A DNA stretch of 64,000 nucleotides from Candidatus Saccharimonadota bacterium. GTDB lineage: Bacteria; Patescibacteriota; Saccharimonadia; Saccharimonadales; AWTP1-31. Location: positions 9,788 through 73,787 of the forward strand of contig RXKC01000006.1 in assembly GCA_003962975.1 (NCBI GenBank), written 5' to 3'. Both the position numbers and the translations under genes were made by a program. Shown in pieces: positions 1-64,000 of the stretch; positions within the stretch are counted from its first letter, which is position 1; each line of letters starts with the position of its first letter. The notes under the pieces were generated by a model, which had not been told where the DNA came from, ran no database searches, and saw nothing but the letters and a program-made list of their open reading frames with translations.

Positions 1-36
1 TTTATACCTTCGGGTAACATACAAGCTGATATTCGC

Positions 37-825
37 TTAATCTTCCTCGTATTCCATTGGCAAGGAGTGGTAAATCGGATCTTCATCCCAGTCTACCTCC
101 AGTGGTCGTAGCCAAATATCCTTCTTGCCGCTCAATAGTCGCTCTTCCGTAGTAGAGTATAGCTCCGAATCCCATATAAGATCTGCTGACATTTTAATAA
201 TCCGTTTCTCGGTATTATCGTTACCGGCGACCAGTAATAGGTATGGGTAGGTATATTCAGCTTCCTCATCAGCATAGTTTATATGGGCATTAATACGCTT
301 CCGAATGATCCAGCCCTGTTCACCAGCTGGTACATATTCCATGAAGAAGGACGGCGCATCTTCATCATCGGGCTCTAGCATGATCCATGGCAAGGGTTTT
401 ATGTACTCTTCTGGATTCAACTGATACTTTGTAATTGTATAGAATGTCTGGGGATAGTTTCTCTGCACAGCCATACTAAGCTTGGGATAGCGGTAATATT
501 CATCAATCTGTGATTCAGTAAAGTCTTTGCTTTTGTAATGTATCTGTGTACGACTAAAGCCAGCTTTTTTGAGATAACGTATTCCAGCAGGTGCTAAGTA
601 ATAGGCGGCTGGTCGTCTGTCTATTCTGTAGGTACCATTATATTTCTTTGCTACATAACCCTGATCTACTAATACTGCCAATCTCTCATAGATAGTTGAT
701 CTATCTTTCTTCAGTAATGCTGCTAATAGATCACTGGTTAAGAATCGATATTTGTATAAAGCCCGTAATATAGACTCCTGCGATTTACTAATTGTATACC
801 TAGTCTTTACCTGAACACGTCTCAT
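37..825 (-). CDS. Winged-helix DNA-binding protein, replication-relaxation-like
   Basis: ORF 37..906; likely start is Met28 (ATG at 825). wHTH-like segment SQESILRALYKYRFLTSDLLAALL..STIYERLAVLVDQGYV. Family call is from memory of plasmid/ICE proteins. Confidence 0.4.
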   Translation of the reverse strand: MRRVQVKTRYTISKSQESILRALYKYRFLTSDLLAALLKKDRSTIYERLAVLVDQGYVAKKYNGTYRIDRRPAAYYLAPAGIRYLKKAGFSRTQIHYKSKDFTESQIDEYYRYPKLSMAVQRNYPQTFYTITKYQLNPEEYIKPLPWIMLEPDDEDAPSFFMEYVPAGEQGWIIRKRINAHINYADEEAEYTYPYLLLVAGNDNTEKRIIKMSADLIWDSELYSTTEERLLSGKKDIWLRPLEVDWDEDPIYHSLPMEYEED

Positions 826-954
826 GTTTTTTCTCTTATATGTATATATAAAAGAAGAGAATGTAAAAGTAAATATATAACAGATTAATACATGTAAAGA
901 TATCACACTGTCCTTAATGGGGATTTTTGATAATAATTTTATTCATAAAAAGTA

Positions 955-1001
955 TTGCAACTATCCTTATATAGGTGCTATACTATACCTATGAAGGATA
1001 G
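955..1001 (+). promoter_or_regulatory. Sigma70-type promoter TTGCAA-18-TATACT overlapped by imperfect inverted repeat CTATCCTT..AAGGATAG
   Basis: -35 at 955-960 and -10 at 979-984. IR arms at 961-968 and 994-1001 plus inner TAGG/CCTA. Lies upstream of the small ORF and recombinase. Confidence 0.4.
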
Positions 1002-1028
1002 TTAAAGCTAGTACCGAGGGTAAAAATT

Positions 1029-1166
1029 ATGGCTAGAACAGTAGGATCAAGCAATAAAGAAATCAAGCTTCCAGAAGTCTTTGAAATGACGCCTGATGAG
1101 CGGATCGAGGTACTGGCAATCCTACTCACAGACATAATATGCGAGGAATTATGCAGTCAGGATTAA
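1029..1166 (+). CDS. Small ORF (45 aa) overlapping the recombinase start; possible accessory/directionality factor
   Basis: ATG at 1029, product MARTVGSSNKEIKLPEVFEMTPDERIEVLAILLTDIICEELCSQD, stop at 1164-1166. Below the ORF-track cutoff; no recognisable motif. Confidence 0.25.
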   Translation: MARTVGSSNKEIKLPEVFEMTPDERIEVLAILLTDIICEELCSQD

Positions 1167-2863
1167 AGCCAAACGCTGTTATTGCTATTCGCGTTAGTAC
1201 AACTAGGCAAGGTACGGATGGCGACTCCCCCGAAGCACAGCGAGAGCAGCTTCTTCGTTACGCCGAAACACATAATATCAACGTAAAGGAACAGTTTGTC
1301 TTTCTGGAGTCTGGCTCAAAAGAAGAGCAGCCAATGCAGCAAGCTATCAATTACTGCAAAGATCCTAAAAACGATATTCAATTCTTCATTATTAAATCAA
1401 TCGATCGTTTTACACGTGGTGGCGGATCACCATACGATCAACTCAAGCTGCAGCTTGAAAGACTAAACGTCACACTAGTAGATATTTATGGCGTTATTAG
1501 CTCACAAAAAGTAAACACCCTCGAACACTTAGGTGTTGAGTATGGATGGAGTAAATATTCCCCAAGCCAAAAGACCGAGTACTTAGAGGCTGAACGCGCC
1601 AAAGATGAGCTACGCGACATATTAAGTCGCATGATTGGTGCTGAAGTACGTTATACGCGCCTAGGCTACTGGATGCGCCAAGCACCTTATGGATTTATTA
1701 GCGAAAAGATTGAAACTCGCAACGGTAAACGAACCGTACTACGACCACACCCCAAAGAGGCACCTTTAATACGTAAATTATTTGAGATGCGATCTCAAGG
1801 CATCTACACAGATGGAGAAATATGCGACCAGCTAAACGCCTTGGGTTTCAAAACACGGATTAGATACAAACGAAGCAAACACGACCGAACACGAATCATT
1901 AGTAAAACCGGTGGCAATCCGCTAACACCAAAATCTCTATGGAAAATCATCAGGCATCCAATATATGCAGGTGTTAATGTTGAGAAATGGACGGAAGGAA
2001 AGCCGATCAAATGTGCTTTTGATGGTCTGGTGAGTATTGAACAATTCAATCGAGCCAATAAAGGGAAGTTGGCGATAATTGAGAAGGGTGACGAATTAGA
2101 GCTTGCTACCAAAGAATCGGAGCGAGTTGTTGTTAATGCTGGTGTGCGTAGCCCAGACTTTCCCTATAAGCGCTTTGTAGGCTGCTCAGAATGTGGTCGC
2201 CCATTACTTGGCAGTGCATCGCGTGGCAAGAACGGTAAATATTACCCAGCATATCACTGCAGTAATCATGGCCACTACTTCCGAGTACCAAAAGACGAAC
2301 TTGAAGCAACAGTAGCTGAGTTTATTGGCCTTATAAAGCCCTCTCAGAAGCAAATCACTATGCTTACCGATGCCGTTCTAGCCGAGTGGGAAAAACGTCA
2401 ACAACACACCAAGAAAATACTTGAAAGCTACGATGAGCGTATAGTCGGTCTAAAAGCCGAGCTGCGACACACACTCCAAAGCATGAAGTCACTAACATCG
2501 GCGACAGCAATAAAATATATGGAGGAAGATTTAATGCATATCGAGACACAAATAAAGCAGCTAGAATCAGACAAGAAAGCCGTAGCAGGTGCAGACATAA
2601 GTAAAGTAGAGCGAATTGTTGCAAGAGTGAAATACTTCCTGGAAAACATGGACAAATTGATGCTTAAACAGATTGATCCGATCAAAAAAGCTCAATTCTT
2701 TGGTGTACTTTTTAACCAAATCCCAAGGTACTCAGAGATAAGTTCTGGAACACCCACTATATTGCCACTTGACCTCCGTTTTAAAGCAACAAAAAAGACC
2801 CAAGAAAGTCTTGAGTCCCTTATGGTGACCTCACGGAGAATCGAACTCCGATTGCCGGGATGA
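1139..2863 (+). CDS. Large serine recombinase (integrase)
   Basis: N-terminal resolvase motif AIRVSTTRQ (catalytic Ser) and a recombinase domain. Zn-ribbon CSECGRPL..YHCSNHGH and a C-terminal coiled coil. Start may be ATG 1151. Confidence 0.9.
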   Translation: MRGIMQSGLKPNAVIAIRVSTTRQGTDGDSPEAQREQLLRYAETHNINVKEQFVFLESGSKEEQPMQQAINYCKDPKNDIQFFIIKSIDRFTRGGGSPYDQLKLQLERLNVTLVDIYGVISSQKVNTLEHLGVEYGWSKYSPSQKTEYLEAERAKDELRDILSRMIGAEVRYTRLGYWMRQAPYGFISEKIETRNGKRTVLRPHPKEAPLIRKLFEMRSQGIYTDGEICDQLNALGFKTRIRYKRSKHDRTRIISKTGGNPLTPKSLWKIIRHPIYAGVNVEKWTEGKPIKCAFDGLVSIEQFNRANKGKLAIIEKGDELELATKESERVVVNAGVRSPDFPYKRFVGCSECGRPLLGSASRGKNGKYYPAYHCSNHGHYFRVPKDELEATVAEFIGLIKPSQKQITMLTDAVLAEWEKRQQHTKKILESYDERIVGLKAELRHTLQSMKSLTSATAIKYMEEDLMHIETQIKQLESDKKAVAGADISKVERIVARVKYFLENMDKLMLKQIDPIKKAQFFGVLFNQIPRYSEISSGTPTILPLDLRFKATKKTQESLESLMVTSRRIELRLPG

Positions 2864-2897
2864 AAACCCGGATTCCTAACCGTTAGAAGATGAGGCC
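2823..2897 (-). tRNA. tRNA-Glu (anticodon UUC), CCA encoded
   Basis: Hand-folded 75-nt cloverleaf: acceptor GGCCTCA/TGAGGTC, anticodon stem CCGGG/CCCGG, loop TTTTCAT, T-arm CGGAG-TTCGATT-CTCCG. Confidence 0.85.
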
Positions 2898-3217
2898 ACG
2901 GCTCGGAAAATTATAGCATAACAGGGGAGAAATTAAAAGACTCCCTTGCAGGGGAGTCAGTATAAGATTTGAGCGGTCAGTCACGAGTACTCGGTCTTTA
3001 CCAAGAAGTATATCACAATTTTCACCAATTGGCTAGAGCTTATCCACAGGCAGCATTGATTACTTGACATGACTTCAGCTTTTCTTCAGAATATAACCAT
3101 AAGTAATATAAAGGTTGGTATGCCTGCAAATAAAAAACAATTCAAAAACAAAAATCATTCCGCGATTTCTTTCGTGGTAAAAAACAAAGGCGCCTAGCTC
3201 TCGCTATTGTTGCCGTA

Positions 3218-4624
3218 GTGGCAATTGTTGGTGCTTACTTCTTGTTTTTTGCTCAAGCCGCGCCAAACAACTGTTCACCCGTTGAAGGTGGCGGTATTTG
3301 TGATGTCAACCAAGCTTCTAGCCCCGATGGCGCTGACGCCGTTGCTTCAACCACCGATGAAGTTCAAATTTTGACTACACAACACGGCTGGACCGACTGG
3401 GGCGTACCTTTTAGAGCGCCAAATTTCCCTCAAAACGGCGCTAAGCCTGTTCATCGTTATCACCGCGCCGACATTACTGCTCACTTCTTGGTAATTGATG
3501 GCTCAGTTGATCATCAAAAAATCGCCGCTGATCCAGCGAACGTATATGAAGGCATTGCCTTTTATGGATGGTCAGACGGCAGTCAACCAGGTACTACACC
3601 CATCCACCGTATCAACCGTAAACCACTTTATTTCTTGCAAATGTATACGGATAACCAGAATACTGTTAATAGTTTTGTTGCCAACCCAGACGGCACATGG
3701 GAAGATGGTGGCGTAAACTTCTGGGCTTACCCAGCAGGGTACTTTCCACCTCAACCTGCTGGCACTCCGACTAAAGATACAGACTGCGCAAATCAAAACC
3801 TCCGCCTTGGTGACAAAGGTGCGTGTGTGCAGTGGCATAAAGGCGTCATGAATGGATACATTAAATACAATAATGGCACTGGGGCGCCGCTAGATGTAAA
3901 TAACAATGTCTTCGACGAACAGACTGTTAACTACACCAAACTCTTTGCTATGTCACTACAGTCAAAAGGTGTGAAATTTACGAACTTCAGTGGTGTTCTC
4001 ACCAAAGAAATTTGGGATGCTTTTGCAGCTGGTTACCCCGCAGTTCCTCCAACCCCAACCACACCAGCACAACCACCTGTTGTCCCTCCAAAGCCAGGTC
4101 CACGACCTAAAACACCAGCACCTAAACCACCTACAAAACCCGCACCAACAAACCCTGGAGATACTGATACGCCTCCGCCCGTTTCTAGTCCGGGGAAATC
4201 TCCAAAAGAACAATGTTTAGCACGTGGTGGAATTTGGGATCCTATCGCAGATGTGTGTAAAGCAAAAAGAACAACACCAGCGCCGAACCCCAGAGATTGT
4301 CCCGACGGCCAAAGTTGGCGCGAAAGAGAAGGTTGTGTCAAGTTAAATCCGACTCACTTCGTTTACAAGTGTGCATATGCATGGCAGCAAAAACAATCTT
4401 TCCCATTCTCTGGCTACGACAATAAAGCTACGGAAGTTAAGTTCGATAATAAATTACGAACCGCAAGCGAAGCAGCTGATTTCTGCAAAACCAAACTAAA
4501 CACTTGGAAAAAAGATAACAAATATTTCTACCTGTATAAGGGTTTCAACTATGAGGAATATCAGACTACGGATTGGCAACATAAGAAGGTTAAGAATATC
4601 CGTTATACAGGAATAACTAAATAG
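3218..4624 (+). CDS. Secreted protein with PG-binding-like segment and Pro-rich linker; the 5' end probably begins at ATG 3120 in another frame (see findings)
   Basis: ORF track 468 aa. Hydrophobic N-terminus ..AIVGAYFLFFAQA, linker PTPTTPAQPPVVPPKPGPRPKTPAPKPPTKP, and a Cys-containing C-terminal domain. Confidence 0.7.
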   Translation: MAIVGAYFLFFAQAAPNNCSPVEGGGICDVNQASSPDGADAVASTTDEVQILTTQHGWTDWGVPFRAPNFPQNGAKPVHRYHRADITAHFLVIDGSVDHQKIAADPANVYEGIAFYGWSDGSQPGTTPIHRINRKPLYFLQMYTDNQNTVNSFVANPDGTWEDGGVNFWAYPAGYFPPQPAGTPTKDTDCANQNLRLGDKGACVQWHKGVMNGYIKYNNGTGAPLDVNNNVFDEQTVNYTKLFAMSLQSKGVKFTNFSGVLTKEIWDAFAAGYPAVPPTPTTPAQPPVVPPKPGPRPKTPAPKPPTKPAPTNPGDTDTPPPVSSPGKSPKEQCLARGGIWDPIADVCKAKRTTPAPNPRDCPDGQSWREREGCVKLNPTHFVYKCAYAWQQKQSFPFSGYDNKATEVKFDNKLRTASEAADFCKTKLNTWKKDNKYFYLYKGFNYEEYQTTDWQHKKVKNIRYTGITK

Positions 4625-4644
4625 CGTACTGAACAACGATATTT

Positions 4645-4671
4645 AAAAGGAGCTCCATTGGAGCTCCTTTT
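4645..4671. terminator. Bidirectional intrinsic terminator between convergent genes
   Basis: AAAAGGAGCTCC-ATT-GGAGCTCCTTTT: a perfect 8-bp GC-rich stem flanked by an A-tract and a T-tract. Confidence 0.85.
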
Positions 4672-4691
4672 AAATAGATCTGTGTAATCTA

Positions 4692-6560
4692 TTAGGCCTT
4701 GCGGGCTACGAATGCTCGGTGCAAGAATGCGCCGATCAGTGAAGTAGCAGCAAAGATACCAAGTACACTACCGGCACCTGTGTTTGGCAGAGTGGTAGGA
4801 GGTGTAGTTGGAGGAGTAACAGGAGGAGTGCTGGTCAGTGTTACTGGAGCAGCACACTTGTCGCTGTCAACAACCTTGTCTTCACCATTAACCGTAAAGG
4901 TTAGGACTGCACGGGTTACGAATGTGCCGTCTTTGGTGTAGGTGTGGTTTGCAACTGGGTTGTTAGTTACAAACTCTTGGCTACCGTCACCGTAGTTGAA
5001 CTTAACGAGCTTCAGGTTTGCACCGTTGTTAGCTGTAAAGCGTACGGTATATCGGTACTGTCGGTCACCAATCTTTTCAGCAGTAAGGCCATCACAGCTG
5101 TACTTAGGATCGATTTGCTTCTTAGAGATAGTTACCTCAGTTTCACAAGCTGGGCTTGTTGCTGTCTTATCTTGACCGTTTACGGTAAACGTAGCGGTTA
5201 CACGGATACGGTAAGTACCTTCAGTAGCATAGGTGTGCTCAACAGTAGCGTTTGGTGTAGTGGTAGTGTTACCGTCACCAAAGTTGTAGCTCAGGCTCTT
5301 TAGAGTAGCGCCGTTGCTTGCAGAAGTGTTAGCGTTGAATCGGAAACGATAGTCACTAAGTTTGCTAGCGGTCAGTAGGTCACAGCTATAGGTAGGAGTT
5401 ACTGGATTACAGTCTTCCTTGGTAATGATTACATCTGCGTAGTCATTGATTTCTGGAGTAGTAGATGACTTTGCGTATGCAATGTTACGGATCTTTGTAG
5501 AACATTCACCAAAGTCACCTTTGGTAACAGCAGAGAATGTGAGGAAGGTGTTTACGCCTGGGTTGTATTTACCTGTATTAAAGCCACCGCCGAATAGGTT
5601 AACGTCGTTCTGTGGGAAGGTGCCAGCACCGTTCACAAACTTTACGCTACCAGGTACGAGTGCTACATGTGGCGGCAAAATGTCACGTACAACAACATCG
5701 TTGAGTACTGAAGTGCCATCGTTCTTGGTGTCGATTAGGTAATCAACTTTAGTGTTTGGAGCAACACTAATTTCTTTGCTCCAGTTGCCTGTTTGACCAG
5801 GAACGTTCTTACGAACTTTCTTCTCGATGTCTAGGTCGTATGTTGCAACCTTGACACGAACTTTAACCTCAACCAATGCTGCGTAATCGAAACAACCAGG
5901 GAGGTTACCGTCCATAGTCTTGTCACCGATCAACGCACCAGTAGTAACAATGCTGTCACTAAGAGCATATGAAGAAGTGTTGCGGAGTAGTTTAGCAGAA
6001 CCAGGAACGTACTCGACGCTAAACTGTTGGCTACCAAGCAGATCAGTTGTGTCTTCAACCATAGCAGCATTGTCTGCGCTAATGTAAGAACGAGCACGGA
6101 GTACCTGTGAAGTAGCAGTTGGAAGAGCGATACGAACTTTTGCACCAGTTGCCATACCACCACTTAGGTTAGTGTTTTGGTTAGCGTTGTTGTGTACGTA
6201 TGTACGTAGAACAACTTCGCGGCTACCGTTTGTTACGTCATTAATCTGGTCAGCGTTTGTGTTTGCTGCTTGATCAGAACGTCGGCCGTCAAAGAAAGCG
6301 CGTTCGTCGCCGTAGCTAGGTGTGTTAATGAAGCTGTTAAGAACAGGACCATTCATTGAACCACAACGGTTCTTGTCTGCTTCGTCAGCAGCAGTACAGG
6401 TACTGCCATTCAGAGGCAATTTGTTGTAGTCATAGACTGGGCGTACTGGGTAATACTCAGCGACTGCGGCCAGAGGAGCAACAACTGCGGCTACTGCAGC
6501 AACAGCTACAATTGCCTTTGCTTTCTTAGAAAGCTTCTTGAAAATATTTCGTAGTTTCAT
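4692..6560 (-). CDS. Sortase-anchored surface protein (LPNTG) with DUF11-like and two PKD-like domains
   Basis: Signal peptide present. PKD-like YNFGDGNTTT..HTY..GTY and FNYGDGSQEF..HTYTKDGTF. C-terminus is TLPNTG + TM + RAFVARKA. Confidence 0.85.
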   Translation of the reverse strand: MKLRNIFKKLSKKAKAIVAVAAVAAVVAPLAAVAEYYPVRPVYDYNKLPLNGSTCTAADEADKNRCGSMNGPVLNSFINTPSYGDERAFFDGRRSDQAANTNADQINDVTNGSREVVLRTYVHNNANQNTNLSGGMATGAKVRIALPTATSQVLRARSYISADNAAMVEDTTDLLGSQQFSVEYVPGSAKLLRNTSSYALSDSIVTTGALIGDKTMDGNLPGCFDYAALVEVKVRVKVATYDLDIEKKVRKNVPGQTGNWSKEISVAPNTKVDYLIDTKNDGTSVLNDVVVRDILPPHVALVPGSVKFVNGAGTFPQNDVNLFGGGFNTGKYNPGVNTFLTFSAVTKGDFGECSTKIRNIAYAKSSTTPEINDYADVIITKEDCNPVTPTYSCDLLTASKLSDYRFRFNANTSASNGATLKSLSYNFGDGNTTTTPNATVEHTYATEGTYRIRVTATFTVNGQDKTATSPACETEVTISKKQIDPKYSCDGLTAEKIGDRQYRYTVRFTANNGANLKLVKFNYGDGSQEFVTNNPVANHTYTKDGTFVTRAVLTFTVNGEDKVVDSDKCAAPVTLTSTPPVTPPTTPPTTLPNTGAGSVLGIFAATSLIGAFLHRAFVARKA

Positions 6561-6584
6561 AGTTATTCCTTTTACTCCTTATTC

Positions 6585-7634
6585 CTAGATGTCGTCCTGT
6601 GAGCCGGCACCACCGCCGCCACCTTGTTCGCCAGTTTGTGTTGAACCAGTGCCACCGTCATCTACATCAACTGTAGGTGAACCGTTGCCACCAGGGTTAC
6701 CGGTTTCAGCACCATCATTTGGTGGAGGGGTAGTTTCGCCATCTGGATCAGAAGTAACAACAGTTTCAACAGGTGCCGTAACAACTAGCTCGCCTTCAAC
6801 ATACCCTTGTTCGTTAGGTTTCTGGCCAGCAGGGCCTTTACCAGGACCGGTCGGACCACTTGGCGCAGTACCGCTACCGCGGTTCTGACCAGGAACACCA
6901 GCAGGTGTTGTGTGTCGATCATTCTTTGGAGTAACGCCAGGAGGAGTTTGCTCTGGTTCGTCAGTTTTACCAGGAGGTAGATATACAGGACCACTTACAA
7001 TACCTAGGTTTCCACAGCGTTTCATGATGTGCACTCTGCGACCATCTTTTAGAGTTAAAGATACGCCCATTGTGTCGCCTGAGACACCTGCGCGTTCAGC
7101 AAAGAACACACGCTCGCCATCAAAACCACTGTTTACCATTCCAAGTGGTGCGGGAACGCTACCGTCAGAGATCTCTGCTTCGCTCAATTCCACTTCCATA
7201 GCTGTACGGACGTCGTCAGCAAGCTCGGTGGCGCAACCTTCTTCGTCGACCAGTTCATCTTTAGGGATTTCTTTCTCGATAATTTGTTTTGCATAGTCGG
7301 CGAGCACCCCGTCATCACGAGAGATAACTTCAGACCAAACGCCAATCGCATCTCGAGCCTCATCTTCGTTGGCAGCGTCGCCAAGCTCAGGAATACCGTC
7401 CATAATTACGCGTGAAGCTTCGTTGCGAGGTAAACCAGGCATTGCCCAGGTTTTCGCGCAAGCTTCTTGTTCTTCTTCTGTTGGAGCACCAGCATCAACA
7501 TCAGCTGCTGCTGTCGCTGCTTCTTCTCGGTTTCCTAAGTCTGTTTCTGCGCCACAACCTGCGAGTGCACCACTACCTAGTAGCAGTGTTCCGGTTAGGG
7601 CAAGGGCTCGTACATATGGTAATACTTCTGCCAT
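6585..7634 (-). CDS. Putative lipoprotein with Gly/Pro/Thr-rich C-terminus
   Basis: Lipobox LLGSGALAGC. SD GGAG lies 8 nt upstream of ATG 7634. Low-complexity C-terminal half. Confidence 0.65.
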   Translation of the reverse strand: MAEVLPYVRALALTGTLLLGSGALAGCGAETDLGNREEAATAAADVDAGAPTEEEQEACAKTWAMPGLPRNEASRVIMDGIPELGDAANEDEARDAIGVWSEVISRDDGVLADYAKQIIEKEIPKDELVDEEGCATELADDVRTAMEVELSEAEISDGSVPAPLGMVNSGFDGERVFFAERAGVSGDTMGVSLTLKDGRRVHIMKRCGNLGIVSGPVYLPPGKTDEPEQTPPGVTPKNDRHTTPAGVPGQNRGSGTAPSGPTGPGKGPAGQKPNEQGYVEGELVVTAPVETVVTSDPDGETTPPPNDGAETGNPGGNGSPTVDVDDGGTGSTQTGEQGGGGGAGSQDDI

Positions 7635-7718
7635 ATAGTTTTTCTCCTCTAGAGGCTCTCGCCTCTTGATTACTCAGACTACCTCTCCCAAGGCAGACCA
7701 CCTAAATTTACAGATTCA

Positions 7719-7747
7719 ACTTTACCACAAGCATACGCTTATGTCAA
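7719..7747 (-). promoter_or_regulatory. Promoter TTGACA-17-TAAAGT (extended TGg) for the 6585..7634 / 4692..6560 genes
   Basis: On the minus strand: TTGACA (7747-7742), 17-nt spacer, TAAAGT (7724-7719). Confidence 0.55.
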
Positions 7748-7874
7748 TACTTTTTATAATGTTTCTGTAGTAAACACAAGCGTTTTCTCCAGATACACCT
7801 TCTTAGCATTAGCATATTCGCTCAATAGGGCTATCCGAAGCTCAACAAATACGATTTAGCTCCCCTACCGGGGA

Positions 7875-10043
7875 CTACTTTTTCTTAGCCAAAACGGTCT
7901 TTTTAGGGAATGTGAAGCCAAACGTACTGCCTTTGCCTTCTTCACTCTTAAATATCACTGCGCCACCCTGAGCTACAATTACCTTTTTCGCCATAAATAA
8001 GCCAAGCCCTGTGCCGTCAGGACGAGCTTTTTTAGCATTTCCGGCACGATAAAACTTACCAAACAGATGATGTTGCTCTGATTTTGGTACACCCAAACCG
8101 TCATCCACCACTGTAAATTCAATACTATCTGCCTTTTCTTCCAGATTAACCGCAATATGACCGCCTGCGGGGGTATAATGCAGGGCGTTATCTGTAAAGT
8201 TCATAATTACTTGGCGAATCTTAGTTTCGTCCAGATTGAGATCTGGGAAGTCCTTGGGCTTAACATACGTAAGAGTTTGCTCCTTCGTGTTAGCCATATC
8301 CTGTAGCTGCTGCATCTCTGTTTCGATAACATCTGCCAGAGGTGTTGGCTTGTTTTCGATGATGAATTTACCGGTTTTCAGACGCGATACGTTCAAGAGG
8401 TCGGCAATCAGGTAAACCATACGCTGTGAGCTCGCAAATGCCTGGTCTAACAGTTCTTTCTGCTGTTTCGTGATCTTTCCAGCATCTCCTTCCACAACCA
8501 TACTCACATAGCCTTTAACAGAGGTGAGAGGTGTTCGTAACTGATGAGAAGCCATACTAATGAACTCATCCTTAGTCTCATCTATCTCTTTTAGCTTCTC
8601 GTTGGTACGTCGTAACTGCCTAGTAGCCTCGTCAACCTTCTCTTGCAGGGTAATGTTAAAGGTCTCGATCTCCTCAAATCGGAGCGCATTTTGGATAGCA
8701 ATGACCAATTCGTTGGCGATAATATCTAACACCTGTAAATCTTGCTTGTTATAGGGATTGCCGCTCTGTTTTGGCCCTAATAACAGATAGCCGGTGTTCC
8801 CTGTGCCGCCCGTGCCAGCCAAATGAGCTGCAATAGCGATGTTATTAGCATTCATGACCTCTTTTTGCTTGTCTCGGTCATTTTCTATCTCATCGGCCAC
8901 AAATAGCTCTGTTTTGCCCTTTTTCTGGGCCTTCAGGGCTAAAATGTCATCTGCATTAAGATTTACCAGCTTAGAAAAGCTCGCTCGACGAGAAGTCCCC
9001 TCTGTTTCACGGATAATAAAGGCTACATATTCTGCCTTAAGGGTCGTCGCCACCAGATCAGACGTTTGCTTTAAGATGATATCCAGGTCAATATTCCCCA
9101 CCAACACCTTGTTTAGCTTATCTAGCAGCTCCTGTGCGTCATACGCATCCCTGTAGAACAGCCTGTTCGTTAATTTGTCGAAGAACCTCTTAAGCGGGCT
9201 AAGACTAAACCCAAAAATAAGTGTTGCGATAATGTACAGAATTTGTTGTGTACCTGTTAGGTTTCCCGTTCCTAAAAAACTACTTGATAGACCAAATATC
9301 GCTAAGACATAGGCTCCTACTAGTGTTGTGAGGGTAAAAATGTAGCCTAAGGACCTCGCAACAATTAAGCGGATATCAAGGAGTCCGTGTTTCACGATTG
9401 CAAGTGTAGTAAATACAACCAGAAAACTGAACGTGCTTGGTCCAAAATAGACCGCCCAGTTATAACCTAACAGTGGCAAAAATGCATTTGCAATTGCAGC
9501 TGGCACTACAGATACAACCATGCCTGTAAAAATATACTGAATCTGGCTTTTTTGCATCGATGACGTGGTAGTGGACTTTGATCGACGGTAAAGCTTCTTT
9601 AAACTTATCCCAATATATAAAACTAACTCTAGAAGCAATGCATAGTAAGCAAGACCCGGCACTGAGTTAAATCCATAAGCTTCAACTGACTTTATATTAA
9701 GTTCCGTAGGTGCAGTCAGCAGTATAAGAATAGGAAAAAACGAACTAAGTATTAGGTTCTTCGCTGTTAGACTTTCACCCAAAAAGCTTTTAGTAAATAT
9801 GAAGAACGTAAGCGGTATTAGAGCTGCACCAATAATCGTCGAGCGTGCAAAGAATAACGAAGTAGCAATATCTGCGTAGAGATTTGAGAGTAGATTTGAG
9901 AGCGTCCAGAGAAAAACCGCAACAATAAAAAGTACTAGTGTTTGATTTGTGCGTTTTTTATGATTACTAATAATAATTAAGCCCGCCATAAGTATGGCAA
10001 GCAAAATATTGAAACCCAGTAAAAGATTGGCGACTAATAACAT
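7875..10043 (-). CDS. Sensor histidine kinase with a multi-TM N-terminal sensor and a GAF-like region
   Basis: About 7-8 N-terminal TM helices. H-box SHQLRTPLTSVKGY, N-box NFTDNALHYTP, G1 DDGLGVP, G2 GTGLGLFMAKK. Confidence 0.9.
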   Translation of the reverse strand: MLLVANLLLGFNILLAILMAGLIIISNHKKRTNQTLVLFIVAVFLWTLSNLLSNLYADIATSLFFARSTIIGAALIPLTFFIFTKSFLGESLTAKNLILSSFFPILILLTAPTELNIKSVEAYGFNSVPGLAYYALLLELVLYIGISLKKLYRRSKSTTTSSMQKSQIQYIFTGMVVSVVPAAIANAFLPLLGYNWAVYFGPSTFSFLVVFTTLAIVKHGLLDIRLIVARSLGYIFTLTTLVGAYVLAIFGLSSSFLGTGNLTGTQQILYIIATLIFGFSLSPLKRFFDKLTNRLFYRDAYDAQELLDKLNKVLVGNIDLDIILKQTSDLVATTLKAEYVAFIIRETEGTSRRASFSKLVNLNADDILALKAQKKGKTELFVADEIENDRDKQKEVMNANNIAIAAHLAGTGGTGNTGYLLLGPKQSGNPYNKQDLQVLDIIANELVIAIQNALRFEEIETFNITLQEKVDEATRQLRRTNEKLKEIDETKDEFISMASHQLRTPLTSVKGYVSMVVEGDAGKITKQQKELLDQAFASSQRMVYLIADLLNVSRLKTGKFIIENKPTPLADVIETEMQQLQDMANTKEQTLTYVKPKDFPDLNLDETKIRQVIMNFTDNALHYTPAGGHIAVNLEEKADSIEFTVVDDGLGVPKSEQHHLFGKFYRAGNAKKARPDGTGLGLFMAKKVIVAQGGAVIFKSEEGKGSTFGFTFPKKTVLAKKK

Positions 10044-10084
10044 ACTACTAATGTTAATAGTGTACGGAAAATAAGCGAATAATA

Positions 10085-11281
10085 CTAATCTGCAGTAGCT
10101 AAGTTAAAGCCCATATATCTCTGTTGGCCTATTTCTGCGAATCCACTTGTTGAGGCAACCCCAGTATTATTTATAAGTCGTGCGATATAAGCCGCAAGGC
10201 CAAGCACATCCTTATTGAAGTCGCAACAATCGAAGCCAACGACTACTTCGTTATTAGAAGCATCGACGGCTTGAGCAAGTAAATCAATCACAGGCTGAGA
10301 ATCAAGTCCCCGACGGTTCTTTGGGTTAGTGGCTATTGCAGGGAAGTAGAGCATATCCCCGCCCTCAAATGACGCCAAAGTGGCTGCATCGATTGGATAA
10401 TTTCCCGATAGCAAGTTTTTATAAGCATTAGGATTTAACCATGGATATGGAAGTTCATGACTGAACATAACCATGTTAGCTGCCTCTCCGCCCGCCATAA
10501 AGAGAAGCTTTCCAATATCTTTACCCGATTCACTTACCATGACTTCACGAAATTCTTCTGGTGTAAAGCCTTGTCGGCATGGATGATCATTTAACACAGA
10601 AAATGCATCGGCATAGATCTCATAGAGATGGTCTGCCGTTGCTGGATCGATTGTCTCAAGATATGTTGTTCCCTCGCTAGGTAAAACATTCGGTATAACT
10701 CCTGCTGACTGCATTTTACGTAGACCGTCTTGCATGCTTAAAACTGGCGAATCAGCATCAAAGCCCGCTACTTTACGTATTCTTCCCGCGTAATAGGTTT
10801 GCGTACCTAGTTGGACCGCTTCAGTAATACGTCCACCACTCTCATGAACTAATCTACTGACACGTTCTGGATATTCAGGATCAATGCTCGGGTAATCAAA
10901 TACAACTACACCGCCGTTCGATGCCAGCTTACCTAGCGCGTCACGCACATCAGGGCCAGGTATAACACCAGGGATATCCATAAAATGACGTATATCTGCA
11001 CCTTCTGATGCATCTGGGTAACGGCTATCGTAGAGTTCTGTATTAAGCCAGGGGTAACTTGATACAGGTGCGAGCTGAGGAATAGCGTGCATACCGCTTT
11101 CTACGTCCGCAATATACGTTGACGCAACATCTTGATCGGTAGCAACTACTGCAAAGTCCTCTTCAGAAAGTCCTTGGCGCTGAGGGAAAGCGGCGTTCAC
11201 ATCAGCGAGAAGCCTGTCATAAAACTCATAGTCCCCAGCTTGTCCGCCAGCTTCGTGAATTAATGGTGATGCAATAGACAT
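10085..11281 (-). CDS. Hypothetical soluble protein co-transcribed with pdaD
   Basis: ORF 10085..11302. Likely start is ATG 11281 (MSIASPLIHEAGG), 10 nt after the pdaD stop. No family recognised. Confidence 0.6.
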   Translation of the reverse strand: MSIASPLIHEAGGQAGDYEFYDRLLADVNAAFPQRQGLSEEDFAVVATDQDVASTYIADVESGMHAIPQLAPVSSYPWLNTELYDSRYPDASEGADIRHFMDIPGVIPGPDVRDALGKLASNGGVVVFDYPSIDPEYPERVSRLVHESGGRITEAVQLGTQTYYAGRIRKVAGFDADSPVLSMQDGLRKMQSAGVIPNVLPSEGTTYLETIDPATADHLYEIYADAFSVLNDHPCRQGFTPEEFREVMVSESGKDIGKLLFMAGGEAANMVMFSHELPYPWLNPNAYKNLLSGNYPIDAATLASFEGGDMLYFPAIATNPKNRRGLDSQPVIDLLAQAVDASNNEVVVGFDCCDFNKDVLGLAAYIARLINNTGVASTSGFAEIGQQRYMGFNLATAD

Positions 11282-11291
11282 AAAATTATTC

Positions 11292-11804
11292 CTAAGCCTC
11301 ATCCTTTAGAACTGTTGCGTTGTTTTCCCAATCGCTCGCCTGGTATACAGCAACTGCAAATGCACAGATTGGCTTGTCTTTGCAGACACCGCCGACAACA
11401 GTCATATGTATCTCGCCAAAATCTACACCACGGGTTTTCATAAGGTCGCGCAGGCTATTTTTAATATCCTGTCGGACCTGGGCTTCGCTGTTTCCTTCGT
11501 GCTCAACAAAAAGACCTTTGCCATCTGTTGAATCTTGAACCCAGCCAATACCTGCCCATGCTTCTTCGTTATGAGTACTAGTGCGCTGCTCTGCATATAC
11601 CACGTAAAGTCGGTCACCCCATCCACCAACAACGTTTTGAATTGGACCGTCGACACACTCAACAGTAGTTTTTGGAGGTATAACAGAACTTAAACGAATC
11701 AAGTTTCTGTCTGCCACGCCTGTTGCGTTGAGAGCAGCATCGAAAGCTCCAAGCTGAGTTGTGCCCTTTTCTACTGCTGTTGCGACCTGTATTTTCATAT
11801 TCAC
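11292..11804 (-). CDS. pdaD: Pyruvoyl-dependent arginine decarboxylase
   Basis: About 170 aa. Self-cleavage-type motif NLIRLSSVIPP (Ser39-Ser40). The C-terminal region is also consistent with the family, from memory. Start is GTG 11804 or ATG 11798. Confidence 0.8.
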   Translation of the reverse strand: MNMKIQVATAVEKGTTQLGAFDAALNATGVADRNLIRLSSVIPPKTTVECVDGPIQNVVGGWGDRLYVVYAEQRTSTHNEEAWAGIGWVQDSTDGKGLFVEHEGNSEAQVRQDIKNSLRDLMKTRGVDFGEIHMTVVGGVCKDKPICAFAVAVYQASDWENNATVLKDEA

Positions 11805-11816
11805 TTTCGTGGAATT

Positions 11817-11863
11817 AAAAAAACGGCACGCGTGCAGATTCGTTCAATCTGTTCGCGCACCGT
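11817..11863 (-). terminator. Intrinsic-terminator-like hairpin inside the pdaD leader
   Basis: 17-nt arms (11863-11847 and 11839-11823) with 3 mismatches and a 7-nt loop. Followed on the minus strand by a U7 tract (11823-11817), which ends 12 nt before GTG 11804. Confidence 0.6.
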
Positions 11864-11894
11864 TTTAATCTTGCAAAGTTCTAAACTATGTTGC

Positions 11895-11923
11895 ATTGTA
11901 TTACATAGCTAGAGTTTTGTCAA
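11895..11923 (-). promoter_or_regulatory. Near-consensus promoter TTGACA-17-TACAAT for pdaD
   Basis: On the minus strand: TTGACA (11923-11918), 17-nt spacer, TACAAT (11900-11895). Confidence 0.7.
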
Positions 11924-11957
11924 TATTGATTTAACAATAAAACAGATGCGAAATACA

Positions 11958-11986
11958 TTGACTTTTTACTATTTTCCTGGTATTAT
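11958..11986 (+). promoter_or_regulatory. Promoter TTGACT-17-TATTAT placed 6 nt before ATG 11993 (leaderless-type)
   Basis: TTGACT 11958-11963, 17-nt spacer, TATTAT 11981-11986, then actgta and the ATG. Confidence 0.7.
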
Positions 11987-11992
11987 ACTGTA

Positions 11993-13048
11993 ATGAAACC
12001 AGGACCTGAAGGCTTTCAGCCAGTTGAACCTCCTGACTTGCCTCCTCAAGTTGTACTGCCCGAGCATTACACTGACGTAATTCTCGACCCAGCAGTTATA
12101 CTCCCTGCTCTTGACGTCCATTTGCCGCCCCCTGATGAAAACGCTCAACCTGCAGTTGATGTATGGCAAACAGGCTTACTAGAAGAAGTCCTTCACACTC
12201 AGATGCTCGCAGATGCATCTTGGAAAGAAAGCACACGAATGTCACTTCAGGCATTACGAGCCGACTACCGCGAGTACGGCAACCGTGCAATCGCTGCGTC
12301 TCGTATAGGTGGAATCGTCCTCACGCAAGGCCTGGATCGATCTCGTTTGCCATTTATATTAATCCCTGGCGCCATTACACGCACATATACCGAGACTAAT
12401 AGCGCTGCTGCTGCGGGTGCTGCAGGCTTTGCCGCCTTTACACTATGGAGCAAAATGGTCGGCGGAACTCTTGCCAGGAATATGGAGCATCTGCCAAAAA
12501 CAGTTAATACTTTTACAAAGGTGTTCCCGGGTTTTACAAGCTTCTTTACTGAAAACTTACCAGGGTTGGAGCCAGCAGAAAAGCCGCAGAAGCTAGAACG
12601 CAATCCAGAGCATGGCTGGGTCCGCCACAACGCTGCGCGAACAAAAAACTTTGGTAAGCAGATTCTAAAAAGCGCCAACACGCACTTTCGGCGTGGCATG
12701 ACTGGAATAGGACTTGGTTCTACTGCATATGTGGCGAGCACTATTGCAAATGGTAAGGGTAAGAAAGAAGCGCTGCGTGCAGGCAATCGCTTAACTTTTG
12801 ATACGGCAGCAATTATCGGCTCCCTAGGTGTAGGAATAACACTTGGCCTTGAGAAACTAGCCGAGAATGGTCACCCAGACACCGCAAAGTGGATCGACGA
12901 CTGGTTTGTAAGCAACAACAAATTCTGGAGTGCTGTTGGCCTGGGAAGTATCTATCTAAACTATCATCTCAACAAAAAGGCGCGGGAAAGCGACGCTCCA
13001 CGTATGCTTTTACCTAAGATAGTCCGACCTAGCAAACAGCAAGCTTAG
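11993..13048 (+). CDS. Hypothetical membrane-associated protein
   Basis: 351-aa ORF with a Pro-rich N-terminus and hydrophobic segments (AAAAGAAGFAAFTLW, IIGSLGVGITLGL). No family recognised. Confidence 0.6.
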   Translation: MKPGPEGFQPVEPPDLPPQVVLPEHYTDVILDPAVILPALDVHLPPPDENAQPAVDVWQTGLLEEVLHTQMLADASWKESTRMSLQALRADYREYGNRAIAASRIGGIVLTQGLDRSRLPFILIPGAITRTYTETNSAAAAGAAGFAAFTLWSKMVGGTLARNMEHLPKTVNTFTKVFPGFTSFFTENLPGLEPAEKPQKLERNPEHGWVRHNAARTKNFGKQILKSANTHFRRGMTGIGLGSTAYVASTIANGKGKKEALRAGNRLTFDTAAIIGSLGVGITLGLEKLAENGHPDTAKWIDDWFVSNNKFWSAVGLGSIYLNYHLNKKARESDAPRMLLPKIVRPSKQQA

Positions 13049-13084
13049 TGGATTCTTAACACGACTACGCTAAACTAGGTAGCA

Positions 13085-13468
13085 ATGAATACCATGACCA
13101 TCGCTATTGTTGAAGATGATGCCCCCATTGCGCAGATGTACAAGTTTAAGCTGGAAGCTGCCGGCTTTAAGACGGCTGTAGCTGGTAATGGTCAGCAAGG
13201 ACTTGAGGTAGTCGAAAAGACTAAGCCCGACCTGATTCTGCTCGACCTGCGTATGCCTGTTATGACTGGTGACGAGATGCTTGAGAAACTCCGACAAACT
13301 GAATGGGGTGCTCCGATTCGCGTTATTGTTCTTACCAACATTAGTCGCTCTGAAGCGCCACAAAGCCTTGGCCTGCTGAGTGTAGACCGCTATATCGTCA
13401 AAGCGCATCACACACCTCAGCAAGTTTTGGACATCATCCGTGAAGTTCTAAACATCCCCAGCAAGTAG
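13085..13468 (+). CDS. Stand-alone response-regulator receiver protein (paralog 1)
   Basis: VEDD acidic pair, phospho-acceptor context LILLDLRMPVMTGDE, LTN, and conserved Lys in YIVKAHHTP. No output domain. Confidence 0.85.
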   Translation: MNTMTIAIVEDDAPIAQMYKFKLEAAGFKTAVAGNGQQGLEVVEKTKPDLILLDLRMPVMTGDEMLEKLRQTEWGAPIRVIVLTNISRSEAPQSLGLLSVDRYIVKAHHTPQQVLDIIREVLNIPSK

Positions 13469-13523
13469 TGTAAATTTAGCGACAATTTTGGTTTGTAATG
13501 GCTTACGGTTATCGGTATGATCT

Positions 13524-13928
13524 ATGCTTGTGCGCAAAAAAATAACCATCATTGAAGACAACAAACCAATCGCCGAAATGTACCGTTTTAAACTCGAAAA
13601 CGAAGGCTTCGAAGTAGACCTCGCCCACACTGGTCCGTCTGGTTTGCAACTGGTAAAACGCAAGAAACCTCATCTGGTACTGCTCGACCTTAAGCTTCCT
13701 CACATGAATGGTGACGAAGTACTAGAACGTATGCGTGAACAAGATTGGGGCAAAGACATTAACGTCATTATTGCGGCAAATGTCAGCCGGGCGTATGCAC
13801 CCAAAAAACTCAGCTGGCTAGACTTTGACGAGTACATTGTCAAAGCTCACTTCACACCCGCGCAATTGCTGGTTGTGATTCGCAACATTCTGCAGCAATC
13901 TCATTCTGAACAAGGAATAAATACCTAA
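13524..13928 (+). CDS. Stand-alone response-regulator receiver protein (paralog 2)
   Basis: IIEDN, LVLLDLKLPHMNGDE, YIVKAHFTP. A TATGAT box at 13516-13521 suggests a leaderless start at in-frame GTG 13530. Confidence 0.85.
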   Translation: MLVRKKITIIEDNKPIAEMYRFKLENEGFEVDLAHTGPSGLQLVKRKKPHLVLLDLKLPHMNGDEVLERMREQDWGKDINVIIAANVSRAYAPKKLSWLDFDEYIVKAHFTPAQLLVVIRNILQQSHSEQGINT

Positions 13929-13977
13929 ATACACTTACTTGGTTGTGTTTACATAACATTTCTACTACCATGACTAC

Positions 13978-14352
13978 ATGGCGGCAGCTAAAGTAGCAAT
14001 TGTCGAAGACGACCAAGCAATCAGCCAGATGTATCGCATCAAGTTCCAGGCTGAAGGCTTTGACGTCGACACGGCTGAAAACGGCAAACTCGGGCTCGAG
14101 CTCTGTGAGCAAATGAAGCCCGATATTATTCTGCTCGACCTTATGATGCCCGAAATGACTGGCGACCAAATGCTTGCCGAACTACGCAAGAGTACCTGGG
14201 GTGCAAAGACCAAAGTCATTATTCTGACCAACATGGGCGAACAAGAAATTCCTGAAACTGTGAAAAAACTCGGTGTCAGCGCCGTAGTCCTAAAAGCAGA
14301 CATGACACCACGTCAAGTTGCTGAACTCGTAAAGAAAACCCTCGATAGCTAA
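13978..14352 (+). CDS. Stand-alone response-regulator receiver protein (paralog 3)
   Basis: VEDD, IILLDLMMPEMTGDQ, ILTN, VVLKADMTP. No output domain. Confidence 0.85.
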   Translation: MAAAKVAIVEDDQAISQMYRIKFQAEGFDVDTAENGKLGLELCEQMKPDIILLDLMMPEMTGDQMLAELRKSTWGAKTKVIILTNMGEQEIPETVKKLGVSAVVLKADMTPRQVAELVKKTLDS

Positions 14353-14388
14353 GTCTAAATTGCTCGTGCTTTCGTGTATGATAGAAGG

Positions 14389-15717
14389 ATGAGAATTGCC
14401 GTTATTGGCTATGGTCGTCAAGGCCGAGCTGCTGTTGAATACTGGGGGGAAGACAATGAAGTTACTGTTTGCGATTCAAATGAGAATCTTGAACTTCCAG
14501 ACAATGTCGATCGCCAACTTGGCAAAGACTATCTAAAAGACCTCGACCGTTTTCATTGGATCATTCGGGGCCCGATCATTCACCCTGACGACATTGTGGC
14601 GGCTAACGGCAAGCAGATACTCAAGAAGATCACTACCACTACCGAAGAATTCATCCGTGTTTGCCCAGCGCCAATTATCGGTGTGACCGGCACCAAAGGT
14701 AAAGGCACCACCTCTTCGCTGATTACCAAGATCCTCGAAACCGCCGGTAAAAAAGTACACCTGGGTGGCAATATTGGTATTGCACCACTTGAAATGCTGA
14801 AGTGGAAGATCAAGCCAAGCGACTGGGTTGTACTTGAACTGGCTAACTTTCAGCTGATCGATCTAGGCCTGTCACCAAAAATTGCCGTGTGCTTAATGGT
14901 CGTGCCCGAACACCTTGATTGGCATAGAGACATGGCAGAATATGTTGGCGCTAAACAAAACTTGTTCCGACATCAGTCCAGCAAAGATTTGGCCATTTTT
15001 AACCGCCTCAGTGATTTCTCGGGCGAAGTCGTTGAAGTCTCACCTGCCCTCAAACTGTCTTACGAAGTACCAGCCGTCGGCCAGAACCCCGCTGAAAAGA
15101 ATGGTGCCTACGTATTGGGCGAAGACATCTATATGGATGATGAAAAAGTCTGTAGCATATCAGAGGTTAATCTGCTTGGTCGCCACAACCTCGAGAACGT
15201 TTGTGCCGCCATTGCTGCCACCTGGGATCTGATCGACAATGATGCAAGCGTTGTGCAGCGAGCATTGAAAGATTTTGTTGGTTTGCCTCATCGTTTGGAG
15301 CGCGTCCGCAGCTTTCGTGATGTCACCTTTTATAATGATTCGTTTGCAGCCACCCCCGAGGCAGCCGTCGCTGCCATGCACGCTATTCCTGGTGATAAAG
15401 TTATGATCTTGGGTGGTTTTGACCGGGGTCTTGATATGTCAGTTTTTGCGAAAGGCATACAAGACGAACCGACCGTCAAGAAGGCTTTACTCGTTGGGCA
15501 AACCGCTCCTCGCATCGCCGATGAACTCACCAAAGCTGGCTTTACCAACTTTGTGCAACTAGAGGCCAAGGACATGCAAACCATAGTTGCAGCCGGCTTG
15601 GCTGCAACTAAAGCTGGACAAGCAGTTGTGCTTTCGCCAGGTTGCCCAAGCTTTGACATGTTTAAAAACTTTGAGGACCGCGGCTTGCAATTCAAGAAAG
15701 AGGTAGATGCCCTATGA
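14389..15717 (+). CDS. murD: Mur ligase, MurD-type (UDP-MurNAc-L-Ala:glutamate ligase)
   Basis: Rossmann N-terminus IAVIGYGRQG, P-loop GVTGTKGKGTT, LPHRLE. NDSFAATP occupies the place of the canonical NDSKATN. Start is ATG 14389, 6 nt after TATGAT. Confidence 0.8.
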   Translation: MRIAVIGYGRQGRAAVEYWGEDNEVTVCDSNENLELPDNVDRQLGKDYLKDLDRFHWIIRGPIIHPDDIVAANGKQILKKITTTTEEFIRVCPAPIIGVTGTKGKGTTSSLITKILETAGKKVHLGGNIGIAPLEMLKWKIKPSDWVVLELANFQLIDLGLSPKIAVCLMVVPEHLDWHRDMAEYVGAKQNLFRHQSSKDLAIFNRLSDFSGEVVEVSPALKLSYEVPAVGQNPAEKNGAYVLGEDIYMDDEKVCSISEVNLLGRHNLENVCAAIAATWDLIDNDASVVQRALKDFVGLPHRLERVRSFRDVTFYNDSFAATPEAAVAAMHAIPGDKVMILGGFDRGLDMSVFAKGIQDEPTVKKALLVGQTAPRIADELTKAGFTNFVQLEAKDMQTIVAAGLAATKAGQAVVLSPGCPSFDMFKNFEDRGLQFKKEVDAL

Positions 15718-16994
15718 CCCCAAACTACAAGTCGTTTATCTTTAAGGGCTACCACTTCGATACAGCCAGCAAACGACTAAAACTAAGCTATGGTTTTGAC
15801 GATGTCTGGTCGTTCACCGAAGAGTATGGTCTTGACTTCCCGTTTGTCGATTATGACGAACAAGCTTTAAATCGTGTTGTGCAAGACCTTTTCTTTATGG
15901 CAGGAGTTTCGTATTACAAAGCGTTTCCTACCGAGCAGATCCGGATAGATCACGGCCAACTCGACCGGCCTGCCGCCGAATTCTTTAGCAATACCTACCA
16001 AAAAGGTTTGGGCGAGTACTTTTACATTAATAAGCTTGATCCCAAAACCGACATTCCGTTTATTGCTACAACCGAACATTTACCCGCACTGCAGCACCAA
16101 GAAAGATCAGGCCAACTAGTCGCCATTGGTGGCGGTAAAGATTCGCTGGTCAGCATAGAGAAGCTTCGTGGCCAGCCAAAGGTTGCTACCTGGAGCCTGG
16201 GACACCGCAACCAACTGCAGCCGCTTGTCGACCGTGTTGGTCTCAAACATTTTTGGGTTGATCGCAAACTCGACCCACAGCTGCTCAGCCTGAGTGATCA
16301 CGGCGCACTGGGCGGACACATCCCTATCTCGGCTATTTTTGCGTGCGTCGGTGCAATTGTCGCAGTACTAACCGGCTACCAAGACGTGGTAGTTTCTAAT
16401 GAAAGTTCTGCAGACGAACCAACCCTACATTACAACCGCGTCGCTATTAATCACCAATATTCTAAGTCTTCTGCGCACGAAAAGGCCTACCAAGCACACC
16501 TCGCCCGCATATTTGGAGACAGTCTGCGCTACTATTCGTTCCTGCGTCCACTGAGTGAAGTGCATATTGCCGAAATCTTTGCGGCAGAAGGTTTTGAAAA
16601 GTATAAAGATCTGTTTAGCTCATGTAACCGTGCTTTTGTGCAAGGTAGTGACAAAATGAGCTGGTGCGGCGTGTGCTCTAAATGCGCTTTTAGTTTCCTT
16701 GCGTTTTCTCCGTTCATCAACCGAATTGAACTCGAAAAACTCTGGCACAAAAACCTACTGCTTGATCCAACCTTGGTAACAACCTACCAAAACCTACTCG
16801 GCATTAGCGGTAACAAGCCCCTCGACTGTGTCGGCGAAGTTAAAGAATCTCGAGCAGCCATGCGCCTTGCGCAAGAGAAATATCCAGGCTTAGGTTACGA
16901 GTTCGACATTCCTGAAAGCTACGATTACAAAGCTCTCGCGCCCCATAGCATGCCCGACGAAATATACTCCTTGCTTCAACCCGTCAAAGATTGA
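15714..16994 (+). CDS. PP-loop-type ATPase-like protein with a C-terminal Cys cluster, function unknown (MurL-like candidate)
   Basis: ATGA overlap with the murD stop. PP-loop-like VAIGGGKDSLVS. Cys cluster SSCNRAF..WCGVCSKCAF. Confidence 0.55.
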   Translation: MTPNYKSFIFKGYHFDTASKRLKLSYGFDDVWSFTEEYGLDFPFVDYDEQALNRVVQDLFFMAGVSYYKAFPTEQIRIDHGQLDRPAAEFFSNTYQKGLGEYFYINKLDPKTDIPFIATTEHLPALQHQERSGQLVAIGGGKDSLVSIEKLRGQPKVATWSLGHRNQLQPLVDRVGLKHFWVDRKLDPQLLSLSDHGALGGHIPISAIFACVGAIVAVLTGYQDVVVSNESSADEPTLHYNRVAINHQYSKSSAHEKAYQAHLARIFGDSLRYYSFLRPLSEVHIAEIFAAEGFEKYKDLFSSCNRAFVQGSDKMSWCGVCSKCAFSFLAFSPFINRIELEKLWHKNLLLDPTLVTTYQNLLGISGNKPLDCVGEVKESRAAMRLAQEKYPGLGYEFDIPESYDYKALAPHSMPDEIYSLLQPVKD

Positions 16995-17028
16995 TTTTTA
17001 TCTATTTTTATGATATTATACCCCTGTT

Positions 17029-17775
17029 ATGATTAGTTTAGTTGCGATTGGCGGTGGCAAAATTACGGCTCGTGAAACCGAAGCCATTGATCGTCATGCG
17101 CTATTACTAACCGAAGCCGAACGCCCAAAGGTCACCTTTATTGGTGCAGCCAGTAGTGACGATGCCGAGTATGCGCAAAACTTTGCAGACTACTACAAGT
17201 CATTGGGCGCTGAAGTAACTACGCTTGCCCTGACTAGGTCACCTAGTGAAGATGAAATTGACGAGGCAATTTTTGGTGCAGACATGCTGTACGGCGGTGG
17301 TGGCTCAACTGCAAAACTGATTGAATACTTACAAACAGCTGGCGTTGCAGATCGCATCGACCAGGTCGCACAAGACAGTAGAATACTGGTTGTTGCCGGC
17401 TTAAGTGCTGGTGCAAACATGCAAGCAGCCTATTGCTCGACTGATCACGGCGTCGAAGACGGGCCATTAGATATCATCCCTGGTCTAGGCTATATGCCAC
17501 GAACCCTGATCAGTCCACACCATATAACCGAAGGTGAAGCCCGCTGGAAATTCCTGAAAGAAAGCCTACCCCTCGCCGATGCACCACATATCAAGGCCAT
17601 TGCCATTGATGACTGGGCTGCATACGTTGTACCCCACAGCTACCAAGGTTCGTATGGTATCGCCTCACGACCAGACAGCCATGTTTATAGCGTCACACCA
17701 CTTGTTGACCGCGAAAATTCTATCGCTCCCATTATCGAACGTGCGCTTGCTGCGGACGGCTCAATAGTTCGTTAG
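17029..17775 (+). CDS. Peptidase S51 family (dipeptidase E / cyanophycinase-like)
   Basis: YGGGGSTAKL and the nucleophile-elbow-like VVAGLSAGANM. About 250 aa. Confidence 0.55.
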   Translation: MISLVAIGGGKITARETEAIDRHALLLTEAERPKVTFIGAASSDDAEYAQNFADYYKSLGAEVTTLALTRSPSEDEIDEAIFGADMLYGGGGSTAKLIEYLQTAGVADRIDQVAQDSRILVVAGLSAGANMQAAYCSTDHGVEDGPLDIIPGLGYMPRTLISPHHITEGEARWKFLKESLPLADAPHIKAIAIDDWAAYVVPHSYQGSYGIASRPDSHVYSVTPLVDRENSIAPIIERALAADGSIVR

Positions 17776-18077
17776 CCGCGTCTAGTTTGGCGATACATTA
17801 TTAAAGATACAGCCAACAGTAATGTGCAGAGCAAATAGATGGTCATGCCTCTCGTGAATATATGCAAGCTACCGCTATAGCCACCACCCTGTAGGCTAGT
17901 TTTTGTAATCTCGAATAACTGAAGTGGACCAAGTTTACCGACAATTTTTCCAGTTGAAGTTGCAAGCTGCAATGAACTTGCTACCAATAGACCTGCGAAG
18001 ACTAAAGCGCCTACCAGGGCAGCCGACATACATGATCGGCCAATGTCGCCGCTTACTTTTGTTTCAAGCATAGCCAT
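17772..18077 (-). CDS. Small two-TM membrane protein (last gene of the ABC cluster)
   Basis: ORF 17772..18101. AGGAGG sits 7 nt upstream of ATG 18077. Two hydrophobic helices. Confidence 0.55.
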   Translation of the reverse strand: MAMLETKVSGDIGRSCMSAALVGALVFAGLLVASSLQLATSTGKIVGKLGPLQLFEITKTSLQGGGYSGSLHIFTRGMTIYLLCTLLLAVSLIMYRQTRRG

Positions 18078-19401
18078 ATCTTTTCCTCCTTGTTTTCTCA
18101 ATACCGTATATAAGAACTAAAGCCGTGACAGAAACACTCAGCCAACCGGCTATTTGAAGAGCTGGGCCTGCCTCATGCAAAGACATTACACGAGGATATG
18201 CAACTACCAAGCCTGAAGCTGTTACTCCAGAAAGAAACTGCGTACCCATCTCGCCTGCAGCAGGTACGAGTACCGTACCAACAAGCAGTCCAATGACACC
18301 ACCTGCTAGATGCGAACTGATTACCGCGACAATACTGAAGAACGATGGATCATTTGCCAGCCATAAAATCGTTAGCGGCAAACCAATCACTGCACTAGCT
18401 AGCAGAGTAATCAAACCTTCTTGCTTCAGTAACGCATTAATACTCCAGAGTATACTTTGCTCGGCCGGTTTATATCGTGTCACGACGCCGCGTACATCAC
18501 AGGCAAATGTTGCCGATAGTATGCTTCCTAAAAGCATAACGAGCGATTGACTGACCTGACTGCTACTACGCACCCAAAAACCAGCAGCGAATAAACTCGA
18601 TAGTAAAACTGCGGTCAGCAATGAGTTACGAGTTCGCTCATTGCGAGCTAAGCGTGCGCTAAACCAGAGCTGCTGTGGAATTGTTTTACTTATCTTTAAG
18701 TACACGACTGAACTTGCCATGGATTTACTTTTAGTTCCGGTAGAACACCAATCAAACCAATAACCCAGATTTGCTAGCAGTACAGCACAGCAAATCGCTA
18801 CAGGAACGTGCTGTCCTACTACATGCGTCGAGTTTTGCAGCCACCAATCGAGTGCTTTCATTAGCAGGAATATCATCCCAAAGAACGCAGCAACCCGAAC
18901 CAACACTCGATTCAATACTGGCAAAAGCAAGAACCCATAGGCTGAATACAAACCAAGCCAGAATGCAATCACCGCAAGCCCGGGCCAATAGCCAACCGTT
19001 CGAGAAGCAGCAACAACCAGAAAAGTACCAAAGACACCAAGATACGTAATCACTACGACTGTGGGCAAATGACCCAAAAACCAGCGCAGATTCTTGCACA
19101 AAGGCAGTGTCCTTAATATACAAATGAGTTCATCTGAGCGTACATCATGCTTCATAGCAATCATCGTAAGCAACACCAGTCCACTACTGAAGAATCCAGC
19201 TAGCATCATGATTACGATGAGCAGCGCAAGCGCTAAATCGTTTGGAATGTGCATACGCGTAATTGCCGACCCAAACATAGATCCAAACACAACTGCCGCA
19301 CCAAGACCAAGTAATGAACGTAGAGCAAGTTGTTTAGCTGGCCTATGTGCGCCACGAGCAAATGCAGCTATAAGAACCATGCGCGCCAGACTAGGCAACA
19401 T
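18064..19401 (-). CDS. Polytopic membrane protein, probable ABC permease component
   Basis: ORF 18064..19482. GGAGG sits 9 nt upstream of ATG 19401. At least 10 hydrophobic segments. Follows the ABC ATPase. Confidence 0.6.
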   Translation of the reverse strand: MLPSLARMVLIAAFARGAHRPAKQLALRSLLGLGAAVVFGSMFGSAITRMHIPNDLALALLIVIMMLAGFFSSGLVLLTMIAMKHDVRSDELICILRTLPLCKNLRWFLGHLPTVVVITYLGVFGTFLVVAASRTVGYWPGLAVIAFWLGLYSAYGFLLLPVLNRVLVRVAAFFGMIFLLMKALDWWLQNSTHVVGQHVPVAICCAVLLANLGYWFDWCSTGTKSKSMASSVVYLKISKTIPQQLWFSARLARNERTRNSLLTAVLLSSLFAAGFWVRSSSQVSQSLVMLLGSILSATFACDVRGVVTRYKPAEQSILWSINALLKQEGLITLLASAVIGLPLTILWLANDPSFFSIVAVISSHLAGGVIGLLVGTVLVPAAGEMGTQFLSGVTASGLVVAYPRVMSLHEAGPALQIAGWLSVSVTALVLIYGIEKTRRKRYGYA

Positions 19402-20134
19402 TGTCATATACCTCCATAAAGCGTGCCTCCAAACTACCCGATTTTGCAACAATCTCTCGCGTGTAATCGTTGAGGATGACATGGCCTCGCCTTATCATGA
19501 TTATCTCTTCAGCAAAACGCTCTGCCCACCACAGATCATGCGTCGCAGCAATGATCGACGTTCCGCCGATTTGTTTTCTGCGTAACAATGCTTCTGCTCG
19601 AGCGATAGCGATTGGATCCAAGCCGTTGCGAAGTTCATCAACCACGACAAAATTTGGCTCATGCAACAAACCAGCGATAATTTGAACTTTCTTCTTATTT
19701 CCATGACTAAGACTGCCGAGCTGCGAGTGAAAGCTTTCAAATAACAACTCGTTCGCCAATTCTTTCACACGTTTTTCTAGCAGCCTCTTGCTCGTATGCT
19801 GAGCATGTACGCTCACCAAAAGGTCAAAGAATTCAGCTGCCGTCAGTTCGGCTATAAGCCACGCGTCGTCATCTGGTATATACCCTACCGCACGCTTCAC
19901 ACTAACCTCTTCATCGTGAGCATTGAGCCCACTCACTCTCACACTTCCTTCTCGCGGAATGATTAAGCCTACCAGTGTTTCTACTAATGTCGTTTTACCG
20001 CTACCGTTAGCACCGACAATACACACTGAGCCACCAGCCATAAAACGCAAGAATGGAACATGGAGTTGAAATGTATTACTGCGACGAATTCGCAGTTCAT
20101 CTACGGTCATGACGATTTCACGACGCTGTCTCAT
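19391..20134 (-). CDS. ABC transporter ATP-binding protein
   Basis: Walker A GANGSGKTT, signature LSHGNKKK, Walker B VVVDELRNGLD. GGAG sits 8 nt upstream of ATG 20134. Confidence 0.85.
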   Translation of the reverse strand: MRQRREIVMTVDELRIRRSNTFQLHVPFLRFMAGGSVCIVGANGSGKTTLVETLVGLIIPREGSVRVSGLNAHDEEVSVKRAVGYIPDDDAWLIAELTAAEFFDLLVSVHAQHTSKRLLEKRVKELANELLFESFHSQLGSLSHGNKKKVQIIAGLLHEPNFVVVDELRNGLDPIAIARAEALLRRKQIGGTSIIAATHDLWWAERFAEEIIMIRRGHVILNDYTREIVAKSGSLEARFMEVYDNVA

Positions 20135-20957
20135 GACGTAATCTCCATAAGCGTCTTACCGTTTGACCATCCCCGTACTGGGGAATCCAACTCAGCCAGT
20201 GAAAAACCGCTACCATTCCAATAGATGCAAGCACAAAAACTGATCTGCTAAATATCGCCACGACAGCCATTAAAAGCAGCGCAACTATCGAACCGGCCAG
20301 CGGCCCATAGACTGCCGACTGCCATTCATGTCGTGCCATAAGTTGCCGATGCAGCACACCAAGTCTCGTCCCTCTTACTACAATGCAGACCCCAGACACC
20401 TGGCTGCGTGCAATGTGCAAGTGGACCCATTCATGCACTGCCGTACTTACAAATACCGTCAATAACAGGCCAACATGTGCCAGCACAAAAGTAGGCGAGA
20501 GTAGGTTGCCTCCGTATGCAAGCACACATACAATGATCGTCGCTATACAGACTGGCGCAAACGCCATTGAAAGTGCCTTGAATAATCCACGCTCGTCGCC
20601 TGTTTTCCTTATAGCCGGCCGCAGCACTTGACCACCAGCTAGACGTAGTCGAAGCAGACGAAACCGTAAGAAACGTTGTCTATGTCGAATCTTCAAGCCA
20701 GCAATCCCAGCCAGAAAACGCAGTATCTCTGCCGCCTCTGCACGTCTTAGCCCACATGTGGCAGCCTGCTTAAACCAGTGTCCGGCTGAAAAAGATTTGT
20801 TGATACGATCAACTGCATTTGCAGCTCGTGCCTCCATTTGATGACGGGCTCCATTTGCATGATCAATCAGTGTTTGACCACGTACTTCTATTCCCGCAGC
20901 TAATGCAATGTGATCTTGAGGCGCAACCAAACCAAGCGTCAGCGTAAATATATCCAT
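20118..20957 (-). CDS. Membrane protein with intramembrane HExxH (putative zinc metalloprotease) and an Arg-rich cytoplasmic N-domain
   Basis: AVHEWVHLHIA lies within a hydrophobic segment, with about 4 C-terminal TMs. N-terminal segment RHRQRFLRFRLLRLRL. Confidence 0.55.
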   Translation of the reverse strand: MDIFTLTLGLVAPQDHIALAAGIEVRGQTLIDHANGARHQMEARAANAVDRINKSFSAGHWFKQAATCGLRRAEAAEILRFLAGIAGLKIRHRQRFLRFRLLRLRLAGGQVLRPAIRKTGDERGLFKALSMAFAPVCIATIIVCVLAYGGNLLSPTFVLAHVGLLLTVFVSTAVHEWVHLHIARSQVSGVCIVVRGTRLGVLHRQLMARHEWQSAVYGPLAGSIVALLLMAVVAIFSRSVFVLASIGMVAVFHWLSWIPQYGDGQTVRRLWRLRHETAS

Positions 20958-20966
20958 GAGCTCCTC

Positions 20967-21164
20967 TTAGCGACAAATGAATGTTGCGCGCATTGTTTTC
21001 CAGTCCATCTGGATGCTTTTCGCACCACGCCAACCACACAGAATAATTGCTGCTGCGGTCGATGAACCGATCATGATCACCCACGCCAAAGCAACCGCCA
21101 TTACCACCCCCTCCTTGGTAACGTACGGAGCTGACTCATCTACACGAATCAAAGAATATGTCAT
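20967..21164 (-). CDS. Small single-TM protein (65 aa), first gene of the cluster
   Basis: ORF 20967..21203. GGAAGGG sits 7 nt upstream of ATG 21164. Product MTYSLIRVDESAPYVTKEGVVMAVALAWVIMIGSSTAAAIILCGW.. Confidence 0.45.
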   Translation of the reverse strand: MTYSLIRVDESAPYVTKEGVVMAVALAWVIMIGSSTAAAIILCGWRGAKSIQMDWKTMRATFICR

Positions 21165-21210
21165 ATCTAAGCCCTTCCTGCAGAGCCGTCCTGGCCTGCA
21201 CATTAGTTAT

Positions 21211-21222
21211 TTGTAGCTACAA
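21211..21222. promoter_or_regulatory. Perfect 12-bp palindrome TTGTAGCTACAA upstream of the ABC/protease cluster (candidate operator)
   Basis: Read directly. Lies 47 nt upstream of ATG 21164, in the divergent region shared with the chorismate mutase gene. Confidence 0.4.
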
Positions 21223-21391
21223 ATTCAGTTCTAGCTCTATGAAAATTCATCGTCAAATTGAATTACGGCACAACTGACAGCATGAGTTTATTGGTTTTGT
21301 ACTTCAACACTAGAAAAATAGTTGTTAAATAAAACTTAAATCTTTTTATTTTTACAACACCCGCAAAGTAACAGTATCGTATACTGTGCGT

Positions 21392-21694
21392 ATGAGTGAT
21401 GAGCTATCAGATCTAAGAGGTGAGATCGACAAACTAGACGAGCAGCTTATGCAGGTGCTTGGAAAACGTTTTGCTGTTACAAAAAAGGTTGGCATCTACA
21501 AGCGCGATAATAATGTCGTCAGCCAAGATCACGGCCGGGAAGCACGCCAAATGGAACGCATCTCTGAACTAGCGAAGCAAAACGGTGTCAGCCCCGAATA
21601 TGCGAAACGTTTGCTACGCATGACAATCGACGAAGTAATCGCTAATCATAAAGCCTTACGTGAAGAGATTAAGCAATCGGAACAAAACATATGA
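21392..21694 (+). CDS. Chorismate mutase (AroQ type)
   Basis: LRGEIDKLDEQLMQVLGKRFAVTKKVGIYK is typical of the CM_2 helix bundle. ATG 21392 lies 6 nt after TATACT (21380-21385). Confidence 0.8.
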   Translation: MSDELSDLRGEIDKLDEQLMQVLGKRFAVTKKVGIYKRDNNVVSQDHGREARQMERISELAKQNGVSPEYAKRLLRMTIDEVIANHKALREEIKQSEQNI

Positions 21695-22401
21695 GCCTTG
21701 TTAATTCAGTGAGCATTATCGGGCGCGGCGGCTTCGGGAAACTCCTTGCCGAATTAATCCCAGACGATGTCGAAGTTGGCTTATACGGCAGTAAGGACAC
21801 CGTCGAAAACATTACCTCTATTGGTTCTAGTGATGTCATATTCTTAGCAATGCCCCTGCAAGCATACTCAGATGTTCTCAAAAAACTGCGTCCAGCTTTA
21901 AAACCGGAAACACTGATTGTTGATGTCTGCTCGGTCAAAGTAAAGCCTGCTGAATACATCCGCGAATATCTGCCCGACCACCAAAACGTACTTTTGACTC
22001 ATCCCTTGTTCGGGCCACAGTCCTACCATAATAAGCAAAAGAAAGTTCTAGTTGTAACTGCTGGCGAAAACGCTAAAGCCAAGCGAGTTATACAGTTCTG
22101 TGAACAAAAACTAAAGCTGACCATTTTAATGATGAGCAACGAAGCGCACGACCAACGCATGGCCGAGATTCACGTCCTAACATTCTTTATCGCACGCGCA
22201 CTGCAACAGCTCGAACTTCACTCGGAACCATTCATGACGCCGTCTTTTCAGTCGTTGCTTGATCTTGCCGCCTTAGATGCGACACACACCGACGCTCTGT
22301 TTGAAACCATTCAAAATGGCAACCCATTTGCTGCCGAAGAACGCGCCAACTTTATCAAGACACTCCAAGAGATTGATAAAGACCTAAGCAGCAATACGTA
22401 A
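21691..22401 (+). CDS. tyrA: Prephenate dehydrogenase
   Basis: ATGA overlap with the chorismate mutase gene. Nucleotide-binding IIGRGGFGKLLA, HPLFGP, and a dimerisation C-terminal domain. Confidence 0.75.
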   Translation: MSLVNSVSIIGRGGFGKLLAELIPDDVEVGLYGSKDTVENITSIGSSDVIFLAMPLQAYSDVLKKLRPALKPETLIVDVCSVKVKPAEYIREYLPDHQNVLLTHPLFGPQSYHNKQKKVLVVTAGENAKAKRVIQFCEQKLKLTILMMSNEAHDQRMAEIHVLTFFIARALQQLELHSEPFMTPSFQSLLDLAALDATHTDALFETIQNGNPFAAEERANFIKTLQEIDKDLSSNT

Positions 22402-22414
22402 CCCGAAAACAGAG

Positions 22415-23119
22415 TTACAGATATTTCTTGAGCGCAGCTCTATCTTTAAGCACGATCATCGACCGTTTGGTTTCTATATAGCCCTTTTGCTCGAGTGCAG
22501 ATAATTCACGTCCAGTTGTTTCCCGCGAAGCATTGATTGAACTGGCAATATCTTGCTGACGAAGCGGTACATCGATCAGAATTGCCTTACCCTCTTTCTT
22601 GCCAAAACGCTGGGCAGAACTGAGCAGAAAAGAAATAAGCCTCTCTCGCACGGTGCGATACTCGAGGCTCATAATACGTTCACTGTGAATTCGGTACATC
22701 TCTAATGTCATATCCAAAACAGGTGCAAGCGCGTCGGGATGGTTGTGTAAAAAGTCCAAATATTCTTCACGGCTCAGTCGCCACACTTGAACTGACGACA
22801 TAGCTTGGTAGATAACATCTCTTTCCTGTCCCGTGATTGCCCAGATCAGCGGGAAAATCTCGTGCTCGCGGCGAATAATAAGCAGGTTTTCTTCGCCATA
22901 CTTAGTAATGTCAAAGGCCTTGATTAAACCGCTCTCAATATAAAAAACCGCCGATGGCTGCTCGCCAGGGCGGATGATATACTCACCTTTTTCATACCGT
23001 AGCCTCGTGCCACGATGGAACGTGTTGATTAACTCTTTGGTCTGAGAAGCAGAGGCCAACATGTGCATATTATGACAGAAGTTTTCCACATATCTAGTGT
23101 TTTGTGATATTTGTCGCAC
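22415..23119 (-). CDS. Crp/Fnr-family transcriptional regulator
   Basis: cNMP-binding beta-barrel (RLRYEKGEYIIRPGEQPSAVFYIESGLIK) plus a C-terminal HTH (QQDIASSINASRETTGRELSALEQKGYI). The true start may be an internal Met (about 23062-23068). Confidence 0.8.
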   Translation of the reverse strand: MRQISQNTRYVENFCHNMHMLASASQTKELINTFHRGTRLRYEKGEYIIRPGEQPSAVFYIESGLIKAFDITKYGEENLLIIRREHEIFPLIWAITGQERDVIYQAMSSVQVWRLSREEYLDFLHNHPDALAPVLDMTLEMYRIHSERIMSLEYRTVRERLISFLLSSAQRFGKKEGKAILIDVPLRQQDIASSINASRETTGRELSALEQKGYIETKRSMIVLKDRAALKKYL

Positions 23120-23120
23120 A

Positions 23121-23139
23121 CTAAACGTGACAAGTTTAG
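23121..23139. promoter_or_regulatory. Inverted repeat CTAAAC-N7-GTTTAG in the Crp / PH-domain divergent region (candidate Crp-family site)
   Basis: Read directly. Its centre lies about 45 bp upstream of the expected TSS of the TATAAT box at 23163-23168. Confidence 0.35.
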
Positions 23140-23196
23140 CTGCACCCCTAAGACAAGCGGCTTATAATTCTAGTTGTTAAGCAGGAGGTGCGAGAC

Positions 23197-23802
23197 ATGG
23201 TTGACCCACGCGTTGTCAAACAGCAGCTGGATCGGCTGGGACTACAGCTAACCTTTTTTGGTGAAGCAGAAGTCAATGAGCTGCCGCACATTCTGATGGA
23301 AGGCGAAGCTATTGAGCACCTGATTGTTGGCCATTACAGTGGCGGTTTTGCAATCATGGTCGCTACTAACTTTCGCCTACTACTCGTCGACAAAAAGCTA
23401 CTTTTCCTCAACGTCGAAGACATTCGCTACGACATGATTGCCGAACTTGATTATGGTCACCAGATGATCGGTGCCACCTTACATGTTCGCAGCTTTAGTA
23501 AAGACCTGAAATTCCAGAGTTTCAAAAAAATGAAGCTACGCGATTTCACTACATTCGTGCAACACAAAGTAATGCAGATGCGTCAGCAGTATGAGAAGGC
23601 AGACAATCGCATTCCTATCCAAACATTTGGCGAATCCGAGAATAACCTTCTGACACCAGCTCAAGCTCAGTCACTTATCCCACTGACAAAAGAAAGTTGG
23701 TACCGCGCAAAAACACCAACGCAGATAGTCAACCCCTACGCACAGTCACCACTCATGACCCGACGACGCATCGGTCCCTACACTGCGGCCGCCCGTAAAT
23801 AG
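23197..23802 (+). CDS. Bacterial PH-domain (bPH_2/YokE-like) protein
   Basis: AGGAGG sits 8 nt upstream of ATG 23197. GEAIEHLIVGHYSGGFAIMVATNFRLLLVD is typical of bPH domains. Confidence 0.55.
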   Translation: MVDPRVVKQQLDRLGLQLTFFGEAEVNELPHILMEGEAIEHLIVGHYSGGFAIMVATNFRLLLVDKKLLFLNVEDIRYDMIAELDYGHQMIGATLHVRSFSKDLKFQSFKKMKLRDFTTFVQHKVMQMRQQYEKADNRIPIQTFGESENNLLTPAQAQSLIPLTKESWYRAKTPTQIVNPYAQSPLMTRRRIGPYTAAARK

Positions 23803-23813
23803 CCAAAAAGTGA

Positions 23814-24125
23814 CTAGTCTTTTGCTAAGTTTTTCGACAACCAAGCTTCTACGCCAGGGGTTGTCTTTAGGACTGGCACTGCGGTGAGGACAAACTCGTC
23901 GTAGCTATGTAGTTTTGTGACGACTCCTTCGATTGCATCAAACTTTTCTTCGATTGTTTCCATCATAATTAGCACTTCGCCGTCATGATTGATCTTGCCA
24001 TCCCACCAATAGGATGAGTCAATCAGCGAGTGCCGCACACAAGCGATGAGCTTGGCCTCTAGTAGTGCGGTGCTGATCTTTTGTGCTTCATCTTGATTCG
24101 CACATGTTAAGTACATAATTACCAT
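23814..24125 (-). CDS. cutA: Divalent-cation tolerance protein CutA
   Basis: About 100 aa. MVIMYLTCANQDEAQKISTALLEAKLIACV..SSYWWDGKI. Start taken at ATG 24125. Confidence 0.75.
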   Translation of the reverse strand: MVIMYLTCANQDEAQKISTALLEAKLIACVRHSLIDSSYWWDGKINHDGEVLIMMETIEEKFDAIEGVVTKLHSYDEFVLTAVPVLKTTPGVEAWLSKNLAKD

Positions 24126-24213
24126 GTCCACATGGTAGCATGCCTACAAAAACAAAAGAGCAACATTGGCTAGGCTACCTATTAAATGCAGCATTAAGGT
24201 CCGCGTCAGAACG

Positions 24214-24528
24214 CTATTTCTTATTCACTTTTAATGAACTTCTTACAAGTTTAGTAACATGGTACACGACCAAAATAAAGGTCCAGAACACTATGGCTAG
24301 CAGAAATATGAGGGGTGTATCTCTTGATAATCTTCCAGGTAAGTCACACGGACCTACACTCTCATTTACACCACATTCAGGGTGAGGACCGTTCAATAGC
24401 TCGAACAATACTATGCTCATAGCTCCAAGTACAATTGCTAATACTAATGACTTTGTTACGAAACCCTTGTCAGTTTTCCTCGCCAAATAAACACCCGACA
24501 CCAAAATAAGCAATAAGACTATGGTCAC
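24214..24528 (-). CDS. Small membrane protein (3 TM)
   Basis: 104-aa ORF with three hydrophobic helices. No family recognised. Confidence 0.5.
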   Translation of the reverse strand: MTIVLLLILVSGVYLARKTDKGFVTKSLVLAIVLGAMSIVLFELLNGPHPECGVNESVGPCDLPGRLSRDTPLIFLLAIVFWTFILVVYHVTKLVRSSLKVNKK

Positions 24529-24583
24529 ACTCGTATTGTAACAAAAGAAAAAGCTCCACTGAGGAGCCTAGATTTAAACACTC

Positions 24584-24658
24584 TGGTGCGGGTGGAGGGA
24601 ATCGAACCCTCGTCCTGAGTTTGGAAAACTCATATACTAGCCGTTGTACGACACCCGC
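24584..24658 (-). tRNA. tRNA-Gly (anticodon UCC), CCA encoded
   Basis: Hand-folded 75-nt cloverleaf: acceptor GCGGGTG/CACCCGC, anticodon stem TGAGT/ACTCA, loop TTTCCAA, T-arm GAGGG-TTCGATT-CCCTC. Confidence 0.9.
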
Positions 24659-24728
24659 GTTAACAGAGAGATTATACCAGAAAATACCCGTTTTGTTTAA
24701 CGTCTGAACTTGGTGCTACAATGCGTTC

Positions 24729-24968
24729 ATGACCAAGAACGAAGCTCAGTATATCGGTGTGGTACTCGAGGAGATTCGAGACCAAAACAAAATTGTCCTT
24801 GAAGCAGTTGGAGATCTGCAAACAACAGTCCGTAAGCTTGATCATATGGAGACAGACCTGAAAGCAATCAAGTCTGACATAAAGGCTATAAAAGCTGCCG
24901 TAACTGATACCAGTAAACAAGTTCAGAATCACGAACGGCGCATTACTAAGCTTGAACACGCACGCTAG
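24729..24968 (+). CDS. Small coiled-coil protein
   Basis: 79 aa with heptad-like repeats (LKAIKSDIKAIKAAV). ATG lies 6 nt after TACAAT (24717-24722). Confidence 0.5.
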   Translation: MTKNEAQYIGVVLEEIRDQNKIVLEAVGDLQTTVRKLDHMETDLKAIKSDIKAIKAAVTDTSKQVQNHERRITKLEHAR

Positions 24969-24987
24969 TTTTGATTTAAACTTGGAA

Positions 24988-26469
24988 CTATTTTGTGCTG
25001 ATGCCCAGTATCACGGTATTGGCGTCACCTTCGAATATTAGACTCGTTTCCTTGTCGGCTATAGTGAAGCTGCTGAGAGTAAAGTCCATTGATCCTGCGT
25101 CTGCAGTCGCTACAAAGATTTGATCCTTACCCACAAAAGGTACAGCCCACACCGGCTTGTCACCAGTAAAAGCTTTCTCCGCACTACCGGCTTTTACAGT
25201 AAACAAATCATTGCCCTCGGCGTAGTACGGGGTGTTCGTCCCAGCCACAAAGCCCATATAAAAGCTGCGGTATTTATCTGTACCATTGGCATTTTTCTCG
25301 CCTTTGCTGCCGATTGTCGCGAGTACGCTGGATTTTTTAGCGGCGATGTCTACCAGTGTGACCTTATACGGAGCTGCAACATAATAACCCCACAGGTTGT
25401 CAACGGGGGTATTTTTATCTACCGTATTCTCTACATAGATAAATTGGGTCAGATCATCCGAAACATCAAAGAGACCACCAACTTTTTGCAAATCTGCATC
25501 AGACAGAATGTCATTGGACTTGCCGGACTTTAGGTCACGAACTTTAAGCTTCGTCATTGTGCCATCACACTGGAAGCAACCTTCTCGGTAAACAGCCTGC
25601 TGCTTTTTATCATTCCAACCGATCATAAAAATTGCAGCTTCTTCTGCAGAAAAAAGTTGCTTTGTGTCTTTGCCTTCTAGGTTAACCGAGATCGCCTTGC
25701 CTTTACTATCCGAAGACTGGTCGAGCGTTGCAATTGCAATACGAGTACCATCGCGAGATAGTTGGGCGCTGGTAATGTCTTCGCCCGAAGCGACATCATA
25801 CACTTTGGTGTACTTCTGGCCGCCGTCGGTGCTGACATAGACGCTCTTGTCTGCTGTGAACGCGACTGTTTTTCCAACTACGCCAGCTGAGAGAGGCTCT
25901 GCGTCTCGCGGCAGAGTCAAGGCTTCTTTGCGCTCACCGCCAAGTGCTGGTCGAGAGTATATGGTGTACGGATCTGTATTGTTTGCCCGAAACGCGTACG
26001 CCACTGATTCGGGCTCGTAAGTTAATGTTTGCTGTTGCTGAGAGGTAGGTTTGTTTTCTTGCCCATTACCTACAGCTTGTTTGTCGCGGAGCACAAAATA
26101 CCAAACTGCTACTGCAGCCCCGGCAAGTAGGACAATAATGAGCAGGCTAACCCAGAGTTTTTTGTGACCTTTCTTGGTATCGGCTGTTACAGACTTTGGA
26201 TGGATAGGAGCCTGGTCGTCTGTTTCGTCCTCCATATTTTTTGAGGCAGAACGAAGCAATGCCTCTTCGCGGCTCATGCGCGGAGCTGGCGTACGCGAGA
26301 CTGGAACTGGGTCTAGTGCCGCTTCCGCATCATCCACTTCACTTACTTCGGGCTCTTCTGTATCGGTTACTTCTGAATGCAGGTCAGCTTCTGATACATC
26401 ATCTGGTTCGTTTGCTGCGCTTTTAGAACCTGGGAGTTCAGGGGCGGTGGGGATTTCTTCTTTGGCCAT
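24988..26469 (-). CDS. Membrane-anchored protein with an acidic N-terminus and beta-propeller-like (TolB-like) ectodomain
   Basis: 493 aa. TM WVSLLIIVLLAGAAVAVWYFVL, followed by repeated beta-strand-rich sequence. Confidence 0.6.
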   Translation of the reverse strand: MAKEEIPTAPELPGSKSAANEPDDVSEADLHSEVTDTEEPEVSEVDDAEAALDPVPVSRTPAPRMSREEALLRSASKNMEDETDDQAPIHPKSVTADTKKGHKKLWVSLLIIVLLAGAAVAVWYFVLRDKQAVGNGQENKPTSQQQQTLTYEPESVAYAFRANNTDPYTIYSRPALGGERKEALTLPRDAEPLSAGVVGKTVAFTADKSVYVSTDGGQKYTKVYDVASGEDITSAQLSRDGTRIAIATLDQSSDSKGKAISVNLEGKDTKQLFSAEEAAIFMIGWNDKKQQAVYREGCFQCDGTMTKLKVRDLKSGKSNDILSDADLQKVGGLFDVSDDLTQFIYVENTVDKNTPVDNLWGYYVAAPYKVTLVDIAAKKSSVLATIGSKGEKNANGTDKYRSFYMGFVAGTNTPYYAEGNDLFTVKAGSAEKAFTGDKPVWAVPFVGKDQIFVATADAGSMDFTLSSFTIADKETSLIFEGDANTVILGISTK

Positions 26470-26565
26470 ACGAGATATCCTTTAGACTTATGCTTAAAAG
26501 TATGGGCTGACTAAAAGCGATTTGCAAGCTTTACAGATGAGAATAAGCTATAATAGCTGTCACGC

Positions 26566-26642
26566 GCCCTGGTAGCTCAGCTGGATAGAGCAGGAGACTT
26601 CTAAGCTCAAGGTCGTAGGTTCGAATCCTACCCGGGGCGCCA
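26566..26642 (+). tRNA. tRNA-Arg (anticodon UCU), CCA encoded; anticodon stem unusually weak
   Basis: Acceptor GCCCTGG/CCGGGGC, D-arm GCTC/GAGC, loop CTTCTAA, T-arm GTAGG-TTCGAAT-CCTAC. The anticodon stem GGAGA/GCTCA has only 3 Watson-Crick pairs. Confidence 0.7.
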
Positions 26643-26663
26643 ATATAATTCAGAAAACGAGAT

Positions 26664-26921
26664 ATGACCGTAAAAACTGCACTAGCGATGATGGAAGGCT
26701 GCGAAGTCGGCGTTAACATTCGGCGCGCCGAAGAGCTGCTCAGCCCTACCGATCCAGCATCAACACGACAAATTGTTGCCGAAGCCGCTGGCTATGTAGT
26801 CACCTGCGCTACCTGTTTGGGTGAACCACACAAATTAGAAGGCGACTTTGCCTGCCCGTTAACCGAAGATCCAGTTACCGAACAATTAGTCCGCGATGCT
26901 ATTGATTTAGGAACAGGCTAG
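26664..26921 (+). CDS. Hypothetical small Cys-containing protein
   Basis: 85-aa ORF with TCATC and ACP cysteines. No family recognised. Confidence 0.4.
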   Translation: MTVKTALAMMEGCEVGVNIRRAEELLSPTDPASTRQIVAEAAGYVVTCATCLGEPHKLEGDFACPLTEDPVTEQLVRDAIDLGTG

Positions 26922-26937
26922 CCCTGCGGAAATAGCC

Positions 26938-27318
26938 ATGCCCGCACATTTCCCTGTTGAAACAGATAGAATCCTCGAATCTGTTGAACAATATCGACAA
27001 CTTGCTGATATTGGCGGCGCCGTTCGGCACGCACCATACTATGACCATGATGGCGTAATTCGTGTCGGGCTTTGGGCGAGCGACATAACACCACGCATGC
27101 TGTTTCGACTTGCCGCTACACAACTGGATGATAGCGTTGACCTTACACTGCAAACCCACGACGGTAGGCCAGTTGGCTTACCGGTATATGCCGAGGATGA
27201 AGATCCGGTTGCCCCTGGCAAGATACTAGAAGGAGGCAGTCACGAAAAGCTTGTCATTGTCGTTGATCTTGCGTCTGCAACAATGCAGTTATTTGGACAG
27301 ACAGATGATCAGCGATAG
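26938..27318 (+). CDS. Hypothetical protein
   Basis: 126-aa ORF. No family recognised. Confidence 0.4.
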   Translation: MPAHFPVETDRILESVEQYRQLADIGGAVRHAPYYDHDGVIRVGLWASDITPRMLFRLAATQLDDSVDLTLQTHDGRPVGLPVYAEDEDPVAPGKILEGGSHEKLVIVVDLASATMQLFGQTDDQR

Positions 27319-27515
27319 CCCATGCCAGTTGGACATTCAGAACTAGTCCCAACGCTTGCCAGAAGAATCCGCGTAGGCATTGCTAAAACCTACAATATAT
27401 ACGAAGCAGGTGAGCCAGACATCCTACCCGTGTTAAGCACAGTTCCGGTTGACCTAGTCTAGGCAGTAGAAGCGGTTGTAAATATAGTCATTAACAGATA
27501 TAATAGCGGCGATGT

Positions 27516-27593
27516 GGTGCCTGTAGCTCAGTTGGTTAGAGCGTCGGGTTGTGGTTCCGAAGGCCGTGGGTTCGAGCCCCATCAGGCACCCCA
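27516..27593 (+). tRNA. tRNA-His (anticodon GUG) with genome-encoded G-1 and CCA
   Basis: G-1 pairs with discriminator C. Acceptor GTGCCTG/CAGGCAC, anticodon stem TCGGG/TCCGA, loop TTGTGGT, T-arm GTGGG-TTCGAGC-CCCAT. Confidence 0.9.
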
Positions 27594-27633
27594 GATAATT
27601 GACAAATATAGGCAATTGCAGTATCGTTACATA

Positions 27634-27749
27634 GTTATGGTTTTAAGTTATAGCATTACAAAGAAGTCAAAGCCAAGCCCCATGGGCCTTGTTTTGCTGT
27701 AACAAAATTTTTACCACGCAAACACAACGGCCCTCCGGGGCCGTTTTTT
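27634..27749 (+). ncRNA. Candidate ~115-nt leader RNA or sRNA bounded by a promoter and an intrinsic terminator
   Basis: TTGACA (27599-27604), 17-nt spacer, TATCGT (27622-27627) upstream. Internal hairpin around AAGCCCCATGGGCCTT. Terminator at 27728-27749. No class recognised. Confidence 0.3.
27728..27749 (+). terminator. Intrinsic terminator CGGCCC-TCCG-GGGCCG + T6
   Basis: A 6-bp GC stem (plus an A-T closing pair) followed by TTTTTT at 27744-27749. Confidence 0.75.
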
Positions 27750-27803
27750 ATTAGCCAAAAACACACAAAATTTTACATAAATAATATATAAGGAAATACC
27801 TAA

Positions 27804-28895
27804 ATGAGTGATCAGTTTAATTCAAGTGCCGGTGAACCCGGCGTAAATGAGCGAAGTTATGAGCGCTGGTATGAAAATGCCCAAAGCTTCGGCGACGACC
27901 CAGATGCTGTGCAAGAAAATTTTGCCCTTCGCCTGCAAGAAGCCGATGACCGTGACCTAAGCAGAACGGTAGTTCGGCAAATCGTAAGCCCAGCCGTCTT
28001 GTCGGAGCTCCAAACCAGTGAGTTTCAAGATGATATTGAAGTGGTGGTGCCAATGTCTTTGTTTACAACTGCAGAGGGTCAGCGACATAGCGGCTTGCTA
28101 CTATACCTCGCGCGCAACCGAGCTGACCGCCCTGCTCTGACGAGCGACAGTGACATTATTGCAGCCAGCGACAACCCAGACCAGTGGAGCGGCAGAGGCA
28201 TGCAGACCGCCCTTACTCTTCCCGAAAGAGCCAGCTCGATTCGAGAAAATGGTGGCGTATTCGACACTGCCTTTGAACGGAGCGAAATAGATGAAATTGT
28301 CGATGAACTATGGGGGCCAACCTTTGATTGGACAGAAGAAGACGCCATTAACTTTCGGCATGCTCTGGAGCGTCAAACCCAACTTCCACCAGAGCAACGC
28401 AGTCTGTGGTTTTCAGCCATTCGCATGGGTGGCAGCATTGTCAGCCTCGCCACGGCCGAACGTATAACAATGCAAAGTGGCACTGGCCCCATCGAGATGG
28501 TCGAGTCAACCGAGTGGTTGGTGCGTAACGCACCCGAGCTGCGCGGACAACACTTGATGTCTACCAACCTGGCCGTGCTGAATGCTTTGGTTGCCACTGA
28601 CCAAGCTACCGGTCCCCATGGCGTACCGCTGGTGTTCGCCGAATGCAACTTTAGCACCCGATCTGACCTAGCCGGGCGGGCGGCAGGCTTTCGCATTGCG
28701 CATAGGAACGCAGGCGGATTACCTGCACCGCAGGTAATCCGACAAAACGTTGCTGTCGGTGACGACATAACCACTGGACGAGAGAATAATCTGCGCGACT
28801 TTAACTTTACTTATATTTGCCGAGGCACCTACAACAACTTGTACGGCAACGGCCGCGCTCGTGCAATTCTGCAGGCTACTGGACTGGGAGGTTAG
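27804..28895 (+). CDS. Hypothetical soluble protein co-transcribed with the deacetylase
   Basis: 363 aa. AAGGAA sits 9 nt upstream of the ATG. No family recognised; the C-terminal half is vaguely acyltransferase-fold-like (weak impression only). Confidence 0.55.
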   Translation: MSDQFNSSAGEPGVNERSYERWYENAQSFGDDPDAVQENFALRLQEADDRDLSRTVVRQIVSPAVLSELQTSEFQDDIEVVVPMSLFTTAEGQRHSGLLLYLARNRADRPALTSDSDIIAASDNPDQWSGRGMQTALTLPERASSIRENGGVFDTAFERSEIDEIVDELWGPTFDWTEEDAINFRHALERQTQLPPEQRSLWFSAIRMGGSIVSLATAERITMQSGTGPIEMVESTEWLVRNAPELRGQHLMSTNLAVLNALVATDQATGPHGVPLVFAECNFSTRSDLAGRAAGFRIAHRNAGGLPAPQVIRQNVAVGDDITTGRENNLRDFNFTYICRGTYNNLYGNGRARAILQATGLGG

Positions 28896-28897
28896 TA

Positions 28898-29848
28898 ATG
28901 CGCGTATTCTACTCACCGCTACATACTCAACATAATCCGGCGCAAGAAGTATATGACGGCGTACCCGCTCCGTATGCTGAAGTGCCGGGTCGTGTAGAAG
29001 CCGTTGCCGACCGGCTTCGCACCGATAATATTGAGCTCGAGACTCCAAGCCAGTTTGGCCTCGAGCCGATTCAAACTGTTCACCAACAGCAATATATTGA
29101 TTTTGTCCGCACTCGCTCCGAACAACTAGCGGCAGATGACATTCTCTTTCCTTCGTATTTTATGAACGATACCTATGCGCCACTTACGCGGGGTACGTAC
29201 TCGGCCGCGCTAGGCGCCGTCGACACTGCACTGTCTGGCGCGCAAGCAATTGTTGGCGGTAAACGAGTTGCATACAGCTTGTGTCGTCCACCCGGACACC
29301 ACGCTGGTTACAATCGAATGGGTGGATACTGCTACTTTAATAACGCCGCAATTGCTGCAGAATATTTAGCAGCCAGAGGTCGTGTAGCTATTTTGGATAT
29401 TGATTATCATCACGGTAATGGAACGCAGGAAATGTTTTATGATCGAGACGACGTGTTATATGTTTCGCTGCATGCTGACCCTGGTGTTGCCTACCCATAT
29501 GCTAGTGGTTTTGCCGCAGAGGTTGGAAGGGGTAAAGGCCAAGGATTTACTCGTAACTTTCCATTGCCAAAAGCCACCACGGGCGACGAATATATTGAAA
29601 CCTTGCAAGCTGCACTGGGCGTCATTGCCAAGTTTCAGCCAGATTTTCTGCTTGTATCGGTTGGTTTTGACACACACCAAGCTGATCCAATTGCCGGACT
29701 GGCACTGCGTCAAGAAGACTACCACGACATTGCCGAACATATTGTAGCCGCGGAGCTACCAACACTACTCATACAAGAAGGCGGCTACAATGTAGAACTT
29801 TTACCAGAGCTAGCCAGCACTTTTTTGCAGCCCTTCAGGAAACTTTAA
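28898..29848 (+). CDS. Histone-deacetylase-family enzyme (acetylpolyamine amidohydrolase-like)
   Basis: CRPPGHHAG, GGYCYFNNAAIAA, ILDIDYHHGNGTQEMFY, VSVGFDTH. GGGAGG sits 6 nt upstream of ATG 28898. The ORF-track start 28817 is rejected. Confidence 0.85.
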   Translation: MRVFYSPLHTQHNPAQEVYDGVPAPYAEVPGRVEAVADRLRTDNIELETPSQFGLEPIQTVHQQQYIDFVRTRSEQLAADDILFPSYFMNDTYAPLTRGTYSAALGAVDTALSGAQAIVGGKRVAYSLCRPPGHHAGYNRMGGYCYFNNAAIAAEYLAARGRVAILDIDYHHGNGTQEMFYDRDDVLYVSLHADPGVAYPYASGFAAEVGRGKGQGFTRNFPLPKATTGDEYIETLQAALGVIAKFQPDFLLVSVGFDTHQADPIAGLALRQEDYHDIAEHIVAAELPTLLIQEGGYNVELLPELASTFLQPFRKL

Positions 29849-29982
29849 AGTAGCCTCGCTACTATGGTGTTGTTGTCAGGAAAAACTGCAACGCGTCGTA
29901 GCCGACAGACACACCTCATACAGAACGCCAGGCGTTCGGTGTACGGAAAGCGACAAACAACAACTTAACAAGGAGACATCAT

Positions 29983-30507
29983 TTGCATAAACGACTAAAA
30001 CAGTCGTTGCTGGTTGGTGGCGCTGTTGCCACCGTTGGGCTTGCAGGGCTGGGTAGCGTAGGGCTTGCCAGTGCAGCCACCGCCAGCAAAGACCCGCAAG
30101 CTGGCCTCATCGACACTTTGGTCAGTAAATTTAATCTAAATCGTGACGAAGTTCAGAAAGTTTTCGACGCCGAACACCAAGCACGCCAGGCTGAACGTGA
30201 AGCAGAACAAGCTGAGCGCCTAAAAACCTTAGTAACCGATGGCAAGCTGACGCAGACACAAGCAGACAAAATCACCGCTAAGGCTAAGGAGCTACAAACC
30301 GAACGTGAAGCTAATCGTGACACCATGAAAGATAAAACGAACGAAGAGCGTAAAGCTGCAATGGAAGCTGCCCGTGACGAGATCGAACAATGGTTAAGCG
30401 ACAACGATATTCCAGAAGAGTACGGTCGCCTCGTATTCGGCGGTGGGCATGGTCGAGGTCCGGGAGGACCTGGCGGTCCACCCCCTAAAAAATCAAGCGA
30501 AGAATAG
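29983..30507 (+). CDS. Secreted coiled-coil protein with a Gly/Pro-rich tail
   Basis: TTG start 7 nt after AAGGAG. Signal peptide LLVGGAVATVGLAGLGSVGLASA. Glu/Arg/Ala-rich helices. Confidence 0.6.
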   Translation: MHKRLKQSLLVGGAVATVGLAGLGSVGLASAATASKDPQAGLIDTLVSKFNLNRDEVQKVFDAEHQARQAEREAEQAERLKTLVTDGKLTQTQADKITAKAKELQTEREANRDTMKDKTNEERKAAMEAARDEIEQWLSDNDIPEEYGRLVFGGGHGRGPGGPGGPPPKKSSEE

Positions 30508-30530
30508 AAGGAGGATACATGAGTAAACTA

Positions 30531-30559
30531 CCGCCGGGGAAACCCGGCGGTTTCTTTTT
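30531..30559 (+). terminator. Intrinsic terminator CCGCCGGG-GAAA-CCCGGCGG + TTTCTTTTT
   Basis: Perfect 8-bp GC stem with a GAAA loop and a T-rich tail. Confidence 0.85.
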
Positions 30560-30651
30560 AGCAGCAAAGCACTCCTATTCGAAGTTATCTAGTCTATATG
30601 ACCAAGGTCAACTAGCGTGTACTAGACATGCAAACATAAGTGAGGGTAATT

Positions 30652-30903
30652 ATGAGTTTAATCGATACAATCAAAGGTTTATTTAGCCATGGCGCATCAA
30701 TTGCCGATGCTAACGGCGACGGTAATGTTAACCTAGCAGATGCCGGTGACGCAGCACAAAACATCAAGGATGCTGTCGCCGGTGCTGCCGACGTCAATGG
30801 TGATGGTAGCATCAACCCTGCTGATGCAACCGAAGCTGCGCAAAACGTGCAAGACACCGCTACTGGTGCAGTCGACAAACTCAAAGACCAGCTTCCCCAG
30901 TAG
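30652..30903 (+). CDS. Small protein with two EF-hand/dockerin-like Ca-binding loops
   Basis: DANGDGNVNLAD and DVNGDGSINPAD both fit the 12-residue EF loop (D-x-N-x-D-G-x-[VI]-x-x-x-D). Internal duplication, no signal peptide. GAGGG sits 5 nt upstream of the ATG. Confidence 0.6.
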   Translation: MSLIDTIKGLFSHGASIADANGDGNVNLADAGDAAQNIKDAVAGAADVNGDGSINPADATEAAQNVQDTATGAVDKLKDQLPQ

Positions 30904-30950
30904 ATCTTAGCTGCCCGTAACTGTTATACTATGACCTGAAAGAGAGGTTG

Positions 30951-32831
30951 ATGTTGAGAAAGTTATTTAAAAGTGTCCGTCATTTCTTTGCTGAGTATAA
31001 GCAGTTCGGTTTTACGCTACTTTCAGTTATAGGTGCATTGGTGTTGCAGCTGGTGGGTCAAGCCAGTGCTGCCAACGTGCTATTAATTGTCTGTGCTGCC
31101 ATTAACCTTGTACCTTTACTTTGGGGCATGATCCAGGATCTGCGAGTCGGAACATATGGAGTTGATGTTTTAGCAGCTACTGCCATTATTAGCGCCGTAC
31201 TTTTCAAGGAGTACTGGACCGCCATTATCATCGTCTTCATGCTAACCGGTGGTGAAGCCCTTGAAGATTATGCTGAAAAACGCGCCAAGACAGAGCTCAG
31301 TGCACTTTTAGAACGCGCACCACAACAAGCCCATGTCTACAAAGGCCGTAAGACGATTGATGTTGCCGTCGCAAAAGTACAAGTTGGCGATAAGATCCTA
31401 ATCAAGCCAGGTGAAGTTGTGCCTGTTGATGCGGTCATTATTGAAGGTACTTCTGACTTCGATGAATCAAGCCTGACAGGTGAGAGCCTGCCACAGAGCA
31501 AATCTACCAACCAAGATATTATGAGTGGTTCAGTGTGTGTTGATGGCTCAATCACCGCTCGAGTCGTGCGCTCTGCTGCTGACAGTCAGTACAGCCAAAT
31601 TATTAAACTTGTTAAGTCTGCCCAAAACAGTCGTGCACCATTTGTGCGCATGGCCGACTTATATGCTGTTCCCTTTACCCTGCTGGCATTCACAATAGCA
31701 TTAGGTGCATGGGCACTCAGCGGTGACAGTATGCGCTTTCTGCAAGTTCTCGTAGTCGCCACCCCCTGCCCGTTAATCTTAGGTGCACCTATCGCACTTG
31801 TTTCAGGTATGAGCCGAGCTGCCAAGCACGGTATTATCGTAAAGAACGGATCTGCCCTAGAGCAATTGGCCAAAATTAAAACCCTAGCTTTTGACAAAAC
31901 TGGCACGCTGACACAAGGCGTCCCAAAGGTAAAGACCGTACAAACATTTGGCTCGTACAAGCAAAATGATGTCATCCGCCTAGCGGCTACACTCGAGCTG
32001 AAATCAAACCACGTCTTAGCCCAGACCATTGTGGCTTACAGTGAGCAGAAAAAGATTAAGCTCGCCAAAACCAAGAACGTCCAAGAGATTGCTGGTCGAG
32101 GCTTGCGAGCTGTCGTCGGCGGAAAAGAAATATTGGTTGGCAAGCTAAATCTAATGCAAGAAGAAAAAATAGCCTTACCGACTGGTTTCAAGCTCAGCAA
32201 CATCAAAGACACTGCTGCTTTTGTAGCTGTGGGTGGACAGCTTGCCGGTGTTATTAGTTTTGAAGACACCATCCGTCCCGAGGCAAAAGAAACTTTGGCG
32301 CTCATCAATAAACTGGGGATCAAGCATACTTTGATGGTCACGGGCGATAATCAGGTCACTGCGCAGCGTGTTGCCAAGCAACTTGGCATTAGTGATGTCA
32401 CTGCCGATGCACTGCCAGGCGATAAGCTGGTAGCCCTAGAGTCTACGACTCCCCGACCGGTTGGCTTTGTCGGTGACGGCGTAAACGATGCGCCCGTGTT
32501 AACTGTTTCTGACGTTGGTATCGCCCTGGGTGCACGCGGCTCTACGGCTGCCAGCGAGTCAGCTGATATTGTCATACTGACCGACAATTTGGGTCAGGTT
32601 GCGACCGGGCTGGCAATTGCAAAGCGTACTATTCGTATCGCTAAGCAAGCTATTCTGACTGGTATATTCTTGAGCATTATTTTGATGTTCATCTTTGCAA
32701 CTGGCAAATTCCCACCCATTTATGGAGCAGCTATCCAAGAACTTGTTGACGTAGTAGTGATCGTCTACGCGCTCCGCGCACATAGCGATGTTGCAAAGAA
32801 GTTTCGTTCTAAAAGCGTAAGCACGCAATAA
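30951..32831 (+). CDS. P1B-type heavy-metal ATPase lacking an N-terminal metal-binding domain, with TM motif TPCP
   Basis: DKTGTLT, GDGVNDAP, VTGDN. VVATPCPLILGAP sits at the CPC position. Four TMs precede the actuator domain. Confidence 0.85.
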   Translation: MLRKLFKSVRHFFAEYKQFGFTLLSVIGALVLQLVGQASAANVLLIVCAAINLVPLLWGMIQDLRVGTYGVDVLAATAIISAVLFKEYWTAIIIVFMLTGGEALEDYAEKRAKTELSALLERAPQQAHVYKGRKTIDVAVAKVQVGDKILIKPGEVVPVDAVIIEGTSDFDESSLTGESLPQSKSTNQDIMSGSVCVDGSITARVVRSAADSQYSQIIKLVKSAQNSRAPFVRMADLYAVPFTLLAFTIALGAWALSGDSMRFLQVLVVATPCPLILGAPIALVSGMSRAAKHGIIVKNGSALEQLAKIKTLAFDKTGTLTQGVPKVKTVQTFGSYKQNDVIRLAATLELKSNHVLAQTIVAYSEQKKIKLAKTKNVQEIAGRGLRAVVGGKEILVGKLNLMQEEKIALPTGFKLSNIKDTAAFVAVGGQLAGVISFEDTIRPEAKETLALINKLGIKHTLMVTGDNQVTAQRVAKQLGISDVTADALPGDKLVALESTTPRPVGFVGDGVNDAPVLTVSDVGIALGARGSTAASESADIVILTDNLGQVATGLAIAKRTIRIAKQAILTGIFLSIILMFIFATGKFPPIYGAAIQELVDVVVIVYALRAHSDVAKKFRSKSVSTQ

Positions 32832-33435
32832 TAAACGCTGGCACTAGCACATTGTCAGTGCCACGCATGCCGATGTTTTCTAAGCCAGCTGATGCAAAGG
32901 GAGCAACTAGGCAGAGCAATAATGGAATGTCACCTGGCCGCACCAATGCAAAGATACCAAGCATCACGGCAGAAGCAAGCACGAACGAGCCGGTGCCAGC
33001 GACACTCTTGTTGTAGCCAAATACTTTGTAGCGAGATTTGCTTCCAAGCTGGCTGCCAACAAGTCCAGCCATGCCGTCGGCAACGCTCATGTGCAGAACA
33101 GCTAAGGCAAAGATCCATGGCTGTGTAGCAAATGTGGCGGCAATAAAAACACCCAAAGCATAAAAAATATCACCCCATGTATGACGCTTAACATCATTAA
33201 TGGCGTGAAAGATGCGAAACTTATGCGAAAGTAGTACGCCCACAAGCATCGCGAGACTTAGTAATTGTATAGTGTTAAGTGATAAAAAGTATGGCCACGA
33301 AGCAACGTAGCTTCCGATAATAATATGCAAACTCTTGCGTGCAGGTTCACCGCGCAGTAGGCGCTTTCGCCATAACAGCTCAGATACTACAAGCAGCAAG
33401 AAGAGTGGGCCGATTGCCACGAGTATTTCAAGCAT
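32809..33435 (-). CDS. CdsA-superfamily polyprenol (dolichol/phytol-type) kinase-like membrane protein
   Basis: 6-7 TMs. RKSLHIIIG and DGMAGLVGSQLG..NKSVAGTGSFV resemble the CTP-dependent polyprenol kinase motifs (from memory). Confidence 0.45.
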   Translation of the reverse strand: MLEILVAIGPLFLLLVVSELLWRKRLLRGEPARKSLHIIIGSYVASWPYFLSLNTIQLLSLAMLVGVLLSHKFRIFHAINDVKRHTWGDIFYALGVFIAATFATQPWIFALAVLHMSVADGMAGLVGSQLGSKSRYKVFGYNKSVAGTGSFVLASAVMLGIFALVRPGDIPLLLCLVAPFASAGLENIGMRGTDNVLVPAFIIACLRF

Positions 33436-33491
33436 ACTTGCTTATTGTACACCCGTTTGCAACCGACCCGCACTAGCATTGTTAGCTGTTT

Positions 33492-33968
33492 CTAACGTGA
33501 TTGACCAACAGCTGATGTGTTGAAATTAACACCCTGCGTGTACACTGCCCAGGCTGCTTCGTCTGCTGCGCTCAGCTTTTGGGCTTTCTCGACATTTTGT
33601 TTTATAACTGATTCTTGTATTTCAACCGATTGTTTTTCATTTAATTCCGGTGAATGTGCTGCTTGCGTAAGCCATGTTTCAGCCGCGATTGTCTTTGCTA
33701 GACTAAGTTTGATTTTATTCTTAATGCCGTATGTCTGAACTGCTTTTCGCGCTAGCAAGCTATAGCTATCGCCTGGCTGTGCTACATACTTATACGCTGG
33801 ACCTTTGGCAGCTTCAGTTTTTTTGTCATCAGCTTCTGCTGCTGCAACTTCGTTACTATGATCTTCGCCGTCGTGTGCAACCACACGTACTGGGATCATT
33901 GCGGCTGTGCCCGCAAAAATCGACAAGCTATAAAGCGCTGTCGTAATAATACTTGCTAACTTTTTCAT
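33492..33968 (-). CDS. Secreted protein with a LysM-like segment
   Basis: Signal peptide present. YVAQPGDSYSLLARKAVQTYG is LysM-like. Confidence 0.45.
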   Translation of the reverse strand: MKKLASIITTALYSLSIFAGTAAMIPVRVVAHDGEDHSNEVAAAEADDKKTEAAKGPAYKYVAQPGDSYSLLARKAVQTYGIKNKIKLSLAKTIAAETWLTQAAHSPELNEKQSVEIQESVIKQNVEKAQKLSAADEAAWAVYTQGVNFNTSAVGQSR

Positions 33969-34150
33969 ATAGCCTCTTACCCACCACCTTATGTGATAAT
34001 GCTTTTATTCTACATCATGATTTGGTTTACGCTAACGTTTTGTGTCGTAATAATTACTCTAGGGAGATTTATTGTTATTTTCGTAATAATAGGCAATTAT
34101 GTACTTGAAGTTACCAAACCGTAGAAGATCGTTGCCATTATGTGTCAGTT

Positions 34151-34915
34151 TTAGCTAGTGTCTCTTTGCTTCTTAACCCATTCTGCTAAATCTTTGTTGT
34201 TAATAGGTGGAGTCTTTGACATCTTTTTAACAGCACCCTCCATATTCTCATCAATCCTGACAAGCATCTTCTTGTCCTGTTTGGGGTGTGGTGGAGCTAG
34301 GATGTAGGCTTTGTGTTCTCGCCACATCTTACGTCTCATGACAGAAGCGTTGTATGTTCCGTCGCCGACAGCAATGACCGTAGCGTCATTGACCAGGTAG
34401 GGTATCTGCTGGCCGTCATGCTCATTGGCGGAAGTAAAGTAGACGGCAGCCAGCTGGCCCCTGGCATTACAGGCGGCATGTAACTTGAAACCGTAGTGCC
34501 AACCCTGCCAGTTTATGCCAAAGCCAGCTGCTGCCTTGGCTACTTTGTGCCGGTTGGCCCGTACCAGCTTACAAACATGTAGCATGGTACTGTCCATAAA
34601 ACGGACGGCTGCATCTTTGACCAACAGTTGGTCAAGCAGGCTTAGGAGGTGCGGTAATGCCTGGTGGCATTTCCGCACAAAGGATTTGTAGCTAGGAAGG
34701 CGGAACCTACGGTAGTAGTAGGTTTGAGCCCAAGTGTAGACACCTTTCATGGTGCGTTGTGGGGCTACAAAGCTAGAGAACAGCAGAAGTCCAATGACCT
34801 CATTGTTGTGTAGTATGACCGGCCTGCCACCCCAGGGGTTGGCGGCCGCCCTGGGAAGAAAGCTATCTACCACGGCTATTAGATTTGTAATATGATGTGA
34901 GCGTAGTACACGCAT
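34151..34915 (-). mobile_element. IS982-family-like DDE transposase gene (IS ends not identified; possibly short or degenerate)
   Basis: RFMDSTMLHVCK, GWHYGFKLHAACNARGQL, IAVGDGTYNAS match the IS982 layout from memory. The C-terminal region is atypical and no convincing terminal inverted repeats were found. Confidence 0.6.
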
Positions 34916-35123
34916 TTGTTTTATCCATTTTTTTGTTTGATACCAAACAACAGGATACCAAATGCGTGTTTACGTTTTTAGTTGTTAGAGGGGGTTTTGA
35001 GACTCAGGTTATACATACTTACTATGTCTTTATCGTCCTCGATGAGGACTACTTTTATATTGCTCATGCTAGTATGGTATAGTGCGCGGCAGCTATAATC
35101 AATGTCGAATAGGGGAAATAGTA

Positions 35124-35525
35124 ATGAAGAAAAATCATAAACTACAGCCAAAGCTCATTGCCGGCCTGATTGTACTCGCCCTTCTGATTGGCGGAGGCTT
35201 TGCCTTATACCAAGCCGGGGTTAGCAAAGGCCGCAAGCTCGAAAAAACAGATGCTGCCAAGCGTCGGTCGAGCGTCAACCTACCAGGGCGCTCAAGCCTA
35301 TTCAACAGAAATGTAGTGGGCAAGATTATAGAGACCAACGACCAAGAACTGACCATAGAACTTAGCGGCAAACAAGAACGAGTCGTCAAGTTCGATTCTA
35401 AAACTATTGTCCGCGGTAGCTCGCCTTCTGCAAGCACCAAGGATCTACAGCCGGGCAAACGAGTCATCATCACTATCAGCGACAAAGACGAAGATCTAGC
35501 CGCTAGAATCATCTTGCAGCAATAG
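35124..35525 (+). CDS. Small N-terminally anchored protein
   Basis: GGGGA sits 7 nt upstream of ATG 35124. TM LIAGLIVLALLIGGGFALY. Confidence 0.5.
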   Translation: MKKNHKLQPKLIAGLIVLALLIGGGFALYQAGVSKGRKLEKTDAAKRRSSVNLPGRSSLFNRNVVGKIIETNDQELTIELSGKQERVVKFDSKTIVRGSSPSASTKDLQPGKRVIITISDKDEDLAARIILQQ

Positions 35526-35582
35526 TCAATCTAGGCGCATTTAGCTGGGCTACCCCGAAAGCAAAGCGTATATTTACAGTGG

Positions 35583-36635
35583 TTATTGCTTAGCCCACAC
35601 GTATACGGTACTACGAGTACTGCCCGACATGGTTAAATAACCATTATCTACCAGTGTTTTGAGCCTACGTTGCAAAGTTCGGCGCGGAACATTTGGCAGT
35701 ACGCTTTCGGCCTCGGCGAGCGATATGGAACCAAATTGTTTGGCATAGCTAAGCAGGTCAGCATCTTCCATGTTGATACGTTTCACTGGCTTATCCCCCA
35801 CTATAACATTGGATAATATCATGACTTCGACCGACAGTACTTTGGCGGATGACAAAAACCCTTCTGCGAAGTAGCTAATCCAGGGGTCGAGTAAGGCAGC
35901 AGTGGCAGTTTGGTAGTCTTCACCCTGGGCCCGGAGTGCGCTGTAGTATTCTCGTTTGTCTGTATAGTAGTACGAATCAAGTACCAGTGCGCCGCGAAAA
36001 TCATAATCATGCAGCCCAAGATAGAGCTGCGTAAGCACACGGGTGGTTCGGCCGTTGCCATCTGAAAACGGGTGGATAGACACGAATTGAAGGTGCAGGA
36101 TAGCCGCTGCGATAACTGGATGCACGTTATGATTATCTTTTAGCCACTCAAGTAGCGCAGTAATTTCTTCTTTTAGGATTATCTTGCTCGGTCCTTGATA
36201 AAGCACTCTGTCATCTTGATCGATAATATCAACGCCAACCGTACGCAAAGCTCCGGCTTTCTCGGAGGGCAGCAACCCTTCCATGACAAGCTCGTGGATA
36301 GTTAGTATGTCCGCAAGCTCGATTGGTTTGCCTGAAGCTTTACGCTTATCGATATAGCCCAGCGCTTTTTTATAGTTGCGCACCTCAATTTCGGCGTATT
36401 GGTGACGCGTCAGCACCGTGCCATCAGCCAACACTTGCTCAACTTGCTTGAGGTTTAGTGGATTACCTTCAATGGCGGTTGAGCTATGGGTGGCCTCAAC
36501 CGTTGCCCGATGGCGCAGTTCTATCTCGCGTTCCGGTAAGATTGGGCTGTGGGCAACTTGTGAACGGAGCGATTCAATCCTAGTTATAGTGGCGAGCAAG
36601 GCATCTGATATTTGGTATTTTGGATGGTATGCCAT
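35583..36635 (-). CDS. fic: Fic-family protein (AMPylase-type) with a C-terminal wHTH
   Basis: Active-site motif HPFSDGNGRTTR, N-terminal inhibitory-type motif STAIEGN, and a C-terminal wHTH (RRTLQRRLKTLVDNGYL). Confidence 0.9.
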   Translation of the reverse strand: MAYHPKYQISDALLATITRIESLRSQVAHSPILPEREIELRHRATVEATHSSTAIEGNPLNLKQVEQVLADGTVLTRHQYAEIEVRNYKKALGYIDKRKASGKPIELADILTIHELVMEGLLPSEKAGALRTVGVDIIDQDDRVLYQGPSKIILKEEITALLEWLKDNHNVHPVIAAAILHLQFVSIHPFSDGNGRTTRVLTQLYLGLHDYDFRGALVLDSYYYTDKREYYSALRAQGEDYQTATAALLDPWISYFAEGFLSSAKVLSVEVMILSNVIVGDKPVKRINMEDADLLSYAKQFGSISLAEAESVLPNVPRRTLQRRLKTLVDNGYLTMSGSTRSTVYVWAKQ

Positions 36636-36665
36636 ACTGTTAGTCTAACATACATTTTATCTTTT

Positions 36666-36695
36666 GCGCCAAATTCGCGCCAATATTCGCGCCAA
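36666..36695. repeat. Three direct repeats of (T)CGCGCCAA at 11-12-bp spacing upstream of fic
   Basis: GCGCCAA at 36666, 36677 and 36689. On the fic strand these read TTGGCGCGA-type units overlapping the -35 region of a TAAAAT box. Confidence 0.5.
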
Positions 36696-36805
36696 GGTAA
36701 CAAAAGACTCAAAAGTCAGAACACCCCCATATACTGAACGCATTGTCTAGTCTAGCCTGTCCTGGCCCACAGTCACTTTTAACCAAGCATGGCCACCCGC
36801 CTACC

Positions 36806-38596
36806 CTACCGCCTTGCCCATCGGCGAGATATGTACAGTATGGTGATGGCAGCTAGGCTAGTAAGGGTTAGTGTAGCCAAAGGGTTATTGAGTAATAGCT
36901 GGAAACCGGTATTGGGTACACCAGGGATAAGACCAGCTAGGTTACCAGAACTAGGCGTGTTCCCGTTAGCGTTAGGTGAGTTAGTAGTAGCACCATAGAC
37001 AAAGCCAACGGCTGTCTGGCCTTGAGTTAGCGTTACGGTCTGAGCAGGTGGTGTTGGATAGCCACTGATAACCGGAGGGGTGAAGGTTTGAGTGGAGCCA
37101 AGACGGTAGTACAGATTAAAGTCATTGGTTGGGTTCTCTATAGCTAGGTAGCTATAGAGACCATCACCGACGACGGTGTCGTCTGGCTGTAGTTCATTGC
37201 CATTACCGTCACTATAGCTAATCAGCCCAGCAGCCGGATTGATAAGCTGAGCCGAGATAACGTCGGTGGTATCACCGTCTTGGTTGATATCTCCACCCTC
37301 ATCCACTTCTCGCCGGACACTGTCGGCCAGACCTAATGTACTTGCCTGAGAAGGGTCTATGTATATCCGTGTATAAATAATATTATCTACTAAGTCCGGG
37401 GCTACTTGGCTATCTTGATGATAAGACTCTATGCTTCTGACAAAATCATGGTAAGCTACGCCCTCTGTAGTAGTTTGAATAAAAAATGTAGTAGGATCTA
37501 GCGTAGTTACCGAATTTGGAATGGTTACTTCGGCAAGCCTGTTACCAGCCAAAGCAAACGCACCAATTGTGGTCACTGAATTTGGGATTACTATTGACTG
37601 TATGCCACAACCGAAGAAAGCATTATCGCTTATAGCAGTAATGCCGTTTGCGATAGTAACTGACGTTAGAGCTCGTAGGGCCATTGCGTATGGTCCAATA
37701 GCCGCCACCGAGGTGCCACCTATGATGCTGGGTATGTTAGCCACCATGCCGATACAGGCGTTGTTGTAAGTCTGCAGTACGGCAATATCTATGTGGTTAA
37801 ACCCCTCGATTGTCCCGGTCCCACTGTTAAATATATAGCACTGGTCGATAATTGGATCGCTTGATGTGTAGTTGTTGCCGTTGTAGGTAACCAGGCTCAC
37901 AGGGTTCATGCCAAACACAGAATATCCGGCGCTAAATGTCGTGCCCTGTATGTTTATACTGGTTATAGCATTACTCACGAAAGCAGTATCCCCAATACTG
38001 TTGACCGATGCAGGAAGCGTTAGTGACGTAATATTGTTAGATCGAAAAGCGTCTCCTCCAATTTGAACCAATGAGCTGTTGAGGCTTACTGTTGTTAGTA
38101 GATTTTGACTGAAAGCACTACTGCCAACGCTGGTAACGGATGGCGGCAAAACAACACTAGTAAGATTATTTTTTGCAAATGCCCCACCACAAGCTGTACG
38201 ATCTGCTATAACCTGTAAACTGCTAGGCAAAACAACACTGGTCAGGTTTTTCTCGCAAAAAGCACCGCCGCCTATATGCGTTACACTTTCGCCACCTAGA
38301 GTAGTTGGTATTTCGGGGTCTCTGGTACAGGCTGGTTGGAGGTTGTCGTTGTTCTGGTGGTCATAGTAATTGGTAATAGTTACCTGGCCAGGGTTTGGGG
38401 TGCTAGCGTTAATGGCAAAGCAAGAGTCTGGAGTGGGTGCAGCATAGACCTTTGAGTTGGTAGATAGGTTAAGTGCTGTGGTATATATACTAGCAAGTAA
38501 GACTACCGCAAGTAGTAGGCTGGTGGCTCGTTTGGTGAGCCTGCTTGTAGCCAAGCAAATAGTTATAAGAGATATTGGGGTTGGTTTGTGGCTCAT
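36806..38596 (-). CDS. BspA-type leucine-rich-repeat surface protein with a VPNTG sorting signal
   Basis: Repeats of the type LTSVVLPSSLQVIADRTACGGAF / NSVTTIGAFALAG. C-terminus is PGVPNTGFQLLLNNPLATL + TM + SRRWARR. Confidence 0.8.
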   Translation of the reverse strand: MSHKPTPISLITICLATSRLTKRATSLLLAVVLLASIYTTALNLSTNSKVYAAPTPDSCFAINASTPNPGQVTITNYYDHQNNDNLQPACTRDPEIPTTLGGESVTHIGGGAFCEKNLTSVVLPSSLQVIADRTACGGAFAKNNLTSVVLPPSVTSVGSSAFSQNLLTTVSLNSSLVQIGGDAFRSNNITSLTLPASVNSIGDTAFVSNAITSINIQGTTFSAGYSVFGMNPVSLVTYNGNNYTSSDPIIDQCYIFNSGTGTIEGFNHIDIAVLQTYNNACIGMVANIPSIIGGTSVAAIGPYAMALRALTSVTIANGITAISDNAFFGCGIQSIVIPNSVTTIGAFALAGNRLAEVTIPNSVTTLDPTTFFIQTTTEGVAYHDFVRSIESYHQDSQVAPDLVDNIIYTRIYIDPSQASTLGLADSVRREVDEGGDINQDGDTTDVISAQLINPAAGLISYSDGNGNELQPDDTVVGDGLYSYLAIENPTNDFNLYYRLGSTQTFTPPVISGYPTPPAQTVTLTQGQTAVGFVYGATTNSPNANGNTPSSGNLAGLIPGVPNTGFQLLLNNPLATLTLTSLAAITILYISRRWARR

Positions 38597-38835
38597 GGTT
38601 AGGCCGTTTTACTTTGTTTATTTTGTTTGATATTAGTTATCTGATATTGGTTATTTTATATGAGTTATGTTTATTTTGGATAACTGTTACAGGCAGTTTA
38701 GCATGAGGGGGATGGGAGTCAAGGCCGCCGTATATAGCTGATTACTGAATAATTATCTTGCTGGCCGTGAGGCCTGACGATCGGCGTGGTCTATGCGCCT
38801 GCCGGGCTAAGCAACAACTAGCTCTACTGCTAGAC

Positions 38836-40869
38836 TTAAGGCCGCTGGGCAATAATCCAGGCGTACAGGTAGCTGCGAGAATTGGCGCTGTCGATAGTGT
38901 CGGGCCGTAGCTTTTGGGCCAGCTCCAACTGCCCTGCGCTGCGGCTTTGGCTACTTGGACTACCTTGGCTGTCGTACATTAGGGCATAATCGCCAAACGG
39001 TGCGTCGTATGAGTTTAGGGCACCCAGCTCAGTAATGTGGCCAGCTCGAGCCTGGGGGATATCCGAAAATATACTTACCATCGAGGGGCTCATAGGTATG
39101 AGTTGAATACCAAGCTTGGCCAGTGGCTCGGCACTAAAGAACGTGGCATAGTCGCGTTTGCCTCCCCAATTGAGGGAGATTAAGTTATGGGCATAACCCT
39201 CTGAATATGGCTTCTTGGAACTATCGAAAGCCAGCCAATAACTCTTGGCGGACTGCACTTCATTGCTCAGCAGCCAACCAGCCTGAATCGCTAGTTCTGT
39301 GTTAGTTGTCTGTCTAGCCCATAACGACACTCCGATCCAAGCGTTAATTGCTTCCGATGATGATTCTTGGTTGTTGCCATCATTAAATGGCGAACTTCCG
39401 GATGCCCAAGAATGACCCATGTAGGGGTCAAAGACTCTTCGTAACGGCAACTTTTGGCCGTTTCGATAGTTGGCAATATCGGCCACCAACAGATCAATCG
39501 AGCTACGATATCGCTGCAGGAACGGTTTATCGTACTGAGCTAGAATACTAGCGGCGTAGATAAAATAGCCATAATGAAAGTGATGATCGTTGATCTCTTC
39601 TGACCCAAATGAAGGAGTAACGCCCACTACGCTCTGAATACGTGAGTCGTAATAAAAATATCGACCACCCTGGCTGGAAAAGTTCGAGAACCATGATTCC
39701 AGTTGTTGTCTTAGTTTAGTCTGCATAGTGGTGGCGATCTCTTGCTCTGCCAACTGATTGGCTAGCTGCAACAATTGTGCACTGCGATATAGTTCCTTGC
39801 CGGCGTAGTAGCTGTCTGCTGCAGAGTATGTGGTGGCGTTAATATCTTGGCGCAAGGTGGTTACCAGCAGTTCCCTCTGTTTGTTTGTCATTTTGGACAG
39901 ATCAAGAGAAGTTTCTACCGGGGCTCTAGGGGTTATAAAACTGAATAGCTGGCCACTAAGCATCTCTTGCTTTCCATAAATGGTTTCGTAGGCAAACATC
40001 GACTCAGAAGCAGACTGGTGATGTGGCATCATTCCGTAAACAGTTGGCTTATTGTTAATGGTAGAGATATTAATGGCCGTTCGGTAACCAGCATTGTTGG
40101 CCGAATAGCTAACTTCCGCCCCCATTATTCGATTGCCGGCAGTATGCTTTAGAGGGTCTTGATTAAGCGTAGCCGGCAGTGCATATAAACTAGCCAAACC
40201 ACCGGTGGGCATTGCCATCGATATACTTTGGCCACTAGCTGTTAATTCTGAACCGTTAAATCCAACTACGTGATAGCTAACCGTAGGCGTCTTATATTCG
40301 GCACTAGACGTAGCAGCGGTGGGGGTAGTCCCAGCCACCGACATAGACAGTTTAGCGGCAGACATTGACGAAAATTGAACATAAGGAGAGCCTTCTAGGA
40401 CAGTAACCAGCCCAATAGCCGTGCCGTCAGTGCGGTAGTATGTTAGGTCAAGAGATAACTCATCGTACCGGCTAACCATATAGTGGTTAGCGCCCTCTAC
40501 CTGAACTGTAGCTTTTTGTGAGACATCACTAGCGATAGAGTCAGCGGCTACCTCTACCTCAGGCAGGCTATAACTAAACGAGGTGCTAGAGGCCGTAAAC
40601 CCCAGTGGCATCGGAAAAACAGTCTTAGGTTGTTTTTGTAGAGCGAGACCGCTAAACCATTTGTTGGTAGGCGGAACAAGACCCGGGGCCAGATGGCTCG
40701 TGTCAATACCGCTAGAATCTCTCTGCTCTAAACCAGATAATACTGACTCATTTACGAGCGACACGCCTGTATGCTTGACAGAATTCTGTCTTGTTACAGC
40801 CAAGATACCTGCCGCTACTAATAAAAGTACCGTTGCAGTAGCAATGCCAAGCTTGACTGACCGCTGCAT
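38836..40869 (-). CDS. Membrane-anchored glycoside hydrolase family 81 (endo-beta-1,3-glucanase-like)
   Basis: N-terminal TM. GH81 hallmark EEINDHHFHYGYFIYAASILA. About 680 aa. Confidence 0.75.
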   Translation of the reverse strand: MQRSVKLGIATATVLLLVAAGILAVTRQNSVKHTGVSLVNESVLSGLEQRDSSGIDTSHLAPGLVPPTNKWFSGLALQKQPKTVFPMPLGFTASSTSFSYSLPEVEVAADSIASDVSQKATVQVEGANHYMVSRYDELSLDLTYYRTDGTAIGLVTVLEGSPYVQFSSMSAAKLSMSVAGTTPTAATSSAEYKTPTVSYHVVGFNGSELTASGQSISMAMPTGGLASLYALPATLNQDPLKHTAGNRIMGAEVSYSANNAGYRTAINISTINNKPTVYGMMPHHQSASESMFAYETIYGKQEMLSGQLFSFITPRAPVETSLDLSKMTNKQRELLVTTLRQDINATTYSAADSYYAGKELYRSAQLLQLANQLAEQEIATTMQTKLRQQLESWFSNFSSQGGRYFYYDSRIQSVVGVTPSFGSEEINDHHFHYGYFIYAASILAQYDKPFLQRYRSSIDLLVADIANYRNGQKLPLRRVFDPYMGHSWASGSSPFNDGNNQESSSEAINAWIGVSLWARQTTNTELAIQAGWLLSNEVQSAKSYWLAFDSSKKPYSEGYAHNLISLNWGGKRDYATFFSAEPLAKLGIQLIPMSPSMVSIFSDIPQARAGHITELGALNSYDAPFGDYALMYDSQGSPSSQSRSAGQLELAQKLRPDTIDSANSRSYLYAWIIAQRP

Positions 40870-40873
40870 CGTA

Positions 40874-41602
40874 CTATTGGCCGGAGGTCGGCCTTAACAG
40901 AGACTGAACTTTATTCTTAACGGCACTATACCAAGTGTCCGAGTCTAAATGCAGCGTAGTAGTTAATGGTGTGCCAACAGAAAAAGCTGTCTTGTTTATA
41001 GCGTCTTGATTAAATCTGGCTCTGACGGTTGTGAGCACTTCTTTATCGACAGTGCTCAGTTTAAAGTCGTAGACACTACCTTCGACCTGTTTATCGTCTG
41101 GAAAAACGATGGTCAGCTTACTGTTGGTATTGAGCCTGGAATAATCAGGTGAAGACAGTTTGTAGGTAGCTTCCACATATAGCTTGTTCTCTATGTTTAT
41201 GGTGGCTATCTGACTGTTCGCCGGCACAAATGCCCCACGACGATAACCAATAGACTGAACCTGCCCAGGGGCAGCCGCCGAAATGGTGACCAAGCCATCA
41301 TTAGTTAAGGAATACAGTAAAGATGACTTGGCGACATCATTGTTTCTAATGGCATCACTGAGCGTTGGGCTACGTAGTGCAAACAATGGATCTTTAGTCT
41401 TGATATAGGCACCCTCGTCAACAAATTGTTTTTCGATGATACCCGAATAATCTACGCCTACCGTGTAATTGTCGGACTGTAGTCGAGCGTCGATTGAATC
41501 TACCTTGGACATAGAATAATTCAGATACATAAACAACCCGGCACAAACCAACACCACCGCCAGCATGCCAGCTAAGAATTTTATTCTTACTACCGGTTTC
41601 AT
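40874..41602 (-). CDS. HlyD/membrane-fusion-type protein lacking a coiled-coil hairpin
   Basis: N-terminal TM. Lipoyl-like halves GIIEKQFVDEGAYIKTKDPLFAL and APGQVQSIGYRRGAFVPANSQIATI, followed by a beta-barrel region. Confidence 0.6.
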   Translation of the reverse strand: MKPVVRIKFLAGMLAVVLVCAGLFMYLNYSMSKVDSIDARLQSDNYTVGVDYSGIIEKQFVDEGAYIKTKDPLFALRSPTLSDAIRNNDVAKSSLLYSLTNDGLVTISAAAPGQVQSIGYRRGAFVPANSQIATINIENKLYVEATYKLSSPDYSRLNTNSKLTIVFPDDKQVEGSVYDFKLSTVDKEVLTTVRARFNQDAINKTAFSVGTPLTTTLHLDSDTWYSAVKNKVQSLLRPTSGQ

Positions 41603-43128
41603 ATATTATCTCCTTTTATGTGTGCTAATTTATTGTGATTTGCTCGTCTCATACTTTTAGCCTCTCTGGCTGCCACCCACACAAAATATCCAAAAATAAA
41701 GGTATTAAGTGCTGACCATATAATCGACACCGAGAACTCCCTGGTGTAAGCACTCTTCCATATGCCTATCAAAGTAGTAATGCCCAAGAAAAGGAATACG
41801 TATACTTGGGCACGCATATAGTTAAAGGGTGAGTCATAGGAATCGACACGATTTGTAGCTTGCCATGATTCGTCTTGTCCACGCAAAGCATTGAAAAATG
41901 CCTTAATGTATATCGGAAACGATACCGCAGACAGCATCAACGTTTCAAACTGTAACTTACCCATCACATAGACAGACAGTACCAGCTGAGTTAGATAAAA
42001 ACCAGAATACAACAAAGCCCACTGCCAGACGGGTATACTGAGGGCAATTGGCGTAAGGTTAAGATATATCTGTAAAGCTGGCAAAAGCAATAATCCGGCA
42101 ATAGCAAAGCCATTAAAGTAGAACATCGTGGAATAAAGATACTGAATTCGTTGGTCTACAGTTAACCCCCTGTTAAAAAGTGGGTTACGTTTTAGGAATA
42201 TTTCAAAACTACCTGTCGCCCAACGAAGTTGTTGCTTTGAGTAGGCTTTGATTGTTTCGGGAGTCTTGCCGATTGCCATAACTCGATTAATATATACCGA
42301 CCTATAGCCATGTTCGTGTAATATCATTGAGGTCCAGATATCCTCGGACTTTGACTGCTGGTATACACCCCCCATGGCCATGACCGCACTACGACGAAAC
42401 ATTACATTAGTGCCCACGCAAAAAGCAGCATTAAATTTATTCTTGCCAACCTGAACCAAAGAATAGAATATATGCTGCATAAAACCAGCTCCACTAGAGA
42501 TAAAATTGACTTGGTTGCTATAGAATTGCGGTGTCTGCACTAGCGCCATCCGAACATCTTCAAAAAATGGTAGAGTTTCGATAATAAAATAGCTATTAGC
42601 CACAAAATCGGCATCTAAGATTACGAAAAACTCACCATTAGTCTTGCTCAGGGCGTGGTTAATGTTCCCTGCCTTGGCATGTTTATGCTCGGCACGTCGC
42701 ATATAGCCGACACCTACGCTGGCTGCCATAGCTTTAACCTCGTCTGAATTACCGTCGTCTAGAATATAGGTAGCGTGCTTGCCATAGAGCCCTTTGGCCG
42801 CCAAGGCAGTCTGTCGTATTTCGCTGACCGGCTCTCCATATACTGGAATGAATACATCGACAGAAACTGGCTTAGAGTTAATATACATCTGCTTGTCTAA
42901 AGTGGTCATAGTTTTGTATGACTTGATATCTTTAATAACCGTTTTAGTAAAGTCGCCAAAAATATTGTTCTTGGCATTGTAATACCCGAAGTGCCTTGGA
43001 TTAATCCGGCCGCTCAGAATAGTCCAGAATGACATCGATCCCAAAATAATAAAAAATAACTCCGAAACAATTACCATGGCGTAAGGCAAAGCGTCGCCTC
43101 TATAGCCAGGTTGCAATAAAAACACCAT
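41599..43128 (-). CDS. Processive family-2 glycosyltransferase (BcsA/CrdS-like beta-glycan synthase), no PilZ domain
   Basis: ILDDGNSDE, HAKAGNINHAL, VILDADF, SEDIWTS, QQLRWATG, and multiple TMs. The reading frame stays open 141 nt upstream without a canonical start. Confidence 0.8.
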   Translation of the reverse strand: MVFLLQPGYRGDALPYAMVIVSELFFIILGSMSFWTILSGRINPRHFGYYNAKNNIFGDFTKTVIKDIKSYKTMTTLDKQMYINSKPVSVDVFIPVYGEPVSEIRQTALAAKGLYGKHATYILDDGNSDEVKAMAASVGVGYMRRAEHKHAKAGNINHALSKTNGEFFVILDADFVANSYFIIETLPFFEDVRMALVQTPQFYSNQVNFISSGAGFMQHIFYSLVQVGKNKFNAAFCVGTNVMFRRSAVMAMGGVYQQSKSEDIWTSMILHEHGYRSVYINRVMAIGKTPETIKAYSKQQLRWATGSFEIFLKRNPLFNRGLTVDQRIQYLYSTMFYFNGFAIAGLLLLPALQIYLNLTPIALSIPVWQWALLYSGFYLTQLVLSVYVMGKLQFETLMLSAVSFPIYIKAFFNALRGQDESWQATNRVDSYDSPFNYMRAQVYVFLFLGITTLIGIWKSAYTREFSVSIIWSALNTFIFGYFVWVAAREAKSMRRANHNKLAHIKGDNI

Positions 43129-43403
43129 ATAAACTATGGCGCCTATTACCGCAGAAAGAAGAATTAGTGTAACCGATGGCGAAGTTAGATGCTTCTCTAG
43201 TTGACCAACCCTCCTTACGGTAGCCTTCAGTGATTTTTGACTATGAACGCTGATAAGGAGTTTCTTTGCTTATATTTGAGTAAATATAACTTAGTTTAAC
43301 ACTTTGTTGTTGCATGGGCAACTATTACTGTCTTGCTCGGTAATCTACGGCCGGCCCTATTAGTAACTCTCATGTGGAAGCTGCCCTTTGGCCAACCCAG
43401 CCT

Positions 43404-44633
43404 CTATTCACGGCGTAAGGCTTCGGTTGGGTCGATGGTCTCTGCTCGTCTGGAGGGGAAAAAGGCGACCAGAAAACCAACTATGACCATCAGTAACATC
43501 AGCACCAAGACCAGCCAAAGAGGTGTAGAAAATAGCTGGAAGCTTTCCGCAACTCCGCGCGATTTAGCGAGTTTATTAAGTAAGATATTCGCTAACTGAC
43601 CAACTAACACAGCTCCGGCCATGCCGATTGCCGAACCAATTACGGCCAGCAATGTGGCCTCGCCAATAAAAATGCGGCGCATATCGCGCCGACGACCACC
43701 CATTGCAAACATCAAACCGATCTCTTTGGTGCGCTCTAGTAGTGAAACCGTTAGGGTATTAAACATACCCAGCACGGCCACAATCATACCAATTGCTCCG
43801 AAACCAACCAGAGCAAATGTGAAATATTTAAATATTTGATTAACTTGGTCTAGGGTGTCTACTGGCGATGTTGTTTCAAAACCGATACTCTCTATTTGCC
43901 GTCTTATTTGGGGGATGTCCTCTACATTATTAACGGCCAATTTAAGCTGGGAGTACTTTGACTGACCGCCATCCTGGAAAACTCTAGCAGGGACAAATAC
44001 GATATTCTCTGACTCGCTTTTTACGACGCCTACTACTTTCATCTTTGTTTTAAGAGTCTTAGGATTTTCTGAGTCAGCAGCCTTAAAAGGAATATCCAGA
44101 TCAATCGTCTTACCAATGATATCCTTTGGGTTGTTGACACCAATAGTTCGTAGCTTGTCGGTACTAACAATTGCTACGTTGCTGTCTTTATCTGTAAACC
44201 TCCGCCCCTCGCTGATTGCCAGGTCGGATAATGATTGATACCCTTCGTCTACACCGTAGGTTGGACCACTAGACTCACTACCCTTATATTTGATAATGCC
44301 AGGGGCAGCAAAAAGCACCCCTACCTTCTGAACATTTGGCAACTGACGAATACGATTTGCAGCTCTATTGTCTAAGGTCACAATGCCAGACTTAGCGCTG
44401 GTAATATCAACTGTCTTTATCGAGTTACCACCGACTAGCTTATCGGACACCAGATTCTGCAGACCAAGACTGATAGACATCAGGAAAAAAATGGCACCAA
44501 TTCCGACAGCAATACCAATGACCGTCAAAGATGTGCGCAACTTTTTGTATAGCATGTTCTTCCAGACCATGAAAAATATTGCACTCAGTGGAGCTGCCGT
44601 ATACCGACCTTTTCTAAAGCTTAGCAGTCGCAT
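43404..44633 (-). CDS. FtsX/MacB-type ABC permease with a large extracytoplasmic domain
   Basis: KKLRTSLTVIGIAVGIGAIFF (TM1), a loop of about 220 aa, and three C-terminal TMs with ERTKEIGLMFAMGG. The start may be an internal Met (44570 or 44555). Confidence 0.8.
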   Translation of the reverse strand: MRLLSFRKGRYTAAPLSAIFFMVWKNMLYKKLRTSLTVIGIAVGIGAIFFLMSISLGLQNLVSDKLVGGNSIKTVDITSAKSGIVTLDNRAANRIRQLPNVQKVGVLFAAPGIIKYKGSESSGPTYGVDEGYQSLSDLAISEGRRFTDKDSNVAIVSTDKLRTIGVNNPKDIIGKTIDLDIPFKAADSENPKTLKTKMKVVGVVKSESENIVFVPARVFQDGGQSKYSQLKLAVNNVEDIPQIRRQIESIGFETTSPVDTLDQVNQIFKYFTFALVGFGAIGMIVAVLGMFNTLTVSLLERTKEIGLMFAMGGRRRDMRRIFIGEATLLAVIGSAIGMAGAVLVGQLANILLNKLAKSRGVAESFQLFSTPLWLVLVLMLLMVIVGFLVAFFPSRRAETIDPTEALRRE

Positions 44634-45411
44634 GGCGTTTGAGCTCCTTATTCTGTTTGATTTCTTGTTCTACCTCATTCATTAATGTCTTTATTTGAGC
44701 CGAGGTCTTATCGGGTGCGACATCAAGCACCCGACCATCTTCGATTTTCAGCAAGTGATCGGCTAAAGTTATATAGCCCATGTTATGCGTAACAACGATA
44801 ACCGTCCGTCTAAATACGGCCTGACTGTCAATTAAAAGTTTCATGATGTTACGGCTATTTTCGCTATCTAGATTGCCAGTTGGTTCATCAGCAATAATTA
44901 GCAACGGACTATTGGCCAGAGCCCTGGCCATGCCGATCCGTTGTTGTTCACCGCCAGATAGCATGATAGGACTTTTTTTGGCATAGCTAGCCATACCTAC
45001 GTAGTCTAGTGCTTGCATAGCCATTTTTAGACCCTCTTTCTTGGTGTAGCCAAGGAAAAATAATGGCACCGTCACGTTATCTAATACGTTAAGGCTTTTT
45101 ATCCAATAATTTGCCTGGTGCACAAAGCCCACCTTGTTAGCCCGATGGGCAGCCAACTCATCTGGGGACAAGGCATAAATGTCTTTGCCTCCAACTATTA
45201 CTTGACCCGATGAGGGTGCTTTAAGGCCAGCCAGTATATCTAGTAACGTCGATTTACCGCTACCCGACGAACCGTAAATAATATTGAAACTATTGGCCTT
45301 AATATCAAAGTTTATGTCAGTCAAAACCGTAACTTTTTCGTCGCCAACATCAAAAACCTGATTCACCCCAGTAACACTCATCAAGACCGAGTCATCATAT
45401 GTTTTTGTCAT
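44614..45411 (-). CDS. ABC ATP-binding protein (MacB/LolD/FtsE type)
   Basis: [36 protein letters not shown]. The ATG directly follows the TAA of the giant gene. Confidence 0.9.
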
Positions 45412-48400
45412 TTAGAATCCAAATATCCCCTTAATTGTAGTCAGCACAATGGTTATGACATCATTGCTAGCCCGACCAATAATTGCCGTGTCGACACCAC
45501 CCAAACCAATATTCTTTGATTTATCGGCCGATAACGGCTGGACAGAATATACTTTAGAGGTCGAGACGTCCGAGATTACCACCACATGGTCCGTGGTTAA
45601 GGCAGTGTCCTCGGCACTCTTGTTCTGTAAGCCAGTAGCCTGTGATCCTTCAGCAAAGGCTACCTGGCTAGTAGACGGTTCGTCAGTCTTCCAGCTAATA
45701 ACAATCTGGCCTCTAGCTTCAGCCCCCATGCCGCGCACCGAGGTTTCGATGACGATGTCGCTAATCTTAGGCGGCCTGGTATCCAGCGCCGTGCGCAGAG
45801 TCTGCGCCTCGGAAGTAGCAATATTACCTCCAGCATCACGTGACTCGGCTAAGAGTCTGTACTCGGTATCATCAACCAAGCCCCTAACTACAATTTTGTG
45901 ATCTGTTTTGAGGACTGAATCAGACAATTCTTGGGCAGCCAGCCCCGTAGATGTGAGCCTGATAAGAGAAGTTGTTGGTACATTAGTGTTCCAGGTAATA
46001 ACCTGAGAACTAGTTGGTTCACCTGCGAGTGGCTGAAAATGCAGATTAGATATCCTGGGTCGGGCTGGTGTAGTAAAGGAGTATAGATCGCCCCGGTATT
46101 CACCGCCCTCATTGTCATACAAAGTAACTCTGAAGAAGTATTTTGTATCATCATCCAAACCAGTTAATTCAATATTGTAAGTAGACTCACTAAGTGAAGT
46201 GTTAACGCTCTGTTCACCGCCCAAAGATTCGGACTTGCCGTAATGGATGGCTGCCCTTGAGGCATCTTTTGAAGTAAAGCCCAGCAGCGCACTAGACAAT
46301 GACACTCTGTCAGTTTTGACCTCTTTAACAACGGGCGCCGGTGCGGTCGTAAAGCTAAACTCACTTGATACGCCAGTATTGCCATCTTCGTCCGTCCACC
46401 TGGCAACCATATAGTATTTAGTACCAGCGTCAAGGTTGTTTAACTCGATGCTATGGTATGTAACCTGGGAGGAATTACTAATTTCAGCCGCAAAGTAACT
46501 GCCCGGAGCCTTGCCAACAGCAATTTTGCTATCGCTCTCTCGGTTGGTAGACCAGTTTACTTGCGCTCGCTTTGTCGTAATATTGGTCACAACCGGACGG
46601 GCAACTAGTTCGGCCGGTTCGGTGTAGCGTCCGGTCGGTATCAGACTCACTGTCGAGCCGTTAACACCGCAGTTATTTGCGCTATCACAAGCTTTAACTC
46701 GGTAATAGTACCTTTTGGCAGTCTGCAGCCCAGAATCAACATAGCTCAGTCCGGCGGTAGTAGCGATCTGAGAGAATGCAGAGTTATCCTCTGACCTAAA
46801 GATTCTATAGTTAGCAACTCCGGCTCCACTGTCGGTAGGTGCCGCCCAGCTGAGAGCCAACTTCCAGTTAGCAATTGCTCTGGTAGAGATATCAGCAATC
46901 TCAATATTAGTAGGAATACCAGGAGCAGAAGTATTAGCCGTGAATTTTACACTCTCGTAGGTAGCGTAATTAATGTTATTGGCTTCGTCTTGGGCAACCA
47001 CATAGAAGGTGTTCTCGCCAGGCTGAGTGGCAAATGGGCCGGCTGGCACTGCAGTAACACCAGCAGCAGTAAAGGTGCAGGTCTGGGCCGTTGGCAATGT
47101 ATTAATCGTATAGCAATACTTCAGCCCACTCGCGCCACCAACAAAACTATTAGGAACCGCCCAATTAAAAGCGAATGAGTTAGTAACATTAGTGGCAGGT
47201 GTTGCAGTTACAGAACGGGGTTGAGACGGCGCCGACGTATTAACTTTAATGACAGCCGTCGTGTAACTGGTCGAGAAGTTTCCAGCTTGGTCTACTGCTC
47301 TAAAGTAGACTATGTTGTTGCCTTCTATCATATTAGGGTAGTCTATATTTTCATCTGTGCGGTACGAGCCATTATTCGGCAGAATATCGGTAATATCCTG
47401 TGCGCCATTATGTGCTACCCCGTACCATGTGCCCTCACCGCCAATACGATATTGCAAGCCAAGCAAGCCACTGTGGCCATCGTTAGCCATCTGATCGCCA
47501 GTTGTTGGCCAGGTCAATGTCACGTCTCTAGAGGCCAAGAACTGCGACGGTGCAGACACAAACCCCGGGGCGTTGGGAGCCAAGTTATCAAATCTAAAAT
47601 GGAAATCTTCGGATGCGCCTTGGTATAGATTATTAGAATTATCGAGCACCTTGATTTTTATATAGTAAGGGCTCGTTGCCGAGGCTAACGGGGTAGATAA
47701 CAAACCCGACGTTGCTAGATTTAGACTACTAGAGCTAACTGCAAAAGGACAGGCATTATCGGTGTCTATCTGGCTTGAGCCTAAATACCCTTTATCACTA
47801 GCCGGGTTAGCTGCTGCGTTAGGACCTAGATACAGGCAGTAGCCCTTAACGCCGCTCGCTCCCGGTGAGTTATCATCCTGACCTGGACTCCACTGAAAAT
47901 ATGGGCTATTGGTTGACACCCAAGCATTTTCGGCAATCACATTGCCTGTTAAGCCAGTTTTCATAATAATATTGTCTGCGTTGTCTGAGGGGGGATTAAT
48001 ATCTGGGTTAATTGTAATGTCTACTCCATTCAATACTATCGCCTGCGAACCGTTGCTAACAAGATATGCCTTCCATTTAAAGTCCCGCGTACCAACCGGG
48101 AAATCTTCGATATGCTGGTCGATTGTCGCGGCCGTACTATACTCGCCACTACCTGCAGGAGCCCAACTAGCCCCGTCCCAGTAGTGATAGGTCAAACCGT
48201 CATCGTTAGAGATCTGGTAGTATATCTCGCCACCATTCTTGGTGGCCGATTCGGTAAAAGATTGCCAGCTAGCCACTGCCGCCGGTGAATAAGCCTGATT
48301 AGGTTCGATAGTTGGTGCATCAAGAGCATACCGTTTGCCTACAAAAGAAGCCCCGCTGTCGGTAGTGCCCACAACCATCCGATTTTCGTCGATCACCTTA

Positions 48401-51240
48401 ACCGAGTTAAACTCGTTACTAGCTATATTGGGTATAGAATTTTTATCTATCGTCTGCCCGATAACAGGGGTATTGGTAGTGACCCCATCTATCCTCAAGA
48501 TACGGCCGTCCTGTACGGCGCTAGAGTTATGAACCGAGTAATAGCGATTATTAGCCACATCCATACTGCTGTTACTAATACGAATTGGCGCATACCCAGG
48601 CAAGGTTGTATTATTAAGCTCCACTTCACTAGTTAGGGAAGAATAGCCACCGTAGCCGGTATATTTAACACGAAGATAACGAGCTGTTGTAGTACTAAAC
48701 GATGTGTCATGGCTGGTACTAGCTCCGTAATAACTAGCCGCCTGTGCCAAACCGCTAATACTCTTCAGCTGAGTTACTGTTCCGCTGTCGAAAGCCGTGT
48801 TATACACTTTCATTTCCCGAATTCCAAAATGTGTATTAGGTACGTATGTGCTAAGTACTTTTATCCGTACAGACTTTACGGTAGTCTGAGCAAAACTGCT
48901 GAGCTTAGCCATTGATGAGTTATTAGTAACAGTCGCCAGCGTGCTAACACTCCCTGACTCAAACATAGAAGAATACGGCTCAACTTCAAAAATCCTTACC
49001 CCATCAGAACCATTATGATTACCCGATTGTGTAACATGTATCCTTATATACCTACCCGTCACAGGCGAACTAAAAGTCACCCTGTTGTATTGACTCGTAT
49101 TATTCGCTGCAGTATGAGCGGTAGACCAGCTTGAAGCATCATTACTATACTGGACAGTATAGTCTTTAGTTGTGTACCCATACTCTGTCACCCATGATAA
49201 GCCAGCAACTGTCTGCGAGCTGCCCAGGTCTAACTGCAACCATTGTGGGGCGGTAGAGGTAGGAACACCACTTATCCAGCGACTACCTAAATTGTTGTCG
49301 TATGTTTTTTGGGCATTATAATTTGCATCATTGCTGTACAGACTTGATGCCGTTGCTCCAACCACAGTTATTGGGGTCGTCAACGAAGAACTACCCTCGA
49401 TCTCGTAATTCTTCCCACCGCTATTCTGATCATGGAACTGCATATCCACGGCACTAATCTGCTGAGGGCTAGCAAAGCTTAGTTCAAAAAGTGGCCCAAC
49501 TTGGTTCGCAGGAAATCCAGAGTAGAACGAGTTACCAAAGTTATTGTCTATAGCATTATTGCTCAAATGACCTGCGCCATAAGCCCACTGGCTACGCGGG
49601 GTAGCGCTGGTTGCTATATTTGCTGATGTACCCTGAGTGCTAGCTTCTATAGTATAGGCCGAGGGCATATAGCGAACATCCGACCAAAAAAATTGCCTCA
49701 GATGGTTAAAAGTCTTAGCGGAGCCTAGGTCAAACTCTAGCCACTCATCCATTTGATTCGACTGCCCTATATAATGACTACCTAAATTATTGTCGTTGAC
49801 GTTAGTAGCCACCCCTGTCCTAGCCTGCACCTGGGCACCGGCTAGTAAATTTGCCCCTTTGGCACTATTGGCAAATGCATTAATGGTGCTAGCCGAGGGC
49901 GTGACCCTATTTTCCTGAATAATAATCAACCCGTCGTCGGATTCTACGTATATAGTGTTGTTGCCAGCATTGGCGGTAGATGTTCCTTCTGTCACCTTAA
50001 GGCCGGTAAATTTGCGCTTGGGTGGGTCTGGCCCGTGCAGTGGCGCCCAGTCATTACCATAATCTACCGAAGTGGCTGTCCAGCTCCAATCCGCCAACTG
50101 ATTTATGGCTCCATACTTTACCAATATAGCACCGCCCGTACCCATGCCGTTTTCACGTAAGTCGTAATACATGGTACCGTCGCTGGTTAATACGGCTCCC
50201 GTTATAAACCAACCGCCCGGAGAGAGCGCCTTAACAATACTTGGCGTGCCTTGGTCGTCCTTAATAACATGAGCATGAGTACCTGTCGTAACACTGAGGT
50301 ACACCTTGCCAGCAATAGTTATAGTGTTTATCCTCTTGACATCTTGGTCGGTCATGGCCGGGCTGGAAGTAGTCGAGTATCTAGGGGTGCCGAGTGCAGT
50401 GTTATTGCCCAGGCTACTAATCTGCCATCTGTATATCCCACCGTTTTTACCGGCATACAAATAACCATCGGCTACCGCTACTGTTCTAAAGCCACCGCCA
50501 GCCATAATAAACGCCGATCGTTGCCAAGTATCCTGACGGATAACATCGATACCTAGATCGCTGGACACAAAATAATAACTACTGTCCGCCGTTACATCCA
50601 AGATATTGTTGGATTGCAACTGACCATCGGCTACCGAAAAGTTCTTAACTGCGTCACTAAGTTTAAGCCGTAAGTTATTACTGTTAGCCTCTATCTTGCT
50701 GCCATTAAAACTGTAGTCGCCCGGATTGTTAAAGTTCCAGGAAAATCCGGTATCGGCCGCCAGTGTACGAGCCCCCAGCCCAACAAAACTAACCACTGCT
50801 ACCAGTACTATAAGCCCATGCACATGTCCATGATGCAGCCATTTGTACTGCCAACTATGCCACCGGTTGTAAAGGTTGGATCTGTCCATAAGGTGCTGGT
50901 GAGGACGATGAGCTATATGATGATGGGTAGTTCGGTAATGCCTAATAAGCCTACTACCTAGTTTGGTTCTGGCTAGTGGGGCTAGTGCCGGGCGTAGTAG
51001 TTTGCGAACCACTTTTGTAAACAAGGTGATAGCCAAGTTAACAACGTAGGCTAGATGTAACATGAGTTGCAGTAGCCAACACAAGACAGATCGAATCGGA
51101 CGCAGGGCACGTCGTAAGCGAGCTCGTAACAAAACCAATCTAGAACTCGTTATTTTGGAGTCCTGGCTCACCTCTGGTGACGATATCTTTTTAGGCTCTG
51201 AAGTCTTTAGGGGTTGCTTATTACTTTTCATGTTTGGCAA
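45412..51240 (-). CDS. Giant (1942 aa) N-terminally anchored surface protein with discoidin (F5/8 type C)-like and FN3 domains
   Basis: TM LIVLVAVVSFVGLGA. Discoidin-like NLGSRWISG..WLQLDLG..YTVQYSND. FN3 YRIFRSEDNSAFSQI..YYYRVKA. Four C-terminal PAP-N-like FN3 repeats. TTG 51240 and ATG 51231 are both possible starts. Confidence 0.8.
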   Translation of the reverse strand: MPNMKSNKQPLKTSEPKKISSPEVSQDSKITSSRLVLLRARLRRALRPIRSVLCWLLQLMLHLAYVVNLAITLFTKVVRKLLRPALAPLARTKLGSRLIRHYRTTHHHIAHRPHQHLMDRSNLYNRWHSWQYKWLHHGHVHGLIVLVAVVSFVGLGARTLAADTGFSWNFNNPGDYSFNGSKIEANSNNLRLKLSDAVKNFSVADGQLQSNNILDVTADSSYYFVSSDLGIDVIRQDTWQRSAFIMAGGGFRTVAVADGYLYAGKNGGIYRWQISSLGNNTALGTPRYSTTSSPAMTDQDVKRINTITIAGKVYLSVTTGTHAHVIKDDQGTPSIVKALSPGGWFITGAVLTSDGTMYYDLRENGMGTGGAILVKYGAINQLADWSWTATSVDYGNDWAPLHGPDPPKRKFTGLKVTEGTSTANAGNNTIYVESDDGLIIIQENRVTPSASTINAFANSAKGANLLAGAQVQARTGVATNVNDNNLGSHYIGQSNQMDEWLEFDLGSAKTFNHLRQFFWSDVRYMPSAYTIEASTQGTSANIATSATPRSQWAYGAGHLSNNAIDNNFGNSFYSGFPANQVGPLFELSFASPQQISAVDMQFHDQNSGGKNYEIEGSSSLTTPITVVGATASSLYSNDANYNAQKTYDNNLGSRWISGVPTSTAPQWLQLDLGSSQTVAGLSWVTEYGYTTKDYTVQYSNDASSWSTAHTAANNTSQYNRVTFSSPVTGRYIRIHVTQSGNHNGSDGVRIFEVEPYSSMFESGSVSTLATVTNNSSMAKLSSFAQTTVKSVRIKVLSTYVPNTHFGIREMKVYNTAFDSGTVTQLKSISGLAQAASYYGASTSHDTSFSTTTARYLRVKYTGYGGYSSLTSEVELNNTTLPGYAPIRISNSSMDVANNRYYSVHNSSAVQDGRILRIDGVTTNTPVIGQTIDKNSIPNIASNEFNSVKVIDENRMVVGTTDSGASFVGKRYALDAPTIEPNQAYSPAAVASWQSFTESATKNGGEIYYQISNDDGLTYHYWDGASWAPAGSGEYSTAATIDQHIEDFPVGTRDFKWKAYLVSNGSQAIVLNGVDITINPDINPPSDNADNIIMKTGLTGNVIAENAWVSTNSPYFQWSPGQDDNSPGASGVKGYCLYLGPNAAANPASDKGYLGSSQIDTDNACPFAVSSSSLNLATSGLLSTPLASATSPYYIKIKVLDNSNNLYQGASEDFHFRFDNLAPNAPGFVSAPSQFLASRDVTLTWPTTGDQMANDGHSGLLGLQYRIGGEGTWYGVAHNGAQDITDILPNNGSYRTDENIDYPNMIEGNNIVYFRAVDQAGNFSTSYTTAVIKVNTSAPSQPRSVTATPATNVTNSFAFNWAVPNSFVGGASGLKYCYTINTLPTAQTCTFTAAGVTAVPAGPFATQPGENTFYVVAQDEANNINYATYESVKFTANTSAPGIPTNIEIADISTRAIANWKLALSWAAPTDSGAGVANYRIFRSEDNSAFSQIATTAGLSYVDSGLQTAKRYYYRVKACDSANNCGVNGSTVSLIPTGRYTEPAELVARPVVTNITTKRAQVNWSTNRESDSKIAVGKAPGSYFAAEISNSSQVTYHSIELNNLDAGTKYYMVARWTDEDGNTGVSSEFSFTTAPAPVVKEVKTDRVSLSSALLGFTSKDASRAAIHYGKSESLGGEQSVNTSLSESTYNIELTGLDDDTKYFFRVTLYDNEGGEYRGDLYSFTTPARPRISNLHFQPLAGEPTSSQVITWNTNVPTTSLIRLTSTGLAAQELSDSVLKTDHKIVVRGLVDDTEYRLLAESRDAGGNIATSEAQTLRTALDTRPPKISDIVIETSVRGMGAEARGQIVISWKTDEPSTSQVAFAEGSQATGLQNKSAEDTALTTDHVVVISDVSTSKVYSVQPLSADKSKNIGLGGVDTAIIGRASNDVITIVLTTIKGIFGF

Positions 51241-51483
51241 GATTGGCTAGCATTTACTAGGTACTACCCTTTTGCATAATTTAGCGCAGTATTGCCGTCG
51301 AACTGTGTCATCGACACCTCTCCAAAAAAATTGTGATATCGGAGCGATCGATAAACCAGATCAGCCAAACTTCTTACTGCTAATGCTTACAGTATAAAGC
51401 ATAACAGGGTGCTAGAACAAGAAGCTAGCCACGGTAACTGCTTAGTGACAGCTATTGATTTTCGATACACATCATACGTGCCT

Positions 51484-51514
51484 GCAAAACAAGCTAGGCA
51501 CGAGTGCCTAGCTT
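51484..51514 (-). terminator. Intrinsic terminator of the SDR gene (11-bp perfect stem)
   Basis: Plus strand AAGCTAGGCAC-GA-GTGCCTAGCTT (51491-51514), followed on the minus strand by GTTTTG. The stop codon lies in the stem. Confidence 0.7.
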
Positions 51515-52293
51515 AGCAAGGCGCCGCCATCAACAACTATTTGTTCTCCTGTCATATAGCTAGACATAGTGCTGGCCAGGAATAACACGACCTTGCCGAT
51601 GTCGTCTGGCTGACCCATGTGGTGCATTGGGATATTGGCCATAAATGCCTTGATTGCTTCGGGGTCGGCCGGGCCATCGCCTTGCATGGCGGCAACACCC
51701 GGGGTTTGGATGCCGCCAGGTGCAACCGCATTGACCCGAATATTATGCTCGGCCAGCTCTAGGGCAGCGTTCTTAGTAAAGCCCCAGACTCCGTGCTTAG
51801 AAGCGTCGTAGTGAGCTAGGCCAATCATTGACGGATGGATAGCATCGATAGAAGTAATGTTAATAATATTACCCGAACCTTGGCTCTTCATAGCATCACC
51901 TGCGTATTTGGTTGCCAAGAAAACACTGCGCAAGTTTACGTGCATGACTTTTTCGAACAAATCTGAAGCTAACTGAGCAATCGGTACTGGCGGGAAGATG
52001 CCGGCGTTATTTACCAAAATATCGACTGATCCAAATTGCTGAACACAAGACTCTACCATGGTCTTGATATCTGCCTCGCTAGAGACATCTACCTTACGAG
52101 CTACCGCTGCCCAGCCCTTATCGACAATTGTTTGGGCCGTTGCCTGGGCGGCTTCTAGATCAAGGTCTGCAATTAATACCTTGGCGCCAGCTTCTGCCAG
52201 CCGATAGCTAATTCCCTGCCCAATGCCTTTTGCCCCACCAGTAACAATGGCCACCTGGCCTGATAGATCTAATAATTCTTGAATCGAGGTCAT
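51508..52293 (-). CDS. Short-chain dehydrogenase/reductase (SDR)
   Basis: VTGGAKGIGQGI, NNAG, YDASKHG. Confidence 0.85.
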   Translation of the reverse strand: MTSIQELLDLSGQVAIVTGGAKGIGQGISYRLAEAGAKVLIADLDLEAAQATAQTIVDKGWAAVARKVDVSSEADIKTMVESCVQQFGSVDILVNNAGIFPPVPIAQLASDLFEKVMHVNLRSVFLATKYAGDAMKSQGSGNIINITSIDAIHPSMIGLAHYDASKHGVWGFTKNAALELAEHNIRVNAVAPGGIQTPGVAAMQGDGPADPEAIKAFMANIPMHHMGQPDDIGKVVLFLASTMSSYMTGEQIVVDGGALLS

Positions 52294-52712
52294 TTTGTCT
52301 CCTTAGATTTGTTAGCTTCCTTTTGGTATACATCGTTGATCTCTATGTTCAACGATTGGTTAGACAGGACAGTTTCGTAGAATGACACCAAAGTACTGGT
52401 GATCATAGCCACTAGCGACAGTCCAAAAACTAGATTGCCGGCTTGTTGCTTGTCCACAAAGATCAAGAACATAGACAAGCAGGCCATAGCCAAGGCAAAA
52501 GCGCCGATCTCTAACATATAGCGAAACAGTCCAATGCGTTTTTGCATAATCTGGAGTTGTTCAACTACTTGAACGCGTCTATGGCCGGTGCTGTAATCTT
52601 TGGTAATCGTGCGAATAACGCTAGCCGCACCAATATAGCGGTTAACGTAACCCAGCATCAATATTGCGATCGCCGGGAACAGAAGAGCCGGTGTTGTGAT
52701 TGGTATAGTCAT
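52290..52712 (-). CDS. DUF2721-like membrane protein
   Basis: LLFPAIAILMLGYVNRYIGAASVIRTI plus two further TMs. ATGA overlap with the SDR gene. Confidence 0.45.
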   Translation of the reverse strand: MTIPITTPALLFPAIAILMLGYVNRYIGAASVIRTITKDYSTGHRRVQVVEQLQIMQKRIGLFRYMLEIGAFALAMACLSMFLIFVDKQQAGNLVFGLSLVAMITSTLVSFYETVLSNQSLNIEINDVYQKEANKSKETK

Positions 52713-52790
52713 AAAAACAGTCTAGCAAATATTAAATTTGTACTATTGATCTAAGTCACAGACGCGCGGCCAACATGGTATATTTTAGCT

Positions 52791-53423
52791 ATGAGCACCA
52801 CCACCAGAGATAAAGTAGCCAACTTTTTTGCCGATTTCCCGTTGCGCAAAATATCCAAGAATCATGTCTTGGTTCAAGCCGGCGACCAGCTGCCAGGTGT
52901 CATCTTTCTGATTTCTGGGCAAGTGCAACAGTACGACATCACTGATAATGGCGAAAAAGTAGTTGTCAATATTTTCAAGCCGCCGGCGTTCTTCCCAATG
53001 TCTTGGGCAATAAACAAAACACCAAATCAGTATTTCTACGAAGCCGCCAGCGACATACAATGCCGCATTGCTCCGCCGGATAAAACGGTGGCATTTATCC
53101 AAAATAATCCGGATGTCCTTTTCGATCTGCTGTCTCGAGTTTATTCTGGAACAGATGGCCTACTGCGGCGGATGGCTCACCTCATGGGCAGCAGTGCCAG
53201 GTCTAGAATACTTTACGAATTGCAGGTTCAGGCCAAACGTCTTGGCCAGCCGCAAGCCGACGGCTCAATACTGCTAAAAGCTACCGAATCCGACATTGCC
53301 AAACAAACTGGCCTTGCCAGAGAAACAATCAGCCGTGAACTAGCCAAACTAAGACACCTCGTCACGGTGAACCACGGTGGTATCACTATCAAAGATATCA
53401 ACCTACTCCAGGACGAAATATAG
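52791..53423 (+). CDS. Crp/Fnr-family transcriptional regulator (second copy)
   Basis: cNMP-binding-like barrel and HTH ESDIAKQTGLARETISRELAKLRHLV. ATG lies 6 nt after TGgTATATT (52779-52784). Confidence 0.75.
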   Translation: MSTTTRDKVANFFADFPLRKISKNHVLVQAGDQLPGVIFLISGQVQQYDITDNGEKVVVNIFKPPAFFPMSWAINKTPNQYFYEAASDIQCRIAPPDKTVAFIQNNPDVLFDLLSRVYSGTDGLLRRMAHLMGSSARSRILYELQVQAKRLGQPQADGSILLKATESDIAKQTGLARETISRELAKLRHLVTVNHGGITIKDINLLQDEI

Positions 53424-53472
53424 CCACCCCAAACCGGGTGGCTATAGCGAGAGGCTCTAAGGTAGGTCAAAT

Positions 53473-54132
53473 CTAGCAAGCAAATTTTTCGTCGTTACTG
53501 CAAGAGCGATTCAGAAATTCTTTGCTGGGAGCCAAGTCGCCCGGCTGACTGCCGGTTACTATATAGTTGTTAATGTCGTATACCTCTCCGGGGCTATTCC
53601 AAATATGATGCTGCTGCGCCCAGTCATTGTAGCCAACACTCAACTCTTTGACCGAAATACCATGCTTAGATAATTCCTGCCCGGTCTTCCTGCCCAGCAT
53701 GCAGGCGTAAGAGTAGCAGTACACAATGGCGTAGCTACGACGCTCTTTATTCCCCTCCTCTAGTGCTTTACGGAACTTGGCTATCGTCTCGGGCTTGCCA
53801 TCAAAAGGTATATTTATGGCCCCTCTAATATGGCCGCGCGCATAATCTTCTGCCGAACGCACGTCAATCAACACAAAATCAACCTGGCCCTTGTCCATGT
53901 TCAACCTCATAGTATGTGGGCTAACCAGAGTGGCTGACTCGCTATAATAATAGTCTTGCCGCAAGGCTTCGGCTGACTTCAAATCGGTTCGTAAATCTCG
54001 CTTTGCTATTTCTGACTCCAAGCTTTTTGCCCGCGACTCATAACGGCCAAGCAGCAAAACATTGCTAGCCAGCAACACTACTCCAACAACTACCAGCCCA
54101 AACAGCTTAAAGTTTAATTTTAACTTTGGCAT
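53473..54132 (-). CDS. Membrane-anchored rhodanese-domain protein
   Basis: N-terminal TM. VLIDVRSAEDYARGHIRGAINIP and active-site-loop-like IVYCYSYACMLGRK. Confidence 0.65.
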   Translation of the reverse strand: MPKLKLNFKLFGLVVVGVVLLASNVLLLGRYESRAKSLESEIAKRDLRTDLKSAEALRQDYYYSESATLVSPHTMRLNMDKGQVDFVLIDVRSAEDYARGHIRGAINIPFDGKPETIAKFRKALEEGNKERRSYAIVYCYSYACMLGRKTGQELSKHGISVKELSVGYNDWAQQHHIWNSPGEVYDINNYIVTGSQPGDLAPSKEFLNRSCSNDEKFAC

Positions 54133-54182
54133 TGATTCTCCTTTTATCTGGCTAAGTATACAAATAATTCGCGGCCAACACT

Positions 54183-54611
54183 GTGATTTACATCAAACCC
54201 TTGACGCCCTGCTTTGACACCACTCAGTCGTCTAACCAAGTCAATCTAGTGTTTAGCACCGACCTTAAGCCCGAACAAGTTAAAGCTCAGAAGTATAACC
54301 CTACTACCAAAGCCTTTGGAGATGTAGCTGGTGCTAGTGTTAGTCAAACTACCAAAGATGGTAAGCCAGCTCTGCAGCTTAGTTACACTATTGACGATAA
54401 TGGCTCACTAGACTTAGACCCAACCATAGGTAAGATTACTGACCCTGTTGGTTTGTCTATGACCAACCAGAGCTATGGTAACCTAGCGACTACTGGTATT
54501 CGTGCTCCTCATGTACTGTTGACTACCATAGCTCTGGGCGCTGCTGCTACCGCCTACAGGCTTAAGACCAATACCATGAATAGGCGAGCTAGGTTTGTGG
54601 TTAGGAGTTAG
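54183..54611 (+). CDS. Orphan C-terminal sorting-signal module (LATTG + TM + basic tail) without a signal peptide; possible gene remnant
   Basis: GTG start 5 codons after an in-frame TAA. DDNGSLDLDPTIGKITDPVGL, then NLATTG..LLTTIALGAAATAY..RRARF. No N-terminal hydrophobic segment. Confidence 0.4.
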   Translation: MIYIKPLTPCFDTTQSSNQVNLVFSTDLKPEQVKAQKYNPTTKAFGDVAGASVSQTTKDGKPALQLSYTIDDNGSLDLDPTIGKITDPVGLSMTNQSYGNLATTGIRAPHVLLTTIALGAAATAYRLKTNTMNRRARFVVRS

Positions 54612-54775
54612 GCGGTTGGCTTGCAGCCGAAGATTAGTTGCCCAAAAAACTTGATTCGTTTCTGAGCACTGTATATACTTTAAGGGTAAGCACTTACCTC
54701 GGGGTTGTAAGTGAATGTTTATTTCTGCCGTGGCGGGATGAAGAAAGTGAAAGTTATTAAGAAGCTAAAGAAAAA

Positions 54776-56221
54776 ATGCGACGGATAGCTAGGCTGCTTA
54801 GACCACAGCGCAAACATGGCTCGCTTTATTTAACGTATAGCCTACCGGCAACAGGCAGTATTAAGAGTCGCTTTAGTCCAGCTTCGATAACGGCCACAAT
54901 TTGTTTGCTACTAACATTGGCCGGTTTATCGCCGATTGCTGTGGATAGCAGCAATGTGCCGTCAGCCCTGGCTGCAGACGAAGAAGAACCCTACTCGATA
55001 TTTATTATTGCCGGACAATCGTTGGCAGCCGGGGTGGCTGCCTACCGAGCAGAGCTACCAACCGGAACTGGGTTTGGCAACCAAGATCACCCTGGTGACA
55101 CTGCCACGCAGTTCTGGTGGGCTGGGTCTAATGGCGAGGGATTAACTGATGCTCAAATTGCTGCCTTCTTTCCCTTCTATAATTCTCCTGGCCAGATGGG
55201 CTGGGCTTATTCTGGAGGGGCCGGTAATGCTGCGCCCGGGTCGACTCGCTTACTAAACGATATAAATGGCTCGCAGGTCGTCAACGCTGGCTCACAAAGC
55301 TCGGGTATGTTTGGCCCAGAGTTTGGCGTAGCCCGAACTTTGCACGATATGGGTCGTCGAAAAGTAATTATCCTAAAAGTAACCTATGGCTTTCAGTCGC
55401 TGGGTCAGTCCAGCTCACCAATTATTCCTTTTGATTGGAATGTCAATTCTACTAGTGGCGACCCTAATCGACCAAAAAGCTACACCCAGCTCAAAAATCA
55501 ATTCGATCAGCTAACTAACCATCTGCGATCCCAGGGGAAGAAGTATACCGTCGATGGTATATTCTGGATGCAAGGCGAAACCGACACCCTCCAGAATGAG
55601 TACGCAGCTGCCTACCAACAGAACCTTACCGACCTTGTAAATAAGGCTCGCCAGGATCTACAGTTACACCCCTACGGACATTTTGTGATCGGCAAGACCA
55701 ATATGGACTACTGTATAGAACATTCCTGGCCACGCTATAACGACTACTGCGACTATCCTTCGGCCAGTTCGATTGACCCGCCTCAGTTTGTTAACTTAAC
55801 GACCTTTATGATTGACCCGGTCATGCCAGCTAGGCTAGCCCAGGTAAGAGCCGCTCAACAGGCAGTTGCCGATGCCGACCAAAACACCACCCAAAAAGTT
55901 GATATTGTCGAAACGGCAGACCTTCCAAGAGGGCTCGACTTTACCCACTTGAACGCACCCGGGCAAATAGAGCTTGGTCGTCGCTTTGCTAGCATGTACC
56001 GTTTACCGCTACGCTTTACCGACAGCCGAGCTACCGACTTTGATAGTGATGGCGCACTGAATAACCTAGAAGATACTGGCCGTGGAGCAAGCTGTCCATT
56101 AGTAGTTGCTGGTCAGACTATCAATGCTGCTGGCAATGGCAATCTAGGAGATGACGACAGCGACTGTGATAACTTCCCTAACTACCTAGACAATGTTAAC
56201 GGGCCAGGAAGTGGACTATGA
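54776..56221 (+). CDS. Secreted SASA-type carbohydrate esterase (sialate O-acetylesterase-like) with a TSP3-like Ca-binding C-terminus
   Basis: IFIIAGQSLAAG and IFWMQGETD. C-terminal DFDSDGALNNLED and GDDDSDCDNFPNYLD. Confidence 0.55.
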   Translation: MRRIARLLRPQRKHGSLYLTYSLPATGSIKSRFSPASITATICLLLTLAGLSPIAVDSSNVPSALAADEEEPYSIFIIAGQSLAAGVAAYRAELPTGTGFGNQDHPGDTATQFWWAGSNGEGLTDAQIAAFFPFYNSPGQMGWAYSGGAGNAAPGSTRLLNDINGSQVVNAGSQSSGMFGPEFGVARTLHDMGRRKVIILKVTYGFQSLGQSSSPIIPFDWNVNSTSGDPNRPKSYTQLKNQFDQLTNHLRSQGKKYTVDGIFWMQGETDTLQNEYAAAYQQNLTDLVNKARQDLQLHPYGHFVIGKTNMDYCIEHSWPRYNDYCDYPSASSIDPPQFVNLTTFMIDPVMPARLAQVRAAQQAVADADQNTTQKVDIVETADLPRGLDFTHLNAPGQIELGRRFASMYRLPLRFTDSRATDFDSDGALNNLEDTGRGASCPLVVAGQTINAAGNGNLGDDDSDCDNFPNYLDNVNGPGSGL

Positions 56222-59200
56222 AAGAATTCTACAAGCAGCATTGGCTGATGGCCAAAATCCGGGCACGTATTCTTGTTGTAAAACTACGTCGACAATTTAA
56301 GAATATATATACCTGGATTATCAAGGACGTCAACAGGTGGGTCATAAGCCTAGGCAGTGCGGCTGCCCTGTGTCTAACCATAGCCTTTATAGCAGTCATG
56401 CTAACCCCTACGACTCCAAAAGATACCGATACCAAGCGAGCCGCCGCAACCCTGACTATTAACTCGCAGGTAGGATCGACCGTTAATAACAGTAATGCAA
56501 TCGACCCGCAGACCGCCGACACCACTATGAAATGGGTTAAGAGTGCCAATATATCAGATAACGATTTGCCGGTTGACGGTTCGATCACCGAGGAGATTGA
56601 CGAAAACCAAGTCTTCGTCGGTGACATATTCTTGCCCAAAGGCTGGACAGCCGAATACTCAACCGACCCTCGGGGTACGCCCAAGGCACAACGCAGTTTT
56701 ACCAGCTATAATATGGCCAACCAATCTAGTAATCCGCTTAGCGCTATAACCTATTTAAAAATTAATACCGGTAGTGCTGATGGCGTTAAGCCATACTCCG
56801 AGGCACCTTTGGTAGGCCCACTCAGCCCCCAACAGCTCATTACTGACGGTAAAGCTCCGTCCAGCCCGATACTGTACGAAAATAAATTGTATGTGGTCAT
56901 CAAAGGCATGCGGGCTGCCACGGCCGGTAGCTACACTCTGGACTGTTTTGACCTGGTGACACACGCTCGCTGCGTCGGCATCGGCAATGCTAATTTCTTT
57001 CCAACTTACTTATCTACTAGCGGAGCATCAGCTACTAACCCAACGGCTCTAGGAACTGGCGCCAAAGACATTTCGACAGCCCTAAATTTTCAGCACGTCA
57101 TGGACGATGGAACCTATGGTCACAATGGCCGGGTGTACATACCGGGACAGTCTGGCAACAACTACGGTGTAGTCTGCTTCGACCTAGAGAGCTACCAGAA
57201 TTGTGGCTTTACGACACTGGGCTCAGCTAGCGCGCCGACCGGCGCCAACCCATCATGGTTGAATGGTTTTACTCAAAGTGGCAGCAAAATCTATGGCCAT
57301 GCCAATGACCCAGACAACGGTAATCAAACAGTAGTTTGCTTTGACATTCGTGATCCTGGTAATGGCGGTGGCATCTGTAGTGGCTACACAGCCAGTACTA
57401 CCGCCGCTACTCAAACGCAGTACACCTACGAACACAGCAACAACTACGACACCCCAGGAAGCCAAGTCATGGACGGCGACAAACTCTACTGGATAGTTAA
57501 TTATCGCTACAATAATACGAGGTTATATGGTGCTATCTTCCCATGGGATCCCTACCCCAACACTCAACGCGACCATGGTACCGTGCTAACTTGCTTTAAC
57601 GTCGTGACGCGCACCACTTGTTCTGGCATTTATTCCTATAACTGGCCGCGAGTGTACGATGGCTCGGCCGGGGATATCGGCATCGAATACGCCAGTGCTA
57701 TGTTCATGTGGCAACAAACTGGCGCAAACATTGCTGTTTGCTACACCTTTAGCAACGTCAACCTAAATAGCTCACCAGTTGAGTCGCGGGTCATCTGCCA
57801 TCGCCTATCGGATGGTGCTTTTATGCCCAACACTGGTGCCCAAGCTCCGAATGTATTGCCAGTACCTTCCGTCTGGCAAGGGCCGAATATTCTGGGTAGC
57901 ACTGCTTGGCGAATGGCCTCTAATACTACCACCATAACCGATGCCAATAGCCACCGTAAAACTTACTTTGCCTATCATTACGGTAATAATGCTACTCGGG
58001 GTGCTACTAGTTGCTTCGACTGGAATACCCAAGCGAACTGCGCTGGCATGCCGTGGCTTAAATACTGGTACAACATCAACAATGCCGTTAGCGGCGATGA
58101 GGGCTACGCCTATGACGGCTCTTGTATGTACGGAGTTAATCGCCAGGGCTTCTTGTGGTCATTCAACCCGACAACTGCCGAATCTCCCTGCCGGGCGGTA
58201 GGTACTACCCAGACGGCTTCGTTTGTGGCAACAGATTTTTACTGCGATGGTCAAAGCCACGCCTTTGGCTGGCAAGGAGCCAAACTCTCTAAGGCCAGCA
58301 TGTATGATTTTAAGGACTATAACCTAAAGGTTTTTGATACTAATGGTGGTACTATGCTGGGCTCGGGCGCGATAAAAAACTCTGGTAAGCTAGACCTCAC
58401 CGGTGGAGCCTACAGCGGCCAGACTTCACTGTTTTTGCAAGTTGACTCGACTGTCTGGAATAGTAGTCCCTGGGCTAATGGTAATGTACCGTTTGCTAAA
58501 GTACAGGCTAACGCCGACGATGTTCAGTACTGCTATAAAACCAGAGCAAAAACCTACGCCGAACAAATCGCTTGCGATGTTTCGACACTCCAAACCACTT
58601 CCGATGCAGTCTTTAATGCCGAGTACGACACCCTGACAAACCAACAGCCAGATCAGATTGGTTTTATACAGCAAAGCGACAAACAATGTTTTAAAGATCT
58701 TAGTATTGCTGTGTCAGCCGATAAAACCTTGGTCAAGAACGCTCAAAATGTTACTTACTCGATAACCGTTCAGAACAAGGCCAATACTGATGCTCAGGGC
58801 AGAGGCAACATCCCTAGTGCTTTCAATACCCAGTTGGCTCGCTATGAAGCAACCATCCCTACCGGTATGCAATTTGTAAGTGCTTCGCCGGGAGGCACTC
58901 AGGTTGGCAATAAAGTTGTCTGGGAAAATCAGTCAATTGCCGCCAGTTCGGTTGTTCCGGTTTCTGTCACTCTTCAGGCTCCACCATCGATCGCCAGTAA
59001 ATTACGATCGCCCGTAACACTCGCCGCCAGCGAGCAAAGTGTACTCGGCATGAATGTAACCGCTATCTACAATGGCGATGTCTATCAGGGCGACAATAAC
59101 GCAACTAATAACCAGGTTACCTTCGAGAACAATGCCCAACCGGCAATTAGCGATTTGCAACAAACCGTCGTCAACCCCAAAGAACCATCAGATCTGCGTT

Positions 59201-61188
59201 TTACGGTACTGGCTAGTGACGATGACCAATTAAGCAGTGTAGTTTTGCTCGAGGGCGGTAATGTGATTGGAACCATGGCACCAACTGGTATGCACAATCA
59301 ATATGGCATAACTCTTAATAATCGAACTCGCGGTACTTATTCCTTCAGCGCCAGGGCAACCGATAATGGCGACCCGGCACTTAGCCGCACCACTGGCCCC
59401 CTGGGGGTTATCGTCACTCCGCCCGACCCTCCCGCCGGACCAACCAACAGCAACGACCCACCGAGTGTCTTTAATTTCGAACAGAAAAATATCGCTCCTC
59501 GGGCTCCAGCTGATCTATCTTTCACAGTTGGTGTCACCGACGACACTGGCCTTGCATCGGTCGAGCTATACCAAGGCGACACTAAAGTTGGCACGATGAC
59601 ACCAGGCGAGGAGCAAAACAGCTACACGATTACCGTTAAAGACTACGACGCCGGTAGTTACGGCTTCAGAGTCAGGGCAACAGATAACGGTACGCCGGCC
59701 TTGTTTACGCTATCCGACACTCTAACCGTAAAAGTCGGCAACCAGGCCACTCAAGGCAACAACAATACTACACCAAACAGGAACCAATCTGCATCCGACT
59801 CAAGTACCTCACCAAACTTACTCCAGAAATTAGCTTCGCCCTTAGCCTCCACCGGCTTTTCGGCTACCGTACTGAGCCTTGCCAAAAATGTTGCTTCACC
59901 CTTCAGCCCTAGGGTCGCCAAGCTACTGCCCTACACCACCATCGGCCTGCTAATAATCTTTGCTGTCGCCTATGCCTATCTGGCACTACAACAGTACAGA
60001 ACCAAACACAAAATCAGCCTCCTACTGCAAAAGTATCAGCAAACCGACACTGTTCGTCGCACTTTCCTAGATCTTGCCTCGCATTACCTAAGCACACCAC
60101 TGGCGACCATGCAGAACTCATTAGAGCTGATTGCCAAGGAATCTGCGGCCAATACTAATACGATCGAGTCGGCTCGTTTCCGCTTGGGCAAACTAGCCGA
60201 GCACGCCAAAACCTTACTGGACAGAGCCTCGATGACCAATCAAACAGCTATCCAAACCTCCGGCATCCTGCAAAGCATCAAAGAATCAAAAATACTGTCT
60301 AGCACGGCGCTGCTTATTCCATTGGCTACAATTCTGGCCGCCGTCATATTGGTTAACGTCCTGTTCCTGATGAGTAATAAGTACGATGCATCATTAGTTG
60401 GCTTTGTATCACAGATCGGACTCTACGTCCTAGCAGGCGCGGCCCTAGTATTCGCCTATGCCTACTTACAACAACAAAAACTTGCCGCCCAGGCCGCCGA
60501 ACAGCAATTAACACTCGAAGATTCACTAAACAACAGCCAACGCGATTTCATACATACTGCTGGAACACAATTAGTCGAAGATGTCAACTCACTAGACACT
60601 GTTACTAAAACCTTAAGCAAAGCGGCAGCTGGCACCTACTTCGTTAACGGGCTAATCGACCTCAAGCAACTAGCGGCACGCTTTCAATTCCTGGATAACC
60701 TGTCGACCGGCAGCCCAGCAAAAGCCAAGGCTATTCAACTAGACGTATCTACCAAGCAAGCCATTGCACAGCACGCCAAGACCGCTAAAGACAAGCAAGT
60801 ATCAATTGATGTTGCAGCCGACCCATTACTCGAAGCAATGATAGACCACGAAGCCTATCAACGTTTGCTTGGCTCGTTGGTTGACAACGCTATCAAGTTT
60901 AGCCCTGAAGGTGGCAAGGTTACCGTTAAGCTAAGCGGCGACCGCAGGTACGTAACTCTGTCTGTCAGCGACCAGGGCGAAGGTATATCCGAAGATAAGT
61001 TACAGAACTTTGCAAAACCATTCGTCCGCGGAACCGACACCAGGGAGTTCGACTACCAAGGCATGGGTCTAGACCTCTATATCGACCGACTGATCATAGA
61101 TAAATGGAACGGCGAGCTAGATATCGCATCGCATAAAGGTACCGGAACCACCGTAACCGCCAAGCTACGACGCAGCTATATCGACTAA
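56218..61188 (+). CDS. Giant (1656 aa) sensor histidine kinase with an adhesin-like ectodomain
   Basis: N-terminal TM and about 1200 aa extracellular (DUF11-like, two Ig-like repeats). H-box SHYLSTPL, two extra TMs, then a second H-box-like IHTAGTQL. N-box DNAIKFSPEGG, G1 DQGEGI, G2 GMGLDL. Confidence 0.8.
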   Translation: MKEFYKQHWLMAKIRARILVVKLRRQFKNIYTWIIKDVNRWVISLGSAAALCLTIAFIAVMLTPTTPKDTDTKRAAATLTINSQVGSTVNNSNAIDPQTADTTMKWVKSANISDNDLPVDGSITEEIDENQVFVGDIFLPKGWTAEYSTDPRGTPKAQRSFTSYNMANQSSNPLSAITYLKINTGSADGVKPYSEAPLVGPLSPQQLITDGKAPSSPILYENKLYVVIKGMRAATAGSYTLDCFDLVTHARCVGIGNANFFPTYLSTSGASATNPTALGTGAKDISTALNFQHVMDDGTYGHNGRVYIPGQSGNNYGVVCFDLESYQNCGFTTLGSASAPTGANPSWLNGFTQSGSKIYGHANDPDNGNQTVVCFDIRDPGNGGGICSGYTASTTAATQTQYTYEHSNNYDTPGSQVMDGDKLYWIVNYRYNNTRLYGAIFPWDPYPNTQRDHGTVLTCFNVVTRTTCSGIYSYNWPRVYDGSAGDIGIEYASAMFMWQQTGANIAVCYTFSNVNLNSSPVESRVICHRLSDGAFMPNTGAQAPNVLPVPSVWQGPNILGSTAWRMASNTTTITDANSHRKTYFAYHYGNNATRGATSCFDWNTQANCAGMPWLKYWYNINNAVSGDEGYAYDGSCMYGVNRQGFLWSFNPTTAESPCRAVGTTQTASFVATDFYCDGQSHAFGWQGAKLSKASMYDFKDYNLKVFDTNGGTMLGSGAIKNSGKLDLTGGAYSGQTSLFLQVDSTVWNSSPWANGNVPFAKVQANADDVQYCYKTRAKTYAEQIACDVSTLQTTSDAVFNAEYDTLTNQQPDQIGFIQQSDKQCFKDLSIAVSADKTLVKNAQNVTYSITVQNKANTDAQGRGNIPSAFNTQLARYEATIPTGMQFVSASPGGTQVGNKVVWENQSIAASSVVPVSVTLQAPPSIASKLRSPVTLAASEQSVLGMNVTAIYNGDVYQGDNNATNNQVTFENNAQPAISDLQQTVVNPKEPSDLRFTVLASDDDQLSSVVLLEGGNVIGTMAPTGMHNQYGITLNNRTRGTYSFSARATDNGDPALSRTTGPLGVIVTPPDPPAGPTNSNDPPSVFNFEQKNIAPRAPADLSFTVGVTDDTGLASVELYQGDTKVGTMTPGEEQNSYTITVKDYDAGSYGFRVRATDNGTPALFTLSDTLTVKVGNQATQGNNNTTPNRNQSASDSSTSPNLLQKLASPLASTGFSATVLSLAKNVASPFSPRVAKLLPYTTIGLLIIFAVAYAYLALQQYRTKHKISLLLQKYQQTDTVRRTFLDLASHYLSTPLATMQNSLELIAKESAANTNTIESARFRLGKLAEHAKTLLDRASMTNQTAIQTSGILQSIKESKILSSTALLIPLATILAAVILVNVLFLMSNKYDASLVGFVSQIGLYVLAGAALVFAYAYLQQQKLAAQAAEQQLTLEDSLNNSQRDFIHTAGTQLVEDVNSLDTVTKTLSKAAAGTYFVNGLIDLKQLAARFQFLDNLSTGSPAKAKAIQLDVSTKQAIAQHAKTAKDKQVSIDVAADPLLEAMIDHEAYQRLLGSLVDNAIKFSPEGGKVTVKLSGDRRYVTLSVSDQGEGISEDKLQNFAKPFVRGTDTREFDYQGMGLDLYIDRLIIDKWNGELDIASHKGTGTTVTAKLRRSYID

Positions 61189-61276
61189 GTCTCCAAGGTG
61201 ATATAATCTAAGCATAAGTTTAATGCACGCTAGACCTATGCATCTTAGGGCTTTTGTGCAAAAAGGATAATAGATT

Positions 61277-62776
61277 ATGAAATCCAATACCCATATCGTC
61301 ACCATATCCAAAGAGCTGCGGTTCTTGCTTTTTGCCCTAGCCTGCGCCTGCATACTGTGGCCGGCCAAGGTAGAGGCAGCCACAATAAGCGTTGCTGCCG
61401 GCTCCGACGCGATCAATAGCGACTCTATCTGCCAATTGCATGAAGCTCTTGTCAACATTAGCGACGGGGCTCGCACACATGCCGACTGTGTCGAGACTGG
61501 CAGCTATGGCTCTAACGACACTATTACCCTGCCTACCGGCACTATTACCGGCACTGGTGGTAGTGGCTTCCCCTTAAACAAGCCTGCGAAAGTCATTGGG
61601 CAAGGTAAGGGCGTTTCTATTCTAGACAACTCTGGATTTATTGCCACCGGTGGCAGCGGCTTTACTGACGATTTTACGTTTCAGGACTTTACGGCGTTAG
61701 CTGACGGTATGGCTGTGATTGTTGTAGAAGACGCCCGTAACGTAACCCTCCAGGATATGGAATTCGAACTGACCGAAACTACCGGTAATCCTGCATTCGG
61801 TCTAAACACGTCTGACAGTATGAATATTAATGTCTACGACAGCTACTTTAAGGGCGTATTTTCTATGAGCGGATCTGGTTTTATTCTGGGACTAGGCGTA
61901 CAAGCCGACAACGATAACTACGATACAAACCTAGCTGTAGAGCGATCTACCTTCAGCGGATTAATGCGAGGTATAACTCTGGTATCGGATGGTTCCGGCC
62001 TGCCAACTACCCTAAACGCGACAATCAAGAACTCCACCATGACTGGAATGCGAAGTTTAGAAAGTTTTGGTAGTGGCTACAGCATGCAATCTGCCGCAGG
62101 TATTCTTGTCTACACTGACGCCGATGCACCCAATCAGGCTGTTGTTAATTACACTACTATCAACAACACCTTTGGCCCCAGTGCAGCCAGTAGCTATGCT
62201 GTTGCTATAATGGAAGTCAATGGCGGTGATGCTGCCATCAACCACACCGCTCAGAACGATCTGTACGCCACCGGCGGCGAAGGCGACTCCACTAATTACC
62301 ACCGTTTTACTGGTAGTGGAAGCGGTATAAGCTTCAACACCACCAGCAACGGCGGCAACGTGTCTAGCGACAATAGCTTAAGCACGTGGCTAAACCAATC
62401 AACAGATAAACATGGCCAGACTTCACTGGCTTCGTTTCTTGGAGCATTAAGTGACAATGGTGGGGCCGTGCCTACCCTAGCCCTACTAGAAGGGTCTCCG
62501 GCCATCAATGCCGGCACCAACGTAGCCGGCCTAACGACAGACGCGAAAGGTGGGGCGAGGGTCTTAGGGGCAGCCAGCGACGCTGGTGCCTACGAAAGCA
62601 CTTTTGGTAGTCTTGCTGGCAACTCAGCTAATAACAATGGTGCGGTACCAGGTGTACCAAAGACTGGATTTGCATTACTACTGAATAATCCACTGGCTAC
62701 CCTTGCCGGCACAACTCTATCGGCAACCTTACTATGGTTTCTTTCTAGGCGCATCAAGTTGCGAAGATTCTGGTGA
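61277..62776 (+). CDS. Right-handed beta-helix (choice-of-anchor-Q-like) surface protein with a VPKTG sorting signal
   Basis: Signal peptide, SICQLHEALVNISDG..ADC, LGALSDNGGAVPTLALLEGSPAINAG. C-terminus is PGVPKTGFALLLNNPLATL + TM + RRIKLRRFW. Confidence 0.7.
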   Translation: MKSNTHIVTISKELRFLLFALACACILWPAKVEAATISVAAGSDAINSDSICQLHEALVNISDGARTHADCVETGSYGSNDTITLPTGTITGTGGSGFPLNKPAKVIGQGKGVSILDNSGFIATGGSGFTDDFTFQDFTALADGMAVIVVEDARNVTLQDMEFELTETTGNPAFGLNTSDSMNINVYDSYFKGVFSMSGSGFILGLGVQADNDNYDTNLAVERSTFSGLMRGITLVSDGSGLPTTLNATIKNSTMTGMRSLESFGSGYSMQSAAGILVYTDADAPNQAVVNYTTINNTFGPSAASSYAVAIMEVNGGDAAINHTAQNDLYATGGEGDSTNYHRFTGSGSGISFNTTSNGGNVSSDNSLSTWLNQSTDKHGQTSLASFLGALSDNGGAVPTLALLEGSPAINAGTNVAGLTTDAKGGARVLGAASDAGAYESTFGSLAGNSANNNGAVPGVPKTGFALLLNNPLATLAGTTLSATLLWFLSRRIKLRRFW

Positions 62777-64000
62777 TGGCCGACGATAAAGCTAGAAGTA
62801 ATATAGTCACACTATCTAAAGAGTTGCTTTTTGCACTGTTTCTTCTAGCAGTGGTGTTAGTTTTTAGGCCAACAAAAGCCGAGGCGGCCACAATTAATGT
62901 AGCCGTCGGTACGAGTGTGATTACTAACGGCGACTCCATTTGCCAGCTAGAAGAAGCCATCGAGAATGTCAACGATGGTGTTCGGACTTATGCTGACTGT
63001 GTAGAGGTAGGCGGGTATGGACCATCCAACACTATAAAACTGCCCTTAGGCACCATAACAGGTACTGGCAGCGGATCTACCGAGGTAGAGTCCGGTTCAG
63101 GATACAGTAGCGATGTTCACGTCACTATCGACGGGCATGGCAAAGATCAGTCAATACTGGAGGACATTAATCTAGAGTTTCGGGGCGATAATGTTAGCAG
63201 TATCAGCCTCCAGGATTTTACAATACTAAGAGGTGATCTAAGTTTACATAATGCAGTTAATACAACCCTGGACAGCGTAGAAGTCGACGGCAACAATCAG
63301 GCAGACTTGATGGCTGGCATAACGATATTTGACACAGAGCAGATAACAATACGCGATAGCTATATCCATAACATAGAGGCCTCATTTGGGGATCCGGACG
63401 GGACTACATTAGGTATCGGGGTTGGTATCGAAGGCAAAAAAAGTGGAGACAATGGTGGCCGATCTGATATCCTTATAGAACGAACCACAATCTCTCAGAC
63501 TAGCCTCGGTATTATTCTGGATCATGACATTGGTTCTAGCACCGGCTATGATGGCTCTGGGCTTGCCGTTATTGACGCCACAATCAGGAATTCCACCTTT
63601 ACGGATTTGTCTATGAATCTAAACATATTTCCCGGCTCAGGGTCGACTATTGACTCCCCACTATTTGGGATGTACTCGCCGGCCGGCATATTAATAATGT
63701 TCGGAGGGCGAAGCAATACAGACTATGGCACCATCAACTACACAACTATCAACAACACCTACAGTAACATCCGGAATACTAATTATGTCGTCACCCCAGC
63801 ATCGGCAATACGAGAGGTAGGTCTGGGCCAAGGACGAGTTGCCCATACTACTCAAAATGATTTACTTGCGGTCGGCAACGGGTCAACCGTAAACTATGGC
63901 CGAATGGCTTTTGATACTACAGATAGTCCAGCCTTTTCCACCACCAGCAACGGCGGCAATGTATCAAGCGACAATAGTCTAAGTACATGGCTGACTCAGC
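62776..64000 (+). CDS. Tandem paralog of the beta-helix surface protein (3' end beyond the window)
   Basis: The ATG overlaps the upstream TGA (TGATG). My hand translation stays open to base 64000. SICQLEEAIENVNDG..ADC and TTSNGGNVSSDNSLSTWL are shared with the upstream gene. Not in the ORF track because no stop falls in the window. Confidence 0.7.
   Translation, partial: MADDKARSNIVTLSKELLFALFLLAVVLVFRPTKAEAATINVAVGTSVITNGDSICQLEEAIENVNDGVRTYADCVEVGGYGPSNTIKLPLGTITGTGSGSTEVESGSGYSSDVHVTIDGHGKDQSILEDINLEFRGDNVSSISLQDFTILRGDLSLHNAVNTTLDSVEVDGNNQADLMAGITIFDTEQITIRDSYIHNIEASFGDPDGTTLGIGVGIEGKKSGDNGGRSDILIERTTISQTSLGIILDHDIGSSTGYDGSGLAVIDATIRNSTFTDLSMNLNIFPGSGSTIDSPLFGMYSPAGILIMFGGRSNTDYGTINYTTINNTYSNIRNTNYVVTPASAIREVGLGQGRVAHTTQNDLLAVGNGSTVNYGRMAFDTTDSPAFSTTSNGGNVSSDNSLSTWLTQ

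Follow-up and report, generated by a model that had tools for sequence, protein, structure and literature searches.

Organization of the three-gene locus

Do three adjacent genes of a Saccharibacteria metagenome-assembled genome, encoding a family-2 glycosyltransferase (GT2), a membrane-fusion-type protein (MFP) and a GH81 glucanase, make, export and trim a beta-1,3-glucan, as the original prediction had proposed for this 64,000-nucleotide stretch of DNA (hereafter the window)? The analysis rather favours a self-contained, synthase-dependent exopolysaccharide system, with a beta-1,3 (curdlan-like) glucan as its most likely product.

All three open reading frames are present on the minus strand in the order GT2, MFP, GH81. 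They encode a processive beta-glucan synthase/translocase of the BcsA/CrdS/BgsA superfamily (41599..43230, 543 aa, without PilZ), a short MFP-type adaptor with lipoyl and beta-barrel domains (40874..41602, 242 aa) and a GH81 endo-beta-1,3-glucanase (38836..40869, 677 aa), the latter two each carrying an N-terminal membrane anchor. Direct reading of the sequence confirmed both predicted junctions, i.e. an ATGA overlap of the GT2 TGA with the MFP ATG (41599..41602), typical of translational coupling, and a spacer of 4 nt (40870..40873) after the MFP stop, followed directly by the GH81 ATG. Across other species, 47 of 60 GT2-MFP junctions allow an exact 4-nt overlap, as do 39 of 60 MFP-GH81 junctions; at the latter it is the usual form, as opposed to the 4-nt spacer of the window. 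The intergenic region upstream of the synthase (43231..43403) is the sole sizeable non-coding gap on this strand and is presumed to hold the operon promoter; a promoter consensus scan of this region found sites no more numerous than in shuffled sequence.

The GT2 frame had been predicted to start at an ATG at position 43128 (509 aa). The frame stands, but this mechanically called start is probably wrong, and a CTG at 43230 (543 aa) is most likely used, because the in-frame codons upstream of the ATG encode a transmembrane helix common to all relatives. The closest homolog starts MKATVRKVGQLEKH... and the window reads L(CTG)KATVRRVGQLEKH... at the same place. The DNA of this region is identical in three independent assemblies.

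Identity of the synthase

The GT2 translation contains the motifs ILDDGNSDE, HAKAGNINHAL, VILDADF, SEDIWTS and QQLRWATG and, as for the GH81 protein, every motif quoted beforehand was found. Among the 61 members of the synthase family, DDG, KAGN, DAD, QTPQ, SED and QQLRW are kept in 57-61. The protein scores 86 bits against Pfam Glyco_trans_2_3 and 52 bits against Cellulose_synt, and its NCBIfam CelA match of 239 bits lies under the equivalog cut-off of 699. Its AlphaFold (AF2) model (pLDDT 77) has BcsA structures as best Foldseek matches (E 7e-26). The alignment to E. coli BcsA covers residues 273-700 and ends where PilZ starts, and the tail beyond the last transmembrane helix is 18 aa long; the synthase was thus correctly predicted to be devoid of PilZ, and it has no other C-terminal receptor domain either. 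Relatives of this protein carry the JGI name 'cellulose synthase (UDP-forming)'.

The GH81 glucanase

The original prediction that the third protein belongs to GH81 was borne out by a full-length match with the catalytic D/E/E signature intact. The translation contains the hallmark NDHHFHYGYFIYA, scores 194 bits against PF17652 and aligns over residues 58-604 with 6fop, a solved GH81 structure from C. thermocellum (E 7.6e-58), as well as with BhGH81 (E 1.9e-50). The catalytic-site motif NDHHFHYGY (residues 427-435; 39565..39591, minus strand), also found in solved GH81 structures, is invariant in alignment A1 and in all trio-linked GH81s inspected. The glutamate pair E502 and E506 (ESSSE, 39352..39366, minus strand) lies in the motif DGNNQES.SE, which every trio-linked GH81 keeps; the one copy that has lost it is an orphan from Timonella. 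The hydrophobic anchor spans residues 7-25, and 63 of 74 relatives have one too. The GH81 of C. fimi was found in the culture supernatant and has no Sec/Tat leader (PMC4780727). At NCBI the window protein is labelled hypothetical protein (RTK94587.1).

The membrane-fusion-type adaptor

The MFP scores 31.1 bits against Pfam HlyD_3 (cut-off 22.2). Its AF2 model (pLDDT 83.4) shows one transmembrane helix and beta domains, and just an 8-residue helix occupies the coiled-coil position. The Foldseek matches of this model are ZneB, EmrA, MacA, MexA and CusB, and the lowest rmsd, about 4 Å over 196 columns at 12-13% identity, is to Borrelia BesA, which we take to be a hairpin-less membrane-fusion protein. 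The model and these matches support the predicted lack of a long coiled-coil hairpin. BesA itself is part of an RND efflux pump, and its host, Borrelia burgdorferi, is a diderm spirochaete. The family comprises 165 representatives at E<=1e-10, the full-length members being 235-250 aa. No specific sequence relationship was found in comparison with CrdA and BgsB, so that only fold and synteny speak for its role as synthase partner.

A MacB-type ABC exporter is encoded directly upstream (43404-45411), and such permeases are usually paired with an MFP; the exporter and the MFP are on the same strand, less than 2 kb apart. The reading of the MFP as adaptor of this exporter instead of synthase partner is nevertheless effectively refuted by synteny and can practically be dismissed: none of the 80 related loci has the ABC genes nearby, whereas the MFP keeps its place between GT2 and GH81; its gene overlaps the GT2 stop codon, and the gap between permease and synthase measures 173-275 nt. 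Co-conservation links the MFP to GT2 and GH81 and not to the transporter.

Conservation of the trio

Considering the 70 informative GH81 loci, i.e. GTDB species with enough flanking sequence, the ordered trio was found on the same strand in 58, each from a different species. Since it is in addition identical on three other metagenome contigs, its arrangement is more than chance. Unbiased clustering of all neighbouring open reading frames returned GT2, MFP and GH81 as the only recurring genes. The carriers are Saccharibacteria and dozens of Actinomycetota genera, Cellulomonas included, together with two further CPR phyla, Peribacteria with a divergent copy and Moraniibacteriota with a rearranged one. 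The three genes are hence strongly co-conserved in relatives, with an unchanged order and, at most junctions, 4-nt overlaps. The tree of GT2 is congruent with that of GH81, and the trio-linked GH81s form one clade with 98% support. The host had been described as a reduced-genome, surface-attached bacterium, in keeping with a Saccharibacteria genome; the operon is however not peculiar to such epibionts, most carriers in the sample being free-living Actinomycetota. Saccharibacteria, other CPR bacteria and Actinomycetota are taken to have no outer membrane, so that export is a tentative role for the MFP there. The trio is probably an as yet unassigned gene set for a curdlan-like surface glucan in bacteria of this kind.

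Product linkage and alternative readings

The acceptor-site loop of the synthase, FCVGT (42409..42423, minus strand), aligns with FFCGS of BcsA (residues 316-320); BgsA has FCCGS and the CrdS ortholog FCVGT. Per position, the loop is kept in 59 or more of the 61 trio synthases, and V318 and T320 are curdlan-synthase-clade-specific residues (Oehme et al. S8 Table). F249, Q276, Q298, C317 and Y376 of the window synthase are common to CrdS and BgsA and not to cellulose synthases, while Y302, H351 and S357 are cellulose-synthase-like. Over the 32 specificity positions, mapped with an OCR-damaged reference and unreliably so in the transmembrane helices, the window synthase matches CrdS at 9, BgsA at 10 and BcsA at 8. 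It is about equally far from the three references, the identities being 30% (CrdS ortholog), 33% (BgsA, over the GT domain) and 31.6% (BcsA). Characterised GH81 enzymes are active on curdlan, pachyman and laminarin and leave barley mixed-linkage glucan, CMC and cellulose uncut (PMC9609564).

From the matched GH81, the CrdS-like FCVGT loop and the fact that Cellulomonas has the operon, we infer that the synthase most likely makes a beta-1,3-linked glucan. Curdlan is made by Cellulomonas, its synthase genes being unassigned and its re-use called unclear (PMC3544764, PMC3035266), and the trio occurs in Cellulomonas species (loci L020, L038, L044 and L060). In line with a beta-1,3 product, one Friedmanniella MAG has a CrdC-like gene directly upstream of its trio. 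C. gelida is reported without curdlan exopolysaccharide (PMC3035266), and its intact trio (L060) counts against the beta-1,3 reading. The predicted beta-1,3-glucan trio stands as far as GH81 identity, co-conservation and the FCVGT loop go, the specificity positions outside this loop being a mosaic.

A mixed-linkage beta-1,3/1,4 or branched beta-glucan, of which the GH81 would cut the beta-1,3 bonds only, is an unlikely competitor. The pairing of GT2 and MFP is exactly that of bgsBA, the maker of a mixed-linkage glucan, BgsA-clade residues are about as many as CrdS-like ones, and the GT domain is 33% identical to that of BgsA; yet barley mixed-linkage glucan is generally not cut by GH81 enzymes, the loop is that of CrdS, and the BgsA-type C-terminal c-di-GMP domain is missing (tail of 18 aa versus 129 aa). 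Still less probable is cellulose, with a GH81 of unrelated or relaxed specificity. This is how databases annotate the synthase, how Starr et al. took a Saccharibacteria homolog (PMC6031116), and what the BcsA/CelA best matches in PDB and NCBIfam and the three BcsA-like residues would suggest. Against it stand the CelA score far under its cut-off, the near-invariant FCVGT in place of FFCGS, the lack of both PilZ and BcsB, and a strictly co-inherited hydrolase from a family inactive on cellulose and CMC, where cellulose operons have cellulases.

We regard as very improbable that the GH81 serves as a laminarinase for feeding or predation, directed at fungal or host glucans, and just happens to lie beside an unrelated GT2/MFP pair. 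Starr et al. read Saccharibacteria beta-1,3-glucanases as fungal-wall feeding (PMC6031116), secreted CBM-bearing GH81s serve yeast-wall degradation (PMC9609564), and Paenibacillus and PVC bacteria have orphan GH81 genes with neither GT2 nor MFP. The fixed order and strand across phyla, the 4-nt overlaps and the congruent trees argue otherwise, as does a membrane anchor instead of a cleaved signal peptide with carbohydrate-binding modules; moreover, actinobacterial orphans nest within the trio clade, one of them having lost its catalytic residues.

Comparison with known systems and proposed mechanism

The GT2-MFP-GH81 architecture had not been recognised as a described system. In its general form its novelty does not stand, as the combination of synthase, MFP and hydrolase is already known from xcsABC, with crdASC and bgsBA-TolC likened to it; only the GH81, PilZ-less and hairpin-less version appears undescribed. 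According to the review PMC12430437, which cites Maeda et al. 2018, cyanobacterial XcsA-XcsB-XcsC (with TolC; 'type IV bcs operons') has the same design, but XcsA carries PilZ, the hydrolase is a cellulase-type endoglucanase with cellulose as product, and XcsB is proposed as bridge to TolC in a two-membrane cell. In rhizobial BgsB-BgsA (with TolC), a likewise PilZ-less GT2 is co-transcribed with an HlyD-family adaptor required for the polymer (PMC13438883). There the MFP precedes the GT2, BgsB has 410 aa versus 242 aa, TolC is needed, the operon has no glucanase, and BgsA ends in a c-di-GMP-binding domain of about 130 aa. Agrobacterium crdA-crdS-crdC yields beta-1,3-glucan, and its GT2, of the BcsA superfamily, likewise has FCVGT; CrdS has a C-terminal tail of 114 aa, the operon lacks a glycoside hydrolase and the host is a proteobacterium. 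The upstream partner CrdA (pAt ortholog) scores as HlyD family, and a CrdC homolog was looked for in the window and not found. Classical BcsA-BcsB-BcsZ-BcsC likewise combines a BcsA-fold synthase with a partner outside the cytoplasm and an endoglucanase matched to the polymer; the window has no PilZ, BcsB or BcsC, and GH81 replaces GH8 as FCVGT replaces FFCGS. An MFP as partner to a beta-glucan synthase has precedents in BgsB, XcsB and CrdA.

In the preferred beta-1,3-glucan reading, the membrane-embedded GT2 would polymerise glucose from UDP-glucose at the cytoplasmic face and thread the growing chain across the membrane by its own channel. The single-pass MFP, without TolC-docking hairpin, may sit beside it at the outer face of the membrane, in contact with the synthase, and, like BcsB, CrdA, BgsB or XcsB, receive or guide the emerging chain or assemble the synthase complex. 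An uncleaved anchor would hold the GH81 in the same membrane with its catalytic domain outside, where it would cleave beta-1,3 bonds and so free the nascent polymer, set its length or clear it, much as BcsZ, XcsC and KORRIGAN act on cellulose. The polymer could serve as surface matrix or in attachment. The start/stop overlaps would couple translation of the three proteins and, as the synthase has neither PilZ nor another c-di-GMP module, control is presumably transcriptional or via substrate supply.

Organization of the GT2, MFP and GH81 genes

Three open reading frames are arranged head to tail on the minus strand of the window, where the original prediction had located them: a GT2 synthase gene (43128-41599 as called, 509 aa), the gene of an MFP adaptor (41602-40874, 242 aa) and a GH81 gene (40869-38836, 677 aa). 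On the same strand, the sequence reads an ATGA start/stop overlap between GT2 and MFP (41599-41602) and a 4-nt spacer between MFP and GH81 (40870-40873), in agreement with the junctions first described, and every motif quoted for the three proteins was found in the translations. The corresponding GenBank proteins of this Saccharibacteria MAG are RTK94589.1 (glycosyltransferase), RTK94588.1 (HlyD family adaptor) and RTK94587.1 (hypothetical protein), and the great majority of homologs of all three come from Candidatus Saccharibacteria. Promoter and terminator consensus scans of the region 38300-43700 yielded the site counts of shuffled sequence, and an Rfam scan of the window detected four tRNAs only, with no riboswitch near the operon.

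The GT2 gene most likely starts upstream of the ATG at 43128. All GT2 relatives exhibit an extra N-terminal TM helix (...QLTSPTVTLIL...GAxVY...), and the same helix is encoded in frame directly upstream of this ATG in the window, with no ATG, GTG or TTG between the in-frame stop and the helix. The closest homolog (81% identity) starts MKATVRKVGQLEKHLTSPSV, where the aligned window reads L(CTG)KATVRRVGQLEKHLTSPSV, and the DNA of the extension is identical in three independent assemblies. The conserved helix, the alignment to the Met start of the homolog and the identical DNA therefore point to the CTG at 43230-43228 as the probable start of a 543-aa protein, in which case the publicly called genes, of 496 and 509 aa, are too short. 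Inside the extension there is a strong AAGGAGG (about 43211-43217, minus strand), and no suitably spaced start codon is present downstream of it.

Conservation of the three genes as a unit

One genome per GTDB species was surveyed with a GH81 profile and the 80 best loci were kept with 10-kb flanks; 70 of them, with upstream sequence of 3.3 kb or more, were taken as informative. In 58 of these 70, GT2, MFP and GH81 were found by tblastn in this order and on the same strand. The carriers include Saccharibacteria, with a GT2 60-70% identical to that of the window, and dozens of Actinomycetota genera, with identities of 45-51% for GT2, 23-41% for MFP and 32-39% for GH81, among them Cellulomonas, Cellulosimicrobium, Isoptericola, Sanguibacter, Microbacterium, Leifsonia, Curtobacterium, Demequina, Nocardioides, Nakamurella, Microlunatus, Friedmanniella, Propionicimonas, Micropruina, Tessaracoccus and Georgenia. 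In one Peribacteria locus, GT2 and GH81 flank a divergent TM-plus-lipoyl ORF of 237 aa, which overlaps each of them by 4 nt. In a Moraniibacteriota locus (L051, 9710-16266) the order is rearranged to GH81, a 684-aa multi-TM protein of no assigned family, GT2 and a 258-aa MFP; reading this MFP sequence by eye suggested a short coiled coil.

All-against-all clustering of the ORFs from the 80 loci gave three recurrent families and no others, GH81 (80 loci), MFP (68) and GT2 (63), the remaining large clusters, by their strand and coordinates, being taken for antisense shadow ORFs of the trio genes. Neighbour-joining gave congruent trees for GT2 and GH81. Saccharibacteria are monophyletic (100% support) and lie beside a compact radiation of Actinobacteria, and the other CPR fall outside. 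The trio-linked GH81s form one clade (98% support), and since the partnerless actinobacterial GH81s of Timonella, Jonesia and Miniimonas nest within it, a secondary loss of partners is indicated. In 60 loci compared, a start codon that would overlap the preceding stop by exactly 4 nt is available at 47 GT2-to-MFP and 39 MFP-to-GH81 junctions. The synteny and the congruent trees bear out the co-conservation of the three genes in relatives and, with the overlaps, indicate that the trio is inherited and arranged as one unit; it is very probably translated as one as well. Far from being a curiosity of one epibiont, the trio is a module that is widespread and strictly conserved in Actinomycetota and CPR.

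Two carriers have unexpected labels. A locus labelled Dongiaceae (L007) contains a Saccharibacteria-like trio with a GT2 66% identical to that of the window, and the trio of a locus labelled Acidobacteria (L052) is placed among Actinomycetota in the GT2 tree; both contigs are probably mis-binned in their MAGs.

The GH81 protein

The glucanase of the window scores as GH81, as had been proposed, with 194.2 bits against PF17652, the catalytic (alpha/alpha)6 domain of the family (cut-off 25.6). Its residues 58-604 align to CtLam81A, the solved GH81 of C. thermocellum (6fop, E 7.6e-58), including the N-terminal beta-sandwich domain, and further structure matches are BhGH81 of Bacillus halodurans and RmLam81A of Rhizomucor. 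The segments NDHHFHYGYF, GHSWASG and DGNNQESSSEAINAW agree residue for residue with the solved structures. The catalytic residues D428, E502 and E506 (NDHH; E-x-x-x-E) align to the motifs of the PDB chains, are invariant in the alignment of the window protein with its relatives and are kept in all trio-linked copies. By domain, full-length similarity and catalytic residues, the protein is thus assigned to GH81, with a predicted endo-beta-1,3-glucanase activity.

A single hydrophobic segment, residues 7-25, is present at the N-terminus and none elsewhere in the protein; we read it as a putative type II membrane anchor that would hold the enzyme outside the cell. The GH81 of C. fimi is expressed without a Sec/Tat leader (PMC4780727), which fits such an anchor.

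The GH81 of Timonella sp. A28 (L049, 10001-11830) is an orphan, neither GT2 nor MFP being encoded close by. Its glutamate pair of DGNNQES.SE is gone and its NDHHFHY motif is altered; the copy seems to be in decay or to have been repurposed.

The GT2 synthase

The window GT2 matches the Pfam GT2 families and Cellulose_synt, and presents all of the motifs DDG, HAKAGN, DAD, QTPQ, SED and QQLRW, which are kept in 57-61 of 61 family members. It scores 238.7 bits with NCBIfam TIGR03030 (CelA/BcsA; cut-off 699) and 204.7 bits with NF008558 (cut-off 992). Because about 239 bits lie below the cut-off of 699, the protein is a superfamily member nearest to CelA/BcsA and not a cellulose-synthase equivalog.

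The alignment with E. coli BcsA covers BcsA residues 273-700 and ends where the PilZ domain begins, and no PilZ domain was detected in the window GT2 by Pfam. Only 18 residues follow its last TM helix, compared to 114 in CrdS, 129 in BgsA and 160 in a BcsA, so that the protein has neither PilZ nor a c-di-GMP module like that of BgsA; the description of a synthase without PilZ was accurate. An AlphaFold (AF2) model built on 30 homologs (pLDDT 77, pTM 0.77) exhibits two N-terminal TM helices, a GT-A domain, an interface helix bearing QQLRW and four to five C-terminal helices. Foldseek matched the model best to bacterial BcsA (E 7e-26 to 1e-21, TM-score 0.58-0.67), then to plant CesA and hyaluronan synthases. 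As modelled, the protein has the BcsA fold, with a GT-A domain between channel-forming TM helices.

The MFP adaptor

The window MFP passes the HlyD_3 cut-off (31.1 bits against 22.2), is just under that of HlyD_D23 (29.3 against 30) and is under that of TIGR01730 (35.5 against 94.9). The adaptor model (pLDDT 83.4) consists of a TM helix (residues 3-31) followed by beta-rich domains. Foldseek retrieved ZneB, EmrA, MacA, MexA, AcrA, CusB and BesA (E 2e-10 to 1e-8), in keeping with an MFP fold of lipoyl (barrel-sandwich) and beta-barrel domains. Of these, the model superposes most closely (about 4 A over 196 columns) on Borrelia BesA, which we take to be a hairpin-less adaptor.

Where canonical adaptors have the long coiled-coil hairpin, the model shows just one helix of 8 residues (79-86). 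Among 1.84 billion representatives, a profile search gave 165 relatives at E<=1e-10, and nearly all of the full-length ones have 235-250 aa, so the short adaptor is the norm of its family. The model and this fixed short length support the hairpin-less MFP proposed earlier. From synteny, the adaptor and the synthase are a candidate pair for physical coupling.

Comparison with known synthase systems

A GT2 synthase lacking BcsB and having an MFP-fold partner, with or without a hydrolase, is an already known design. In Synechococcus elongatus and Nostoc punctiforme, the Xcs operons encode a PilZ synthase (xcsA), a HlyD-like protein (xcsB) and an endoglucanase (xcsC), with TolC as the proposed exit route (PMC12430437). 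The trio has the same three classes, a synthase, a HlyD-like protein and a glucan hydrolase, but its synthase is without PilZ and its hydrolase is a GH81, whereas that of Xcs is of the cellulase type. In rhizobia, bgsB (HlyD) and bgsA direct mixed-linkage glucan synthesis, for which TolC is required (PMC13438883).

A crdASC-like operon was located on the Agrobacterium tumefaciens plasmid pAtCG920 (L088, 551-5484), with a GT2 79% identical to CrdS, an upstream 484-aa protein that passes the HlyD_3 cut-off and a downstream 426-aa protein without Pfam match. The upstream protein indicates that crdASC also has an MFP-like partner, CrdA. This GT2 is annotated 'cellulose synthase catalytic subunit'; the first plasmid candidates for CrdS, chosen from annotation, turned out to be true BcsA-BcsB, and the pAtCG920 ortholog was recognised by comparison with the CrdS sequence from the paper supplement.

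In contrast to Xcs, Bgs and Crd, the trio has a GH81 as hydrolase, a synthase without c-di-GMP receptor domain and an adaptor of half the usual size, without hairpin. No specific homology of this adaptor to CrdA or BgsB was detected by BLASTP or hhalign (hhalign probability 0.3% and 20%). From BcsA sensu stricto the window GT2 differs in each of FFCGS, PilZ, BcsB and equivalog score: no BcsB-like sequence was found in the window (E<=0.1) or in the 80 loci, and no homolog of BcsB, CrdA, CrdC or BgsB within the window. The hosts differ as well from those of Xcs, Bgs and Crd, being Saccharibacteria/CPR and Actinomycetota lineages that we take to be without outer membrane; if so, the rationale of bridging to TolC cannot apply.

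Full-text searches, whose scope left out most subscription journals, gave no paper linking GH81, GT2 and MFP in one operon, in Saccharibacteria or Actinobacteria. The view that the architecture is undescribed holds to this extent for the combination of the three genes, but not for the synthase/MFP/hydrolase design.

Nature of the polymer

Synthase-dependent polysaccharide operons typically encode a hydrolase of their own product, as for BcsZ, XcsC, PslG, PelA and AlgL, which together with the GH81 family argues for a beta-1,3 glucan. Characterised GH81 enzymes cut curdlan, pachyman and laminarin, while barley mixed-linkage glucan, CMC, cellulose and pustulan are not hydrolysed (PMC9609564). 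Residues differing between the cellulose, curdlan and mixed-linkage synthase clades were tabulated by Oehme et al. (PMC6821405); their reference sequences were recovered from the supplement by OCR and the positions mapped onto 61 trio synthases. The acceptor-site loop reads FFCGS in BcsA, FCCGS in BgsA and FCVGT in the CrdS clade. The trio synthases have FCVGT, with at least 59 of 61 members agreeing at each position, as do both other CPR synthases, and C317, V318 and T320 of the window (RsBcsA numbering) are those of the CrdS-clade F-C-V/I-G-T loop (S8 Table of PMC6821405). A second group, F249, Q276, Q298, C317 and Y376, is common to the window GT2, CrdS and BgsA and absent from cellulose synthases. 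These residues favour beta-1,3 linkage. A mixed-linkage or branched glucan is regarded as an unlikely product, and cellulose as less likely still.

Against beta-1,3 linkage stands the mosaic of specificity positions, with 9 CrdS, 10 BgsA and 8 BcsA matches at 32 mapped positions and the cellulose-like residues Y302, H351 and S357 in the window GT2. The linkage could not be read from the 33 clade-specific positions, among which only the FCVGT loop is clearly CrdS-like, the mapping in the TM helices being unreliable because the references were derived from OCR. Pairwise identity is also nearly equal (30% to the CrdS ortholog, 33% to BgsA and 31.6% to BcsA), and the trio clade is separate from CrdS and from BgsA in the tree; being equidistant from all three synthases, it renders identity and tree placement uninformative on linkage. 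At best the window GT2 may work like CrdS, without being a member of the CrdS clade.

The distribution of the trio also bears on a beta-1,3 product. Cellulomonas flavigena makes a curdlan-type exopolysaccharide, found in small amounts in other cellulomonads, and the genome papers proposed GT2s with 35-39% identity to CrdS as synthase candidates, called curdlan re-utilisation unclear and noted GH81 in every genome (PMC3544764, PMC3035266). Four Cellulomonas species in our sample have the trio. Moreover, a CrdC-like ORF (31.5% identity over 384 aa, E 1.6e-28) lies immediately upstream of the trio in a Friedmanniella MAG (L014, 583-1695) and is a possible direct link to curdlan operons; no other of the 80 loci has one. 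C. gelida, reported to be without curdlan EPS production (PMC3035266), argues in the opposite direction, since strain NBRC 3748 (L060) has a trio that appears intact; this means either different regulation or an operon product other than classical curdlan EPS. On balance, a beta-1,3 glucan is the probable product. The original prediction of a beta-1,3-glucan synthesis, export and trimming operon has passed the tests set for it and is supported as an interpretation, linkage type and adaptor role being the parts that we still infer.

Implications of a probable beta-1,3-glucan product

The trio is a concrete candidate for Gram-positive curdlan synthesis. If the product is a beta-1,3 glucan, the trio genes would be the first outside Proteobacteria to be assigned to curdlan synthesis, would address the Cellulomonas synthase and re-utilisation route left open by the genome papers, and would offer a compact, portable three-gene module to make and size curdlan, a commercial polymer, in Gram-positive hosts. 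The emerging rule of an MFP partner for BcsB-less beta-glucan synthases (Xcs, Bgs, Crd) would extend to cells without outer membrane. Saccharibacteria genes have been read separately, as cellulose biosynthesis capacity and as hydrolysis of fungal 1,3-beta-glucan (Starr et al. 2018, PMC6031116); these two genes, routinely mis-annotated, would be re-read as a single machine working on the surface polymer that the cell itself makes, and a conserved surface glucan of obligate epibionts would be a candidate for host attachment or protection.

A broader reading, which we put forward tentatively and consider rather doubtful, is that the trio is at once the genetic basis of the Gram-positive curdlan-type glucan and a Saccharibacteria/CPR surface-glucan machine, exchanged as a unit and producing a glue matrix between epibiont and host. 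It would imply transfer between Saccharibacteria and Actinomycetota, the phylum to which their hosts belong. The adaptor fold would then be put to a new use, with a hairpin-less MFP as the extracytoplasmic partner of the polysaccharide synthase of a cell that has a single membrane.

Genomic neighbourhood in the window

The surroundings of the trio in the window are rich in surface proteins. Domain matches define an upstream block on the minus strand (43404-51240) that comprises a 1942-aa protein with two F5/8 type C (discoidin) carbohydrate-binding domains and fn3/Ig domains, and a MacB-type ABC exporter made of an ATPase (44614-45411) and a permease (43404-44633). This exporter has no MFP of its own. 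The trio MFP was considered as its partner and rejected, since the exporter, conserved nowhere else, is absent from all 80 related loci; the association of exporter and discoidin protein with the trio is specific to this strain. Downstream, also on the minus strand, are a BspA-type leucine-rich-repeat surface protein (36806-38596), a Fic-domain protein (35583-36635) and an IS982-family transposase (34151-34915), which suggests that a variable surface or mobile region (34151-38596) flanks the conserved trio.

On the plus strand, a SASA-type carbohydrate esterase (54776-56221) is overlapped by 4 nt by a 1656-aa protein in the block 54776-61188. The only clear domain of this protein is a C-terminal HATPase_c, beside a weak Ig domain; it is histidine-kinase-like and unusually large for a reduced genome.

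Follow-up and report, generated by a model that had tools for sequence, protein, structure and literature searches.

A giant head-swappable surface protein of Saccharibacteria tied to a type VII ABC pair: a candidate fibre with an ABC base and motor

The window analysed here, a 64,000-nt stretch of contig RXKC01000006.1 from a Candidatus Saccharimonadota bacterium, carries a gene for a giant modular surface protein followed by genes for an ABC ATPase and an ABC permease (Table 1). As the initial annotation of this DNA had noted, the three genes fit together without space: the giant's TAA at 45412-45414 directly abuts the ATPase ATG (TAA/ATG), and the ATPase gene overlaps that of the permease by 20 nt if the latter starts at ATG 44633, a start supported by conservation of Met1 in at least 90% of a 42-sequence alignment. 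The coordinates agree with this arrangement, and an AlphaFold2 (AF2) model agrees with the four TM helices and big outside loop initially described for the permease. Across cassettes the ATPase and permease genes overlap by 1-20 nt, and the tight giant/ATPase junction is beyond chance because stop and start are spaced by -4 to +2 nt in six diverged relatives as well. The cassette consists of a giant built of leader, head, stalk and tail, then the ATPase and then the permease, in abutting or overlapping genes, and the five modules by which the family is defined (leader, stalk, tail, ATPase and permease) are all present in the window.

Table 1. Coordinates, in the window, of the cassette, its parts and the nearby MFP-like gene
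Feature	Position	Strand	Description	Basis
Giant modular surface protein	45412..51240	minus	1942 aa from TTG start	
Leader n-region	50824..51156	minus	aa ~29-139; strongly basic; His/Trp motif HHHIAHRPHQHLMDRSNLYNRWHSWQYKWLHHGH at its end	
Hydrophobic segment and AxA-like site	50755..50823	minus	aa 140-162; VHGLIVLVAVVSFVGLG-ARTLAA/DTG	hydropathy scan, alignment
Variable head	48034..50754	minus	aa 163-1069; two discoidin (F5/8 type C) domains	Pfam
Best discoidin Pfam stretch	49012-49356	minus	aa 629-743	Pfam
Conserved stalk	45475..48033	minus	aa 1070-1922; Ig/FN3-like domain array	homology, Pfam, AF2
C-terminal tail	45415..45474	minus	aa 1923-1942; RASNDVITIVLTTIKGIFGF-COOH; hinge and amphipathic helix	alignment, AF2
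ABC ATPase	44614..45411	minus	265 aa	Pfam ABC_tran 2e-28
Family-specific C-terminal extension of ATPase	44617..44727	minus	aa 229-265; charged, helix-like	lies beyond the LolD model match, which ends at residue 228
Predicted type VII ABC permease	43404..44633	minus	409 aa; elbow helix, 4 TM, Porter+Sabre-type ectodomain	Pfam, PDB, AF2
Permease ectodomain	43866..44426	minus	aa ~70-256, ~180 aa	AF2 secondary structure
HlyD-like (MFP-like) gene	40874..41602	minus	1.8 kb downstream of permease, after GT2	

Gene callers applied to an identical contig take an ATG 9 nt downstream of the TTG as the start of the giant, giving 1939 aa. Its full-length homologs share 53-94% identity and are named 'discoidin domain-containing protein [Candidatus Saccharibacteria bacterium]'. 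Pfam finds F5_F8_type_C in two stretches (E 2.5e-31) and FN3-type domains (fn3, Pur_ac_phosph_N, Arylsulfotran_N) at aa 1457-1725; together with the sequence itself, these matches confirm the architecture first read from the DNA, namely an Arg/His-rich N-terminus, a single TM (hydrophobic segment aa 140-156), discoidin and FN3 modules and a hydrophobic tail. An LPXTG-like anchor motif, [LIVP]PX[TSA]G, was not found in the sequence, which terminates in FGF-COOH; the giant is thus not a sortase-anchored (LPXTG) protein, whereas the neighbouring LRR protein does end in a sortase-type sorting signal (...VPNTG-hydrophobic-RRWARR).

Comparison with relatives shows that the family keeps its leader (basic and rich in His and Trp), its Ig/FN3 stalk of ~870 aa and its terminal amphipathic helix, while the head between leader and stalk is swapped. 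These interchangeable lectin-type heads comprise the discoidin type of the window and, in its place in relatives, DUF2341, FG-GAP/VCBS, BclA_C-like or LamG with a repeat array, and members with DUF2341, FG-GAP, BclA-like or LamG heads all retain the leader, stalk, tail and ABC pair. Head types were assigned by reading the sequences together with Pfam annotations; a grouping by single-linkage clustering was dropped, as flanking modules common to both had fused the discoidin type with the LamG type. The stalk is 51-64% identical across ~873 aa in all family members, whatever their head. An AF2 model of aa 1634-1942 shows three FN3 sandwiches at pLDDT ~90, for which Foldseek returns matches to tandem FN3 structures; four sequences (P0018-P0020 and L019) were dropped as generic FN3 matches in unrelated bacteria.

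The leader is distinctive in composition and in distribution. Averaged over 54 members, the 60 aa ahead of the hydrophobic segment contain 12 K+R, 7.3 H and 2.9 W with 1.3 D+E, and the leader motif has only 31 matches among 1.84e9 cluster representatives, all full-length ones of which also terminate in the tail (P0264 and P0289, which match the leader, were set aside as unrelated repeat proteins). In an alignment of the same number of members, ~17-20 hydrophobic residues are followed by a short spacer and then by ALS/DL, AAS/DL or AA/DT. The corresponding segment of the window, aa 140-162, could be a signal anchor or else supply the h/c-region of a signal peptide, and from the AxA-like site we infer that the leader is cleaved.

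At the other end of the protein, F-G-[FLY] occurs in 79 of 80 distinct C-termini and coincides exactly with the protein end in 76 of those 79. The tail consensus reads ...IIGRAxDxVLxIVLNTLxxxFG[FL]-COOH, with Ile(-20) and Phe(0) invariant. The helix, NDVITIVLTTIKGIFGF in the window, is amphipathic: the tail's hydrophobic moment is larger for a helical (0.32-0.39) than for a beta (0.13-0.21) conformation, and AF2 places a helix at model residues 294-307, at pLDDT 52-59 and without packing onto the FN3 domains. The giant gene is split in three assemblies (L001, L003 and L005) by a TT to TTT change, a frameshift allele; slipped-strand phase variation was rejected as its explanation, there being no long homopolymer. 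Since this allele occurs in three assemblies, some populations may be able to do without the fibre, which counts against the reading of the ABC pair as a motor and base that is developed below.

The ATPase contains Walker A, Q-loop, signature (LSGGEQQR), Walker B (IIADE, with the catalytic Glu) and H-loop (VTHN), that is, every element expected of a type VII superfamily NBD, and by these motifs it is catalytically intact. Its C-terminal extension is present in 80/80 GTDB loci, with a median length of 35 aa and a recurring ...M..RI..L...K... pattern. For the permease, Pfam reports MacB_PCD (1e-21, over profile positions 1-206 of 207, hence a full Porter+Sabre ectodomain as in MacAB-TolC) and FtsX (3.7e-18), and the closest solved relatives in a PDB sequence search are YtrF (6e-24) and MacB (5e-18). 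The AF2 model (pLDDT 77) consists of a helix at 16-29, TM1 at 31-67, the ectodomain at 74-255, TM2 at 257-310, TM3 at 315-358 and TM4 at 372-399. Foldseek aligns this model with LolE (E 3e-23), MacB, 5xu1, YtrF and HrtB (E 1e-14 to 3e-23), and the ectodomain with 3ftj, the periplasmic domain of MacB (TMt 0.69), and with 5f9q, the ectodomain of YknZ (TMt 0.73). The hallmarks of type VII permeases, namely an N-terminal elbow helix and four TM helices with a large ectodomain inserted between TM1 and TM2, are therefore all seen by AF2, Foldseek and Pfam, and in sequence and predicted structure the ABC pair is a type VII (MacB-fold) system. Like other type VII systems it may act by mechanotransmission, an ATP-driven movement of the ectodomain that works on an extracytoplasmic partner and needs no substrate path across the membrane; the giant is the candidate partner by its conserved genetic coupling.

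The initial annotation had allowed that the pair might turn out to be the housekeeping FtsEX or a lipoprotein-release system, and neither identity holds. The nearest NCBIfam models of the ATPase are LolD, MacB and FtsE, each scoring under its cut-off. FtsE reaches 168 bits against a cut-off of 265 and the FtsX models 26-31 against 225-255; FtsX appears in the PDB sequence search at E=7e-4 only and lies outside the top 50 fold matches. LolD reaches 199 bits against 308 and lolCE 66 against 362, and no second permease is found in any cassette examined.

As first reported, all genes from 51240 to 36806 lie on the minus strand, and no MFP adjoins the pump, the HlyD-like gene lying past the GT2 gene. 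This gene is part of a glucan-synthase module of its own (GT2/HlyD/GH81), because a 275-nt gap follows the permease, whereas GT2 and HlyD overlap by 4 nt and HlyD and GH81 are spaced by 4 nt. Across 88 related loci (1.48 Mb), no relative of the GT2, HlyD-like, GH81, LRR or Fic genes lies within 10 kb of the cassette. For promoter-like sites, a consensus scan of 36.5-52 kb gave 26 where 26.0 were expected, and for terminator-like sites 17 where 13.5 were expected, the sole strong hairpin being inside the permease ORF; Rfam identified four tRNAs only in the whole window, none near the cassette.

The co-occurrence of giants and ABC pairs in related genomes, which the initial annotation had put forward as one way to check its proposal, holds in nearly all loci. 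In a forward sample of 80 GTDB species genomes, nearly all Saccharibacteria, the ATPase lies upstream of the permease in 80/80 loci and a tail-bearing giant abuts it in all 76 evaluable loci; in the reverse direction, starting from tail-bearing genes in metagenomes, the ATPase comes next in 69/73 and the permease next in 52/53. The cassette also occurs in Berkelbacteria, another Patescibacteria lineage, and in the most distant relative (L018), whose permease and ATPase are 31-39% identical to those of the window, synteny and coupling still hold. The flanking genes are wholly different between the relatives examined. More than 500 cassettes can now be retrieved. On one contig there are two of them, separated by 38 kb, with separate ABC pairs that are only 48% identical and with nearly identical tails. 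Comparative sequence data thus show a cassette that is conserved, translationally coupled by its gene junctions and duplicated as a unit, and the link between giant and ABC pair is evidently broader than could be seen in a single sequence. No description of such a giant/ATPase/permease cassette was found in the literature searched. Divergent tail-bearing proteins that have no adjacent ABC (L100, L102/103, L173, L174 and L180/181) weigh against a motor-base role; no substitute partner is consistently conserved downstream of the genes at these loci, and L102/L103 have small coiled-coil-like ORFs.

Among 118 cassettes, pairwise distances of stalk and permease correlate at r=0.84, a value reached by 0/999 permutations, and those of ATPase and permease at 0.83. 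The partial correlation of stalk with permease given the ATPase is 0.57, as against 0.21 for stalk with ATPase given the permease, and the tightest tracking is that of the last FN3 domain plus tail with the permease membrane domain (partial r 0.62). Stalk-permease co-variation is confounded by shared phylogeny and rate differences, and the ectodomain is near saturation, with a mean distance of 0.60.

Genetic data were sought in the Tn-seq study of Southlakia epibionticum (PMC10633639 and its supplements). The essential 'FN3' and 'VCBS' genes of that species, SEML1_0890 and SEML1_0891, measure just 588 and 1698 nt and have no relation to the giant family; SEML1_0385-0387 is a different FtsX-type system beside a two-component system; and SEML1_0054/0053, an ATPase followed by a MacB-type permease, has a tRNA gene and no giant upstream, so that no genetic evidence carries over to the cassette. 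A MacB-type pair thus exists in this cultured model with no giant ahead of it, which is a further point against a motor-base role.

The initial suggestion that the pump may release, activate or remodel the giant stands insofar as the pair is tied to the giant, by synteny in both directions and by being neither FtsEX nor Lol; sequence cannot choose among those modes. The reading that we prefer, at odds a little short of even (about 0.45), is that the ABC pair would serve a modular fibre as its motor and as its base in the membrane; such a 'one fibre, one motor' device for adhesion would most plausibly attach to surface glycans of a host bacterium. Besides two-way synteny with tight junctions, retained across head swaps, this reading draws on the co-variation of stalk and permease, on the unpacked amphipathic helix fixed at the exact C-terminus and on the type VII fold of the permease. 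According to this model, built on sequence and structure prediction, the giant would be exported via Sec through its extended, basic His/Trp-rich leader, and about nine Ig/FN3 domains would form a stalk that carries the variable, glycan-binding head at its far end. The amphipathic helix that invariably closes the protein (...FG[FL]-COOH) would remain at the outer face of the membrane, where a permease dimer could capture it, either in the cavity that its TM helices enclose or where the ectodomain has its base, and the ABC pair would thereby become the fibre's membrane base. As other type VII systems do, the pair would turn ATP binding and hydrolysis into a mechanical action, here on the tail, which would seat the fibre or change its conformation. 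According to two sources (PMC12646458, PMC5985334), every characterised type VII system has a dedicated extracytoplasmic partner. A dedicated, stoichiometric partnership is likewise favoured here because two diverged ABC pairs are kept on one contig, though one extractor would suffice for their near-identical tails. A static anchor has no need of an ATPase, and the kind of mechanical work is left unspecified in the motor-base reading, which counts against it.

The alternative that survives best gives the tail a transient role. After Sec export the C-terminal helix would lie in the outer leaflet, and the ABC pair would catalytically expel it, much as Lol does, so that the fibre is freed to the wall or S-layer or is shed; the tail would then be a passing substrate and a new C-terminal sorting signal. 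Extraction of this kind accords with the top fold matches, which include lipoprotein-bound LolE and HrtB, both outer-leaflet extractors of hydrophobic moieties, with an apparently intact ATPase, with a moderately hydrophobic, amphipathic tail and with the permease membrane domain as the tail's best co-variation. It sits poorly, however, with paralogous cassettes of one genome that maintain their own ABC pairs when a single extractor could serve all, and with the lack in the cassette of an acceptor or anchoring partner, whether LolA-like or a sortase-type motif, and in the giant of an LPXTG-like motif. We regard this reading as unlikely.

More unlikely still is a coupling through the N-terminus, in which the leader would be an uncleaved signal anchor whose cytoplasmic His/Trp/Arg motif binds the ATPase extension and whose TM helix packs on the permease; the giant would then be built into the complex as a subunit that is held by its N-terminus, or the ABC pair would aid its membrane targeting. 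In conservation and in restriction to the family the leader motif equals the tail, its cytoplasmic position would match that of the ATPase extension, both features being otherwise unexplained, and the leader DNA (50816-51156 in the window) is 92.7% identical to that of a paralogous cassette (L015), the two cassettes being otherwise ~55% identical. But the AxA/AxS-type site past the hydrophobic segment in nearly all members fits cleavage, the stalk and tail co-vary far more strongly with the permease than with the ATPase, and the variable head follows directly on the leader, whereas a variable binding module is expected to be distal rather than membrane-proximal. If the leader is uncleaved, the giant's N-terminus rather than its C-terminus could be the membrane-proximal end, a point against the motor-base reading.

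That the ABC pair is a MacB/YknYZ/YtrEF-type efflux or resistance pump, for instance against antimicrobial peptides, merely sharing an operon with a fibre gene, seems very improbable. YtrF and MacB are its closest solved sequence relatives, and MacB-type Gram-positive pumps without known protein partners are on record (PMC12772383), but such independence is hard to square with near-universal two-way synteny and translational coupling down to the divergence of L018, with a linkage that survives head swaps, changed neighbourhoods and within-genome duplication of the whole unit, and with a stalk-permease co-variation equal to that of ATPase and permease. The initial proposal that the whole minus-strand 14.4-kb block is one host-attachment or surface module, extended here by casting the HlyD-like protein as the adaptor that the pump lacks, is scarcely credible, for it has shared strand and proximity on its side, in the window and in near-identical strains, but the 0/88 loci sharing its other genes, the different flanks, the gap past the permease and the LRR protein's own sortase-type signal all speak against it.

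How Saccharibacteria and other Patescibacteria recognise and hold their hosts is little understood, and published genetics mainly implicate type IV pili. The cassette is a strong candidate for a host-range determinant because it is found in hundreds of species-level genomes, has interchangeable lectin-type heads and can be present in several copies per genome. Its leader and tail motifs can be turned into annotation rules, by which many 'hypothetical' and 'discoidin domain-containing' giants and 'ABC transporter permease' entries become one system. For ABC biology it offers a new, genetically hard-wired type VII partner in a Gram-positive-type (single-membrane) bacterium, and the C-terminal helix is a simple peptide handle for testing mechanotransmission versus extraction. 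It is possible, though doubtful, that Saccharibacteria and at least some other Patescibacteria possess a new surface-protein system in which a C-terminal amphipathic-helix signal is recognised by a dedicated type VII ABC that anchors and ATP-actuates a head-swappable, host-binding fibre of ~2,000 residues. If so, these ultrasmall epibionts would have energy-dependent control of attachment, there would be a fifth functional type VII ABC class beside FtsEX-EnvC, LolCDE-LolA, MacAB-TolC and YbbAP-TesA, and the tail would be a new kind of C-terminal sorting signal.

Several known systems resemble the cassette in part. Type 1 secretion (LapA-LapBCE, RTX adhesins) likewise pairs a giant repetitive adhesin bearing a conserved extreme C-terminal signal with a dedicated ABC, but its HlyB-type exporters are of another fold class and need an MFP and an outer-membrane protein, and its substrates have no N-terminal signal peptides; the cassette has an ABC of MacB fold, a giant with an N-terminal hydrophobic leader and no MFP, and is not a T1SS. 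The LPXTG/sortase, PEP-CTERM/exosortase and GlyGly-CTERM/rhombosortase systems share with it a short C-terminal motif, conserved among diverse surface proteins, and a dedicated membrane partner that strictly co-occurs with it. Here that partner is an ABC ATPase/permease rather than a transpeptidase or protease, and the protein ends with the amphipathic helix of the tail, after which come no TM segment and no basic residues.

Among relatives of the ABC pair itself, MacAB-TolC, in which MacAB moves a protein toxin, and the Gram-positive MacB-like pumps (YknXYZ, Spr0693-0695, YtrEF) have the same type of ectodomain. The cassette differs from the tripartite pump in that neither it nor the 88 related loci supply a membrane-fusion protein or an outer-membrane duct, and in that its NBD is not fused to the permease and bears a C-terminal extension found in no other of these systems. 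YtrEF of Bacillus is encoded in the ytrGABCDEF operon under the YtrA repressor, a context absent around the cassette; the YtrF match spans residues 169-409 only, no ytr-like neighbours occur in the loci examined, and orthology is not indicated. LolCDE and HrtBA, the best structural matches of the permease, catch a hydrophobic moiety of the outer leaflet, lipoprotein or heme respectively, between TM helices and move it by ATP, and offer a plausible model of tail handling. The candidate ligand of the cassette, however, is a protein C-terminal helix and not acyl chains or heme, and, compared with LolCDE, the cassette has one permease gene, presumably forming a homodimer, where LolC/LolE is a heterodimer, lacks a LolA-like acceptor and scores under the Lol cut-offs. 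FtsEX, whose partners include EnvC, PcsB, CwlO and RipC, differs in permease and partner alike: the cassette permease has a full MacB_PCD ectodomain and scores far below the FtsX cut-offs, as the ATPase does for FtsE, and the partner is a lectin/FN3 fibre of ~1,900 aa with a C-terminal helix, encoded immediately upstream and translationally coupled, rather than a coiled-coil hydrolase activator. With its separate ATPase and four-TM FtsX-family permease, FtsEX is nevertheless the closest analogue of the proposed working of the cassette: it transports nothing, and its ATP cycles are passed to a dedicated protein docked outside the membrane.

The giant gene of the window and the ABC genes behind it are arranged as the initial annotation had described them: the ORF map and Pfam bear out the giant itself, its TAA/ATG junction, the 20-nt ATPase/permease overlap and the discoidin and FN3 domains. 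Gene callers working on an identical contig start the giant at an ATG 9 nt downstream of the TTG, which yields 1939 aa. Pfam assigns two F5/8-type-C (discoidin) stretches and FN3-type domains to the giant, ABC_tran to the ATPase, and MacB_PCD plus FtsX to the permease. Downstream of this trio it identifies a cellulose-synthase-like GT2, an HlyD-like protein, a GH81 glucanase and a BspA-type LRR protein.

Features of the cassette and its surroundings (window positions)
Feature	Position	Strand	Size	Basis or remark
Giant ORF	45412..51240	minus	1942 aa from TTG	ORF map
ABC ATPase	44614..45411		265 aa	ATG directly after the giant's TAA
ATPase C-terminal extension	44617-44727	minus		charged, beyond canonical NBD, pattern ...M..RI..L...K...
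Permease	43404..44633		409 aa	gene overlaps ATPase gene
GT2 + HlyD-like + GH81 module	38836-43128	minus		tight spacing, Pfam, NCBIfam
BspA-type LRR protein	36806-38596	minus		LRR_5, 1.2e-39
Fic-domain protein	35583-36635	minus		immediately downstream of LRR gene
DDE_Tnp_1 transposase	34151-34915	minus	254 aa	downstream of Fic gene
Second large-protein cluster	54776-62776	plus		three genes

Giant, ATPase and permease form a conserved, translationally coupled and co-duplicating three-gene unit. Their order is kept in seven diverged loci in which all flanking genes differ, with a giant-to-ATPase stop-to-start spacing of -4 to +2 nt and ATPase/permease overlaps of 1-17 nt. A scan of the permease alignment against one genome per GTDB species returned 414 loci, and the best 80 of these, almost all from Saccharibacteria, were inspected. 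All 80 have the ATPase upstream of the permease, and in 75 a large ORF abuts the ATPase and carries the same terminal tail; four of the others have no upstream DNA and the fifth (L055) has a frameshifted giant gene, so that, with the latter included, a giant abuts the ATPase in 76 of the 76 evaluable loci among the best 80 of 414. For the reverse search, a profile of the last FN3 domain and tail gave at least 556 matches, of which 79 metagenome loci were inspected. With gaps estimated from the alignments, the ATPase immediately follows the tail in 69 of the 73 loci with at least 900 nt downstream, and the permease is present in 52 of the 53 with at least 2300 nt; the pairing of giant and ABC genes thus extends across related genomes in both directions. 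The four exceptions without an ATPase fall within the most divergent tail subgroup. The cassette also occurs in one Berkelbacteria assembly, and a WWE3 fragment is followed by mutS in place of the ATPase. Two loci of a divergent lineage (L102:5574-16223 and L103) carry tail-bearing LamG and discoidin/NHL giants in tandem, each followed by a small coiled-coil-like ORF (133-153 aa), with no ABC pair within 9 kb, which may represent an alternative arrangement.

The conserved unit is therefore the trio, and the larger 14.4-kb minus-strand surface block of the initial annotation does not survive as one unit: across 88 related loci (1.48 Mb), none has a GT2, HlyD-like, GH81, LRR or Fic relative within 10 kb of the trio, and in the window a 275-nt gap separates the permease from the GT2 gene. 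By contrast, the GT2 gene runs 4 nt into the HlyD gene, and just 4 nt lie between the latter and GH81. Because of this spacing and the absence of HlyD-like genes from the related loci, the MFP-like gene is most readily assigned to a self-contained module of glucan synthase, adaptor and glucanase and not to the pump as its adaptor, which explains the 'orphan MFP'. The GT2 is cellulose-synthase-like (NCBIfam CelA 1e-70, below cut-off), the HlyD-like protein has 242 aa, and GH81 is a beta-1,3-glucanase family; the module has the look of a beta-glucan exopolysaccharide set made up of a synthase, an adaptor and a trimming glucanase. The LRR protein ends in a sortase-type signal (VPNTG, a hydrophobic stretch, RRWARR), so conventional wall anchoring serves other surface proteins of this organism as well. 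The Fic gene is kept in near-identical strains and is not near the cassette in relatives. The window and L002 both carry the transposase gene, whereas L001 lacks it and has a spacing ~900 bp shorter, so that near-identical strains are polymorphic for an IS insertion. In the plus-strand cluster, the gene for a SASA-type carbohydrate esterase (481 aa) overlaps by 4 nt that for a giant sensor-kinase-like protein of 1656 aa with a Big_7 Ig domain and a C-terminal HATPase_c, and a pectate-lyase-like protein (499 aa) follows; a related locus (L014) encodes a 3247-aa NHL-repeat/HATPase_c protein.

Closest to the window, an identical permease is found on 16 metagenome contigs, all with the same block. 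Three independent assemblies (L001, L003, L005) differ from the window over 8.2 kb solely by one extra T (GGTTG to GGTTTG; window 49237-49239, giant codon 668, second discoidin domain), which splits the giant into ORFs of 688 and 1184 aa; L002 and L004 are intact. This is a strain-level frameshift allele, and the site is not a long homopolymer tract.

In the giant, the leader, the stalk and the C-terminal helix are conserved, and the lectin-type head is swappable. Thirteen full-length homologs, named 'discoidin domain-containing protein [Candidatus Saccharibacteria bacterium]', are 53-94% identical, and in four proteins (P0014-P0017) only the first ~150 and last ~870 residues are common with the giant, the domains between them differing. 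Across 54 full-length family members, the 60-residue stretch that precedes the one hydrophobic segment has means of 12 Lys+Arg, 7.3 His, 2.9 Trp and 1.3 acidic residues, with the recurring motif HHH.A.RPH.HL...W.WY..WH.W.WH; ~17-20 hydrophobic residues, a short spacer and ALS|DL, AAS|DL or AA|DT follow. The arrangement is consistent with a signal peptide of Gram-positive type that has an extended n-region and a putative cleavage site. When 1.84 billion cluster representatives were searched exhaustively with phmmer, the leader gave only 31 matches, and all full-length ones also end in the tail; the leader is therefore specific to the giant family. Leader-coding DNA at 50816-51156 is 92.7% identical over 341 nt to L015:4998-5338, whereas the rest of the two cassettes is ~70% identical in DNA or without match, and ~55% in protein. 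As L015 is a DUF2341-headed cassette at a different locus, adjoining ribosomal protein genes in another assembly, modules appear to have been exchanged between cassettes, which suggests recombination or gene conversion of the leader module between paralogs.

Discoidin heads occur in the window and a minority of relatives. In the majority head, a LamG domain is split by a long run of ~45-aa repeats (e.g. L020:3048-9176, L036, P0017), in roughly 15-20 copies with a consensus of about GNLYAGLG..GDAEVW.WNG..W..IGGDG.NSSW; a beta-propeller would be our guess at its fold. Further head types are FG-GAP/VCBS, DUF2341 and BclA_C-like. The ~870-residue stalk is 51-64% identical across all family members, and AF2 models the last 309 residues as three FN3 sandwiches (pLDDT ~90) that match tandem FN3 structures. 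F-G-[FLY] is found in 79 of 80 distinct C-termini, at the exact end in 76 of those, and Ile(-20) and Phe(0) are invariant. The tail's hydrophobic moment is higher for a helix than for a beta strand, and in the AF2 model the chain ends in a predicted helix, which follows a low-confidence hinge and stays clear of the FN3 domains. Unlike the neighbouring LRR protein with its sortase-type signal, the giant has no LPXTG-like motif.

The ABC pair is a type VII system with intact ATPase motifs. All catalytic motifs are present, and a family-specific C-terminal extension (median 35 aa) is found in all of the best 80 of 414 GTDB loci (L020-L099). The permease is predicted to have four TM helices preceded by an elbow helix, and an ectodomain of ~180 aa. 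In fold it comes closest to LolE, MacB, pneumococcal 5xu1, YtrF and HrtB; the ectodomain resembles YknZ and the periplasmic domain of MacB, and the 50 best fold matches do not include FtsX. Sequence comparison places YtrF nearest among solved chains and MacB second, with FtsX at E=7e-4. As all NCBIfam equivalog scores are also far below cut-off, FtsEX, LolCDE, MacAB-TolC and YtrEF are rejected as identities.

Two contigs carry two complete or near-complete cassettes each, and the occurrence of several copies rests on these two MAG contigs. On a 95-kb contig (Ga0226835_1000207), L122 and L125 lie 38 kb apart, with stalks 62% identical, ATPases and permeases only 48% identical and tails almost the same, which shows that the whole unit was duplicated long ago in a single genome; the second contig (ERZ650304.2-NODE-2) carries L135 and L169. 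Among 118 complete cassettes, stalk and permease distances correlate at r=0.84 (reached by 0 of 999 permutations) and ATPase and permease distances at 0.83. The partial correlation is 0.57 for stalk and permease given ATPase versus 0.21 for stalk and ATPase given permease, and that of the last FN3 plus tail is highest with the membrane domain of the permease (0.62 versus 0.29-0.36 for the ectodomain). All these correlations are subject to confounding by shared ancestry and unequal rates, and the covariation is supportive, not decisive, for a dedicated giant-ABC partnership.

As a superfamily, type VII systems are established to act mechanically on dedicated partners outside the cytoplasm or to pull hydrophobic moieties out of the outer leaflet (PMC12646458, PMC5985334, PMC8333309). 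The fibre would be exported via Sec and its C-terminal helix captured by the permease dimer, so that the ABC complex might form its membrane base and use ATP to seat or actuate it, the head binding glycans on the host cell. A strong rival is that the ABC complex catalytically extracts and releases the fibre; we prefer a stable partnership, chiefly on the ground that each fibre in a genome retains its own ABC pair although the tails are near-identical. A third possibility is coupling through an uncleaved leader, whose cytoplasmic His/Trp motif the ATPase extension may contact.

No description of the three-gene cassette was found in the literature searched, including that on YtrEF, and in the S. 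epibionticum Tn-seq study no MacB-type pair has a giant gene next to it. Among the known systems considered, the cassette belongs only to the type VII superfamily: FtsEX with its partners is its closest functional analogue, LolE, MacB and YtrF are its closest structural relatives, and a giant adhesin beside its T1SS ABC is the closest genomic analogy.
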